A stretch of DNA of 63,136 nucleotides, counting the filler, from Asterionella formosa (taxonomy: Eukaryota), in NCBI GenBank assembly GCA_002256025.1. It is 19 parts of 19 records of this genome, joined end to end, with 100 filler letters (N's around TTAATTAATTAA, not from the genome) between each part and the next. Parts side by side here need not be neighbours in the genome. Positions count along the whole stretch, not along the records: positions 3,823 to 32,651 come from NKIB01001134.1; 18 more parts are not named here. The stretch is one strand, 5' to 3'. The translations under genes and the position numbers were made by a program. The notes under the pieces were generated by a model. It ran no database searches and had not been told where the DNA came from. It worked only from the letters and a program-made list of their open reading frames with translations. Positions 1 through 63,136 of the stretch are shown one piece after another (within the stretch, counting starts at the first letter, position 1; each line of letters starts with the position of its first letter).

Positions 1-651
1 CTCTATACGCAAATCAGCTCCAGAAGAAGCTTCATGGCAACTTCGTCATTACCATTGAAGAGAGGGAGAACTTGGAGAAGAAGTTCAAGCCCGTAGCTAT
101 GGTTGTTGTGGAGCAAAAAGAGTTTCCGACTCCTATTGCTTGTATTCACTATCTGGTGACAAGTAATCATGACTCAACCCATGATTTGCACAAGTACAAA
201 GAACGTGGAATGGGTCAACTGCTGACCCAAGCTGCTACTCGTCTTCGTATCGATGAGAAGGCCTGAAACTGTGCATACCCAGGATGTCCTTCCCAACATC
301 AACGAGTTTTTGCGCAGGTACTGGGCAATGCGGTTGAGTTGTATAAATCCTTTGGATTTGTACACTGCAATCCTATTCCTTGGATGGACAGGATCAATCA
401 TCCTCTTGAAAACCTTCTTCATGATGAGAGGAACAAGAACGATGGCGATGTTTATTCATACAATTATGGACCTGATATGCCAGAACCAGCAAATTTCGAG
501 ACCTTTCCTATCGTGCGTTTGCGAACAAATATAGCTGGGAGTCTTCTTTCAGCCACTCATTATGATCTTCTTGATCATCAATTGGAAGAGCAAGCCTATG
601 TGTACTCGACGTTTCTTCCCATTGGGGGTTTCATCTACAAGCAACCAAAAG
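1..651 (+). pseudogene. Broken ORF with GNAT acetyltransferase-like motifs
   Basis: IHYLVT...YKERGMGQLL (motif A-like, ORF 72-266), a stop at 264-266, then YKSFGF (motif B-like, ORF 339+). Likely intron donor GTATGT at 652. 5' end is off the contig. Confidence 0.35.
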
Positions 652-858
652 GTATGTTCGTTTACTATATATGCTGTATTCATATTCATTTATTCATTCA
701 CACATTTCTTTTTTTGCATTCATCGCCTGAGAGAGGTGATGAATGCGAAGGCAGCTATCAGATCAGAGTATGCCCGCTTGGAAGCGCCTTCTTATGCGCT
801 CGGAAAGCGTGCAAAGAGAGGCACTTTGCAGAAGGCTGCTTCTATAGTTACAGCTGGA

Positions 859-1812
859 TCAACACAGGCCCAATCCCGAGTGTTGCAGAAGAGTGTTCCA
901 AAGAAAGCTGCAAAGACGAGGATGAAGGCTCCTCCAAGAGCTATTGCTGCAAAAGCTGTTGCACTCAAGCCTTCTGCCAAGGCTACTCCCAAGCATGATG
1001 CTACCAAAGCCATCACATCCAAGGCAGGTGTTTATGTCCCGGATTAATAGTTCCTCATAATCAATCTGACCTACAGGACTGCATTCATGAGATGGATTGT
1101 CTGTTTGATCAAACGGACAATCACATTCACGACACATTCTGGCAGTCTTTTGATATGTTTTCTTTCGTCCGCATTGTCCATCTAAACCTTCAGCATCACC
1201 GAGAATTAGACCAACTGGAACTTTCACATTAAGTGTAAATTGATTGCCTCCGAAATTGAAAATGTGTTTGAATCCACCAGCTTGTTGGACATTCTTGACC
1301 CCCTCAAGAATCACACCAAGGACAGCGTGATAATCGGATTCCTTTTGATCAGGGGTTAGGGACTGGATTTCAGATAGACTTGATGAGGTCAGCTTTGGGA
1401 TCAATCCGATTGGCCGCCATGCATTGACCTTATTTCTCACATTGGTAGTAAATATACCAAGTGACATTAGGACAGGCTCCATTGTGTACTTTCCTTTTTC
1501 AACCGTGTGTGTCTTGTCAATAAAGAACATGAGTGGAACAAGGAAGTCATTTGGCTGAGAACATAAATATTCATGGGCATCTATCCACCAGGTACCAGTG
1601 TGAAATTCGGATCTGACACTGGTGGGTTGTGGTGCTTTACACGGATTGACGAAATCAAATGACACATTTTGTGGTGACATTAGTATGTCATTTGTCAAGA
1701 GATTCTTAACCTGAGCCATGAAATCAAAACATACAACATCAATCAGTTTTCCATCATGCAATATGGCCTGTTTCACCTGGGGAGTTAAATCATTCATGTT
1801 AAATCGGTTTTG
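859..1812 (-). mobile_element. Plavaka-type (PF18759-like) transposase, internal fragment
   Basis: EFHTGTWW, LVPLMFFIDKTH, EPVLMSLGIF...RNKVNAWRPIGLIP, ILGDAEGLDGQCG, CRECDC. Similarity ends near 1050, where the ORF runs into an oppositely oriented K/A-rich ORF (562-1047). Confidence 0.8.
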
Positions 1813-1912
1813 NNNNNNNNNNNNNNNNNNNNNNNNNNNNNNNNNNNNNNNNNNNNTTAATTAATTAANNNNNNNNNNNNNNNNNNNNNNNNNNNNNNNN
1901 NNNNNNNNNNNN
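1813..1912. other. Artificial contig spacer (first of 18): N run + TTAATTAATTAA + N run, 100 bp
   Basis: Identical spacers start at 1813, 3723, 32652, 34551, 36460, 38368, 40276, 42181, 44088, 45995, 47901, 49801, 51707, 53613, 55519, 57425, 59330 and 61234. The 12-mer puts stops in all six frames. Adjacency across spacers is not biological. Confidence 0.98.
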
Positions 1913-3722
1913 TGGACCTTGTTCCGTGATATTAAAATCCTCCTTGATCATATTTTTCATGTAGTCCACTGCATTCCTGGTACCACAAATAATTCCATCA
2001 TCCACGTAGTTTGCCAACAGCCCTTCAATTTGTCCATTGTTGTTATGGTAGATAAACAACATTGGGTCTATTTCGCTTTTCGTTATACCTTTCTTGCTGG
2101 TGACGCACTTCGCGAATGTCTTGGACCAGCATCTTGGAGCTTGTACAATTCCATACATAGCCTTAATTAATTTGCAGATATGTATATTCTGATCGATCCC
2201 TGTCAATCCTTCTGGGGGCTCAATATAAATGTCTTCGTCGACGTCAGCATTTAGAAACGCTGCTTCAACATCGATTGCTTCCGCTATCCAACCATAGTAC
2301 AAAGTAACAGCCAGAACAGTTTTTATTGTAGCATCACTTGCAACAGGAGCGAATGTTTCAGTAAAATCAACTCCCGGGATCTGTTCATATCCCTTTACAA
2401 CCAACCGTGCCTTGTATACTGTCTTTCCAGTTATCACGTCCTCCTTAATACGGAAGACCCATCTTGTCTTAAGAGCTCTCTTGTTCACGTCATTTCTCTT
2501 AACTATTGTCCATACTCCTCTTGCTTGGAAGTTTTCAAATTCTTTCTTTATAGCTTTCATCCACTCTTTGCGATCAGGTCTTACCATTGCCTCATTATAA
2601 CTATTTGGTAAACCTGGGTCCGATGCAAGACTTGCATTGAATACGAAATTTACTTCAGTTTCCTTATTCGAAGAAGCTTCCTCCTCAATCACATTTGGTA
2701 GTGAAGTGTCTGAAGTGAATTTAACATTTTTAGTTGGATTATACGATGAGTCCAACTTCTTCATTTCTCGTTCCAACTTTGCCTGTTGCTTCAAAACATT
2801 TCTCTTTTCTAGGTCAGAAATTTCATCACTCCTTGAGGTAGATTTTCCTTTTTCAGTGTCTGCGGTTGATTTATCCTTGTCGTCATCATCTTCCTTGTTG
2901 TCTGAACCTTCTGGTAGTAAATCTTCATTGTAGAAATCATCATCTAATCCATCATTATTGACTTCAGCTTCTGGTTGAACTGTTACTTTCTCTTTAGCAT
3001 TGTCCTTGTAGATTTTTCCTAGTCCGTCCGTAGGTGCGTTTGTTCCATGCCACTCACTCCACTTAACATCGCGTGTATTGATTACAGTGTTAGTCTCATG
3101 ATTATACATACGATACGTATCTTGGGAGTGGTCCTCCGAATAACCCAAAAAGACACACTTGAAAGAACGTGCGTCTAATTTCTTAATGTTGTGTCTTGCA
3201 GTAACCCATCCTACGCGCCCACATTGCTTGTATAACTTGTAGGGCCTTCTTGGATTCATTTCGCCGTAGAACATGTCGTCGGGACTTCTTTTAGTTACTG
3301 AGTTAACTGTACTATTTGTTAAACGTGTAGCTGTATGTACCGCCTCTGCCCATAATAGCCCTTGGTACTCATCTGTTAGTTTTGCACTTAGCATCATTGC
3401 TAGTGCCCTCTGTCGCACAATGACAAAACCGCGTTCCGCTACACCATTGTGTTGTGGAGTGTGCGGGGCAGTGAATTCCATTTTTATACCGCGATTTTCA
3501 CATACCTTTCTCAATTGTTTAGTATTCTCGCCTGCGTCATCGCAACGGATATACTTTGTCTTGTGACCGGCTCCGGCTAAACTTGATAGTAAAATTTCAA
3601 TGACTGTTCCGATATCGCTCTTCTTTTTAATGAAATAGCTCCAGCGCTTTCTTGTGTAGTCGTCCACTGCCATGACCCAGTACTGATTGCCAACAGCGGA
3701 TTTCGCGTAGGGTCCGCTGATG
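1913..3722 (-). mobile_element. Ty1/copia pol fragment (integrase, linker, reverse transcriptase), uninterrupted ORF
   Basis: Integrase VDDYTR, IRCDDAGE, PQHNGVAER. RT YKARLVVKGYEQIPGVDF, DVEAAFL, LIKAMYGIVQAPR, YVDD. IN-before-RT order defines copia. Confidence 0.96.
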
Positions 3723-3883
3723 NNNNNNNNNNNNNNNNNNNNNNNNNNNNNNNNNNNNNNNNNNNNTTAATTAATTAANNNNNNNNNNNNNNNNNNNNNN
3801 NNNNNNNNNNNNNNNNNNNNNNTGATGCTCTGATTAGGAAACAAAGTCAGAAACACAAAATTGAATCTTTTTCCAAATCATAC

Positions 3884-5098
3884 ATGGAAGAAAAAGAATT
3901 TCTTTGTAAAATCATTGAAAACAATCCAGAAGGCATCTACTTTTGTGAAGAGTCGGCATGTGAAATGTGTAGAGATATTTTGCTAAAGCAAACGGCATTT
4001 TCCTTGAGTTTGACGAAATCGCATGGACAACTAAAATTATGGAAAGAGTTGTACACTCGTACTACCTCGCCCACAAGATATTTGCAATTAAGCCTCTGTA
4101 TTTTATGGAGTCAAAGGTATCAAAAAATCATCTTCAGATTTTAAAGATCTTGCATATGGGACCTCGAAACAATTACCTCTATGATCCATTATATAATTCA
4201 TGAACTTCATCCAAGTGATGTAAAGGTTATATTTGATCTTGATGAGAACCCAGAAAAGGGTAATATCAATCCATATATATACCAAGGTGATTGTCATCCA
4301 CTTCATCACAAAATTAACTATGTGCTAATTGTGTATTGCAAAAGATCAGATGAGGAGGAAAACAATCATTTTGTGCATTATCTTTTTGCTATAAATGATG
4401 GATTATGTCAAGTCCATGATCCAGGAAAAGATGCAAGTTTGGATGAACATTATGATCAAGTATTTCACCTTGACCGTAAGTACTGCATCATCCCCGGATG
4501 CAGAAAAGAATTGGAATTGTTATGCACCGATACAGGATATCTTCCACAAGAATACCAGACACCTGAAGAAATCGGGTTCTCGGAATCTTTCTATACTGGC
4601 TCCAAAGAACGGCACCATTGCAGATCATAATGGCCACTGAACATGATTCCATGTTATTTCAACCAGAAGATGACAGCGGATGGTCATGTGGACCTATTTA
4701 ATTGTGAAAGTATTGGAAACTGTATTGCAATTAGAAAGGAATTGCAAAACCAAATTTCTTGGCAAACGGGCACATTTCCATTTGGAGACTGAGGCCTGGA
4801 AAGCTTAAAACGTCAGGTGGCAGCAACAGATCGAACAGACGATTTCTTATCCATTACATCTGACCCACCAACCGAGTCAACATACTTTCATCTTGGAATA
4901 GTTTGGCCGCAAGTGACAAAGACAAATTCTCGTGAGGATATGCATGTTTCAGTTGGAAATAACAGTTCTTCAATTTTGTATCGAAAAAATTTTGAGATCC
5001 TATTTAGAAATAAAAATGTTCAACAAAGTATTTGGACGAGTTCCTTGCAACTCTTCTTTAAAAAAGGATATTCTTTGGGAGTGAAAAAGAACAAATAA
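3884..5098 (+). pseudogene. Fragmented ORF(s) of unknown function, element cargo
   Basis: Successive short ORFs (3884-4144, 4181-4630, 4395-4640, 4817-5098). They continue the minus-strand reading frame of contig 55619-56560. Confidence 0.4.
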
Positions 5099-5248
5099 TG
5101 GACCATTGGGATTATCCAATGTCATGATTTCTTAGGAAATTGTTGTTTGTGAAAACCTCATAATAACCAATTTAGTATGCGAAACTATATTGTTACCATT
5201 ATCATTTATATTATTCTTATATAATTATCAACGTTTGCTTGATTTCCA

Positions 5249-7068
5249 TAAATTACGTGGAGGCATGGCAACACAAAAATTATCTTTCCGTATCTGTTTC
5301 AAAACTTCTTGCGGTTTCAGAGACTTCCTTGGCTTGATTCCTGTGGTTTCAAAGCAGGAACAACAAATGCTGCCGAAAGTATGTTATGAAATTCATCAAC
5401 GCTCAATTCAGTAGTATCATTGCATAAGTTGTCTCCTCTTGCAAAAAACATACATTTATGAATTTTCATTTCAATTGAAATTTTCAAGGAACGAATACAC
5501 GCTAAGAGAATGGTTGTTGAGTTGGAGAAAATAACATTTCCCCAAATAAGTAGGTAGTTTTGCCTGAACGGAACTGTGTAGGAACTTGATCCATCTCCCT
5601 TCTCCCAGTTCACTTTGACCCAGTCAAACCATTATTGACCAGAGATTCCTGCCTTTGAATCGTTTTTCCATTTCGGATGGCAGTCCATCTGAAAATAGTA
5701 GTTTGGCCAGGAACGTAACTTTCAATTTTAGCATGATAATAAATGTCGAAACAGGCCCAACCCCATCTTCAAGACTTTTGATTCTTGCTATTTGTATCTG
5801 TTGCTGAATTCGCAAACATCAACATGTATTGATTTTTTAGAGGAAAGGGTTAAGAGATTTATGTCAGTTAGCTACTAAGATTATGATTGGTCCCCAACGG
5901 GAAATGATATCTCAAATTGGCTTACGAATGGCAAAATTTCATGGAATGAAACATTACCCTCATCTGATTAGGAAGTTCGCTCGGATCTCCTCTTAATTTC
6001 TTTGGTGGATATTTGGAGTCTTTTTTGAAAGAGAAATAGAAACAACCCAGTAAGCGTGTCAATGGACAATTACATCGGTGAAAGCATGACATTTTAACAA
6101 GATCATATGAAACAAGGCAGTTTGCATTGGCACGAAAAATTGTTTTTGTAAGTGATTCATTACATACAGAAAACAAACAAAAGAAGATGAGTAAAGTATA
6201 CATCAATGTAACTGAGGGAATTTCAACAGAAATTGATTTCGAAGGAATGATTCCGGATACAATGATGTTGCCTAGTAGGTCGCCTGAAAATTTGGGAATA
6301 TCGCCTACCAAAATCCATTCACCAGCCCTTCCTGTTAAAGATCAAGTTTCTGCTTCATCATTAAATGGTCTATGGACTATAGCAGGTGTCCCTAATAAGA
6401 TTGGGCATGTTTCACGGAGTAAGGATGCACCCTTGTCTCAATTGGTTCATCCTGATTTACCGAAGGGGGCCAACTACGTAAAGAGCATTGCGAATTCAGC
6501 AATAGATGCAAATAGCAAGAATCAAAATTCTTGAAGATGGGATACGGCCTGTTTCCATTGTAAGGATTGACTTTTATTATCATGGTAAAATTGAAAGTAA
6601 TGTTCCCGGCCAAACTACTATTTTCAGATGGACTGCCAACCGAAATGGAATGATGATTCAAAGGCAGGAATCTCTGGTCAATAATGGTTTGACTGGGTCA
6701 AAGTGAACTGGGAGAAGGGAGATGGATCAAGTTCCTACACAGTTCCGTTCAGGCAAAACTACCTACTTATTTGGGGAAATGTTATTTTCTCCAACTCAAC
6801 AACCATTCTCTTAGCGTGTATTCGTTCCTTGAAAATTTCAATTGAAATGAAAATTCATAAATGTATGTTTTTTGCAAGAGGAGACAACTTATGCAATGAT
6901 ACTACTGAATTGAGCGTTGATGAATTTCATAACATACTTTTGGCAGCATTTGTTGTTCCTGCTTTGAAACCACAGGAATCAAGCCAAGGAAGTCTCTGAA
7001 ACCGCAAGAAGTTTTGAAACAGATACGGAAAGATAATTTTTGTGTTGCCATGCCTCCACGTAATTTAT
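5249..7068. repeat. ~550-bp inverted repeat (arms 5249-5798 and 6504-7068)
   Basis: ORFs 5317-5613(-) and 6703-6999(+) are the same 98-aa translation apart from one residue. The inner parts of the arms are more diverged. Confidence 0.95.
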
Positions 7069-7327
7069 AACATGATTTCTTAGGAAATTGTTGTTTGTGA
7101 AAACCTCATAATAACCAATTTAGTATGCGAAACTATATTGTTACCATCATCATTTATATTATTCTTATATAATTATCAACGTTTGCTTGATTTCCATAAA
7201 TTACGTGGAGGCATGGCAACAAAAAAATTATCTTTCCGTATCTTAGTAGCTAACTGACATAAATCTCTTAACCCTTTCCTCTAAAAAATCAATACATGTT
7301 GATGTATATTGTGGTATGAATAAAGTG

Positions 7328-9302
7328 TCATTGATAGATATACATTGCCATAACAGCAATGTGAAATCCTTTTCTAGGTGCATGTTCTCTGAACCCATCA
7401 TTCCACCCATTGAAAAAATTGTTAACAGACATAATCCAGGAATTTCTTACCCTGACATTTTCGACAAAGCTGTCATCCCAGCCAGATCTGTATGACAATT
7501 TTGGAATATCACGATCGCTTTGCCTTTCCAAATGACTATTGATATATCTAGCACTTTGTTCGAAGTATAGTTTCGAAAATACATTTCTGGTGCTGGTACA
7601 AGTGTTGGGTCTTGATTTTTGCCAGTGTTTATATTTTTGATAACTGGTGCGTGTGTCCTTTTTGGTCTTTGCCCGTTTCTTCGGTTGCTCTTGATCAAGA
7701 AAAGCAGATTTATTTGTTTCAGTGTTACGTTTATGATTGGAGATGTTTTCTGGAATATCTGGAGATTTTCTTTCTTTAAAAAAACATGTCCATTCTTCAG
7801 GGATAGTCCGATAATTGTACAAAGATTCCAAAATGTACTTGAATATTCCAAGTAGTTATTGATGAAGAACCTCAAATGGAGTTGCACCAAATAATCCTTC
7901 TAAGTCACCACCAAAAAAATGATTTATTAGTGCAGGCATAATAGGATTGTGCGATATAACACGGCACCATTCGTTTGCTGTTGCGTATTTGCCATTAGAT
8001 TGGGAGACACAATACTCAGGTGGAATACATGGCAATTTTCCATCGGGATATGCATTTTTGTCAAGAAATTTGTTTAAAAACATTTTACGACGTTCACATC
8101 CAATATCAGGATTATCAGCATCCTCAGTTGAAACCAGGCAATCACGACAAACATATCGTCGATATATCAATCCATTACCACCCCTGAAGCCACAAATTTT
8201 ATTTTGTTCTTCTGTATCACCAATGATCATTCCAATCTGGAAATAAACTTTTGTCATCACAAGACCATGAACCCAAATATCGTATGACTTGTTTGGATCT
8301 TCGAAAAGCGACAATAGAAATCCTGTAACAGAATGATATAATTTGAGTCTACATAAGGACAAGTCGTCACCAGATAACTTATTATTCATTTGTTTTTCCA
8401 GATCAATGACTTCAATGTCTGGCAAAAGAGATACTAATTGCCATCCATCAACATTGTCAGCAAAAACGGATGCTCGGAATGTTTCATTTGTTTATCAATA
8501 GGTGAACCATAAAAAAAACTGGTAGGGCAACAAATAAACTCCCTGTCTTGACTTCAACACACCATTTTCTGATGCAGGAGAATTGTTGAATGCATATTCA
8601 AACCAAGTCGCAGAAGTTACTTCGTCATATATGCATGCATTCTCCACAAGTTGTAACTTTCACTTGTGGGTGACAGACAAAATGTTGCATGGTATCGGAA
8701 TCACGTAGCAATCCTACCATGAGCTGTACTGGTTCGAAATAATGGAGTGTGCGTGGGATAATCATATTTGAATTGTTATCAATCTTTATTTGTTTGGTCA
8801 ACAGTTGACCACCAGCTAATGTTGATGGAAATGAAATATCCATGCATTTTTTCAAAGTCTGGAAGGATGGAGCTTGATACCTTCCATCAAAATATTTCAT
8901 TGCTTTTACCTTGAACAGCCATTTCATTAGATGATCAAAGTAAACTGGTGGAAGATAATTCTCGTTGAGGAATAACATGAGATCTAATTCAATTAGATGC
9001 ATGTTCAGAGAATGTTTTCTTGGAAGTTGAAATTGAGGAGGAATGGGCATTTCCATTGCATTTTCAGGGAGAAAGCCAGTGCAATCTTGAAAATCTGAAA
9101 ATTGCATGGTTTCTGAATTCAACCCTTGGAGAGTTTTTAGTCTCAATTGTTCGTCCTCTTGTGACTGAATATTGTTATAAACTGAATCGTCGCTGTCGTC
9201 ATGAAGTGGATGATTGTGGTCACTTGATTCAAGGATAGGACACATAATCTCTTCTTGTCTAATCTCCCTTAATGCTGCAGCAGTTACACTGCCTGCCCTC
9301 AT
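7328..9302 (-). pseudogene. Plavaka-type transposase, frameshifted, with stops
   Basis: DEVTSATWF, GWQLVSLLP, IGMIIGDTEEQNKICG, VCRDC, ATPFEVLHQ*, QSDRDIPK across ORFs 8625-9302, 7856-8425 and 7328-7831. Same motif order as the 859-1812 protein. Confidence 0.75.
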
Positions 9303-10014
9303 TAACTGGATAGTAGAATGAAAATGAATTAATATATAATAATAAATTGAGCACCACTTCGAACATGCTGTGCTGGAAAATACAGAGTCGTGAAATTATC
9401 ACTCCACCATAGTAGTAAAAATGGAGGTATACCGCTACATGTAGTACAGGCGGCACTAATGGTAATAGTAGTATAGAGCAGAATCAATGTTTTCCTATCA
9501 TCTATGATATGGCTTGCATTGTAGAAGTGTAATAATTACTAACTATGCATTGGATTCTATTAGATCCATTCAAAATCAACATCGTCATCAATGTCCCGTT
9601 GATTAATGTGGTCATTATAATCAATATTCTTTTCAGGAACATTTGGTTGAATTGATTCAACAAATTGATGCATATCCTTTTTACTTACGTTGGGAAATGA
9701 GAAGTATGAGTGTGGATAGATGATATTTGTGGTGGGAGTAGCAATTCCACTAGGATTCCTTCCATATTCAGATCGATTCGCTCTTTTGTGAAAGTCCAGT
9801 GTAGATTTCCTTATAATTAACGAGTAAATCATCAGTCCATTGATCAGTGAGACCATTTGAAACTGAACTTTCTTCCCTTGCTCACACTCAAAACATCATG
9901 CTTTTGGTGCATCTCCCTGCAAGAACTTACCTAAGATTCCTTGAAATTGATTATTCAATACATTCTGACATTCTCTCAACTTTTTAATGCAGGCCACATG
10001 CCACCAAATGTTGA

Positions 10015-11014
10015 TTAGATGAAATCTAAACGTGCCTTGTTGGTACGTTCAATGGTCTGATTCATTGGAAGTAGTGCATCAGAACCATTCCATTTGAAAT
10101 CGGCAACCTCTGGGTCACTCTTAACTTCTTTGCCTAACTCCGGTTTCACTGTGTATAGCCGAGTTAGGCAACATTCGGCAAACCATTCCTGTTTGTGATT
10201 GGAAATGCCTTTCATACTACTTGGACCAGATAGGGCGGGCGGGATGTTTGATTCTCTTTTGGGAACAGAAAAAAGCACATTTGATTGATATTCTGTTTTA
10301 CAGTACCTGCAATTCACAAACTATAACATCAAACTTACATGTTCACAGCAAAACTTCTTGGTCTTGAAAGCTAATAAAACTCATAACCTTTGTGACAATT
10401 GATGGTTCAATTTTAGCTAAGCGAGAACGACGTTCTGATAAGGCTGCTGAAATTGAAGAGTCTTGATAACCTCGTCGTATGGACGAGTTTTGAACCGAAT
10501 TACGACGCACCTTTGAAGTGATTAAGTTCATTGACCAATTGATAATATCCTTTGGCAAGTACAAAATGTTTTTCCCTCAGGTTGTCATGTACTTGTTGGT
10601 CCATGCGATTAGAAAATTTATGATATGGTACCATGTCGTCCATCTGCATCCGGGAGTTATTAATGTCATCATCGACATGAGCCATTTTTCTTGTATCAAC
10701 AACTGAAAAAGAAATCTTATCATCGCTGTCAGTATCAATTACGGGATCCTTTGTACTAGTAGCTGATGGTGTCCTCATCAACGATGGGGTATTACCCCCA
10801 ACTTCTCCCAATCGCTGATTGGGTTGCTTTGGATAATCGCCTTTTCGCTTTTTCTTTGTAAACTCATTTTGGAACTTGCTTCTTTGTTCCATACCGGCAG
10901 TATTTGCCACATGTTGCTTGTTTCCATGAACCTCTTTATGGTTTCTTGAAGACATTGTACTACTTGATAACTGTTGTCGTCGTCTTCCTTAAAGTTCGAT
11001 GATCTTAAATTCAT
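10015..11014 (-). pseudogene. Fragmented ORF(s) of unknown function, element cargo
   Basis: Overlapping same-strand ORFs 10778-11014, 10500-10955, 10343-10564 and 10015-10317 (CRYC). The first ATG abuts the 92-bp array. Confidence 0.35.
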
Positions 11015-11285
11015 TTACTGTCCTGCTGCGGTAGCAGTAGTCATAGACATATGGTGTTCTATTGCTTGCTTATTACTCCTACTACCGGTACCACTTTTCA
11101 GTTTCACGATCATACAATCCTAAAACTATGATGATTTACTATCCCACTACAGTAGCAACAGTCATGAACATATGGTGTTCTTTTGGTTTTTAGTTTTACG
11201 ATCATACGATCCTAAAACTATGATGATTTACTGTCCCACTGCAGTAGCAACAGTCCTGAACATATGGTGTTCTGTTGCTAGTTTA
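11014..11285. repeat. 92-bp tandem array of palindromic units (about 3 units)
   Basis: Units start with TTTACT at 11014, 11135 and 11227. A longer version lies at 54164-54640. Confidence 0.92.
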
Positions 11286-12964
11286 CTACTCCGACTGCCC
11301 CCAGTATATTACTTACTACCTGCTACTGGTACTCTGTATGTATATATGATATATTGTTATTGTCATATGATGTACCGGTACACATGAAGAGCTCCCAACC
11401 AAAAAAGGGGCTTAAACAATTTGCTACCAAAACCCTGGCGGCAATTGAACGGTCTAAATAATTAGTTTCAACGGATGTAGAAAATATCGATGCAAACAAA
11501 TTTCAGAAACAATACCGGTACAGGGCGGTAGTCGTGGAAAACAATGGACATATAGTGCATTGAGTATTTTCGAATTATGTATATGCGAGTATGATCATCC
11601 CAACCATATCAGATGTTCCATATCGAGAGCGCGTTTGAATTTTATAAATGTATAACACTTAATATATATATATATTTACAAATTTTATTTCTATATTCAT
11701 GGCATAAATATTTTTGAAATCGTTCTGTCATGTTAACAAACAATGCCTGCAGCTGCATGAAAAGATACGTCGTAGTAAAGCACATTAAAAGAAAAGAAAG
11801 TTTACGCAATACATAACGAAAAACATTGTGACTTCGACACATTGCGCATTCAGAGGATGGAGAATGTTTAAGGTAATGAAGCCATCAATGTGGTACCTGG
11901 ATGACAATCGTTGGGAGGCAGGCAGCACAACAACAAATTGTTAACTAAACGCAGCCACATGTCCTTTTTTCTCAGTTGATTCAACAGCTCGTTTCGATTG
12001 TTGGGGAGCGCCAATGTAAAACAAAACCAAATTGCGTTAGTGCTCTTGTCGCTCGTTGGACCTATTCACTTCTGTTGGAACAACACTGACAAAGCATTTA
12101 CCTTCTCTCAAAGTGAAGCTGACAAAAATTGAATCGGTAAGTTTTATTCGACAATATCGGATACCCAAAACTTACTTATTCAAGAATTTACTGAAAATTT
12201 ACTGTAATAGACTTATGCATCAGTTGCATTGATTTGTGTAAGTGAAGCAAGAGGATACGGTGGAATTGTGTGTTGTTGTGTCAATGTAACATGATGACTA
12301 GCTAACAAATCATTCCTTCTCATTGTTACTGTTTCTGCATAGGACAATAAAACCAATCAAACAACGGAATAGTCGGTGAGTTCAGAGTGTCACTAATTGT
12401 AGGGAGAAACGCGAGACATTAAGCACTGCATGGCGCAAGATTCAGAATAGAGGAAGGAAAGGGCGAGACAGGATCAAGATACATTGAGCCGAGTAGAGAG
12501 AGAAATGTTGGGTTGCTGGCCTGTAGAATCATAGATAGCATTGCTAAATTTATCAATTAAATTAAGATCAGTTCCAATCCTTTTTTAACAATCCTTGTAA
12601 TTAGAAATATGATTATGTTTAAGATAGATATATGATGAAACAATTCAAATGATAGCATATAAATTAGCTGATTTTAGGATGCATTGTAGTTATAATTTAC
12701 ATCGGGCGATCACGAGAAGTGAAAATAATATGAGAAGGTTTATGATATTGACGAGAAATGTTGTTGATCAGTTTATATACATTGTGTGATGATAATGCTT
12801 CTATTATCATTATACTTCAAGGTCGGTAACATATTAATAAATCATCATAGATACAAGATACCTTGATCATATTTTTGATCCAAAAAATATCATATATACG
12901 AAAATCCTGTGCCACTTAGTGTACGATACCCTTGATCCTATATGCATGATACTTTTTATTTACA

Positions 12965-15624
12965 GACGGTCCTTGACGCGTACGAAACCGGCGGGAGAGC
13001 TCTTCTGTTTGTGGGTAAAACCGTTCTGCTCTCGTTGTAGATGCTTGCAGGGTACTCGCTGCAGTTGCCAAACTTGTCCCCCATTGTTGGGCCAGTGTGG
13101 CTGCGTCCACAGTTGAGCAGCGATCTGTGCTGGAAGTGGCTCCAACACCATGCACAATGTCGCCATGTGTGCTAAAGAACTCCCCAGTTGTATCTCCACG
13201 AGCAACATTTTCATAAACCTTCTCGAGGTTGGCAAAGGACTGCGAATAAGGGTCCCATGCTGCCTCGGAAGTAAATATGACATGCCGACAGTTGACTAGT
13301 TCATCGTCGGTAGGGAGGCAAGTAGTGAGATAGCTGATGCATCCATGCATCTTGAATGGGAAGAAAAGGTCTTGTTCTGGAACATAAATTCCGTGCAAAG
13401 ACTTTCCTTGGGATTTTTGCTTGGGGCAGGTGTCGACTACAAAACCATATGTTCGACACTGATTAGGGTTGAGGAGTGAATTGTCTAAACGCTTGCCAAA
13501 GTAAAGGCCTTCGTTCCAGACACCAATGATGGTTTCCTGTACCCCTGTTAGGTCAATTGCTGTTGCACATGTGCCAATTGGAACATCTGAAAAGGATCCG
13601 AGCTCCCCAGAGAAGCCCTGAACATATGCCACTCGATTGCTTTGTTCTAGTAGGCGGAATGTTTTCCCAAAACAACATGTGTTGGCTCTGGAATCCACTT
13701 CCAGAGGAGCTGTGACCTTTAAGTCATTAAGATGCTGTATGACTAGTGCCTTTCCAATGTTGTAGCCCACTTTACAGTGAGTCATCACACCAGCAAGCTC
13801 CCTACGGGTGCTGCTTGTTGAGCTGACCTTTTGCTTTTTGGTTGGGTTCTCAGAATGCCTATTCCAAGAGTCGCGGCCGAATGATGCGGAAGCAGCGTCA
13901 CTTGGCATGTGACTGGGACCTTCAGTCGCATCATCTTCAGAATCGGCTTGCTCATTTTCATGTCCTTCACTCGATACCGATTTAACAGAACAACCTTCCT
14001 CTTTATTTCGACCCCGGAGAAGATAGCTCACATATTTGCTCCCAAGTTTCCCTCTAGCTTTCTTCACTGCCTCAATTACATTATCTGGAATATAATTGTT
14101 CTCGCCCTGTTGTTTCTTATCGCCTATCCCTTTTCCTTTCTCGGAATTCTTTCTCTTTAATCCTTTGATTTTTTACTTTAGTTTCTTGATTTGCCGATTT
14201 GGAGTGCTATTTTGACCATCATCACCTGTCTGAGTTAATGTGCCAAGTAGCGCCATGCGTTCTCCAATCTTGGCCAAGGCATGACGAGGACTTTTCTTTG
14301 CCTTTTTGTCAGTAGCAACAATCTCAGCTGCTATGCCTTTGGTCTTTTCATGGAGGATCATGCTGACAAGAAAGCAAACTTGGGTATGCTTGTCCACTCC
14401 AGCCTTCATGCTTTCAAGTTCTTGGTGATAACTCAACAATGTATTGCTGAACTTATCCCAGGGGAAGTTTTTCGTTGCCCTATACTGTAACGTTTTGAGT
14501 TTGTTCCTCACTTCTTGAACCCTGGTTTCATTTTTGGAAGTACTCTGATATTGAGAATGCATGCTCAAATATGCAGACCGCCCATCCCCGGGGAACTTCC
14601 TTGAGTGTACTGAGGCGCCGCCATTAGCAAGGGCCATTTCAAACATCTGACTGACCTTGAAGTTATTGCGGTCAAATCTTTTGCCCGAGAGTGTGGTACC
14701 CTTGATCTGACATCTAATAGACGACTCTTCTTTCATTGCTCTAACAATAACATAGAGTAGGGGATATCCTTCTTCATTTCTAGAGTTAGAGAGATAAGCT
14801 CTCCACTTTATATTGAAGGTCTTATAAGAAATCTGATTGCCATTAAAAGTAGGCAGAGTCAGCCCATCCTTGGCACCCCCCACAGCTCTCCCTTTAGTTG
14901 TGCCCTCTCTTTCTTCCTGATTGAGTAGAGATGCGAGAGCGTCATCATCAAACTTGGTGAGATTCATGAGGCCAAGGTTCCTACCTGCCTCTTGTTGCTG
15001 TCAAAGTCATCGATGTAAAACCCTAATGCGTTGAATAACCAGGACCCGAAGTCTTGTCAACCCTTCATAATGAAAGAGTTTGTCCAAAGCATCTTTATCG
15101 AAAAGGCGTGCAAAAGATTTCGCTGAGACCGCCCCATTCTCTATCACGATATCTGCTTGGGCTGGGGTGAGTCCAAAGGTGATCAATTTCTCTCGAAATT
15201 GCGGCTCTGCCAACACACCATTAAACTCAATGAACACTTGCGCCATGGCAAGTTGATCACCAACTGAAATGCCCGATGGATCGTCATCATCATCGTCGCT
15301 TTCGTTGCCTCCACTATCGCCTGAGCTATTGCTGGGGTTGTCTGCCAGTCCAGAGGAACTGTCACTCTGACTCCGATCGCTTGCTTGCAGGTCTGGTGCA
15401 GGGATTCAGACCTCCTGAATCACTTCAGGCCGCATTCCCACAACTCCTTCCGCCTCAACGACGTCATCTGGCGGCTCCAGAAGCTCATCTTCTCCCTGGG
15501 CTGCTCGAATTTGCGCTCTTGTCGCTTGTTGAGCTGCAATGACATGCTTCGAGACCCTACCACCCTGTCGAATCCTCTGCTTGGTTATTGGTGACATGAT
15601 GATAATGACCCCAACACTGAACAA
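12965..15624 (-). mobile_element. Diatom-type (CoDi-like) Ty1/copia gag-protease region, degenerate, truncated before integrase
   Basis: gag-like LPTFNG...WRAYL...GYPLLYVI and DGRSAYLSM...Y. Protease LEVDSRANTCCFG. LAQQWGTSLATAASTL...LSRRFRT. Stops at 15406, 15007 and 14173. Confidence 0.85.
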
Positions 15625-16827
15625 CGATGCGCAAAAGCGGACTCCCAGAACACCGAAACAAACGTTGCTTGCTGGCCAGCAGTTTTCCCTTCGAATATTA
15701 CAACAATCAACCGATAAAGGCTACTGAAGAGGCTACATGGGTCTGATAAACCGACTAATTCTACTATTAAACAGGCGATGGGAAGAATAATGAACCTAAT
15801 GTTGCAATTAGAGCTATCGAAGGGTACCACACAAAAAAGAAGTAATCACAAAGCAATGTCCAACACAACTTGTTGGATGGGAAAAACTCGACATATTCCA
15901 GACAAGGATTACCCACTCAAGGATGACCAAAATGCATGCTGGTCCTACAGGCCGCTAGTACCAGGCGCCTGCATGTCATAAGACAGACATCGCAGGACTA
16001 CACCTAACGGTTTCCCCGTTGAGCGTACGCCTGAGACACCCTGAGGTATACCCAGAATTTACCACGGCATCATCGTGTCCATGAGTTGAGAAGCGGAGTT
16101 TGTCTGTATTTCCCTCTGGATGATAAGCTCTGGACGTTCCAGGAGCATCAAACAACAGTAGATCAGATCCACTTTCGCAAACAACAGCCAAACAGAGCGC
16201 GTTGTTTCCAATGGAGGACACAACCTCATCACAGCGTTTGCGAGGACCTCCATGGTAATCAACAGACTCTTTGTTGCGACATGCAGCTTAGCAAGACATT
16301 TGGTAGGTTTACCTGTTCAGCAACGAAATAAAGTGATGCTTCTCGCTTTCGTGATAGGGCAAGAATTAAATAATGTTCTGTGATGGTGGAGACATACCAA
16401 GATGATGTCTGTCGCATTTTGGCTTCGAGAAAACCATCATTGCAAATACAGAATGTATTGTCTGAAACAAAAATGGTTTTATTATATTCATACATGAATA
16501 CTATGAATAAGGGAAACGTACAGTATGCAGATGATACCGGTGGATTTCTAGATCGTATTTTAATATTATTATTATTATTTTTATATTATTTAGTTTCTCA
16601 GCAATGCTTACCACATTTTGATGATCACTGTACCAATGTCACCACAGGATAAGGTGCACTGGGTATTGAAATCACAACATTTGTTTCTGGGAGAATGGCT
16701 GCAACCGGTTTGTCTGGTTCACCTATAGGTTGTTCGCGTTGGGAGCATTTACAGACTGCTTGCAAAGGAACCTTTTGAACGAAAACACGCCAGCAAACAA
16801 AAACAACAACACCAAAAAGCAAAGGGC

Positions 16828-17309
16828 TCCTAGAGCCTTTGAAATAGCTCCAATCTCAATCATTAAGCGAGAAAACCCGAATAACATGGATGAAACAACG
16901 CCAAAGGTGAAAAACTGAACAAATAGATTAAAATATACTTTCACGAAGGCACTGGCAAATTCTTCGGTCCTCAGAACTAACCCAGCCAGCACTTGAGAGG
17001 AAAAGGATGGCATGTGTGTGAGCTGTCCATGAACTTGAATCTTGACACAACACAAAATACCAAGTAGAAGGGTTCCATGAGTTGCAATGACCTGTGACAA
17101 AACTTACAAAAGATAAAGATGACAGCAATCCACGAAGCTGTTATTTTCGGCTTTAGATATGTAGCTCCCAACGGAGGGTAAGCTTTGGCGAGAATGATTG
17201 CCAATATGGCCAAAATCATGAACTCATTTGCGATATAGAATGTAACCGCTCGTTTCCAGAGCTTTGATTGGTAGCACTTGGGATGGTCTTGTGGGGGGCT
17301 CATCGGCAT
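16828..17309 (-). pseudogene. SLC10A7: 5' fragment of a sodium/bile-acid cotransporter 7 (SBF-like) gene
   Basis: NEFMILAILAIILAKAYPPLGATYLKPKITASWIAVIFIF, then a phase-1 GTAAGT..AG intron (17107-16992), then LLAGLVLRTEEFASAF...FNLFVQFF. Similarity stops after ISKALG. Confidence 0.75.
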
Positions 17310-17550
17310 CCTAAGGAAGGGGCACTTCGTGCATGAATATTTGCTTTCCCTCGGCGCACATTATGGTCATTCCTTTCCTCAAAATCTCGTTTGACTACAA
17401 TTAACACGCAATCTAATAAACGATTCAACAAATGAAAGGGAGAGCAAGATTTCTGGCATTTTCGAGGATGAAAGATTAATACCAGTATTCATTACCATCA
17501 CCTTGGCACTATATTCTGTTCGAATATTTCATGGTACCAGGTACCAGGTA

Positions 17551-17646
17551 CCTGCAATTTGCCGTATTTTTGCAGGAGCTAGAGATTTAGCTACCTTTAT
17601 CCAAGATTAAAATGTTAGTTCAAGCAAAATGACCGCAACTTGCTGG
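17551..17646. mobile_element. 96-bp TA-flanked MITE (Tc1/mariner-type), copy 1
   Basis: TA|CCTGCAATTTGCCGTATTTTTGC...GCAAAATGACCGCAACTTGCTGG|TA. Homologous copies at 37056 and 60756. Confidence 0.85.
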
Positions 17647-18379
17647 TACCACCTTATTACCTGATGGTACACGGTAACCAGGGTACCGGTACTGCCGGAA
17701 TTATGAGTGATGCCGGTATATAGCGAGACCCAATGTTCGTAGGCTGTGCGTTGTTCGGTCCATGGCGGAGGCGGCAATTAAGTACCAGGTACCAGCAGGT
17801 ACAGTACCGGTACAGGTACCCTGGTACGACCTTATTACCTATCAGCGAATTCCGCGCACTATATTCTAAAAATTCCACGTACTAGCGGTTTCAACCTACC
17901 AGTACTTCATTCAAAGTCTGACCGGCTCACCAATTCCAAAATTATATTAATCTCAAAACATTTCCATGGCATATTTATATTACTGGTGGCTGTAACCGTT
18001 ATAAAGTTTCAAACGGAAAAGCGCTGCCATCTTTCACAGCAGAATCGCTGACTACCAACTTCAACCTGCTGACTGCAGACTTCTTATTGATAACTGCTGA
18101 CTGCATTTGCTGACTACCAGTACTGACTTCATTTGCTGACTACTGGTACTGACACAAAGTTGCTGACTGCTAACTTCAAGTTGCTGACGTCAAGCAACCT
18201 ACTTTGTACCCAGGAAGAGACCAACTATCGGTACCAGTGTATGAATCGTGTTTACTTTTTCATATATTTGAATTAACGATGGAAACGCATCTTTTCGTTG
18301 TTGGGATGATACTAAAAGCGATGCCTTCTACATTTATACTATTGGGAGTAACACAGAGGTATCTGGTACTCCGCAAATA

Positions 18380-18579
18380 GTAAAATGCTGTTAAAAAAAC
18401 ATACAGATGATGATTTTGAAATAATTGACTTGACTACAAACAACCAGACTTTTTTTGACTATGAATTTGTTGAATACACAGTAAAATGCTGTTAAAAAAC
18501 ATACAGATGATGATTTTGAAATAATTGACTTGACTACAAACAACCAGACTTTTTTTGACTATGAATTTGTTGAATACAC
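18380..18579. repeat. ~101-bp direct tandem duplication
   Basis: GTAAAATGCTGTTAAAAAA...TTGTTGAATACAC occurs at 18380 and 18481. Confidence 0.93.
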
Positions 18580-18628
18580 TGAGGTCTAGTACACTACATG
18601 CAACAAAAAAGAATATGCTTTTGCTGGA

Positions 18629-18920
18629 GTGACAATTGAAATTGCGGATGATGAGATCAATCAAGCACACCATGCAAGCATCAAAAACAGTGAGAGAAAA
18701 ATTTGCCCATCAGGTGATGAAAATGAACGTTGGTTAGCAGATATAGGCGCTACCAGTCATATTGTTACTATATTCAATAAGTATATGACAAATGTGAAAG
18801 CAGTAAATGTATGCATTGTTTTAGGCGATGGTAAAGAATTCATTTGCAAGGAACGCGGAAATGTCTGAGAGCAAAACAAAGTGACCAATGAGACATTCTT
18901 CCTTACGAATGTCCTATACT
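18629..18920 (+). mobile_element. Ty1/copia aspartic protease remnant
   Basis: WLADIGATSHI (degenerate WxxDSGAxxH), VLGDGK, then a LTNVLY-like motif after a stop. Confidence 0.7.
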
Positions 18921-19387
18921 ATGGGTTGCAGAAATTCCCTGGAACTAAGAATTTATAGGAGCTATTTTTGAATGACATGATTCCGTTTGAAATATTCAAA
19001 TCAGTGGAAATTTGCGCGTTCTTACATACTAGATTCCTTTTTGAACTAGCTAAAAATATAGATTGACATTGTACATCACTGTATGTATATGTACCAACGA
19101 TTACTTTTCTTATGTACGACCCGGCGGCTCGGCAAATATTTGAAAGTGCAATCAACGAGTGGTACCTGGTACCAGGTACCACACGTATGATGTCCAATGA
19201 TGATCATCTACTGGTACCCGCACTGGAAATAGTACCAATACCGGCCTACCGGTACACGGTACAACCAAAGAAATGTTACATGTGTATCCAATGTGGCCGG
19301 TGTGGGTTTGCAATTCCTCTCACAATCAAACGGAGTCGAGTATTTCGCCATAGCCAATCAGTTCATATATAATGATACTGCGCGCAC

Positions 19388-19785
19388 TCACAAGACTACC
19401 ATTCCAATGATGACGTTTCGGCGCTAAGTGGTTCTGATTCCGATATTTCGGAGACCGTAGAAAAGGCCGATTTTGTCGAATTTTTGGACAACGATGCATA
19501 GCTCAACGTTGGCTGGTTCTGAAGCCGATTTAGATACATAGGTAACCTTTAAATAGCATGAGTATATAACTTCTGGCGAGAAACTGCAGAAAGGAACTTC
19601 GGTTTTTTTACTATGCCAAATAAAGTGATTTCCCCCGAAATTTCTTGTCTTTATAGCATAGTTAAAAAACCGAAGTTCCTTCTGCAGTTTCTCGCCAGAT
19701 CCTATATCCTGACGATGTATAGCGTTGACCTGTGCCCCTACTTTTGTCAATGACTGTATCTAAGCATATGGAAAGGGTGTATAAT
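19388..19785 (+). mobile_element. Terminal region of a Mutator-like element family, with an internal 44-bp inverted repeat
   Basis: 19388-19660 is a diverged reverse complement of 44188-44465, which lies downstream of the Mutator-like transposase. IR arms at 19572-19616 and 19656-19699. Confidence 0.7.
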
Positions 19786-20399
19786 GGTGAAAGCTTCGTT
19801 TAGCGAACACATTTATGTTTTACTTGTAAGAAGTGTCTGTTTGAGTACTCTGACTCAATATTATTTTTTAAACCCTACCTCTAAACTAGGGTTGAAATGG
19901 AGGAAAGGAACCTTAAATTCATGATATATGTAATTTAGTACCTGGTACCGTATGCATACTTAAATGGATCTGTATTATCTTGTGATTGTGCTCATCAGGG
20001 CAATTGAGCCGGAGAAAAATCATAGGAATCAAAATGGCCCCGGAGAAATTTTAACAATCGCCGAAACTATTTTCAATCAGAGGCAGTACCATGTACTCTT
20101 GTTAAAAATTACATATAGACAATAGACCGATGGAGGTGGTACCAGGTAACATTTATTAGATTCGATGACTAAGCCTTTATATGTGACCCACTCGACATAC
20201 CCGATAAAGATAATCTACATATGGTCACGCATAAATGATTGATGGATGACATCCTGCATCTTTTGTTTCACGGACATCTTGACGATTACTATACCAGGGT
20301 ACCGTGAAGGTACCGGAAAGGTGGTGAAACAAAAAACTGTGATTGCTCTTGGTCTCACACTTTCATCGGTTCGAAAAATTCATTGCTTGATCTGTGAAT

Positions 20400-21560
20400 A
20401 TGCTTTCCAAACTCGTAATCGCTTCCCTACTGGCGGCATCCGCCGTCTCTGCTCAAGAAGTAGTTTCCGTTTGCCCCACCACCCGCCCTGACTCCAACAC
20501 AACCTGCTCGATGGATCTCAAATGCTCCTGGGCCTTGTCCGACACTACCGGAACGGGGCAAGAGACTTGCTCCTGCATTAGTGGCGGCACGTTCGTGGAA
20601 TGTGAAGCGTGGATGGTGGACATTCCGTTAGCCTTTGAAGCCCCAGTGGACCCAATGGTAACCAAGGAATTGGTGGCCAACAACTACCTCGTGTGGCAGT
20701 GCCCCGACACTGCCATTTTCCCAGTGCCCGGGGACCCCGTCCCCCTTTGCCCAGACTCCATTCCTCCTCTCACGTGTGACTACAAGACTGACTCAGCAAT
20801 GGAAGGATATACGGGAGGCACCAAGTGCTCCTGCGAGGTGGATGCAGTGGATGGAACTAACAAGTTCGTATGCTTTATTTGGCAGACTCAGGTGACGTCT
20901 CTTCAAATTCCGGAACCTACCATCAACTCAACTGATGTCATGTTTCAAACCGCTGTGCTTTTCAAAGATCCTGTGCTAGATACTCCTACTGTTGCGGGAG
21001 TCAATTCCACTGCTGTGGAATTCACCTTTACTACCAATGATGTGGAAATTCCGTCCGGAACCGACCCAAATCGGCCAAATCAAGTGTTTTCCGATAATGC
21101 TAACATAACGGGTCCAGTGGGAACTCTCAAGGTGGATGTTATGGTGGATCCAACGGATCCTCCGCCAGTCTTGATTTCTGGGGCTCCTCCAGAAATAATG
21201 ACCTTTGCCCCTCCAGTAGCCGACCCCGTCCTCATTGACACGACCCCCATTGTTCTGACAAGCACTACCGGAACAAATTTAGATACTTCCCCTACTTCGG
21301 CTCCCTCCGCTGAGGCAACTTTCGTTACTCTTACTTCCGGCACACCTCCAGTTGTTACCACTTCTGGTCCCATTGTTCTTACCAATACACTTGGTGGTGG
21401 CGGTACAAAGCCAAACAAGGGCAAGAAGCCAAAACCTACGGCCACAACTTCAACAACAGGCACGACGGCAACAACGGGCACGAAGCCAAAGAAGGTGAAG
21501 AAGATCAAGTTGGGCTTACGAGGAGGGAAGAAAAATCATAACAATAAAAGCATTCCATAG
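20400..21560 (+). CDS. Secreted protein: signal peptide, two Cys-rich modules, Thr/Pro-rich region, Lys-rich C-terminus
   Basis: MLSKLVIASLLAASAVSA|QE signal peptide. Two CP...C...C...CSC...F.C modules. Tail KPNKGKKPKP...KPKKVKKIKLGLRGGKK. Intronless; ATG at 20400. Confidence 0.88.
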   Translation: MLSKLVIASLLAASAVSAQEVVSVCPTTRPDSNTTCSMDLKCSWALSDTTGTGQETCSCISGGTFVECEAWMVDIPLAFEAPVDPMVTKELVANNYLVWQCPDTAIFPVPGDPVPLCPDSIPPLTCDYKTDSAMEGYTGGTKCSCEVDAVDGTNKFVCFIWQTQVTSLQIPEPTINSTDVMFQTAVLFKDPVLDTPTVAGVNSTAVEFTFTTNDVEIPSGTDPNRPNQVFSDNANITGPVGTLKVDVMVDPTDPPPVLISGAPPEIMTFAPPVADPVLIDTTPIVLTSTTGTNLDTSPTSAPSAEATFVTLTSGTPPVVTTSGPIVLTNTLGGGGTKPNKGKKPKPTATTSTTGTTATTGTKPKKVKKIKLGLRGGKKNHNNKSIP

Positions 21561-21927
21561 AATGAATTGCTCTACCGGTATATACAATCATCCATGGAGA
21601 CTGATTATATACATACCGGAATATATTTAATTTTGTGTATGTACTGGTAGTAGGCAACACGGTTGATCCAACGTCATCACGGCTCCTCATCATATTTTAA
21701 CATGGATATGCAATATCATGATTTTAGGCAACAATACCATACCAGTAGTCGACCGGACCGGCATCTGGTGTGCACAAAGATTAGATCACGGGAAGGCTCG
21801 TCAAAGTCGTGTTCGCATTTTTAGCCATTTGCATCACCAACAACAGTCAATCAGATTGATACTACAATTATATATAATTATTGTACTGTATTACCTTCAC
21901 GGTATATCCAAACGACAAAAGTAAAGA

Positions 21928-22521
21928 ATGGGCCGTTCTCAAGTGAAATACAATCAAACTCATGGTCGTCCTGGAAACCAAAAAGGCAGACAACCACCAT
22001 TAGCTGCTGCATCATCTGCATCATCATCATTAGCAAAGAAAGTTGCATCCGCGGTAAATCTTGGTGACAATTCATGGCGCTACGACAAACAAGAACTACC
22101 TGATGATGTGAACATTCATGACGACACCGTTATGGCATTAACAAGTTTTGGTAACTACACTGCATCACGAGAAACAACAACAACAACAACAACAACACCA
22201 CACACATTATGGAACGAACAGAGAATGCAGGACTTGCTCATCCAAATGGCTCAACTTCTTTCCACAATGACACTTTCTGAACAACTTCACATACCAAAAT
22301 ACCTGGTTGATGACGACATTATAGTCCAAGATTTGGCAAAGGGAAAAGAACCACCAACGTTAAAGACTCAAGTTGCAGTGCTACCAATGGAGGAACAACC
22401 ACATGATGCTACAAGTACTACCGGTAGTACTCAAGTTGATGAAAATCAAAATAACAATGATGATGAAGAGAACATTGAAGAAATGGATTTGAATGCTTGG
22501 TTAGATAGTGTGATTTCATGA
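21928..22521 (+). CDS. 197-aa low-complexity protein, Aven-like
   Basis: Basic Gly/Arg N-terminus, LGDNSWRY (compare Aven SNWDRY) and C-terminal DLNAWLDSVIS (compare Aven LEDWLDSMIS). Confidence 0.7.
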   Translation: MGRSQVKYNQTHGRPGNQKGRQPPLAAASSASSSLAKKVASAVNLGDNSWRYDKQELPDDVNIHDDTVMALTSFGNYTASRETTTTTTTTPHTLWNEQRMQDLLIQMAQLLSTMTLSEQLHIPKYLVDDDIIVQDLAKGKEPPTLKTQVAVLPMEEQPHDATSTTGSTQVDENQNNNDDEENIEEMDLNAWLDSVIS

Positions 22522-24496
22522 TATTCTCAAGCAAGAAATACTGCTATAATCATCGAGGCATCAATTCAATCTAAGCAAACTCTTGCCCCCTCTGCATGGC
22601 AGAAGGAGTTCCATAGTTCTGTTTCTGTTGCTGACATGGACACCATTTCTGCAGGACCAACAACAAGTGATAAAAGGAGGAAATGAGAGAATAACTGCCA
22701 TGAGAATGGTGGGATGAGGGCATTGCATCTGAATGATATAATTGATGGGATGAGGGCCTACATGCACAGCACATTATAGAGAATTAGTACCACACTGATT
22801 CTACATGCATTTTCTAACTAGTCATGAGGAAATTGTACATTTTGGTTAGCTTTAAAAGGTCAATGAAATTTGATTGATGCTATGAGAACTGAATCCCATT
22901 ATTAGCATGTAATTTTCTTACATTCTTAAAATTAGATTGTTCCTAAAACCACAAATACCAAAGTACTTTTTGGTTTTGGTGCAACAAGAAGAATGGGGCC
23001 TTGTCTTGAAAGTATTTCCAGCATGGCTGTTTCCAACAGCAAAATCACTAAGTCTATCTGTCATTCATTTGTGTGTATCAATTGCTGCATCATTACATTT
23101 CTCACATCATTGCATTGTTTGATGGATTCAATAAATTTGATATGGAAGGGTTCCAGAAAGTCCTTCTTGCAGGTTGAGCTGGTCACATGATGTTATCAAG
23201 GTTACTTCTGTTGCTGTTTGGGATTCTGTTCAATGGGACAACACCAACTTGCATAAGCTGTATTTCAGGATTCAACAAACAGTTCCTGGTATGATACCAG
23301 TAGTTCAGTGGTTCTAATGTACATTTATTTACCACCAATAAAGATGCTTCAACCCTCTGAATTGAGCCACCACCAGCCAATTGCAACAACAATTGTAAAA
23401 GGCAGCTAGTATATAGTATGACATGTAGTATTCTTTATTCTTAAAACTGGTACAGTACCAGTATGACAGTAGCATCAGATACTTACTGGTAATCTCATTA
23501 GGGAGGTGACGGAAATACTAAACATATACAAAAATTGTGTACAATTCTAAAATCGACCTTGCATCACATTTTCCAAAAGAGGAATGCAAATGAACGCAAA
23601 GTACACAAAAGTATGCAAAAGAGACCATGAATGTCCGGAGACGAATGCAGAAAGACATTTTATGTCTGTGTTTTTCCAATTCATTTGTCGCCCGGTTTTC
23701 GTGGTCTTTTGAGGTCCTCGTTTGCATCATGCACTTTTTTGTGGTCTTTTGAGAAATTTTGTTATTCGATATCTCTCTGAGTGATACGACTCCAGCTGGT
23801 ACCTGGAACCCCTGGTACGAGGGATAGCAAGAGTAGGAAACAAAGGAGAAATCGGTCTGAATTATAGTATCTTATGTATCAGTCCTTTATAGTGGGCGGA
23901 ATATTTATATATATATATATATCATATTTAGCCATGTATTAGAAGCAATGTTCATATTGCCCGTGGATGTTTAATGCCATGTCAGAGCTCAAACTTGCTG
24001 GAATGAAAATGACGGTCATGCATACTTACTTTTCATGAAGCACGCGATGAATACGTGACAATAATTCCGCAAGATTTTTGGAAATTCTTGCGAGGGCTGT
24101 CACGCATGATTCAAAATGTTGTGGAATGTTCGACGTAGCTACATACCGGTAGCGAGGAATGACGGTGCAATTAGCACACCTTCCAGTCAAAAGCAAGCAA
24201 CAAGCAAACTTGGCAGCAACACACTTCAGCATGTGGCTACCGGGTAGTTTCATGCATTGATCATAATGATGATTCGAAAACAAAGAAACACGAGTAAAAA
24301 TAAGATCCATGCATGTAGTAGCAAATACCGGTATGTAGGAGTATTGTGCAATACATACCGAGGAAAATGTGTTTCATAAGCCACGGCCGATCTACAAAAT
24401 AAATTCTGCTCAGCCAAACGAAAAGACAGATTCGAACTCTCATTACTACAGCAGTTCCGCACCGAAAGATATTCATTGTGCTATCCCATCACGTTG

Positions 24497-25465
24497 ATGA
24501 CCATGACGACTAAAGCCTCCAGCAAGGTGGAGTATGCGATGGTCGATACGGCTGGAGGCATCGACGGATTCATCGATGATGCTGCGGACACCTCGCTGCC
24601 CATTCCAGCTGCCCAGGCCGTTCCCATGATTTCTGTGGTTTCTCCTGCCAATTTGCCGGGCGGGTACTCCTTCCAAGCGGAAGACTCGTCGGGACAGCTA
24701 TTTACCGTCGTTGTGGTGAGTGCTATCTATCGTCATGTGCGGATCCACTCGCAAAAGTCACTGGTTCTCACCCGAACCGAACTTGTTTCCATCTGGCAGC
24801 CCGACGGCGGCGTGGAGGAAGGACAAACCTTCTCTGTTCCCGGGTCGTACCTTCCAGCGGACACGCGGGACAGTATTCCTGTTGGACATTGGAGAGATGA
24901 CTTGTGCAACTGTTGTGTCTACGGACCTTGTCACAATCATTGTTGCCTTGCCTGTTGGTGTGCTCCGTTGGCACTAGCCCAAGTGATGGTCCGCATGCGC
25001 CTCAACATGTTCGCCCGTCGATCCACTAACCCATATACTCCAACCTTTCAACGCATGGTTTTTCTGGTTGCGACGTATTGGACCTTGACTCAAGCAATAA
25101 ACGTAGTCTTTCCTATCTTGGTTGCCACTTCGGGTGGTATCAATGAGCAAGGACAACTTAAACTATCCGCATTTGCTGAAGTGTTGGTTAGTATTCTCCT
25201 TCTGTTGCATACGTGGGGTCCCTTGTTCTTTTGGATCTATTTGATTGTTGCCATTGCTCGGACTCGTTATCATATTCGATCAACTTATGCCATACCAACC
25301 AAATGCTGTGGTGACACTTGTTGTGAAGATGCCGCATGTGCCATTTTCTGTGGACATTGGACTACTATGCAAATGGCTCGCCATACTGCCAATTATGAAA
25401 GACATCCTGCCACTTGTTGTACTGAGAATGGCCTTCCTGATCATATCAAACATTCCACCAACTGA
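24497..25465 (+). CDS. PLAC8-family Cys-rich membrane protein
   Basis: GHWRDDLCNCC, CCLACWCAPLALAQ, TRYHIRSTYAIP, CCEDAACAIFC...QMARHT. Diatom-type VVSPANLPGGYSF / PDGGVEEGQTF N-terminus. Probable 84-nt in-frame intron 24716-24799 (GTGAGT..CAG). Confidence 0.93.
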   Translation: MTMTTKASSKVEYAMVDTAGGIDGFIDDAADTSLPIPAAQAVPMISVVSPANLPGGYSFQAEDSSGQLFTVVVVSAIYRHVRIHSQKSLVLTRTELVSIWQPDGGVEEGQTFSVPGSYLPADTRDSIPVGHWRDDLCNCCVYGPCHNHCCLACWCAPLALAQVMVRMRLNMFARRSTNPYTPTFQRMVFLVATYWTLTQAINVVFPILVATSGGINEQGQLKLSAFAEVLVSILLLLHTWGPLFFWIYLIVAIARTRYHIRSTYAIPTKCCGDTCCEDAACAIFCGHWTTMQMARHTANYERHPATCCTENGLPDHIKHSTN

Positions 25466-25585
25466 AAGTATCAAGGTACAGCACAGTATGACATTAAAAA
25501 AAATTCAGCTTTGTGTAGTTTTTGAGCTCGGCCAGTACCTTTTCAGTTTTGATCCTCTGCTGCTACAAGATATGTTCTATGGGCG

Positions 25586-25778
25586 TGTCAGAATGTGTCT
25601 GTTAGGCTGTTGATGTCGACAGGTGTCCGAAGACTAGGTAGTCTGAGGAATGTCTAAACGGAAATAGACAGGATTTATATAGCAGAAGAATCTGCAGACG
25701 AGCGGCGTGAGAAAGATCTTGACCGGTCATTCCAGGGCAGTACTGGAGCGCGCTAGAGTAGCGCCATATATTTCAACA
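25586..25778 (+). mobile_element. Solo LTR (193 bp) of the TRIM family, with 6-bp target-site duplication
   Basis: TGGGCG|TGTCAG...TTTCAACA|TGGGCG. Near-identical to the LTR at 33857-34053. Confidence 0.9.
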
Positions 25779-26317
25779 TGGGCGTTGGTCTGATTTTACT
25801 TACCGGTAGTTGTGATATCTAGTTCATGTTGCTCCACACCTTGGGGCCTCTACGTACAGGTATACTATGTACTATTATGTACGTACCGGTATACTTTCCA
25901 AGTCCCTCGATCGACAACCTGCTCGAATGCGATGATAATATATGCATAATGAATGATACTTGTGCTTCCATACCGGTAGTTTGTCCAACAAAATACCAGT
26001 GTATATAATAAAGCTACGATACGCACTGCCGGCGGGATCTTGCTTGCGCCCTTGCTTGTTCTTTTCTCGTCTTCTTTTCGTCGCTCGTGTGATTGCCATG
26101 ATCCTTCTTCGTACATTATCGCTCTCGCTATATCATATATATATAACAAAGAAAAAATTCCAACACATTTGATTTTCCGATCATCCTAGAATTTGGAACT
26201 CGGACACCATTGTTATTTTTGATCACACTCCCACACTCTGACACTCTCACACTCTGACACTCTGACACTCTCAACACACACAAGAGAAACGAAGAAGGAG
26301 CAGACGAGAGCACCAAC

Positions 26318-29300
26318 ATGTTTGATGGGAATCATCGCTCACGGAAGGAGGTTGATCTGAGTGGAAGAACTCGACGACGAGCTGTCACAACAAGCAGCAA
26401 CAATAAACAATCCGTGTTGGAACAATCGCGTCGATTGCGCGAAGACAGAAGGCTGCAGCAATTGAAGCATCTTTCCTCCATTTGCATTCAAAAGGTGTGG
26501 CGAGGATTCAGCTCTCGATGGAATATACAGCGGAGACTCATGGCAACAGCAACGGCGACGTCGCCTCTGGACATGAGTATCGTCCTGTCAGATCCCATTC
26601 TCCGCGCTCATGGTGGAATAATTTGCAGTAGTGCCATTCGAGGCAAGCTACTGACCTTGAGATTTTCGGAAATGACGAAGGCATCCGAAGTCACGTTTCA
26701 GCGCATCGTTGCTGCTACTCTGGGAGAATTGAAGCTACTTGCTACCGTCGCAAACAACTACCATGACTCATATTTACTATTGCAGCTACTGCACCAATGC
26801 TTCCAAGGAACTCGTCTAAGCTATTCACTCTACAGACTACTAGTTCTTGCATGGCGTGCATGGGCGGACCATGCACCGGATTCAATCATATCCCTATCAC
26901 TTTGGGAAGCATGCACTACCTTCGTGAACGAACTATCATCGCCCTTGTTGACAGCTTCCATGTTGCTTTTGGTGCATCCTGAAAATTTTCTAACGTGTGC
27001 CAAGGCGGTTATGTTCGATTCAAGTCTTGATTCAATGATGGCCGTGATACACTCGGAAATGGAAAACATGACCAACGATTCACCTGTGAAGGATCTTTTA
27101 ACAGGTGGGGAACTGACTGTCTTGACCAATGCACTCAACTGGTACCTTTCCTTATCACAAGCGAAAAAATATCCACACTCCATTCTGTACTTATTGGAGT
27201 ACATGTTGACACAACGAAACGATTTGACATGGCTACTTGCACTACAAGTCAAGGGAGAAAACATACGCGACTACTTTTATGGCTCACAGGTGACGCCAGT
27301 AGGAGCTACGACGAATGATGATGATTCCATATCTTCCACCGACAGTGGCGATGATGACGTTGAAATGACAGACAGTAACAACAAGAAGCAAAAATCGGCG
27401 AGATTGCCGACTTCGGAAGTACATACAATACCAAAACTGGACCGATTGTATCAAAATTATATCCAGTCTCAACGAAAATCAGTTTTGGTATTGCCAAACG
27501 ACCCGAAATCAATCATCTTCTTGGTGGAAGAATTGACCAAACCAGTGGTATGGTTGGACTTTGGGTCTTGTGCCCTTTCGGAACGAGCTTCAGAGAAAAC
27601 GAGGCTGGTATACGTACGGCTTTTAGCCACCCTCTTGCAAGCCTGCTGCAGTTTCAAAACGAGTACAGCGTGCCCCCTTTTAAGTCAACTTGCCTTTCAT
27701 GAATCCTTATTGAATAACGTATGGAGACATATTTTGGTATTGATGCACAACAGCAATGCAGTCAACAACCGGCCATCCGAGGAATCATCAATAACGCTGG
27801 CACTCACTGTCTTTTGTGATTTATTTGCTCAGCACTTGATTACCCTGTCCGATTCTATTTTTTTAAACACATACACAACACTGAATTACAACCCAGTGAT
27901 TATTGCCGAATACGTAATTACAACTATCCGGAACGTATTGCATGACTTATATTGGCAAAGACCTGTGGTGGCAGATGATATTCCCAGTAATCGTGTTCGA
28001 TTGCTTTTATCAGGAACCAAATTATGGAATTCTCTTTACGAACGATGGTGTCGGTTAGTACGAGTGTCGCCCTTTTGTGAAGAATCAACATGGTGGTTCC
28101 CAAGATTGGCCTCTCGACATGATGACGATGATGCAGTAAAGAGTTCTAGAGTGAATGATGTATCCATGATGCGAGGGATTACAACAAACGACGACGATGC
28201 CTTGGCAGAAACCTTTCGCGATGCAAAAATGGCACGTGTATTAACGAGCATCCCACAAGCACTTCCCTTTGAACGTCGTGTCAACTTATTTCACGCCTTA
28301 TTAGAAGCCGAACACATGACCACTCAAGACGAAACAGCTGACTTTCGACGAGCACTGATACGCATGGCGGAACAAGGAGGAGAAATGTTGGAATTTAATG
28401 GACGCGAACGTATCTCAATTCACCGAGATATGCTTTATGAAGATTCAATGAAACAATTGAATCAATTGGGTCAACGTCTGAAAGGAAGAGTGCAAGTCAC
28501 ATTTATTAATCAACATGGTGCGCAGGAAGCTGGGATTGACGGAGGTGGAGTCTTCAAAGAATTTTTAGATCACTTGATCAAAGAGGCCTTTGATCCAAAT
28601 GCTGAACATGAAATGCATCTATTCACAATAACGCCCTTGCAAACGCTAGCAGTCAACATGGAAACAGTCGACCAAAAGGAAATCCTTACACATTATGAAT
28701 TCTTGGGACGTGTGTTGGGCAAGGCTGTCTATGAATCCATTTTGGTGGAACCACAATTCTGTTTACCCTTTTTGAACCAGCTACTGGGCAAGCAAAACTC
28801 ACTTGAAGACTTGAAAAACCTGGATGAAGAATTCTATTCCAACCTTATGAAGTTGCGGAGCATGTCAGAAACAGATATTAAAAATTTGGGCTTGACCTTT
28901 GAATTACAACTTGGCCCGTCACGATTGATACCACTCCTGCCTGGTGGTGCATCATTAGCTGTCACCAATCTCAATGTCATTCACTACGTTCATCTAGTGG
29001 CGCACTATCGATTGAATGTTGTTACTGCATCTCAAACAAGAGCCTTTCTTCGTGGTTTTCGCGATTTGATCCCAGCCTCATGGGTACGTATGTTTAGTGC
29101 ACATGAACTACAAAAACTTGTCAGTGGCGATGACACTATTCGAGGGATTGATGTTGCTTCACTTAAACAAGCAATGCAATATGCTGGTGGGTATCATCCC
29201 AGTCAAGAAATCATTGGATGGTTTTGGGAAGTTGTTGATGAATTGACCCCAGAACAACAACGCAAATTTCTTAAATTCATGACGTCGTGCTCACGCCAAC

Positions 29301-29515
29301 CATTATTGGGATTCCAGTCATTGGCACCACTGCCCTGCATTCAACAAATTCGATTGCCAGTGTTGAACGATAATGAGGCTGAAAAGCTGGCTCCACTCCC
29401 AACGTCGTCAACATGTATGAATCTACTCAAACTTCCCAATTATCGAAGTAAAGAATTACTTCGTAAGAAATTAATTGATTCGATAGAATCTGGAGCAGGA
29501 TTTGAATTAACCTAA
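26318..29515 (+). CDS. HECT E3 ubiquitin ligase, UBE3B/UBE3C (UPL6/7)-like
   Basis: N-terminal IQ motif IQKVWRGF, IPQALPFERRV, EAGIDGGGVFKEF, FLKFMTSCSRQPLLGF, catalytic LPTSSTCMNLLKLP, terminal GAGFELT. 1065 aa, no intron needed. Confidence 0.97.
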   Translation: MFDGNHRSRKEVDLSGRTRRRAVTTSSNNKQSVLEQSRRLREDRRLQQLKHLSSICIQKVWRGFSSRWNIQRRLMATATATSPLDMSIVLSDPILRAHGGIICSSAIRGKLLTLRFSEMTKASEVTFQRIVAATLGELKLLATVANNYHDSYLLLQLLHQCFQGTRLSYSLYRLLVLAWRAWADHAPDSIISLSLWEACTTFVNELSSPLLTASMLLLVHPENFLTCAKAVMFDSSLDSMMAVIHSEMENMTNDSPVKDLLTGGELTVLTNALNWYLSLSQAKKYPHSILYLLEYMLTQRNDLTWLLALQVKGENIRDYFYGSQVTPVGATTNDDDSISSTDSGDDDVEMTDSNNKKQKSARLPTSEVHTIPKLDRLYQNYIQSQRKSVLVLPNDPKSIIFLVEELTKPVVWLDFGSCALSERASEKTRLVYVRLLATLLQACCSFKTSTACPLLSQLAFHESLLNNVWRHILVLMHNSNAVNNRPSEESSITLALTVFCDLFAQHLITLSDSIFLNTYTTLNYNPVIIAEYVITTIRNVLHDLYWQRPVVADDIPSNRVRLLLSGTKLWNSLYERWCRLVRVSPFCEESTWWFPRLASRHDDDDAVKSSRVNDVSMMRGITTNDDDALAETFRDAKMARVLTSIPQALPFERRVNLFHALLEAEHMTTQDETADFRRALIRMAEQGGEMLEFNGRERISIHRDMLYEDSMKQLNQLGQRLKGRVQVTFINQHGAQEAGIDGGGVFKEFLDHLIKEAFDPNAEHEMHLFTITPLQTLAVNMETVDQKEILTHYEFLGRVLGKAVYESILVEPQFCLPFLNQLLGKQNSLEDLKNLDEEFYSNLMKLRSMSETDIKNLGLTFELQLGPSRLIPLLPGGASLAVTNLNVIHYVHLVAHYRLNVVTASQTRAFLRGFRDLIPASWVRMFSAHELQKLVSGDDTIRGIDVASLKQAMQYAGGYHPSQEIIGWFWEVVDELTPEQQRKFLKFMTSCSRQPLLGFQSLAPLPCIQQIRLPVLNDNEAEKLAPLPTSSTCMNLLKLPNYRSKELLRKKLIDSIESGAGFELT

Positions 29516-29614
29516 AAATTAATGTGGGTCCTTTTGTAGCCCAAGTTGTGTCTTGATGTATGATTATTCTTATTTAAGTGATGGACGATAGTGTAATTTG
29601 GAAAAACGTTTCAT

Positions 29615-31723
29615 TCACACCATACGTCTTTCTGTTTTCGGTTCCGACTCTTCATCATCATCAAGAAATGTTGGAACAGGGTCATCTCGGTATTGCGCAT
29701 TCATTTCCACATCGGAATAAGTGCCCAACCTAGCTTGTCTCCGTCTTACTGCAATCAAGACTGCCAAGAACACCATGACAGCAAAAATAGCTCCAAGCCA
29801 TGAATGCGCAATAACAAATCCCAAGACGGGATTTTCGTCTTGTCCAGGAAGTCCTGAGGGATTTTTCTGACTCGGTTCATTTTGATTCGTTGAGGAATTA
29901 TCTGTCTTGCACTCTGGACATACTGGACAAGCCTTTGGTGCTGGTGAACTACTACTTTCTCGACGGTCCAACTCTTGTCTGCTGGTGTCAAAGGAACCCC
30001 CATACATAAATGTCTTCATCATGTCCAATCCAATATCTGGAAGGTCCATGGGTACCATATGTCCCGCTCCTTTCACCTTGAGGAACACCAAAGGTCCATA
30101 TTCCTTCACATATCCAGACACGCCCATGGCAGGATTTTGCGATGAGGCCGTCCATGAATACCTCGGTGCTTGCATCCAATTGGATCGAGAGTCCCAATTC
30201 AACTCTTCTAACAATACTTCATTTCCTACATGATTGCATATCAAATCCAGCATACCATTGAAAAATAACATCTTTGTTTTTGAATTGAGCAATTGGATAA
30301 CGTCGTCCGTCACTCCAACTCCATCTTGATGAGAAAGTGCATTGTATGGTGGATCCGTACATTCTTGAAAGACTTGCCCAGCTTGTCGCGAGGGGAGGGC
30401 ATTCAATGCAGTCAAAACAGCTTCAACACCAGCGTTCATTGCAGGCAATCCAGGTGCAGTGGCAGCTCCGCCTAAGTACGATTCGACATTTTTATGACCC
30501 GGTGGGAAGGTGCGATCACTACTTTTAGACTCTGGTTTTGAGACATCGTACTGCGAAACCTTGTATTCGGACGAACTTCCGTAGGACTGATCGACAATTT
30601 CATCCAGCAAATTGAAACACACACTGGAACGATAATTCTTTTTCTTGAGTTCTGCTTGACAATTTGCTTCTTGAAGGTCCAATGCCCGCTTGAGTGAGAA
30701 ATCAATAATCCCATGTCCATATGCGGCAGCTGCGGCAGCATATTGATGGTATGGATCGATCCACCCATTTCCAATAGCAGCTCCAGAAAGAGTTATCTGA
30801 ATGGGTGGATTCTTTTGATTTTGAATGTATGCCATCATGCTTGGAATGTAGTGGCCTATGAGTAATAACAATTTTGGTATATAATGTGATGTGAGGATGG
30901 GGTCAGCAGTAGTTTAGCCAGTGTCAAGTACGCAATAAAAAATGAATGGTAGTAACCCCAACATACCTGCATGAGACTCTCCCGAAAAGAATAACTTCCT
31001 TCTCGTCGAAGCATGATCAGTCGTCAAAAACTTGTCGGCGTGGAGTTTCAAGAATTGAATCAACCAATAATAAAAGTCTGAATTGACTTGGTGATCATTT
31101 CCTGGATACGTATTGGAGGTGGTGAAACTCAATCCAGTTCCTACCGGTTGGTCTAAATACACAACGTAGGCAGGCGCCTTATGCCACGATGCTGCACGTC
31201 CGGTCAATTTCCAAGAGCCGCCCTGAGCCTTGAGTTCCAGCGGTCCGTTCTCCAAGAATAGTCCATCCATACTACTGCATCCTGGTCCACCATTGAGCCA
31301 TATCAACAATGGAATGTCCCCTTCAGCTCCGGTATAAGTAGCCGTGTCAGGAGCAAATAGCCAATAGAACAAATACTTGTCGCCCTTGTCATTGGCCGGT
31401 AGGAGTCCTGACCATTGTGTGGCTTCCATGGTGGTGCTGTCAAAGTAGGGCAGCGATGCTGTCTTGACTAGATGCTCATCAGGAGACGCGGGGTTTGGGA
31501 CTTGTAGCAGTCTTCTATTGTTGCCGTTTTCGTTGCTGTTGTGTAGGGGATGCTTCTGCTGCTGCTGCTGCTGTTGCTGCTTCTGTTTCTGCTTCTGCTG
31601 ATCAAGATCAAGATCACGATGATCGTGATAGTTTGGAAGAATCCGTTTCCCCGCCGTCGTAACGACGCAGAAGATGGACTGTGTGAACCAGACTAAGTAC
31701 AGCCATGTCAAGGCTTGAGGCAT
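29615..31723 (-). CDS. KEX1: Serine carboxypeptidase (S10), Kex1-like, type I membrane protein; two exons (31723-30967, 30855-29615)
   Basis: Signal peptide, polyQ propeptide, WLNGGPGCSS, DQPVGTGLS. GESHAG|HYIP is split by a GTATGT..TAG intron (30966-30856). DLICN, AGHMVP, C-terminal TM helix and acidic tail. Confidence 0.93.
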
Positions 31724-32751
31724 GATGAGGATTTCGATACTGATGGAATGTCTCGTTCGTTGTTGAAGAATTATTCACCAGTCAAGCAATGGCTCTGGTA
31801 GAAAATAAATATAATAGTTTCAACGACCACGAGCAATGCATTGCAACAGCATACATAACATACATAGGATTGCCTAAAGCTACCAGGTACCACGACCTGA
31901 CCTGTAGCTACCGGTACCGATAGCGTTGATGACTGGACGAATATACCGTACTACATAGCCCCTGATACCGGTACCTGGTGAGCGATCTTGCGCATCAATA
32001 CAGATGTATATAGGGTTAGTGTTATATCATATATGTATCAGAACTCAATAATGAGAGAACTCGACTAACCCTCATTGTATACTTTGGTGTCGACTTGGAG
32101 AACGAGTTACACACAAGGATTAACAAATAAGCTCATATATTCAACAAATACTACTACTTCTAGTTAGATACTTCACTTTGAATTCAAAAAGAGTCCAATT
32201 AGAATTAATATTGTTGATGTCCTCTCAAGTTCCAGTGGTCCCATTGATGAAGGATAACAACATACTAAACATCAAGATTCAAACTTCTTTGTGTATCCTT
32301 ACAAGCCAGGTCGACATTTGGAGTCTTACAGCAAAGATATGATCAATTGACGCTCAGGGGAAGCTTGTTTATTGATTTCAGTAAATCCTGTGATATGGCT
32401 AACATATATATCTTCAGTCCAGCAGATTCCTTGCTTGTTCATCTACTGCTACAAAAGATGACTCACAGATATCGTCTTGTCTGACTGGATGAGCGTTGCA
32501 ATACACTCAGATGCTCAGTCCCAACATAACAGTCTCAACAAGAAAGTCATAGTGATGTGGCTGGAAGATTACCTTCTTCATGATATCTCTGAGAGTCAAT
32601 AACAGTGGCTGGATGCCATGATATTACTCAATAAAACATTTCAACATGTTTNNNNNNNNNNNNNNNNNNNNNNNNNNNNNNNNNNNNNNNNNNNNTTAAT
32701 TAATTAANNNNNNNNNNNNNNNNNNNNNNNNNNNNNNNNNNNNNNNNNNNN

Positions 32752-33449
32752 CATTGGTCAAAAGTGCAACCCCATTATCAAACGAGTTATTAGACAAAAA
32801 CAAATACAATGGTGTAGAGGGAATTACAAATGTGGGAGCCAACGTTTGATTGTCCGGAACATATGATGTTGGAACTAATCGGTTTGTTGTTCTGAGTAAG
32901 CACAACTGCAAGTACAACAGCTACAATGGCAACAAGACTTGTGAAAGCGCAAGATACCACGATGTTGATCATGCCACGGTGACGTTGGGCCTTCGCTTCA
33001 GCCTCAGTGTCGATGGCCGTCACAGTGGCAGTCATAATAGTGGCAGGCATAAAGGTTTCAATTTCATCAACAAGAGAGGCATTCACTGTCTCCTGTTGGC
33101 CTCCCTCTGTGCCAGGAATGGCAAGTGGTTGTTGACTGATTCCATGGGACTCCTCTACATTCCATTCATTGTTTGTATCTTCAGCACTAGGACTTGCACG
33201 ATCTCTAGCTCCCACCGCAACTGCTCCAGGAAGTGTTTGTGGAGGTGCTGGTCCTTCGTCATGCTCCACCGCCACCTTGGAAGAATCCTGGTACGAAAAT
33301 TTAGTCCCTCGCCCAGCCTTGTGGTCAACATGTTCCTTCTCATCAAACACTTGTCCATGAGAAGAGTCAGAGTCCCGTGCTCGTTCTTCCTCCTTTGCTT
33401 CGTCAGCAAAAGGCAAGGTGGCATCAATACTCTTCTTTTTTGCAGTTAG
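32752..33449 (-). pseudogene. 5' part of a diatom-type single-pass receptor-like (PGAxAV, probably LRR) gene with an apparent frameshift
   Basis: Disordered N-terminus with PGAVAV, then a TM helix (IVVSCAFTSLVAIVAVVLAVVLT). The expected ectodomain start (TLAPT...LFLSNNSFDNGVALL) is in another frame (32696-32917). Cut by the contig edge. Confidence 0.6.
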
Positions 33450-33856
33450 AGAAGGTTTTACTGCACTTACGTGATCACAAGACCACTATGAACTGCTTAG
33501 ACCACTATAAAGGGGTAATCTTACATTTTGTACTACAAACTTTTTCAATTTTAGCAATACGACAATATTTACTATGAACAAGTCATTTGTTTCACGCATC
33601 TACATATAGGATGTCTTAACGCCCGATCGATGTTGTGTTCCAGTTAGTGAGATACCGGTAAACGACTTCGAAAATGTTGAGTGAGGCACATCGGAATAAA
33701 ATAAAATTACCTCGTTTAGCTGGGCCGACATTTTATATTCATATCCGATATTTCATAATGTTTTATACTCCAAATTAATATAGCTTCCTTTAACGCTTTT
33801 CTTCAGGTGGGTTATAATTACGGCGCGACTGGGTGCGACATCCCAATGTAAACATG

Positions 33857-34405
33857 TGTCAGAGTGTGTCTGTTAGGCTGTTGATGTCGACAGGTGTCCG
33901 AAGACTAGGTAGTCTGAGGAATGTCTAAACGGGAATAGACAGGATTTATATAGCAGAAGAATCTGCAGACGAGAGGCGTGAGAATGATCTTGACCGGTCA
34001 TTCCAGGGCAGTACTGGAGCGCGCTAGTAGAGTAAGCGCCATATATTTCAACATGGTAGCGCTCGTTAGTACAAGTGGTACGAGGACATACGTGAAAACC
34101 AGAGGTCGACAGTTCGAGTCCTCAGCAAGAACAGAAAGAGAAAAAAAGAGAAAAGAAAAAGAAAAACAGAGACGAAGAAAACGAGAGGGCACTATGAGAA
34201 TTCCTGTAGGAAAGGATGTGTCAAGCATACACATTATTAGGATGATGTGGTATGTCGAGCATCAACAGGGGAGGGTGTCTGAGTGTGTCTGTTAGGCTGT
34301 TGATGTCGACAGGTGTCCGAAGACTAGGTAGTCTGAGGAATGTCTAAACAGGAATAGACAGGATTTATATAGCAGAAGAATCTGCAGACGAGAGGCGTGA
34401 GAAAG
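33857..34405 (+). mobile_element. TRIM: non-autonomous miniature LTR retrotransposon
   Basis: 5' LTR 33857-34053 (TG...CA). PBS TGGTAGCGCTCG at 34054. 222-bp internal region. PPT AGGGGAGGG at 34267-34275. 3' LTR starts at 34276 and is truncated near 34405. Confidence 0.9.
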
Positions 34406-35379
34406 GAAAGATACTTTACTTCGTGAAGAAAATATCGCCAGTATGCGCCAACGCATGTCGTGAATTGTCACAGCACCTCGACAACCCAGGCGAAACGCAC
34501 TGGCAAGCATTGGAACGCCTACTCGGGTATTTGTGTCTACATGGGGACATNNNNNNNNNNNNNNNNNNNNNNNNNNNNNNNNNNNNNNNNNNNNTTAATT
34601 AATTAANNNNNNNNNNNNNNNNNNNNNNNNNNNNNNNNNNNNNNNNNNNNAAAAGGTTGTGAAGAAGGTAGTTTTTGCAGTATTTGGGGTGAGGGGAGTT
34701 TGTCTTCTAGGGGTCATGTACATGTAGTGCTAAGGACCTAATCTAGAGTCTAGAGACCATTATGAACTGCTTATGAATACACTTAGTACTACCTGGTACC
34801 GTTACAGTTCAAGGTTCACTACGGTATGCTGTCCGCAATCTATTTATGAGAGAACATTGAAAATTAACTTCGTCTGGTAAAATACGACCGGTATACTCCT
34901 ACGAGTATGACATACCGGTACTCGGACCTGTCCATATTTTTGTGAATGGTTCACATACATTGTTGATTAATTAATATGTGTTTTGTATACACACATGCGG
35001 ACAAATATTCGCAAAAGTCGGACTTTCCCGGAACTCCCAGGGTGTACAATCATACACGCCACGCAGTAGGATGCTGGATCGCAAGACGAAGTTGTATTCC
35101 ATATGACTATAAATATATATGTATACAAGATCCTGTATGTAGAAAACAAGGTTGACAAAAGTACCATGACAGCAAAAGAAAGCATGTGCCGATATAGTAG
35201 AGTAACTGGTACATGGTACTGGAACCTGTTTCATGATGGTACATTCACAACATTGCTGACCCTTCTTTATATATTGACAGAAGGTTCTCCTCTCCTTTCC
35301 TCTCCTTTCCTCTCCTTTCCTCTCACTTCCATTGTCTTGTACTCACAACCAGGTACCCACCACCAACAGGTAGAAAACA

Positions 35380-36459
35380 ATGAAGGTTTGGTTCCAGTTG
35401 TTTCTTGGAAACGCAGGACTATTGCCAGTTTATGTCACGTTGAATCAGAATGATGTCATTGCTGACTTGATGGAAGCTGTGAAGATTAAATGTGGTGACG
35501 ATCTTCAAGGTGTTTCCTCAGCGCGGCTCCGTGTGTGCCCACCTGGAACTCAAGTGCCGGTTCCTGAGGGAGCTGATGATCCAACCATGGATCCTGGAGG
35601 TCTGGTTGTTCATCTGAATTGGGGAACTAGCAGCAAGAATGCGTTCGTGATCGTGATCCTGATCGTGGTCATCCAACCTGATATTGGTACGTGTTTTGAT
35701 CTCATGGAATACCTTCTATTGTATTGTAGGTCACAGCTCCTAATACTCACGTATCATTTCGTATCATTTATCCCATACAAATACTCGCTACTGTTGAAAA
35801 GACCAAGGAACGACGAAACGCCAGAAACAAAATGATGAGCAGGAGGAAGCCTCGACCTTAATATTGCTTATAAAGGAGAAGCTCAACGTTCATTTCAAGC
35901 GCTTGAAGGTGGATCAGGAAAAGCGAATCGTTCCACAGACAATGCATATCTACAAGATTGATCGAAACGAGCTTCCTTTTGAACCTACTTTATCTGATTC
36001 TGACGATTCTTTACCTCCTTCTGATCCCATTGTTCCCGTCTTTTCCCCCGAAGATAGTTACTGGATGAAAGGGCTCCGAAAAGTGCGGTTTAATGATTGC
36101 AAGAGACGGGGAATCTTATATCGGCCTGAAATTGTGAAGGATATGATGAAAGCGGTTGAAGATGCCTTCAATATAGGTGGTCCGGCTGGAATCATGATTA
36201 AGGGACCGCAGGGAATTGGCAAGTCGCACTCACTTGTTAACTTGATTCGTACGCTGCAATATGACAGTAGCTGCAAGTACCTCGTAACTGTCATTCCAGA
36301 CTGTCAACATTGGAACGACATTGACCATTTGTACACTGCGATCTGCAGTTCATTTGGTACTTCATTATCGGCTCTCTCATGGTCGAGCAGCCCAGGTTCG
36401 GTTTCGCAAGAGGAACACCTCAAAACCTTTGTCAATGCGATTGACTTGATTCTTCGACG
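35380..36459 (+). CDS. Crinkler/RHS-like protein: N-terminal ubiquitin-like header plus P-loop NTPase (3' truncated), copy 1
   Basis: MKVWFQL...VIADLMEAVKIK...LQGVSSARLRV resembles CRN headers. A phase-1 intron at 35687-35801 joins it in frame to the ORF with Walker A IMIKGPQGIGKSHSL. Confidence 0.7.
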
Positions 36460-37055
36460 NNNNNNNNNNNNNNNNNNNNNNNNNNNNNNNNNNNNNNNNN
36501 NNNTTAATTAATTAANNNNNNNNNNNNNNNNNNNNNNNNNNNNNNNNNNNNNNNNNNNNGAGAACAAACAACGCCAAATTGGACACTGTCTCTGGTTTGA
36601 TTTTTCGATTAAGTTCTGGTTTTTCACATCCATCAGCAATATCGATAGGAATTTCGGCAAGATCCTTCTTTCCTTCTCGACCAATTTGGCGGATGAAAAA
36701 TAAACCCAAGCCGAACAAGACGCTATGACGTATCATGAAGAAAGCGTGCACGAACGAACCGACGTCGACAAATCTGTCATATTCGATGTCGAATGCTACC
36801 ATGAGAAATGGTTGCGTGATTTGGAAGGCTGTCATGAGACAAGGTGTATTGTCGAGAATAATTGTGATTGGAATACATGTTGACTCTGATCCAGTTACTG
36901 GAGCTTGAATTGTTTTGGGATGATGGTTGTTGGCGATGTTGAGCAAGAGTTAAATTCAATCATGCACACCCTCCCATGACCCTGGCTGTTCAAGCGACCC
37001 TCTTCTCGTAATGATCTCAGTTCGCTTTACTGGACGTGTACAGCATTTTCACGTA

Positions 37056-37149
37056 CCGCAAGTTGCGGTCATTTTGCTTAAACTAACACTTTAATCTGGG
37101 ATAAAGATAGCTAAATCTTTAGTTTCAGCAAAATTACCGCAACTTGCTG
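37056..37149. mobile_element. 96-bp MITE family, copy 2
   Basis: TA|CCGCAAGTTGCGGTCATTTTGC...GCAAAATTACCGCAACTTGCTG. Opposite orientation to copies 1 and 3; right flanking TA is missing. Confidence 0.82.
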
Positions 37150-37898
37150 CCCAAGATTGTAGTAAAGTACCTGGTACCAGGTACCCGGCAGTCTCCTTTC
37201 TTCCTCCGCCCGCCTCGCTCCGAACCAAGATCCGGTGAAGTCTGGTACCAGGTACCGGTAGACTACTAGGCACCAGGTACCAGGTACTTGTTGGTTATGC
37301 ATACCGTATACTCCGGAGTTCACTACCAAGCCTGTAAATCCCCGGAAACCCGGTACAACATTGGTATCCTTTTAATAAATTAATCACTCATTTACTTGTA
37401 AATCCGTCAGGGACGACTTGATTGCAAGCACTCATTCCTCTCTCTCACCTGTTGGTTATTGATCCCTCCTGAATCATCGGGAGCTGGATGTGCTCACCAT
37501 TGCAAACTGTGGAACTCGATCTGGATGATGGGGGATTATCGATTTGATGAAATTGTCGGATCTGCCTATTGATTTGTGAGGAGGTGAAAAAATATTTCGA
37601 AGTCGCAACTGTCGAAGGGCTCCAAAGACTAGACCACCTTACTCAAGTCAAGGTTTCTCAGATTGTAAACTACCGGTAATTGAAATTATTTCTATATTAT
37701 CAATTTTGCCAGCCAGTGGTCCTGCCAAATTCGATTCAAGACTTCTACCGTTACCGGTACTCGCGCTAATTTCGATCCCATTTCCAGTCCCATAAGTCAT
37801 TTCACGACTTGACTCATTAGACTTACAATATCAACCAAAGTCTTTATAACCTCACCATACAGCAAGCAACCTGGTGTACCATGATGGACAGTGGTATG

Positions 37899-38027
37899 CA
37901 TTTATATAGCAGGATACCGGTAATATGCTTACGAGCGGCACGGCCGAGATACTGGTACTAAATCTTGACTGGTCATTCCGGGGCAGTACTCTGGAGCGCG
38001 CTAGGAAGAAGCTCCATAAATTTCAAC
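37899..38027 (+). mobile_element. Old, diverged copy of the TRIM LTR (3' part)
   Basis: ATTTATATAGCAG...ATCTTGACTGGTCATTCCGGGGCAGTACTCTGGAGCGCGCTAG...TTTCAAC aligns with 33944-34052. Confidence 0.75.
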
Positions 38028-38467
38028 GCTGTTGGTACTGGTACCGGGCGGTAAATTCGAACAAGCAAGTATCATTACCGCTGTTTCATCCGCAAATCCT
38101 TATTCCCATCCTGTACACCATCCTTCATCACGGTGTCGCATTTTCGTTCCCTTCCACCACGCACCATCACAATAATCATCAGCCATTATCATCTACCGTT
38201 GCCAATGATTTTTTGATGTTAGCTCCCCGAAAGACACTGCGGTCGACACCAGCAACGCCAGTCTTGCAACTACTAAAGAATGGATCCCATTGACATCTTC
38301 TGATGTTGGTTGTGGCGATGCTTCACTCTTGATCCAATGGCAAGCCATGATTTGTTCTGACAACATTNNNNNNNNNNNNNNNNNNNNNNNNNNNNNNNNN
38401 NNNNNNNNNNNTTAATTAATTAANNNNNNNNNNNNNNNNNNNNNNNNNNNNNNNNNNNNNNNNNNNN

Positions 38468-40275
38468 AAAAAGGGATGGAAATTAAGTGGTGATGATGAT
38501 GCAATTGTGTTGACAATGAATGATAAAACAATAACATTTGACATCAAAATTCCAACTCCAAAGGGTCTGTTGTATGCCATGTACATGAAGAGGGTGGTGA
38601 CAGAAGTTGCTGGTGCAGGCGCAGATTGTGGTGCCAAATTATCTATTACAGAAATACATGATAAACTTGGACATGTAAATGAAGATATGGCAAGGAAGAA
38701 AGCCAGAGCTATTGGCTGGAACTTAACTGTAGGTGGCATGAGACCATGTGAAGCTTGCGCTGCAGGTAAGGCAAAGCAAAAGAATGTTCCCAAGGAAAGT
38801 GAACATGAAGAAGCAAAAGAAAACAATGAACAAATTTATTTGGACATTCCAACGGTGATTAGACAGGACAATGACAATTATAAAGGCATGAACGTAACTC
38901 GAGCAAATTGGAGAATTATGGTAGATGAAAGGACTCAAATGAAATTCACAGATTTTTTTGAGACAAAGAATGGAATGGTTGAACAAACGTGTGAGCAGTT
39001 GTATAAATGGAAGGCAAGTGGAATACCAGTGAAGTTCATAAGGCTCGATAATTCAGGAGAGAACCAATTGCTTAAGATTCGTGCAGTTTGAATTTACAGG
39101 AAGAGCCACTCCGCAACGTAACCATTTGGCTGAGTTGGGTTTTGCAGTAATTGCAAACCGTGGTCGTGCTATGATGCACAGAGCAAATGTACCATTGACT
39201 GATAGGTACAAACTGTTCAAAGAAGCATTTAAAACAGCAACATTGTTGGATGGTTCAGTTGTAATAACAATTGACGGAAAAGAAGCAACAAGATATGAAC
39301 ATTGGTGTGGCAAGAACCCAGATTTTACTGCACATTTGAGGGTGTGGGGAGAAGCTGGAACAGTCACTATTAAATCAAATATGAACACATAGGTGAAAGA
39401 CAGAGGTGTACATTGTATGATGGTGGGATACGCTCTGAACCATGCTGGAGATACATACAGAATGTGGGACAAAAATACAATCGAGTGCATGAAACACGAG
39501 ATATCATTTGGTTGCGCCAAATGTATTTTGAGAAGCCAATCATCAATCAGGATCTGGCAATTGCACCCGTGATTGATGATGATTATGAAGTTGAAAAAGA
39601 ACCTACCATTAAAGTTGGGGAGGGATTAGATGAAAATGACGAGCAAGAAGACCAGCTACCACAAGATGATGATAATGACACTGGTGGTGAAGTAGCTGAA
39701 AGTCCGAATACAGAAACACAAGTGGTGACAAGGACTGGAAGGCGCATTAAAAATCGATCAAGATTGATTGAAGAAATGGGTACTTTTGTAAGCGACTATC
39801 AGATTTGTTTGACTGATGCAGAAGTGAAATATTATGAAGCAATGAAATAATTAGAAGAAGTTCAACATGAATTTGGATTTGTAGGTGCTGGACTTGGTGG
39901 TGGATTTGAAAACACAGCAGAACTACATGTGATGAAATATGATGCAGCAATGAAGACAAAGGATGTGGCTGCATGGAAAGTTGCTGTAGATGAAGAACAT
40001 GATTGTATGGTGAACAATAATGTTTGGAAACCAATTGACAGAGCAGAGATTCCAAGTAATTCAAAAGTACTGACTTCAACGTGGGCAATGAAGAAGAAAG
40101 CAAGCGGAAAATTTCGAGCTAGGCTGAATGCAAGAGGATTTGAACAAGTAGATGGTATTCATTGTGACAAGAATACAAAATCAGCTCCAGTCACAAATGA
40201 AATTACAATTAGAATTGTATTCATTTTGATGGTAATGGGAAGGCTGTATGCTGAATTATTGGATGTTCAAGGTGC
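38468..40275 (+). mobile_element. Ty1/copia pol fragment (pre-integrase HHCC, integrase, RT start), degenerate
   Basis: HDKLGH...CEACAAGK, VDERT, IRLDNSGEN, TPQRNHLAE, FRARLNARGFEQVDG, LLDVQG. Frameshift near 39080; stops at 39392 and 39850. Confidence 0.93.
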
Positions 40276-40884
40276 NNNNNNNNNNNNNNNNNNNNNNNNN
40301 NNNNNNNNNNNNNNNNNNNTTAATTAATTAANNNNNNNNNNNNNNNNNNNNNNNNNNNNNNNNNNNNNNNNNNNNTTGAGGTATTGAAGACCAGTGTGTG
40401 CTCATTCTGATAGAGGATGCACAGTAGAAAGTATGGGTAACCAGAAGTAGAATATTTGAGTATTAAATAGCAATCCATTTAATTCGATTTGTTTTCATCA
40501 TTAATCGAACATGATAATAGGTTTGATCAATGAGAGAAATTAGTCAGATCAGTAGTAATGAATGTTAGATCGAAAGCTAAAATTTTATTTGATCTTAGCA
40601 TTCCAAAGGTTAGATCGAATCAATAACTGATTTGATCTCACGATTACTATCTTTCGATCGACCACCAAAACATTAGTTGATAATAAGAGCGAGAGTGCTG
40701 TATTGATCAGAAGCATATCGTATGATCTATTGATTTGAAACTAATTGATATATATATATATGATGAGTGTATACTTAATGTGATTCGTTATTAATGTTAC
40801 AAATGCAATCAATTACATATTACTTAGTATGTATATGATCTATGGTAATTATACTATGTAAGATCAATGCAACAATATTAATCA

Positions 40885-40955
40885 ATCAATCAGTATTTTT
40901 GTATGATCAATCAGTATTTTTGTATGATCAATCAGGTTTTTTGTATGATCAATCA
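40885..40955. repeat. 21-bp minisatellite, about 3.4 copies
   Basis: ATCAATCAGTATTTTTGTATG repeated. Confidence 0.85.
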
Positions 40956-41084
40956 AAAAATGGTACATCGTACTGAGAATTTTTGGGGCAGTGGGTCTTT
41001 CAGCAAAACTGTTAGGCCTAACGGTTTTTTATTTACAGACGATATTATCGTCAATTGATTTAATTCCGATGTCTCTTTTAGCGC

Positions 41085-41471
41085 CACGATTGGTGGATGC
41101 TAGTATGCCTATGTATAAAATACTACGAGCATTATTTGATAGTGGAGCATCCTAATCCTTAATACATGAACAGGCAGGTTATGCCTCAAGGTATTTCTTC
41201 GTCTAACAAGACTTCCCAATTAATACATAACATAGCTGGTACTTATTCATCTCATGCCAGTGTTATTTTACATAACCTGATTCTACCTGAATTTAATCGA
41301 TCTGCTCGAATTTTACAACAAAAGTGTCAAGTTTTTAATGGAATATGCACATTTGATGCTATTTTAGGACGTGATTTCCTTCGTCAAGTTGGTTTAACCA
41401 TTGATTTCGTAAATAATACCATGTCCTGTATGGAAATTATTGTTCCTATGCATCCCCTCACATTTCTTTGA
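41085..41471 (+). mobile_element. Ty3/gypsy-type retropepsin remnant
   Basis: LRALFDSGAS* then FDAILGRDFLRQVGLTIDF. Confidence 0.75.
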
Positions 41472-42280
41472 TGACGGAGAACGTTTACGTGATGTATTGT
41501 TGTATTTTGATGCACCCATGAGAGGCACTATATAGGACAGCCTAACCCCATTGCCACACATAGCTATACTTTCAACAAAGTGACCGCTATATTTATATAG
41601 CAAATATATACGTAGTGTAGCTTGTCCCACACATATGTTCTTGCCATTCCGAAGAAGTGTAAATATTTATGAGGGTACCAGAACCATTATTCAATAGCTG
41701 ATTCCAATGTCGTACATCAACAATGGTTGTCGAAATGAGTCCAATGATGTTGATAAACTTCTCCGTTATTGGGGCGTTTCAAATGATCCCTGTATTTTTA
41801 CTAATATTGTTGGTGCTGGTATTGATACAGAAGAAAAGAGGAACATGCTTCTCTGCACCATTACGGCCCCATTTGAGAAGCACCGCCAAAATTGGGAAAC
41901 TTTTTTCCTGACAAGCCGATGGAATTCGTCATACCTGGTGTCATTCCAAATAAAGATCAGCGTAGTAATAGGTACAGTTTCACAGTACCGAGTATTCGAA
42001 TTCCTGTTAAGTCTTGTATATTTTATCTAATCATACAAACTTGTAGGGTTTTAAATGTTCCTTCAAAAAGTTACTAGACATACAGAGATGTATGTTATAC
42101 ACACTTTTTGAAGAAGAGGAAATGTTCAGGTATTGTTAAGAAATTCATGCCGGTAGTGCATTCTATTCCACATAACAAACNNNNNNNNNNNNNNNNNNNN
42201 NNNNNNNNNNNNNNNNNNNNNNNNTTAATTAATTAANNNNNNNNNNNNNNNNNNNNNNNNNNNNNNNNNNNNNNNNNNNN

Positions 42281-44000
42281 GATTGTGTTCACTTGAATCA
42301 AGGATAGGACACATAATCTCTTCTTGTCTAATCTCCCTGAATGCTGCAGCAGTTACACTGCCATCATTAACTTCTTTCCTTGAATGATTAGATGCACTAC
42401 CGCAAAACATAGTTTCACTATGTATTCCAGGAACTCGATGTTCTTGCATGCAATGTCGACAGTGACCATATGCATAAAGAACACGGTTGCTACAATTTCG
42501 ATTGTGAGACTCCGATGGGGGTTTGTTCTTCCGAAATTTGTAGTTACACAGAAAACAAAATTGCAATGTGCGCAAAGACCTTGCAAATTGCAAATGATGA
42601 CCAAGTCAGGATATGAAAAGGATAGAATGAAAATGAATTAATATATAATAATAAATTGAGCGCCACTTCGAACATGCTGTGCTGAAAAATACAGAGTCGT
42701 GAAATTATCACTCCACCATAGTAGTAAAAATGGAGGTATACCGCTACAAGTAGTACAGGCGGCGGCACTAATAGTCATAGTAGTATAGAGCAGATTCAAT
42801 GTTTTCCTATCATCTATGATATGGCTTGCATTGTAGAAGTCTCACACTTACTATAATTATTATGTAACTACTAAGTATGCATTGCTGGATTCTATTAGAT
42901 CCATTCAAAATCAACATCGTGATCAATGTCCTGTTGATTAATGCAGTTCATTATAATCAATATTCTTTTCAAGAACATTTGGTTGAAGTGATTCAACAAA
43001 TTGATGCATATCCTCTTCACTTACATTGGGAAATGAGAAGTATGAGTGTGGGTAGTTCTCACAATCGAAATTTTAGCAACCGTGTTTTTTATGCATATGG
43101 TCACTGTCGACATTGCATGCAAGAACATCGAGTTCCTGGAATACATAGTGAAACTATGTTTTGCGGTAGTGCATCTAATCATTCAAGGAAAGAAGTTAAT
43201 GATGGCAGTGTAACTGCTGCAGCATTCAGGGAGATTAGACAAGAAGAGATTATGTGTCCTATCCTTGATTCAAGTGACCACAATCATCCACTTCATGACG
43301 ACAGCGACAATTCAGTTTATAACAATATTCATTCACAACAGGACGAACAATTGATACTAAAAACTCTCCAAGGGTTGAATTTTGCATAGATCTTCTTGAA
43401 TTCGATGTCATGATCTAGCTCAGAATTTTTCTTGAATATCGGATCTTTTAGAAATGCAATAGTTTCTCTGCTTTTATGATGTTCATGTTGATGTTCTGGA
43501 CGAATAGTGAGATATGCTTCTTGGTTTTGCAACTTTTCAACCATTTCTACTTCTGAAGTGTTGTCTGCCACATTTCCGCCGATATTTTCATTCTTCGCAT
43601 GAATTTGTTCATCAAATGAATGAGAATCACTGAGTTCTTCTTCATTATCAGCGATTTCAGGAAAGTGAGGAGCAAAATACGACACTGGATGGAACTGTGA
43701 TTCTGTACGAATAGAGTCTTCATCCACGAAGACCAAATGTTTGGGTTTCCTCTTCGAAAGCAATCTTTTCTTTCTTTTCAATCTCAGCCACTATTGTATC
43801 GGCATACTTCATTATTTTTTCTATTCAAATTCATTTGATGTTTGAGTGTATTCAAAGGAATCTTCGATTGATTGATTTCATAAGTTTCTTCATCTTCTTT
43901 TCCGAAAACATAAAGTCGTGTAGTGTTAACAATGGAAGTAAGTCTCGTTTCTTGTTTGACTGATCCTTTCCATGAAATCCATGAAATGCCATTTGGAAAG
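42281..44000. mobile_element. Rearranged copy of the Plavaka-type element (transposase 5' region plus cargo ORF) with an internal inversion
   Basis: 42281-43050 matches 9211-9715. 43057-43385 is an inverted copy of the transposase 5' region. 43387-44000 matches 55722-56358. Confidence 0.8.
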
Positions 44001-44548
44001 TTGTCAAAGGGCCAGAAGACAATTATGTTAAACAGTGGAAGGGAAACGCGGAGCTTTTTGCGGAGCTTATTGCAGCGCTTGTGGAGGNNNNNNNNNNNNN
44101 NNNNNNNNNNNNNNNNNNNNNNNNNNNNNNNTTAATTAATTAANNNNNNNNNNNNNNNNNNNNNNNNNNNNNNNNNNNNNNNNNNNNTATGCTGAAAATA
44201 GTGGATTTTTCCGGGCTAACTCGTTTATTTGGCCTAGTAAAAAAACCGAAGTTCCTTTCTGCAGTTTCTCGCCGAAAGTTAACTTCTGGGGCTATATGAA
44301 GATTACCTAGCTATGTACTTAACTCTTCTTCAAACCCTGCCAACGTTGAGCTATTGTCGTCCAAAAATTCGACAATATCGGCCTTTTCAACGGTCAACAA
44401 AACGTCGAAATCAGAATCACTAATCGCTGAAACATCATCATCGGACGGAATAGGAGTCTTGTGATTCGATTTTTCGTCTTACAATCGCCTTTACAAAAAA
44501 TTCCATTGTAAGTGCACGCTTCACTATAAATATTTTGATTGGTCAAGT

Positions 44549-45994
44549 TCAATTACTTACCGACAATTGATTGGGCTGTTTTGCGCGGTCTTGCAAACCC
44601 AAGCTGGCCACACTGGATGCACATGTAACATTTTCTTGGGTGTTGGCCGGTACAATATCCACAGTAGTAGGTAGCTGATCATCATTGATCATACGCATAC
44701 CAGTGTGATCAGGCACTTTGCCTGCCGGTACATTGAATGGACAGAGTGCGCTGCTTTTCCTTTGATGATCATTGCGGCCACAATGATTGCAGACAATTGT
44801 TCCTTTCCTTTTTGTTTCCTGATGTTCCCTTCTGGTGAGCGCAACACCAGAACCGTAAGTCTTACCTGATTTGTTATCTTGCCTTTCCTGTTTGACTGTT
44901 TCGAATTGTGCTGCATGTATTTTTTCGCTTCGTTTCCTCTTTCGTTTGAATTGTGCTTTATAGGCTCCATCGTGCGTCACTTCGTCGCTTTTCTTTTTTT
45001 CTCCAGAAGGATTCTTGCAGTGCTGACATCTGCATTCCACAGTGCTTGTATACATTCCTTGTATATTGTGTTGCTCCTTGTGTGTGTTGCCCAGCAACCG
45101 AAGCCACTCAATACTGAAGGCCTCCAGATCCCGCAAACACCTTGTTTTTTGGACATCGTCGCGACACTGCATTGTTCATTGCCTCATGAATCTGCGTGTC
45201 AAAGGGATGATGCAACGATAGTAGCTTTTCGCCTTTGACTTTTGTTGCAACATGCAGCATTAACCATTCATATAAATCTTTTTCCTTTTCCTTGTCATGA
45301 TATTTTCCGTTACTAACCATTTTTCCTGCTTTTACAGGGCACCATGTCTCAGAGCAGTAGTCATGGCAGCCAAATAAATGATTGATTGGTGCCTTGGTGG
45401 AAATACTAAATTCGGCCAGAGAGAGGTTCCGGTTTTTTTAATCCAAGCGCCATAGTAAACTTTCAACCGGAGACAATCTGCTTTTGAGGGACGCTCGAGG
45501 GAGACTGGGCCATTGGATTTCATAAAAGCTGGGCGGAGAAGGACTCGTACTCTGTGGGATGGGTCAGACAGAAATGTAGGTTCGGGTACAGTCAGTGGAA
45601 GGCATCCTTTGTCCGATTTTTTTAATCCTTTCAATGTTCTTGGCCATTGGAAGGATGGCTGTAGTTTCAATAACTCCTTATAGGACCACTTAGAAACAGC
45701 TCGAATAGTAGAATCATCATCACAGATGATTGTAGAGTAGATAACATTGTTTTTCATTACTGCATCAATCATCATTTCTACACCAGCATCTGGTTCCATT
45801 GCTTTCGAACTACCAGTTACATGATTCTTGGGACAAACATGTTCCTTGATTGGTTTCTTGTACCGTGTAGCCCTGTCGCACACATTACAGACCTTAGATT
45901 TCACTCTGTAGTCTAGTATCTTTTTCGTGTAGCCGCCAATACAAAAAGCATGTCCACTTACAGAGTTGTACTTATTCCCGCTGGAACGCTGCTG
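44549..45994 (-). mobile_element. Mutator-like (PF20700/Phantom-type) DDE transposase, pseudogenised
   Basis: QRSSGNKYNSVSGHAFCIG...KILD, SKVCNVC, HVCPKNHVTGSSKAME, IICDDDS, DPSHR, HDYCSETWC, HPFDTQIHEAMN, C-terminal CNHCGRNDH knuckle. Frameshift in the T run near 45435 and a stop at 45108. Confidence 0.85.
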
Positions 45995-47154
45995 NNNNNN
46001 NNNNNNNNNNNNNNNNNNNNNNNNNNNNNNNNNNNNNNTTAATTAATTAANNNNNNNNNNNNNNNNNNNNNNNNNNNNNNNNNNNNNNNNNNNNACAACT
46101 GGGTTCCAAAAAGACGACATTTTTGTTGTCATGCTTCTTCAGCCAATGCAATGTGAGATGAATCAATTGCGACGCATTTTCTTCCGTGCAAAAGTATTGG
46201 CCCCACTGAGAGGATTCTTGCCACGACAATATCCAGAAACGATACGCCTTGCTGCTGCTTTGATGTGTTCTCTGTTTCATTTCGTATATCGAAACCACTC
46301 TTCTTGAGGTAATTGCAAGTTGGACTTCATTTTTATCTGTCCATCCGTTTGTGGATGCTTGTGGAGCAACAAACAGATCCTGGACTAGGAGGTGATACAT
46401 CGTACGTGTAAATTCGCTATTGTTGATGATATCCCTTGTGGTCACATGATCTTACGTCGATGTTCTGCTTCGTGGGTTCATCAACACAAGTTCACCAACT
46501 GTTTCTTGAAAGTGTACCAATTCCTCATCATTGTATTCCCTTATCATATTCATTTCCGACTAATTTGGGGCAACGATTTGATAATGTTAGATTTGGTTGA
46601 TGTTGTATTAATACTAGGTGCCTCTCTGACTCAATTGGAAAATGATATAGCAATGACTCTGCAGTGATTCTTTCAACCAAATCGCAATGGCCGAATAGCA
46701 CATCAAGCATAAACAAATTATTGTTTGACGAATCAGCCAAGGCCGGAATTTTACTACTGTAACGAGTAAAAGTACCGATCGACATTCATTGATGAGGCCT
46801 TCGATTATTTTACCGTTTTATATGATAAAAGATGTTCCGGGGGCTGTTTCCTTTCCTTTTATCTTATTGGCTAAAGCAAAACCGCTGAGCAACTCATTTT
46901 CGAAAAGATGTCTCGAATGACTGTTTTCTATTTAAATAACCCATTTAAGTCGTTTGGAATTGTCCTCTCGTCCGGTGCTGCTTAAAGGCAACCTAATTTT
47001 CGGCGCCCTGCTAGTCGGAGTAACTGGTACTCCCTACCAGGTACCCAATGTACAGTGACACACACGCATTCTTGCTAATCACCATCAAGTACTGGCATTA
47101 GCTACAGGTACCCTGGCACCTTTCGCTATTTTAATACCGGTATCCATGTGAGTA

Positions 47155-47362
47155 AGCGCGATGTTCAATTCGGGATCGGAAGTGCATACAGGTAAAATCA
47201 GCAATTTTCAATCGATGCATTTATGATATAAGGGACGATAAATGTCGTCTGTACATACCCTAGTACAAGATAACCAGGTGCACACCATCGTACTGACAAC
47301 TATTAAAATGTATCGGCGATTCGGACAAGAAGCATTTCCGATCCCGAATTGGTTGTCGCGCT
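47155..47362. mobile_element. ~208-bp MITE with ~31-bp terminal inverted repeats (possibly Tourist/Harbinger-type)
   Basis: AGCGCGATGTTCAATTCGGGATCGGAAGTGC ... GCATTTCCGATCCCGAATTGGTTGTCGCGCT. TAA/TTA close to both ends. Single copy in this window. Confidence 0.65.
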
Positions 47363-48000
47363 CTTAAAGTTACCAGATGGGCTTTCAAGGGAATTTTGAC
47401 AGTTTGACAGAGCTGGTGTATCATGTCTTATTTAGGTAGGTTCATTTCTTAAGTAGCTCATTCCTTGCCTCAGGAATTGCTATATAGATACTATCACTTG
47501 TGACCTCCTGTTATAAATTTGATAGGAGGAAAAAGCTGACTTGTGACATTCTTGTCAGGAAACATTGTTACTGGTATTACATAAAGAAAAAAGAATGCAC
47601 GAGTTGTGTGCCACGTTTCTGAATGAATAGGTTTGACCCTAAATTTGAGGGCCAATCAAAAATAAGCATTACGTTAAATTCGTACGAATTCGAATTTAGG
47701 ATTTTGAAGCAAGGAATGTTAAGAAAACTTTCTCCTGGGGGTCTTTTGAAAAACGAACTTTCGGTATTATCTCGTGTTTCATTCATAATTAGGAGACGAT
47801 CCAGCATTAAGCCTTTGTTCCAACCTAAATTGATTCTTGTTATTACTCAACAGTTGCGCTTTGGTGGAAAGAATCACTGCAGAGTGATTGCTATATCACT
47901 NNNNNNNNNNNNNNNNNNNNNNNNNNNNNNNNNNNNNNNNNNNNTTAATTAATTAANNNNNNNNNNNNNNNNNNNNNNNNNNNNNNNNNNNNNNNNNNNN

Positions 48001-48387
48001 CAACAATGATTGGAACCATTGCAACCGGAAGGATTTGGTTGCTCGATGGGCACAGATTTCCAAGCATCCGGTCTGAATGCAAGCCATGGAAAAGGCATAA
48101 ATACCGACAATCATAAAGGTATACGCCCGATTGCGAACTTGCTCGAGGCCATTGGTCTGTGCACCTGCAATTTTAGAGAAAGAGCTGGCGATAAGGTAGG
48201 CAAGGATGGGGAAGACCATCCCATTTCCCACGCCTGCAATGCATCCCACCACAAACAGAGCCCGGACTCGAGTCCCCAGTGACCAAACAAATCCGAGGAC
48301 ATCAGAGACGCTGGCCATCGGCTCGCTTGCCTTCTTCTTCTTGTCACTGTCGGATTCCGACGGAGAAGTTTCTGGAGGAGCACTCAT
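48001..48387 (-). CDS. ABCB (MDR/P-glycoprotein-type) transporter, N-terminal fragment
   Basis: MSAPPE..., LFVVGCIAGVGNGMVFPILAYL, FMIVGIYAF...IQTGCLEICAHRATKSFRLQWFQSLL (TMD1). Cut by the contig edge. Confidence 0.88.
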
Positions 48388-48801
48388 CTTGCTAGGCGCC
48401 AGATGTGTTGAGAATATTGAGAATGCTAGGAACAAAGGGCGAGGAACTGATTACAATAATTTATTTTAAGCCCAAAGATAGCTGGCTGAGGATGAAATGA
48501 TGATTCAACAAATGCCATCACTTCTATGAATACACATTTGTACGCCTTCGTAGAGGGTGTAAGTTGAAACAGACAAGTCAAAAAAAACTTGTTTGTGTCT
48601 CCAAATTAGTCCAGTCATGACCTTTTTGGATCTAGTCATGAACATGAATCAATCTTTACTCATACATGAATCAATCATTAAGTTTTGTCATGAACATGAG
48701 TCAATTTACTCATATATGACTCACCGGTAGTTTTGTAGGTTTGGTTTGCTATAAGTTAATTCTATAAACTCACTTTATTTGGAAATACCAAATACAATTA
48801 A

Positions 48802-49075
48802 CGTCGTGGATATGCGTTGACTCTCATCTTGATCTTCATTTGGCCAATCCTCTCCATCCCTGCCGGTGTGTTTGGTAAGAACTACTTCGCATTCTGGGTT
48901 CTGGTGGCAATTGCTTGGGGATTTGGTGCTGCTATTGTTATTACTATTCTCTCATTGACTGAGAGTTGAGAGGAAATTTTCCGTGTGACTAATGGAATGT
49001 GGTCTGTGATGACTGGAAAGGGCAGGCCTGCTCTTGCCGCTGACGAGACTGACATTCCTGTGTCCATTACGAGCA
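48802..49075 (+). pseudogene. DUR3: 3' fragment of a urea active transporter
   Basis: My translation from 48802: RRGYALTLILIFIWPILSIPAGVFGKNYFAFWVLVAIAWGFGAAIVITILSLTES*EEI. This is the DUR3 C-terminal helices with an in-frame TGA and no upstream gene body. Confidence 0.8.
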
Positions 49076-49103
49076 CTCGTCATGAGAATGGAACCCGTCC
49101 ACC

Positions 49104-49800
49104 TGTTGTAACAACTACCATATTCGACCGTATTGTAGGCCTTGAACCTAGTACTGTGTTAATCGAATACAATTGATGAAATTGATAGCAACGAGGAAGT
49201 TGTCAAACTTAAACTTTCACTTTACTAACTGGATTGTTTCGAGATAATGGTCTCGAAACACTCTTATTACTCACATTGCATTTTAACATTTTTTCCTGAC
49301 CTCTGATTGCTTTCCCTTGCGTTGTGCCTTTTACCACGTCAGCCCAGGTAAATCTTGGTAGCGGCTGTACGGTTTTAACTGTAGTACTGTTCTCGCTCGT
49401 GTCTACTATACCCTTCACTCCTGTTCTGTGGCAGTCAGCTCGCATTTTTCCAACATGCTCCTCGGCTGTTGCCAGGGAACTGGCAGTCAGGGTATCGACG
49501 TGCGCAGCTCCTAGAAGCACATTTCGGAATGTTCTGAACAGGTTTCCTTGCAGTGGTTTCGTAAAAAAATCCCCTAACATTTCCAACGTTGGACAGTGGC
49601 GAATGGTGATTCCTTCATCTACCGATCGATCCTTAATCCAGAAATAGCGGATGTTGATATGCCGAGACTTTGGCCCTGCCGAAATTCGTCTGTTCTTCTC
49701 GAGTTTAATTGCGCTCTCGTTGTCTTGTTCGAAGAAACTTTCTTGAATCTTGTATCCCTGTGCTTCAAGAAACATTTTTACCCACAGCGTGTTCGGGAGA
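49104..49800 (-). mobile_element. Ty1/copia 3' end: RNase H, PPT and complete 352-bp 3' LTR (49455-49104)
   Basis: QDNESAIKLE, SRHINIRYFWIKD, CPTLEMLGDFFTKPLQG. PPT-like GAGGAGCA followed by TGTTGG...TACAACA. The ORF (49209-49775) reads into the LTR. Confidence 0.9.
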
Positions 49801-50403
49801 NNNNNNNNNNNNNNNNNNNNNNNNNNNNNNNNNNNNNNNNNNNNTTAATTAATTAANNNNNNNNNNNNNNNNNNNNNNNNNNNNNNNNNNNNNNNNNNNN
49901 CTGGAGGGCCATTGATACGGAGGAGAGGTCATGTTCGTGGAGTGGGTTTGTTTATGATAACACTCGGGATAAGTTCGCAAACTGCAAAACCGTAATCCAT
50001 ATGATGGTCACTTCACAACTCGAAAAGAACCAAACTAATGGATACAACATGATACCACACAACCACATAGAAAGCCAAATAAAGGGGGAACCCTACATCA
50101 ATACGATGTTGACGTGTCCACTTTCGCATGAAAATGAAGGGAATTGTGTCAATGGTCTCCTCCAATCAGATCACGTTGTTTCTCCAGGTCAGAAAGTATG
50201 TATCAGTAACGGTAATCCATGTTCGTAATTTCGGAGTAATAATAAATACGATAGAGGAGAGTCTGAACCAAGCTCGTACAGTATACTGGTATACAAAAAA
50301 TTTGTACGGTATCTGGTACCCAGTACCTAAGGATTTGTTGGCGTACCAGTTGTACCTCGGAATTGACCTGAGGGACACGTCACTTCGTCTGACCTTCAAC
50401 CAA

Positions 50404-51706
50404 GGCCCAGTCTTACGGTTCCCGAATTACGAAGATTGAGTCGCCTGCATACCTGTTGGGTGTTTAATCTTCGCGTTTTCGTCCCTCACGGGCTAAATTA
50501 CTCGCAAATCCCCCCCCCCATTACGAAGATTAATCTTCGTTCGCCCGAATATTTCGAGGGTCATCGCCGATATTGACCCAACCTCCGTATTTTCGTGAAG
50601 CAGGCAGCAATCTTCGTTTCCCGAAAGATTAATCTTCGGGCAAAGAACGAAGATTGTCTCCACCAATCAGAATAGCGGAAACATTGTATAATGATGATAT
50701 AGTTAGTAGTCGACATTATATAATGATGATATAGTAGTCGATACTTCGATTAGTAGTATTATCGTCATTTATATTGCAAATTATTTAGATATTTATCCTT
50801 ACTTTTAATATCTTTATTATGATAATGATAATTTGTAACATGACAACTCCGCCAACGCTATCGTCAACCTTCCTGGCACATTATCAACAGTGTGTGCAGC
50901 CGGAAAGCAACAATGGTTTTCATGGCAACTACCAGCAGCCTTGCCAGCTGTGTTGCAAAATGAGCTGGTTTCTCAGTTCCATTTGGAAGTTCAATCTGAA
51001 AGAGGGAATCAGCACTTGCTGTCCAACAACATCTGCTAAGCAAAAAAGAATGAAATGACCTCTGGTGTCAAGGCAAGAGTCATGTTGGTGGAAGAAGTTC
51101 CTGACAAGCAAAAAGCGCATCTTACAATTGGACATAAACACATGGGAAGCAAGACTCTTTGCAAAAAATTTCATTTGACATATTCTTTAAACTGTATCAT
51201 GACATGACAATATCAAAAGATTGCTATGATCTGCACAGGAAAGATTGCACCAATCTTCTGTGCAAGGACCTTGAGTTGCTCTTCCTGGGTGTTCTCTACA
51301 CTCTAACAACTGGTGCTTGCATCCCATTTGTATGTGTACATACAAACTGACATGTACACCGGAAATTTTTCATTCACTGGACTTCAAAGTTTGCAGAAAA
51401 GAAGGACTCGGTAGTTTCTAATCACAGAAGAAAGATTTTATCAATCAGCTACTTACACCCAGGAGCAAGAAATGACAAACACATAGTCAAGTTTGATGCT
51501 GCTGTTTCCAATCTACATGATAGAAATTCTTTTCTTGGCAGGCAAGAGTGGAATGTCCTCACTGTTGACTCGTCTATTACTTGTACAGGCTACTATTTCA
51601 TTTGTGTTGGAGGGTACCTACAATGACCGGTGTTGATTTATCCAATCAAATATGGCAATGAACATGGAAAAGAAAGGGCATGTGGTATGATGGTGGAGTC
51701 TGTTCG
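50404..51706 (+). mobile_element. Degenerate PIF/Harbinger element: structured 5' end plus transposase remnant
   Basis: Repeated CGAAGATT/AATCTTCG motifs at 50429-50655. Remnant peptides LHPGARNDKHIVKFD, GYYFICVGGYL and ESVR. Confidence 0.6.
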
Positions 51707-51806
51707 NNNNNNNNNNNNNNNNNNNNNNNNNNNNNNNNNNNNNNNNNNNNTTAATTAATTAANNNNNNNNNNNNNNNNNNNNNNNNNNNNNNNNNNNNNN
51801 NNNNNN

Positions 51807-52623
51807 TGAATGCTGCAACTCGATCGAAAATGGAAGTTCGTTCAAAAGCTACTTGGTCACTGCATTTTCCCGGTGCAATTACACCAAAATAAATAAATCT
51901 TGAGTCAGCATCACAAACAGCCTGGACATTGATTCCATAAGTCATGTAGTGACCGGAAAAAAATGAACCAGGGTTGTTGCCACTTTCAACTATAGTCGGG
52001 CGGTTGATGGTGGCTAGGAAGCCGTCAATAGCACCAACACATCCTCTCATCATGCCCTCTGAGCTTTTGCATTCAAAGCTGGAAGCCAATTTGATAAATT
52101 CTTCTTTTTCTTTTGGAAAAACAATTTCGAGTTCTCCACAGTTTAGTACAGCATCAATGAACAAATCACGACATCGATAAAGTGAAGCAATGCTACAACC
52201 GTAGGCATGACGAATGTCGATGTAACTGCCACCAGCCAGCCATCGCAAACCAATGGCTACCACAATTTCGGGAATTATGGGCTCAGAAGTGCCACATTTG
52301 GAATAATTCCCTGCAATCTGAATTTCCAGCATGGAGGTGAGTTTTTTGAATGCTCTGTGTGACATTCTGTATGTCTTCTCGAAAGCAATCTCGTGATTGA
52401 GTTTCTCGACATGTGATTGCCAGGAGATTCTTTCGTGGTGCCACTTGTGCCTTCGTTGTCGTCGTCGTTCAGATGACTGAAGCTGCCGTTTACAGCGTCG
52501 CCTTTGTCGTTTGGATGAGTGTTCTTTTTCCTCTGCTTCCTTAGCTAAATGACAGAGGAAGAAGAAATCAAGATCACTACTGTCATCGTCATTATCATCA
52601 AGTAAATCAAATGGCGACGACAT
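51807..52623 (-). mobile_element. PIF/Harbinger (HARBI1-like, DDE_Tnp_4) transposase, 5' part, open frame
   Basis: FEKTYRMSHRAF, LRWLAGGSY, GCVGAIDG, SGHYMTYGINVQAVCDA, PGKCSD. Candidate element end TTA|GGGTCG at 52916. Confidence 0.93.
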
Positions 52624-53200
52624 GATTCATGCAAATGTGTGTTTTTAATATTATATTTAGTTTCCCGGTAATTATATTTTGTTGTTGCTTGATATCAAGA
52701 CCATCATTATATTCCGGAGGGATATACACATGATCTTCGCCAGCCAGTTGCCGTTGAAGATTCATGTTACTCCATGATACAATGTGATCACAAATTAGTG
52801 ATACAGTGACACTTTTGGAATGAATGAAATTCAGTTCAAATCGAGTTACCGTTGCTGATACATTTTCAAAAAAATTCAAATTCCGTGATACACGAAAAAA
52901 ATGATAAGAACGACCCTAAGCAATATTTTTATTTATGCCTACTAGGGTTTCACATCCAGCAAACTTGCTTGATGATAAATACAACGTACGGTATTTAGAT
53001 TGGATTGAGCAAATCAATACTGTATGCATAACAAACATATTGACGCCACTACACCAGGAAACCAGGAACAAACCAGTACAGTACCGGTGCCTGGTCATAG
53101 CTGGCAAGTCACATTCACTCATCGCAACATCGCGGTGAACACATCGTAGTTCCAACTCGACGCACAACAGCAACTACCAAAAGTGGTATACATCCTAACA

Positions 53201-53612
53201 ATGGCAATAGCGACTTGCCGTCGTGGTCGACCGACCCTTTTGAATTTCTTCCTCCTCATCATCATCATATTTAGCGTGATTACTATCTATGCATCTCTCC
53301 GTCAAGCCGAGACTCACGTCAGGGACTCAGCCCTCCCACTGGTCCATTCGATTCAGAATGAATTTGGCGGTTTGAAAGACGAAGTTTCAGCTCGCGTTGC
53401 AGCTCAAGTTTCCTCTCAAGCTGAGACGACAGTGAAAGCACAAAACATGGACAAAACGGAACCAAAAGTCTCCGTGAAGGGGGCCCACCAACTCGCTGGC
53501 CTAAATTGTGATTCGCATGGTGGGCCACGCAACGATTTGGCCCGGGAAATGGTGTACTGGGAAGACATACCAGAGGACAGCAAGTTCGTCTCTAAATTCA
53601 AACGACCGGGAC
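53201..53612 (+). CDS. Type II membrane protein, N-terminus of a diatom GDP-fucose O-fucosyltransferase-like family
   Basis: N-terminal TM helix, stem region, LAGLNCDSHGGP...EMVYWEDIP motif. The catalytic domain is beyond the contig end. Confidence 0.65.
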
Positions 53613-53779
53613 NNNNNNNNNNNNNNNNNNNNNNNNNNNNNNNNNNNNNNNNNNNNTTAATTAATTAANNNNNNNNNNNNNNNNNNNNNNNNNNNNNNNN
53701 NNNNNNNNNNNNGGCATCGAGTAAAACATTTGCGAGAACGAATGGATCGATGGGATATTGATCACAAACAGGAAGAAAC

Positions 53780-54120
53780 ATTCATGACAACCATGTCAGA
53801 TCCGTTCCATTGCAAATCTTCCTTCAATAGGTCAAACTCGTCATCCTTGAGCATTTGCCTTCCAGTGGCATAGTAGGACTGAAGCGCGTCCAGAAAGATA
53901 CGCTCCTTTTCGGCTACTGTGAGACGAATGAGTTCCCCACTTTCCGGATCGACGACTCAGTATTCCTCGTCAGGAATGCATTCTTCTTCCTGCAAGTTAG
54001 TCTCAAAGAATCGTCCAGACTTGGCGTCGTAAGCGATTTCTCTCGTTCCGCTCGTAATGGTGATCTTTTCGTCGCTTCCTTCTTCGGCCATTAAAAGTGG
54101 ACCAGCAACACGACCAGCAG
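53780..54120 (-). pseudogene. PGRL1: PGR5-like 1 gene fragment with a premature stop
   Basis: My translation from 54091: MAEEG...CIPDEEY*VVDPESGELIRLTVAEKERIFLDALQSYYATGRQMLKDDEFDLLKEDLQWNGS. TGA at 53959-53957. Confidence 0.82.
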
Positions 54121-55518
54121 CTGTTGTCGTTGTCTTCCTTAAAGTTCGATGATCTTAAATTCATTTACTGTCCCGCTGCAGTAGCAGCAGTCATAGACAT
54201 ATGGTGTTCTATTGCTTGCTTATTAGCTACTCCGACTACCGCTTTTCAGTTTCACGATCATACAATCCTAAAACTATGATGATTTACTGTCTTACTGTTT
54301 TAAAACTACGATGATTTACTGTCCCACTGCAGTAGCAACAGTCCTGAACATATGATGTTCTATTGGTTTTTAGTTTTACGATTATATGATCCTAAAACTA
54401 TGATCATTTACTGTCCCACTGCAGTAGCAACAGTCATGAACATATGGTGTTCTTTTGAATTTTAATTTTATGATCATTCGATCCTAAAACTATGATAATT
54501 TACTGTCCCACTGTAATTACAACAGTCATGAACATATGGTGTTCTATTGGGTCTTAATTTTACGATCATATGATCCTAAAACTATGATGATTTACTGTCC
54601 CACTGCAGTAGCAACAGTCCTGAACATATGGTGTTCTGTTGCTAGTTTACTACTCCGACTACCCCCAGTATGTCACTTACTACCTGTTGCTGGTGCTCTA
54701 TATATATATATGATATATTGTTATTGTCATACCGGTATGATGTACCGGTACACATGAAGAGCTCCCAACCAAAAAAGAGGCTTAAACAATTTGCTACCAA
54801 AACCCTTGCGGCCATTGAACGGTCTAAATAATTAGTTTCAACGGACGTAGAAAATATCGATGCAAACAAATTTCAGAAACAATTCCGGTACACGTAGTCG
54901 TGGAAAACAATGGACATATAGTGCATTGAGTATTTTGGAATTATGTATATGCGAGTATGATCATCCCAACCATATCAGATGTTCCATATCGAGAGCGCCT
55001 TTGAATTTTATAAATGTATAACACTTCATATATATATATATATATACTTACAAATTTTATTACTATATTCATGGCATATATATTTTTGAAATCGTTCTGT
55101 CATGTTAACAAACAATGCCTGCTGCTTCATGAAAAGATACGTCGTAGTAAAGCACATGACAAGAAAAGAAAGTTTTCGCAATACATTACGAAAAACATTG
55201 TGACTTCGATACATTGCGCCTTCGAAGGATGGAGAATGTTTAAGGTAATGAAGCCATCAATGTGGTACTTGGATGACAATCGTTGGGAGGCAGGCAGCAC
55301 AACAACAAATTGTTAACTAAACGCACATTTCCTTTTTTCTCAGTTGATTCAACAGCTCGTTTCGCTTGTTGGGGAGCACCAATGTAAAACCAAACCAAAT
55401 TGCGTAAGTGCTCTTGTCGCTCGTTGGACCTATTCACTTCTGTTGGAACAAAACTAACAAAACGTTTATATTCTCTCAAAGTTAAGATGACAAAAATGAA
55501 CCGGTAAGTTTTATTCCA
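54121..55518. mobile_element. Second copy of the Plavaka-element segment 10971-12150
   Basis: Collinear, high-identity match that includes the repeat array and the TA run. Confidence 0.88.
54164..54640. repeat. 92-bp palindromic tandem array, 5 units plus one partial
   Basis: TTTACTGT at 54164, 54283 (partial), 54315, 54407, 54499 and 54591; 92-bp spacing for the last four. Confidence 0.95.
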
Positions 55519-55618
55519 NNNNNNNNNNNNNNNNNNNNNNNNNNNNNNNNNNNNNNNNNNNNTTAATTAATTAANNNNNNNNNNNNNNNNNNNNNNNNNN
55601 NNNNNNNNNNNNNNNNNN

Positions 55619-56562
55619 CATGTATGATTTGGAAAAAGATTCAATTTTGTGTTTCTGAATTCGTTCCCTTATCAGAGCATCAACTGCCTTAGCCAGCATC
55701 ACGTCATATCTCTGTCTGCATTGATCTTCTTGAACTTGATATCTTGATCTAGCTCAGAATTTTTCTTGAATTCTGTTATTTTAGAAATGCAATAGTCTCT
55801 CTTCTTTCATGATGTTCATCTTGATGTTCTGGACGGATAGTGAGATATGTTTCTTGGTTTTGCAACTTTTCAACCATTTCTACTTCTGAAGTGTTGTCTG
55901 TCACATTTCCGCCGATATTTTCATTCATCGCTTGAATTTGTTCATCAAATGAATGAGAATCACTGAGTTCTTCTTCATTATCAGTGATTTCTGGAGAATG
56001 AGGAGCAAAATACAACACTGGATGGTGGAACTGTCACTCTGTACGAATAGAGTCTTCATCCACAAAGACCAACTGTTTGGGTTTCCTTGCTCTTCGAAAG
56101 CAATCTTTCCTTCTTTTCAATCTCAGCCACTATTTTATCGGCATACCTGCTTCATTTTTTTTTCTGGAGTATTATGAATCTGTTCAAATTCATTTGATCT
56201 TTGAGTGTATTCAAAGGAGCAAATCTTCGATTGATTTCATAAGTTTCTTCATCTTCTTTTCCGAAAACATAAAGTCGTGTATTGTAAACAATGGAAGTAA
56301 GTCTCGTTTCTTGTTTGACTGATCCTTTCCATGAAATCCGTTAAATGCCATTTGGAAAACTGTTTTGGTTTCCTCGGCTCTTCGAAAGCAATCTTTCCTT
56401 CTTTTCAATCTCTGCCACTATTGAATCTGCATGCTTCATTATTTTTTCTGGAGTATTATGAATCTGTTCAAATTCATGTGACCTTTGAGTGTATTCAAAG
56501 GAATCTTCGATTGATTTCATAAGTTTCTTCATCTCTTTTTCCGAAAACATGAAGTTGTGTAT
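55619..56562 (-). pseudogene. Element cargo ORF (Glu/Lys-rich), degenerate, with an internal ~210-bp direct duplication
   Basis: 56073-56283 matches 56360-56562. Homologous to 43387-44000. 55619-55682 overlaps the start of the 3823 contig. Confidence 0.65.
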
Positions 56563-56864
56563 TATGATCAGATGATCACAATCCTATGATGCATCATGGA
56601 AATATGATAGTATTTATTTCCAGATGACTATCTATCAACTACCGGTACTCATGAATCATTTCATCTACAGTACTGACTATTATTTGTGGTTGAGCTTGAA
56701 GTGGTGAGTAGTAATTTACATATTGTTTGGACAACACAGAGTAACAATAATTTTTGTTATCTTACAACATTATCAGTACTTTCTGTCTTAGGTAGATGTC
56801 CCTTCAGGAAACTGTGGTTCTACAGAAGTGCCAACATTTCTGGGAATGTAGAATGTTCACAGCT

Positions 56865-57424
56865 CTACCAGTAGCAGGTCGTTCCATAATAGTGCCAGAC
56901 CCAACTATCTTTCGGTGCGAGGTGACCAAAAAGATGAGTCCACTCAAAAAGACGACCTTTCAGAGTGAACCATTTTGCATTCATTGGTATATAACCATCG
57001 TTTAAGAAGTTACTTAATGGAAATCTTGCCCCAACATGAATCTCTGGTTGCCACTTGTCATCGATGTTTGGAATATTGTTATAGTTCCAAACAAAACTAT
57101 AGTTAGTAGGAAGAACATCACACGGGATAACAGTTGGGTGAGAGTGAATCCAGTGCTCAGAAGAATATCGTCCCATGCCAATGTGAGGGGGTGCAAGGCA
57201 ATCAAGACCTGGTCCGACACATGGGAACATTTCTGCCATCACATTTTTCTGTTCTTTCAGTGCATTGATAACGTCGTCCATTTTTTGCTCAAAGGGTTCT
57301 GGTGCTATAAGGATTTTCACGTAAGAGCAGTGTGCTGTCCACATATTTCCAGAGGTATGGAAGTGAGGAAGAGGACTAAATCTTGCAGAGCAAACATTGC
57401 AAGTTCCTGATCTCACAGAATCAA
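56865..57424 (-). CDS. C-terminal part of a conserved-looking diatom hypothetical protein
   Basis: Open frame from the contig edge with FSPLPHFHTSGNMWTAHCSYV and GRYSSEHWIHSHP...PCD motifs. Function not assigned. Confidence 0.65.
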
Positions 57425-58149
57425 NNNNNNNNNNNNNNNNNNNNNNNNNNNNNNNNNNNNNNNNNNNNTTAATTAATTAANNNNNNNNNNNNNNNNNNNN
57501 NNNNNNNNNNNNNNNNNNNNNNNNAAAACTTGCAGCCTTCTGAACAGTCCAAGTGATTGCATCTTCAATGGTTACCATCCAGAATGAAGCAAGGGCCTTG
57601 TCCGCCTTGTCCTCGGCCTTGTCCCACATTACACTGGAACCCAACCTGATGATGATCATGATGAAGGTTGATGATGATGTAGGAAATTGTGTTATATGTA
57701 TATGCATCAAACTCACATTGGCCAAATAGTTTGCTGGCATGAGCCACAATCTAAACCAATAGGAATGCTTCATTTATTTGGCTATGGTTGGATTCTATTT
57801 AACCAAATTTCTGATATTTGGTAAATGAGGGAGTCATTGAAATCCAAAAGCCTAAGCAACATTGTCTTAGTTGATGCATTGGCTAAAATATCTTTGTTTG
57901 TTCTACCAATGTGATGCGTCATGATGTAGTGACCAACAACTTCAGTCAACTTGGCTTTGGTCGATGCAGTGGAGATACTCTAAGTAATAAAATGTATATT
58001 ACAGGGGACCATATTAGTACCAGCTAATATATTAATTTCTAGTTTCTACCAGAGCCGAGTTACCCACTTTTCCTTGTTTTATTTTATACTGGTATATTGC
58101 AGGTGGTTGTATAGGCCAGTACCAGGTTACCACGGTAACATAATGGACC

Positions 58150-58930
58150 ACAAACTATTTGTACCAGTTAAAAATGGATTTGAGCCACTAAACAATATAG
58201 TTTTCTCAGTGTGGTATTAGATTTTTTCTAATTTTCCAGTTATGACTATTTTTAGAATGACAAAATTGTTTCTGATGTTGCGCCGGATACAACATATCTT
58301 GTTGTTGATTAGGTTTTGTGTTTTAGACACTCAGATATTGTTGGGGTCCATTGAACTACCACTACCTGTTGCTCCATCCCGAAATTCAACTGACAAGTAC
58401 CTCGAACCTGCAAACAGGCAGAAGCAAACAAAAATCAACCAGTCTCTTCCATTCCCCCATCCGGACTAAACTTGATCCAAGGCATCATCAGGGAACCCTT
58501 GTTGATCAGGTTTTACAGAATCACAATCATTAGGATGCTAGAAATGGAATAAATAAATCTGGACAAAATCCTCCGCCAATGAAAGAAACAGCACCAAGGG
58601 CAATTGCAAGCAATAAACAATACACAGCCAGTCTTCATGTCTCCGCAGGCAGTTACTTCAACTCCTGAAGTGGTCAATGACCAGCTGAAAATGAAGAGGC
58701 ATACAGAAGAAGTGCAGAGTGAGCAAGAGAATAAGAAAATAGATGCACACATGCCGCTTGCAAAAAAAGGTTTATGCAATTCAGAGCTCTAAACAAACAG
58801 CCCGCAGAGTGGACAGTGGCGCAAATGAAGACAATGGCAATGTGGTACAAGTGAACAGGCGATATTCAATTACCAGCAACAAAGCAACTTCTTCTTACCA
58901 GAGACCATAACATAATGATGTGTGGTAACA
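58150..58930 (+). mobile_element. Highly degenerate DNA-transposase-like remnant
   Basis: WTVAQMKTMAMWYK*TGDIQLPATKQLLLTR resembles C-termini of diatom pogo/Tc1-like ORFs (from recall). Many stops. Confidence 0.35.
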
Positions 58931-59835
58931 TTGCAGTGCCAGTTGCAACTGCAATAGTGCCACTTCCTCACCCTTTGGTCGCTTCCACTACAAAACAAGA
59001 TACGATGGGAGGACCACCAGTCTACTAAGGATGAGCGGCGATGGAATGACTACTGCGAAAACAATGCGAGGAGTCTTTGATGATGAAAAGAGTACACCAC
59101 CAGTCTAAGAACAATGCAACTAGACATGTGCGAAAAAATGCAAACCATATTTTAATTTCTAACCATTGCCTATGAAAATAACGACATGTATGCAGAAATT
59201 TTAATCAATGGCTTTGAGCCACTTCGACCATTTTTCTCACTTGTCAAATGGATAGAGCTCAGTTAATATATGTTCAAGTGAAAAATGATCTAATTCTCAT
59301 GTAGCTTTAAGAACTAAATAATACTGTGCNNNNNNNNNNNNNNNNNNNNNNNNNNNNNNNNNNNNNNNNNNNNTTAATTAATTAANNNNNNNNNNNNNNN
59401 NNNNNNNNNNNNNNNNNNNNNNNNNNNNNTGTTGTTATTTATGTTTTAGGCTATGGAGAAAGCAGTGGTGAAATTGGTTTGCTCATAATTTCTGGCAATC
59501 AAAAAAGGGTCTTTGTCACCATCTATGCCTCAAAGTAGAATTAGTTGTGATGGCTGCCTGTATACATTGGTGCAGGACACCGGGCTTTACGTTTCATGAA
59601 TATGACTTTGATCCCCCTACTGCTAGTACCAGCAGGTTTGAGTTGCAACATTCAAATGATCATGTCTTTGCCCTTTGGAACCATATTGATTGGTGCATTC
59701 ACCTATGCCAGTTTTGAAGAACTTCGCTGATTTTTTAATGATAGATTATCAAGTTCTTAGCTACTACCCTTCTAAGATCAACTTCCTTGTTGGTTGAATG
59801 TGGCTGGCCTAAAGCCACTCATTAATTCCATAGCT

Positions 59836-59898
59836 GGGGAATGATTTAGTTGGTTAGCACATCTTCCAAGGTTGCGAATTCGATTCCTGCATTCTCCA
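59836..59898 (+). pseudogene. tRNA-derived sequence (tRNA-Ala-like acceptor stem, anticodon arm missing)
   Basis: GGGGAAT...ATTCTCC-A stem with G3:U70, A-box-like TAGTTGGTTAG and B-box-like TTCGATTCC. Only 63 nt. Confidence 0.5.
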
Positions 59899-60019
59899 CC
59901 TTTCTTTCTCATGTAGCTAGTCCCTAGAGATTCAGGGTGAGTGGCTGATGGAGCGAAAGATAGGTCCGTTGTACCATGTAGACAAATAAACCATTACCAA
60001 TCGTAACATTGTTTTATTT

Positions 60020-60713
60020 GGGCCCGAGTGCAGAGAGGTGGAAGTCGGGTTTGCTAGGATCAAAATTTTCGTGATGGTCACAGATTTGTTACATCACCTT
60101 GTGGTACTAGTAATGCACCTCAACAAAGGGAACTCGGAGTACTGGCTGGTTCACCAAACACCAAAATGTTGCTATGAACTCCTTGCAGGAGAGGGAATCG
60201 AGAATTCTTGGGGTTGTAGCGCCAAGTTTTTCTACCATTGGGATAATCTGGGGAGGAAAAGGAGAAAGAGAACTTCAGGTCTGTGGTGCAAAACAGCATG
60301 TCAAGGGAGAAAGTGTTAACAGCAAAAAGGATAAGACATTAGGTGAGTAAGACAATGAATATGTTGTGGGTATTTCAATATTTGGAAAGATGTTGATGAA
60401 TGACAAGATGATAAGATGGAAGCTGATGTTGACACAACAGTTGAAGCCAGCCCCATCATTGTTGAGAAGCTGTTCACATGATTCTAAACACACCAGCCAT
60501 GACTTTGCCATTGATTTTGACAAATCTTTCTACAAGGCAACATATGTCTATGATCTGCCTGACATAGCAAATGACAATGCATAAAAGAAACAAGCAACAT
60601 AATCAATGAACTTCAATGACAACAACAGATATGGGATGGTTAATATTCCAGAAAACCAAGGCTGGTTATGCCAGGAATGGTTAGGAGAGCTCCCCCAGGA
60701 ATAGAGTCCCCGG
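60020..60713 (+). mobile_element. Degenerate IS630/Tc1-like DDE transposase C-terminus and candidate right end
   Basis: TPKCCYELLAGEGIENSWGC (compare PKxHxELxxIExxWG) and SHDFAIDFDKSF. Candidate terminus ...CCCCGG|TA at 60713. Confidence 0.6.
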
Positions 60714-60755
60714 TACTTTTAAAGTGCTTAAGAAATAAGGTTGCGACCACTACTA

Positions 60756-60851
60756 CCAGCAAGTTGTGGTAATTTTGCTGAAACTAAAAGTTTAGCTCTC
60801 TTTATCCGATATTAAATTGTTAGGTTCGGCAAAATTACGGCAACTTGCAGG
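60756..60851. mobile_element. 96-bp MITE family, copy 3
   Basis: TA|CCAGCAAGTTGTGGTAATTTTGC...GCAAAATTACGGCAACTTGCAGG|TA. Confidence 0.88.
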
Positions 60852-61333
60852 TACTACTACCGGTAACTGATAATGATTGATGTTACGGTAGATACCTTTA
60901 GAAGGAAACGAGTGGAGGGCAACAAATATTGCATTTATTTTGTGTCCAGCCACGTCAAAATTCTCTACTCTGAATTATTATATGCAAAAGAATATCTATA
61001 CTAAGGCGTACGTACCCTACTACATTGAAGATTCACGTTGCTTGTAACCAACCATATGGACCAGTCGTTCGTACGGTCCCAGACGTGCACTTTGCAACAA
61101 CAAGAATGTGCAATCCACGCATGCGGTATTTCATTCTTGGGTCGTCGCTCATGCATCCTCTGGATTTCGCCATGGACAGAGCATATAATAGGCCGATTTA
61201 TGTCCTGGTATGCATGAGCAACACCTGATACCGNNNNNNNNNNNNNNNNNNNNNNNNNNNNNNNNNNNNNNNNNNNNTTAATTAATTAANNNNNNNNNNN
61301 NNNNNNNNNNNNNNNNNNNNNNNNNNNNNNNNN

Positions 61334-63136
61334 GTGAAGAAGGTAGTTTTTGCAGTATTTGGGGTGATGGGAGTTTGTCTTCTAGGGGTCATGTACATGT
61401 AGTGCTAAGGACCTAATCTAGAGTCTAGAGACCATTATGAACTGCTTATGAATACACTTACTACCTGGTACCGTTACAGGACAAGGTGTACTATGCTGTC
61501 CGCAATCTATGTATGAGAGAACATTGAAAATTAACTTCGTCCAGTATACTACGACCGGTATAATACGACCGGTATACTCCTACCGGTACGAGTATGACAT
61601 ACCGGTACTCGGACCTGTCCATATTTTTGTGAATGGTTCACATACATTGTTGATTAATTAATATGTGTTTTGTATACACACATGCGGACAAATATTCGCA
61701 AAAGTCGGACTTTCCCGGAACTCCCAGGGTGTACAATCATACCCGCCACGCAGTAGGATGCTGGATCGCAAGACGAAGTTGTATTCCATATGACTATAAA
61801 TATATATGTATACAAGATCCTGTATGTAGAAAACAAGGTTGACAAAAGTACCATGACAGCAAAAGAAAGCATGTGCCGATATAGTAGAGTAACTGGTACA
61901 TGGTACTGGAACCTGTTTCATGATGGTACATTCACAACATTGCTGACCCTTCTTTATATATTGACAGAAGGTTCTCCTCTCCTTTCCTCTCCTTTCCTCT
62001 CACTTCCATTGTCTTGTACTCACAACCAGGTACCCACCACCAAAAGGTAGAAAACAATGAAGGTTTGGTTCCAGTTGTTTCTTGGAAACGCAGGACTATT
62101 GCCAGTTTATGTCACGTTGAATCAGAATGATGTCATTGCTGACTTGATGGAAGCTGTGAAGATTAAATGTGGTGACGATCTTCAAGGTGTTTCCTCAGCG
62201 CGGCTCCGTGTGTGCCCACCTGGAACTCAAGTGCCGGTTCCTGAGGGAGCTGATGATCCAACCATGGATCCTGGAGGTCTGGTTGTTCATCTGAATTGGG
62301 GAACTAGCAGCAAGAATGCGTTCGTGATCGTGATCCTGATCGTGGTCATCCAACCTGATATTGGTACGTGTTTTGATCTCATGGAATACCTTCTATTGTA
62401 TTGTAGGTCACAGCTCCTAATACTCACGTATCATTTCGTATCATTTATCCCATACAAATACTCGCTACTGTTGAAAAGACCAAGGAACGACGAAACGCCA
62501 GAAACAAAATGATGAGCAGGAGGAAGCCTCGACCTTAATATTGCTTATAAAGGAGAAGCTCAACGTTCATTTCAAGCGCTTGAAGGTGGATCAGGAAAAG
62601 CGAATCGTTCCACAGACAATGCATATCTACAAGATTGATCGAAACGAGCTTCCTTTTGAACCTACTTTATCTGATTCTGACGATTCTTTACCTCCTTCTG
62701 ATCCCATTGTTCCCGTCTTTTCCCCCGAAGATAGTTACTGGATGAAAGGGCTCCGAAAAGTGCGGTTTAATGATTGCAAGAGACGGGGAATCTTATATCG
62801 GCCTGAAATTGTGAAGGATATGATGAAAGCGGTTGAAGATGCCTTCAATATAGGTGGTCCGGCTGGAATCATGATTAAGGGACCGCAGGGAATTGGCAAG
62901 TCGCACTCACTTGTTAACTTGATTCGTACGCTGCAATATGACAGTAGCTGCAAGTACCTCGTAACTGTCATTCCAGACTGTCAACATTGGAACGACATTG
63001 ACCATTTGTACACTGCGATCTGCAGTTCATTTGGTACTTCATTATCGGCTCTCTCATGGTCGAGCAGCCCAGGTTCGGTTTCGCAAGAGGAACACCTCAA
63101 AACCTTTGTCAATGCGATTGACTTGATTCTTCGACG
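61334..63136 (+). repeat. Near-identical duplicate of contig 34651-36459
   Basis: Collinear. The coding part reads as identical; upstream DNA differs by substitutions and small indels. Both contigs end at GATTCTTCGACG. Confidence 0.97.
62057..63136 (+). CDS. Crinkler/RHS-like Ubl + P-loop NTPase protein (3' truncated), copy 2
   Basis: Same translation as 35380-36459; intron at 62364-62478. Confidence 0.7.

Follow-up and report, generated by a model that had tools for sequence, protein, structure and literature searches.

The window analysed here, i.e., the whole stretch of 63,136 bases, is a pseudo-molecule of 19 contigs joined by 18 spacers of the form N44-TTAATTAATTAA-N44, the first of which lies at 1813-1912. 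The contig c3 measures 28.8 kb (3823-32651), and the other 18 are of around 1.8 kb each. As the window is made of joined contigs, any reading that links its distant parts is unsafe. For the same reason, the copies compared below come from different contigs and are not paralogs along one stretch of a chromosome; they are repeat copies or haplotigs on separate contigs of a freshwater diatom bin. The preliminary description of this DNA had spoken of paralogous copies. The differences that it reported between them stand, but their placement as paralogs on one stretch has to be given up, as they lie on separate contigs and some of them are high-copy repeats.

The window is eukaryotic. It carries an intron-less ORF of 1065 codons for a HECT ligase (26318-29515), whose named relatives are solely diatoms (Mayamaea, Nitzschia, Thalassiosira, Cyclotella, Skeletonema, Fistulifera, Seminavis and others), with 28-37% identity, and for which a 99% match is found solely in public-run assemblies. 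Adjoining it on the minus strand is a serine carboxypeptidase S10 gene (29615-31723), present as two ORFs about 40 bases apart; this split is probably due to a short intron. A 10-kb stretch of c3 is present in the runs of 13 studies, the labelled ones being freshwater, lake or algae metagenomes. The mobile-element fragments and other repeats of the window are as follows.

1-1812 (c1): mobile-element fragment with a Plavaka transposase
1913-3722 (c2) and 38468-40275 (c7): mobile-element fragments with Copia-type integrase/RT
5123-7305 (c3): long inverted repeat with arms at 5248-5815 and 6488-7068 (95% identical) and additional direct and inverted pieces at 5123-5295, 7071-7243, 5816-5881 and 7240-7305; the whole has the appearance of a foldback-type element some 2 kb long
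11013-11300 (c3, about 3 units) and 54163-54663 (c15, about 6 units): 92-base tandem repeat inside a high-copy element that reaches at least 12149 (c3) and 55516 (c15)
18379-18579: 100-base tandem duplication, 99% identical
19537-19734: MITE-like palindrome unrelated to the MITE discussed below; its two arms, each some 71 bases long, match at 70% (the inner 26 bases at 96%), and its ends are other than CC...GG; its bin is about 900 times deeper than single-copy DNA
42281-43285 (c9): second long-armed element; c9 begins in its 229-base inverted repeat (42281-42509 against 43057-43285, 98.7%), the outer end of which is lost at the contig end
44188-45994 (c10): mobile-element fragment with a Mutator-like transposase
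51807-53612 (c14): mobile-element fragment with a Harbinger-like DDE_Tnp_4 domain (51808-52626)

Public-run contigs from X1, X4, X6 and X7 were aligned to 11320-31319. Going by the aligned contigs, the depth at 11320-13320, 17323-19990 and 25327-25993 exceeds that of the single-copy region at 20-31 kb by a factor of hundreds to thousands, where depth is not to be equated with copy number. Owing to this depth, with the same limit on its meaning, the c3/c15 pair is taken to represent copies of a high-copy repeat rather than two alleles. The c5/c19 pair is 97.4% identical and may represent either alleles or repeat copies. All of its 10 substitutions and all of its 5 indels fall within about 700 non-coding bases (34693-35367).

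Short insertions at TA sites

An all-vs-all blastn of the 19 contigs was carried out, and indels were taken from alignments with at least 85% identity over at least 150 bases. The preliminary description had pointed to six places at which one copy reads TA and the other TA-x-TA. All six were confirmed to the base. Such an arrangement of TA, core and TA is called a scar here, the word standing for the arrangement itself. The six differences are listed below, along with two motifs that are specific to the contig c6.

11083-11090 (c3): scar TA-CCGG-TA (TACCGGTA); the sister copy in c15 has a plain TA at 54237-38
54730-54737 (c15): scar TA-CCGG-TA (TACCGGTA); c3 has a plain TA at 11366-67
61581-61588 (c19): scar TA-CCGG-TA (TACCGGTA); c5 has a plain TA at 34900-01
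34820-34826 (c5): scar TA-CGG-TA (TACGGTA); c19 has a plain TA at 61492-93
34784-34788 (c5): scar TA-G-TA (TAGTA) with no tandem duplication; c19 has a plain TA at 61459-60
34025-34029 (c4): TAGTA; c3 has a TA at 25754-55; a TAG stands beside a TAG, and a slippage duplication is equally possible
37915-37922 (c6): TACCGGTA; the other three copies of a four-copy repeat are without it
37950-37960 (c6): TACTGGTACTA in the same four-copy repeat, whose other three copies are mutually too close for polarising the change

Five of the six differences are seen as clean blastn gaps, namely +CCGGTA at 54732 and 61584, +CGGTA at 34822, +GTA at 34786 and +TAG at 34025. The insert at 11083 is on the border of the 92-bp tandem repeat. 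In the best alignment, it disappears into a gap of 28 bases; it was confirmed by eye. Except at 34025, the inserts are not copies of the neighbouring bases. An excess over slippage of this indel class had been named as a check in the preliminary description, and it is borne out by the comparison, in which 6 of the approximately 32 distinct indels between contigs, 11083 included, are +CCGGTA, +CGGTA or +GTA at a TA. Three of the five indels between c5 and c19 belong to the class. Separately, 11523-11528 reads TACAGGGCGGTAG in c3 and TACACGTAG in c15, and a short form (with 3 + 1, or 4, bases left out) is present in contigs from X4, X6 and X7; a single TA may have given rise to two different scars here.

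The same motifs are abundant in the window. It was observed that TACCGGTA is present 28 times against an expectation of 0.27, and none of 100 dinucleotide shuffles reached this number, the largest count being 3. For the other motifs, the expectations were obtained from an order-1 Markov model. TACCWGGTA occurs 15 times (0.25 expected), TACCAGTA and TACTGGTA together 17 times (1.2 expected), and TAGTA and TACTA 154 times (79 expected). Four-base cores made of G and C alone can stand between two TAs in 16 forms; CCGG is the only enriched one, and the other 15 are found 0-2 times each. Similarly, when the 16 palindromic two-base flanks of CCGG are compared, TA..TA alone is enriched, with 0-2 occurrences for each of the other 15. 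Of all the CCGG sites in the window, 28 out of 125 are TACCGGTA. The octamer thus lies about 100-fold above expectation and is tightly specific for the TA flanks and for the CCGG core, which adds to the case made in the preliminary description.

Sequences one mismatch away from TACCGGTA are found 47 times, where 9.3 would be expected, and they are led by the CpG transitions TACTGGTA and TACCAGTA, to which the 17 occurrences given above belong. This halo points to scars of many ages that decay like neutral, probably methylated, sequence would. It also implies that the CCAG/CTGG class is not necessarily a separate joining product. The two sequences may have arisen from CCGG scars by CpG decay and not by CCA+G joining, and the class, therefore, gives no independent support for a CCA terminus.

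The 61,552 non-N bases were scanned with a scar grammar, i.e., a TA followed by one or more units of core and TA. This gave 65 scar sites holding 71 units, or about one per kb. Single units make up 59 of the 65 sites. The other six are double, for which random hits on the 3744 TAs would give around one by a rough estimate. Of the 64 most specific scar motifs, just 2 are located within ORFs with a length of 150 aa or more, although such ORFs account for 38% of the bases.

A TA-flanked MITE with CCW...WGG ends

The preliminary description had made its reading dependent on a family that targets TA and has CC, CCG or CCW termini, and one such family is indeed present in the window, in the form of a TA-flanked MITE with CCW...WGG ends. 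The element is short (about 96 bp), non-coding and multi-copy, and its inverted ends span 23 bases, or 25 with the TA. It is laid out as TA, CCWGCAAGTTGCGGTAATTTTGC ... GCAAAATGACCGCAACTTGCWGG, TA, and the end motif along with its target is TA followed by CCWGCAAGTTGCGG. From the outside inward, the ends read CCA or CCT, i.e., TA-CCW...WGG-TA. The 25-base end pattern, TA included, has five matches in the window at 0-3 mismatches, against 0.00 expected. Three copies are present.

17549-17648 with the TAs, element 17551-17646 (plus strand): MITE copy 1, CCTGCAA...TTGCTGG
60754-60853 with the TAs, element 60756-60851 (plus strand): MITE copy 2, CCAGCAAG...TTGCAGG, with TACCGGTA 7 bases to the right
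37053-37152 (minus strand): MITE copy 3, decayed; one end reads CC-GCAAG next to a TA with a loss of 1 base, and the other end is GGGCAGCAAG without a TA

In X1, the depth of the bin that contains the MITE exceeds that of single-copy bins about 180-fold, depth again not being copy number. Besides the MITE, no other element of the type TA-CC...GG-TA was found in the window, where the remaining matches are either arrays of scars or pieces of long inverted repeats.

JGI metagenome contigs were scanned with the MITE end pattern, and 10 loci with 11 ends were obtained. A TA stands directly outside 6 of the 11 ends (L001, L005, L006, L007, L009, L010). Whole copies of the MITE are found in L005, with TA on one side, and in L006, with TA on both, and their flanks are scar-rich. 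In L001, 12 TACCWGGTA and 18 GGTACC motifs lie within 1.2 kb. The loci L002, L003, L004 and L008 were set aside, since they have neither a TA nor scar-like flanks, and are regarded as chance matches or as matches from other organisms. None of the 10 loci matches the window outside the MITE, so they offer no orthologous sites. Over positions 440-1000 of L009, two leucine-rich-repeat ORFs flank a solo MITE end, which comes just after a GTAAG splice-donor-like site and is preceded by TACCAAGTACCAGGTA; this end may have been inserted into an intron.

The duplication of TA is indicated by copies 1 and 2 and L006, which have TA on both sides, and from the scars, which have two TAs against one in the sister copies. 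The scar cores CCGG, CCWGG, CGG and G consist of left-end plus right-end bases of the MITE. Each of the four whole MITE copies has one CCA end and one CCT end, an outcome with a chance of 1 in 16 at this sample size (n=4). With such ends, 3-base overhangs that pair at their last base could give exactly CCWGG.

Double scars are found at the following places, among others.

17535-17550: TACCAGGTACCAGGTA, two CCAGG scars directly left of MITE copy 1
19163-19178: TACCTGGTACCAGGTA, a perfect 16-base palindrome
37168-37183: TACCTGGTACCAGGTA, near MITE copy 3
37246-37260: TACCAGGTACCGGTA

By eye, GG is present just outside the TA at 8 of 13 MITE ends, in comparison with a background of 7% (binomial 5e-7). 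A MITE end of this kind either abuts a scar or sits in a GG-TA-CC context. Beyond copy 1, at 17651-17845, a 12-base direct repeat of ACCTTATTACCT encloses about 165 scar-rich bases (TACCGGTA at 17684 and 17805, along with GGTACC motifs), and this repeat may be the duplication of another insertion. Joints from 17550 to 19160 in contigs of X1, X4, X6 and X7 were considered as deletions; their sides are of 18-22 bases and lie on GGTACCAGGTACC arrays, and they are read as cross-matches.

The direction of change could be established in two cases, and both are insertions and not deletions, as the preliminary description had supposed. One is the MITE copy in L001, which in an alignment of seven copies carries TACCGGTACCAGGTACTGGTA, a series of three scars, at a place where each of the other six copies reads a single TA; thus, TACCGGTACCAGGTACTGGTA is an insertion in L001. 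The other is 11083. The internal paralogous segments at about 11285 (c3) and 54655 (c15) read GACTG/GACTA-CCCCC without the insert, and hence the insert was gained. At 34025, the third copy aligns ambiguously. No site with all three states, i.e., filled, scarred and intact, was encountered in the window, among the 10 metagenome loci or in the 12 of 39 indels listed, nor any site that was filled in one copy and either scarred or intact in another. These 12, which come from the alignment of contigs of X1, X4, X6 and X7 to 11320-31319, include no CCGGTA-class indel between strains. The long single-copy pieces of that alignment also carry gap letters, for instance 26 in record 14 of X4 and 25 in record 24 of X6.

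For the transposase, Pfam was run on a set of 10 ORFs, on 82 of the 97 stop-to-stop ORFs with a length of 100 aa or more and on 150 of the 193 ORFs of 65-99 aa. The ORFs left out (15 of the 97 long and 43 of the 193 short ones) overlapped identified genes or were already in the set of 10. No IS630-Tc1-mariner or Tc1/mariner/pogo transposase was found by Pfam in these ORF sets from the 61.5 kb of the window; the DNA-transposase matches were limited to Plavaka, Mutator and the DDE_Tnp_4 fragment, and Copia-type RT/integrase was also found. In L009 and L010, the MITE end is followed by other sequence, and no transposase ORF was seen there. The MITE would belong to the IS630-Tc1-mariner superfamily, going by its duplication of TA, by its inverted ends and by the kind of footprint.

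Origin of the insertions

The micro-insertions are probably excision footprints of the Stowaway/mariner type, left by a TA-inserting cut-and-paste family that is represented here by the MITE of about 96 bp. The preliminary description had already read them as transposon excision footprints, and this reading has gained support, as it was refuted neither by the enrichment, nor by the two polarised cases, nor by the family. The following course of events is envisaged. The element would insert at a TA and duplicate it. The transposase would then make staggered cuts inside the element ends, such that each flank would retain its TA along with 1-3 terminal bases, i.e., CC or CCW on one side and GG or WGG on the other. 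End joining would lead to TA-CCGG-TA, TA-CCWGG-TA, TA-CGG-TA or TA-G-TA, where the CGG core would result from a TA-C+GG-TA join and CCWGG from a TA-CCW+GG-TA join. Each scar would add a TA, and elements would re-insert nearby, leading to double scars and to scars that abut element ends. The scars would later decay via point mutation, fastest at CpG. The staggered-cut chemistry is presumed by analogy, being carried over from the Mariner/Stowaway literature, and each individual scar would likewise be ascribed to excision.

Templated repair is an improbable alternative. Here, a polymerase would repair breaks at TA in an error-prone manner, as happens in theta-mediated end joining; it would prime on a nearby ...TA, copy CCGGTA from an existing motif and re-anneal at the TA; the motif would thus spread locally without a transposon at the site. 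Scars are clustered, as such copying would have it, and a second TACCGGTA is present 13 bases downstream of 54730 and 19 bases downstream of 61581, i.e., in two of the three +CCGGTA events. However, no further copy is found within some 290 bases of 11083. Templated repair also leaves the origin of the first motifs unexplained, as well as the scars that abut element ends and the fact that the core is made of the terminal bases of a TA-flanked element in the window.

Selection on a cis-element is quite unlikely to be the cause. It would take TACCGGTA and GGTACC as binding sites, for instance of a palindrome-reading transcription factor, maintained or gained in intergenic DNA. The perfect palindrome and the strong enrichment limited to non-coding DNA are what one would expect of such sites. 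Clean 6-base insertions at TA within repeat copies and within a MITE are not, and the graded cores CCGG, CCWGG, CGG and G fit the products of end joining rather than one binding site. Further, the one-mismatch derivatives show CpG decay, as for unconstrained sequence. It is possible that some scars were later co-opted.

There is similarly little to recommend replication slippage of a GGTACCA-type microsatellite, with the lone motifs as decayed remains of arrays. Slippage may operate on comparable sequence; L001 has runs of up to five GGTACCA units, a 14-base tandem duplication with CCGGTA distinguishes c5 from c19, and 34025 can be read as a TAG-TAG duplication. Nevertheless, single-unit sites predominate in the window (59 of 65), and the CCGGTA inserts at 11083, 54730 and 61581 are not copied from adjoining bases; slippage lengthens arrays and cannot seed them at unrelated TA sites. 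An assembly or sequencing artefact of the metagenome bin, which the concatenation of short contigs in the window might bring to mind, is hardly credible, given that the stretch is found in runs of 13 studies and that the same MITE with scar-rich flanks is present in contigs of other metagenomes.

If the insertions are excision footprints, the cycles of insertion and excision would be very frequent, as the preliminary description had proposed; the figures that bear on the rate are about one specific scar per kb, and three scars against 10 substitutions in the c5/c19 pair. The window holds 3 MITE copies in comparison with about 71 scar units, which suggests other families with the same end bases, a long history, or both. 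A broader proposal can be made, though it is rather doubtful at present. According to it, excision and not slippage might be the main source of small non-coding insertions in this diatom lineage, and the process might feed itself. The scars might create TAs in a GG-TA-CC context, which the element would prefer or re-hit by local hopping, and they might seed double scars and GGTACCA arrays and, genome-wide, a palindromic CpG-bearing octamer at about one per kb. As part of this same tentative proposal, the family might act as a sequence-specific indel mutator with a rate comparable to that of point substitution, going by the three scars and 10 substitutions of the 97%-identical pair.

Relation to known systems and implications

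Tc1 and Sleeping Beauty leave footprints that consist of a TA, terminal bases and a TA; how long the core is depends on the stagger of the cut and on the way in which the two overhangs are joined, and the cores come from CA...TG-type ends. The diatom scars share this layout. Unlike those of Tc1 and Sleeping Beauty, their cores come from CC(W)...(W)GG ends, and CCGG gives a perfect 8-base palindrome with a CpG. The hAT elements make 8-bp duplications, and a hairpin is opened at their excision. As with hAT elements (Ac/Ds), small and often palindromic inserts are found at the donor site; the Ac/Ds palindromes, however, derive from the flank, whereas the diatom core is constant whatever the flank. 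The PIF/Harbinger-Tourist elements (mPing) are similar in having non-autonomous members of the MITE type, and a DDE_Tnp_4 fragment of that superfamily is present in the window, but the diatom scars keep two TAs along with element bases.

PMC4561436 describes the excision of Mariner and Stowaway elements as keeping both 2-bp target-site duplications together with pieces of the element end. It further describes precise excision and a 3-bp duplication for PIF/Tourist elements, and footprints that are palindromes of flanking DNA for Ac/Ds. Similar to the Stowaway MITEs and Mariner-like elements described there (for example, rice Osmar/14T32; PMC4561436), the diatom MITE is a short non-coding element with terminal inverted repeats, a TA duplication and two-TA excision sites. 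It differs from Stowaway in its diatom host, a freshwater species, in its CCWGCAAG... ends, which are apparently unrelated, in scars that are far denser (about 1 per kb), and in the presence of double scars and arrays.

In the main texts of the openly readable literature on footprints, MITEs, mariner elements and genome-wide excess, neither this signature nor such a diatom family was reported. Searches with the TACCGGTA string led to cloning primers, and those with CCGGTA combined with footprint, transposon or excision led to unrelated papers. The mechanism is a textbook one; the novelty, as far as the literature was searched, lies in the host and the element family and most of all in the density.

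To our knowledge, the DNA transposons of diatoms have been little studied. Excision footprints are usually observed singly, in genetic assays. Here, the probable footprints stand out as a feature of genome composition, with an octamer about 100-fold above expectation, scars at a density of roughly one per kb and a share of about a fifth in the small indels that separate repeat copies. Caution is needed with palindromic motifs that are enriched in promoters of such genomes, as these are not necessarily regulatory. If the pattern is true genome-wide, it would provide a natural record of cut-and-paste activity in diatoms and a simple strain-typing marker for lake metagenomes. It would also be a case of a transposon that shapes the indel spectrum of its host and makes its own targets.
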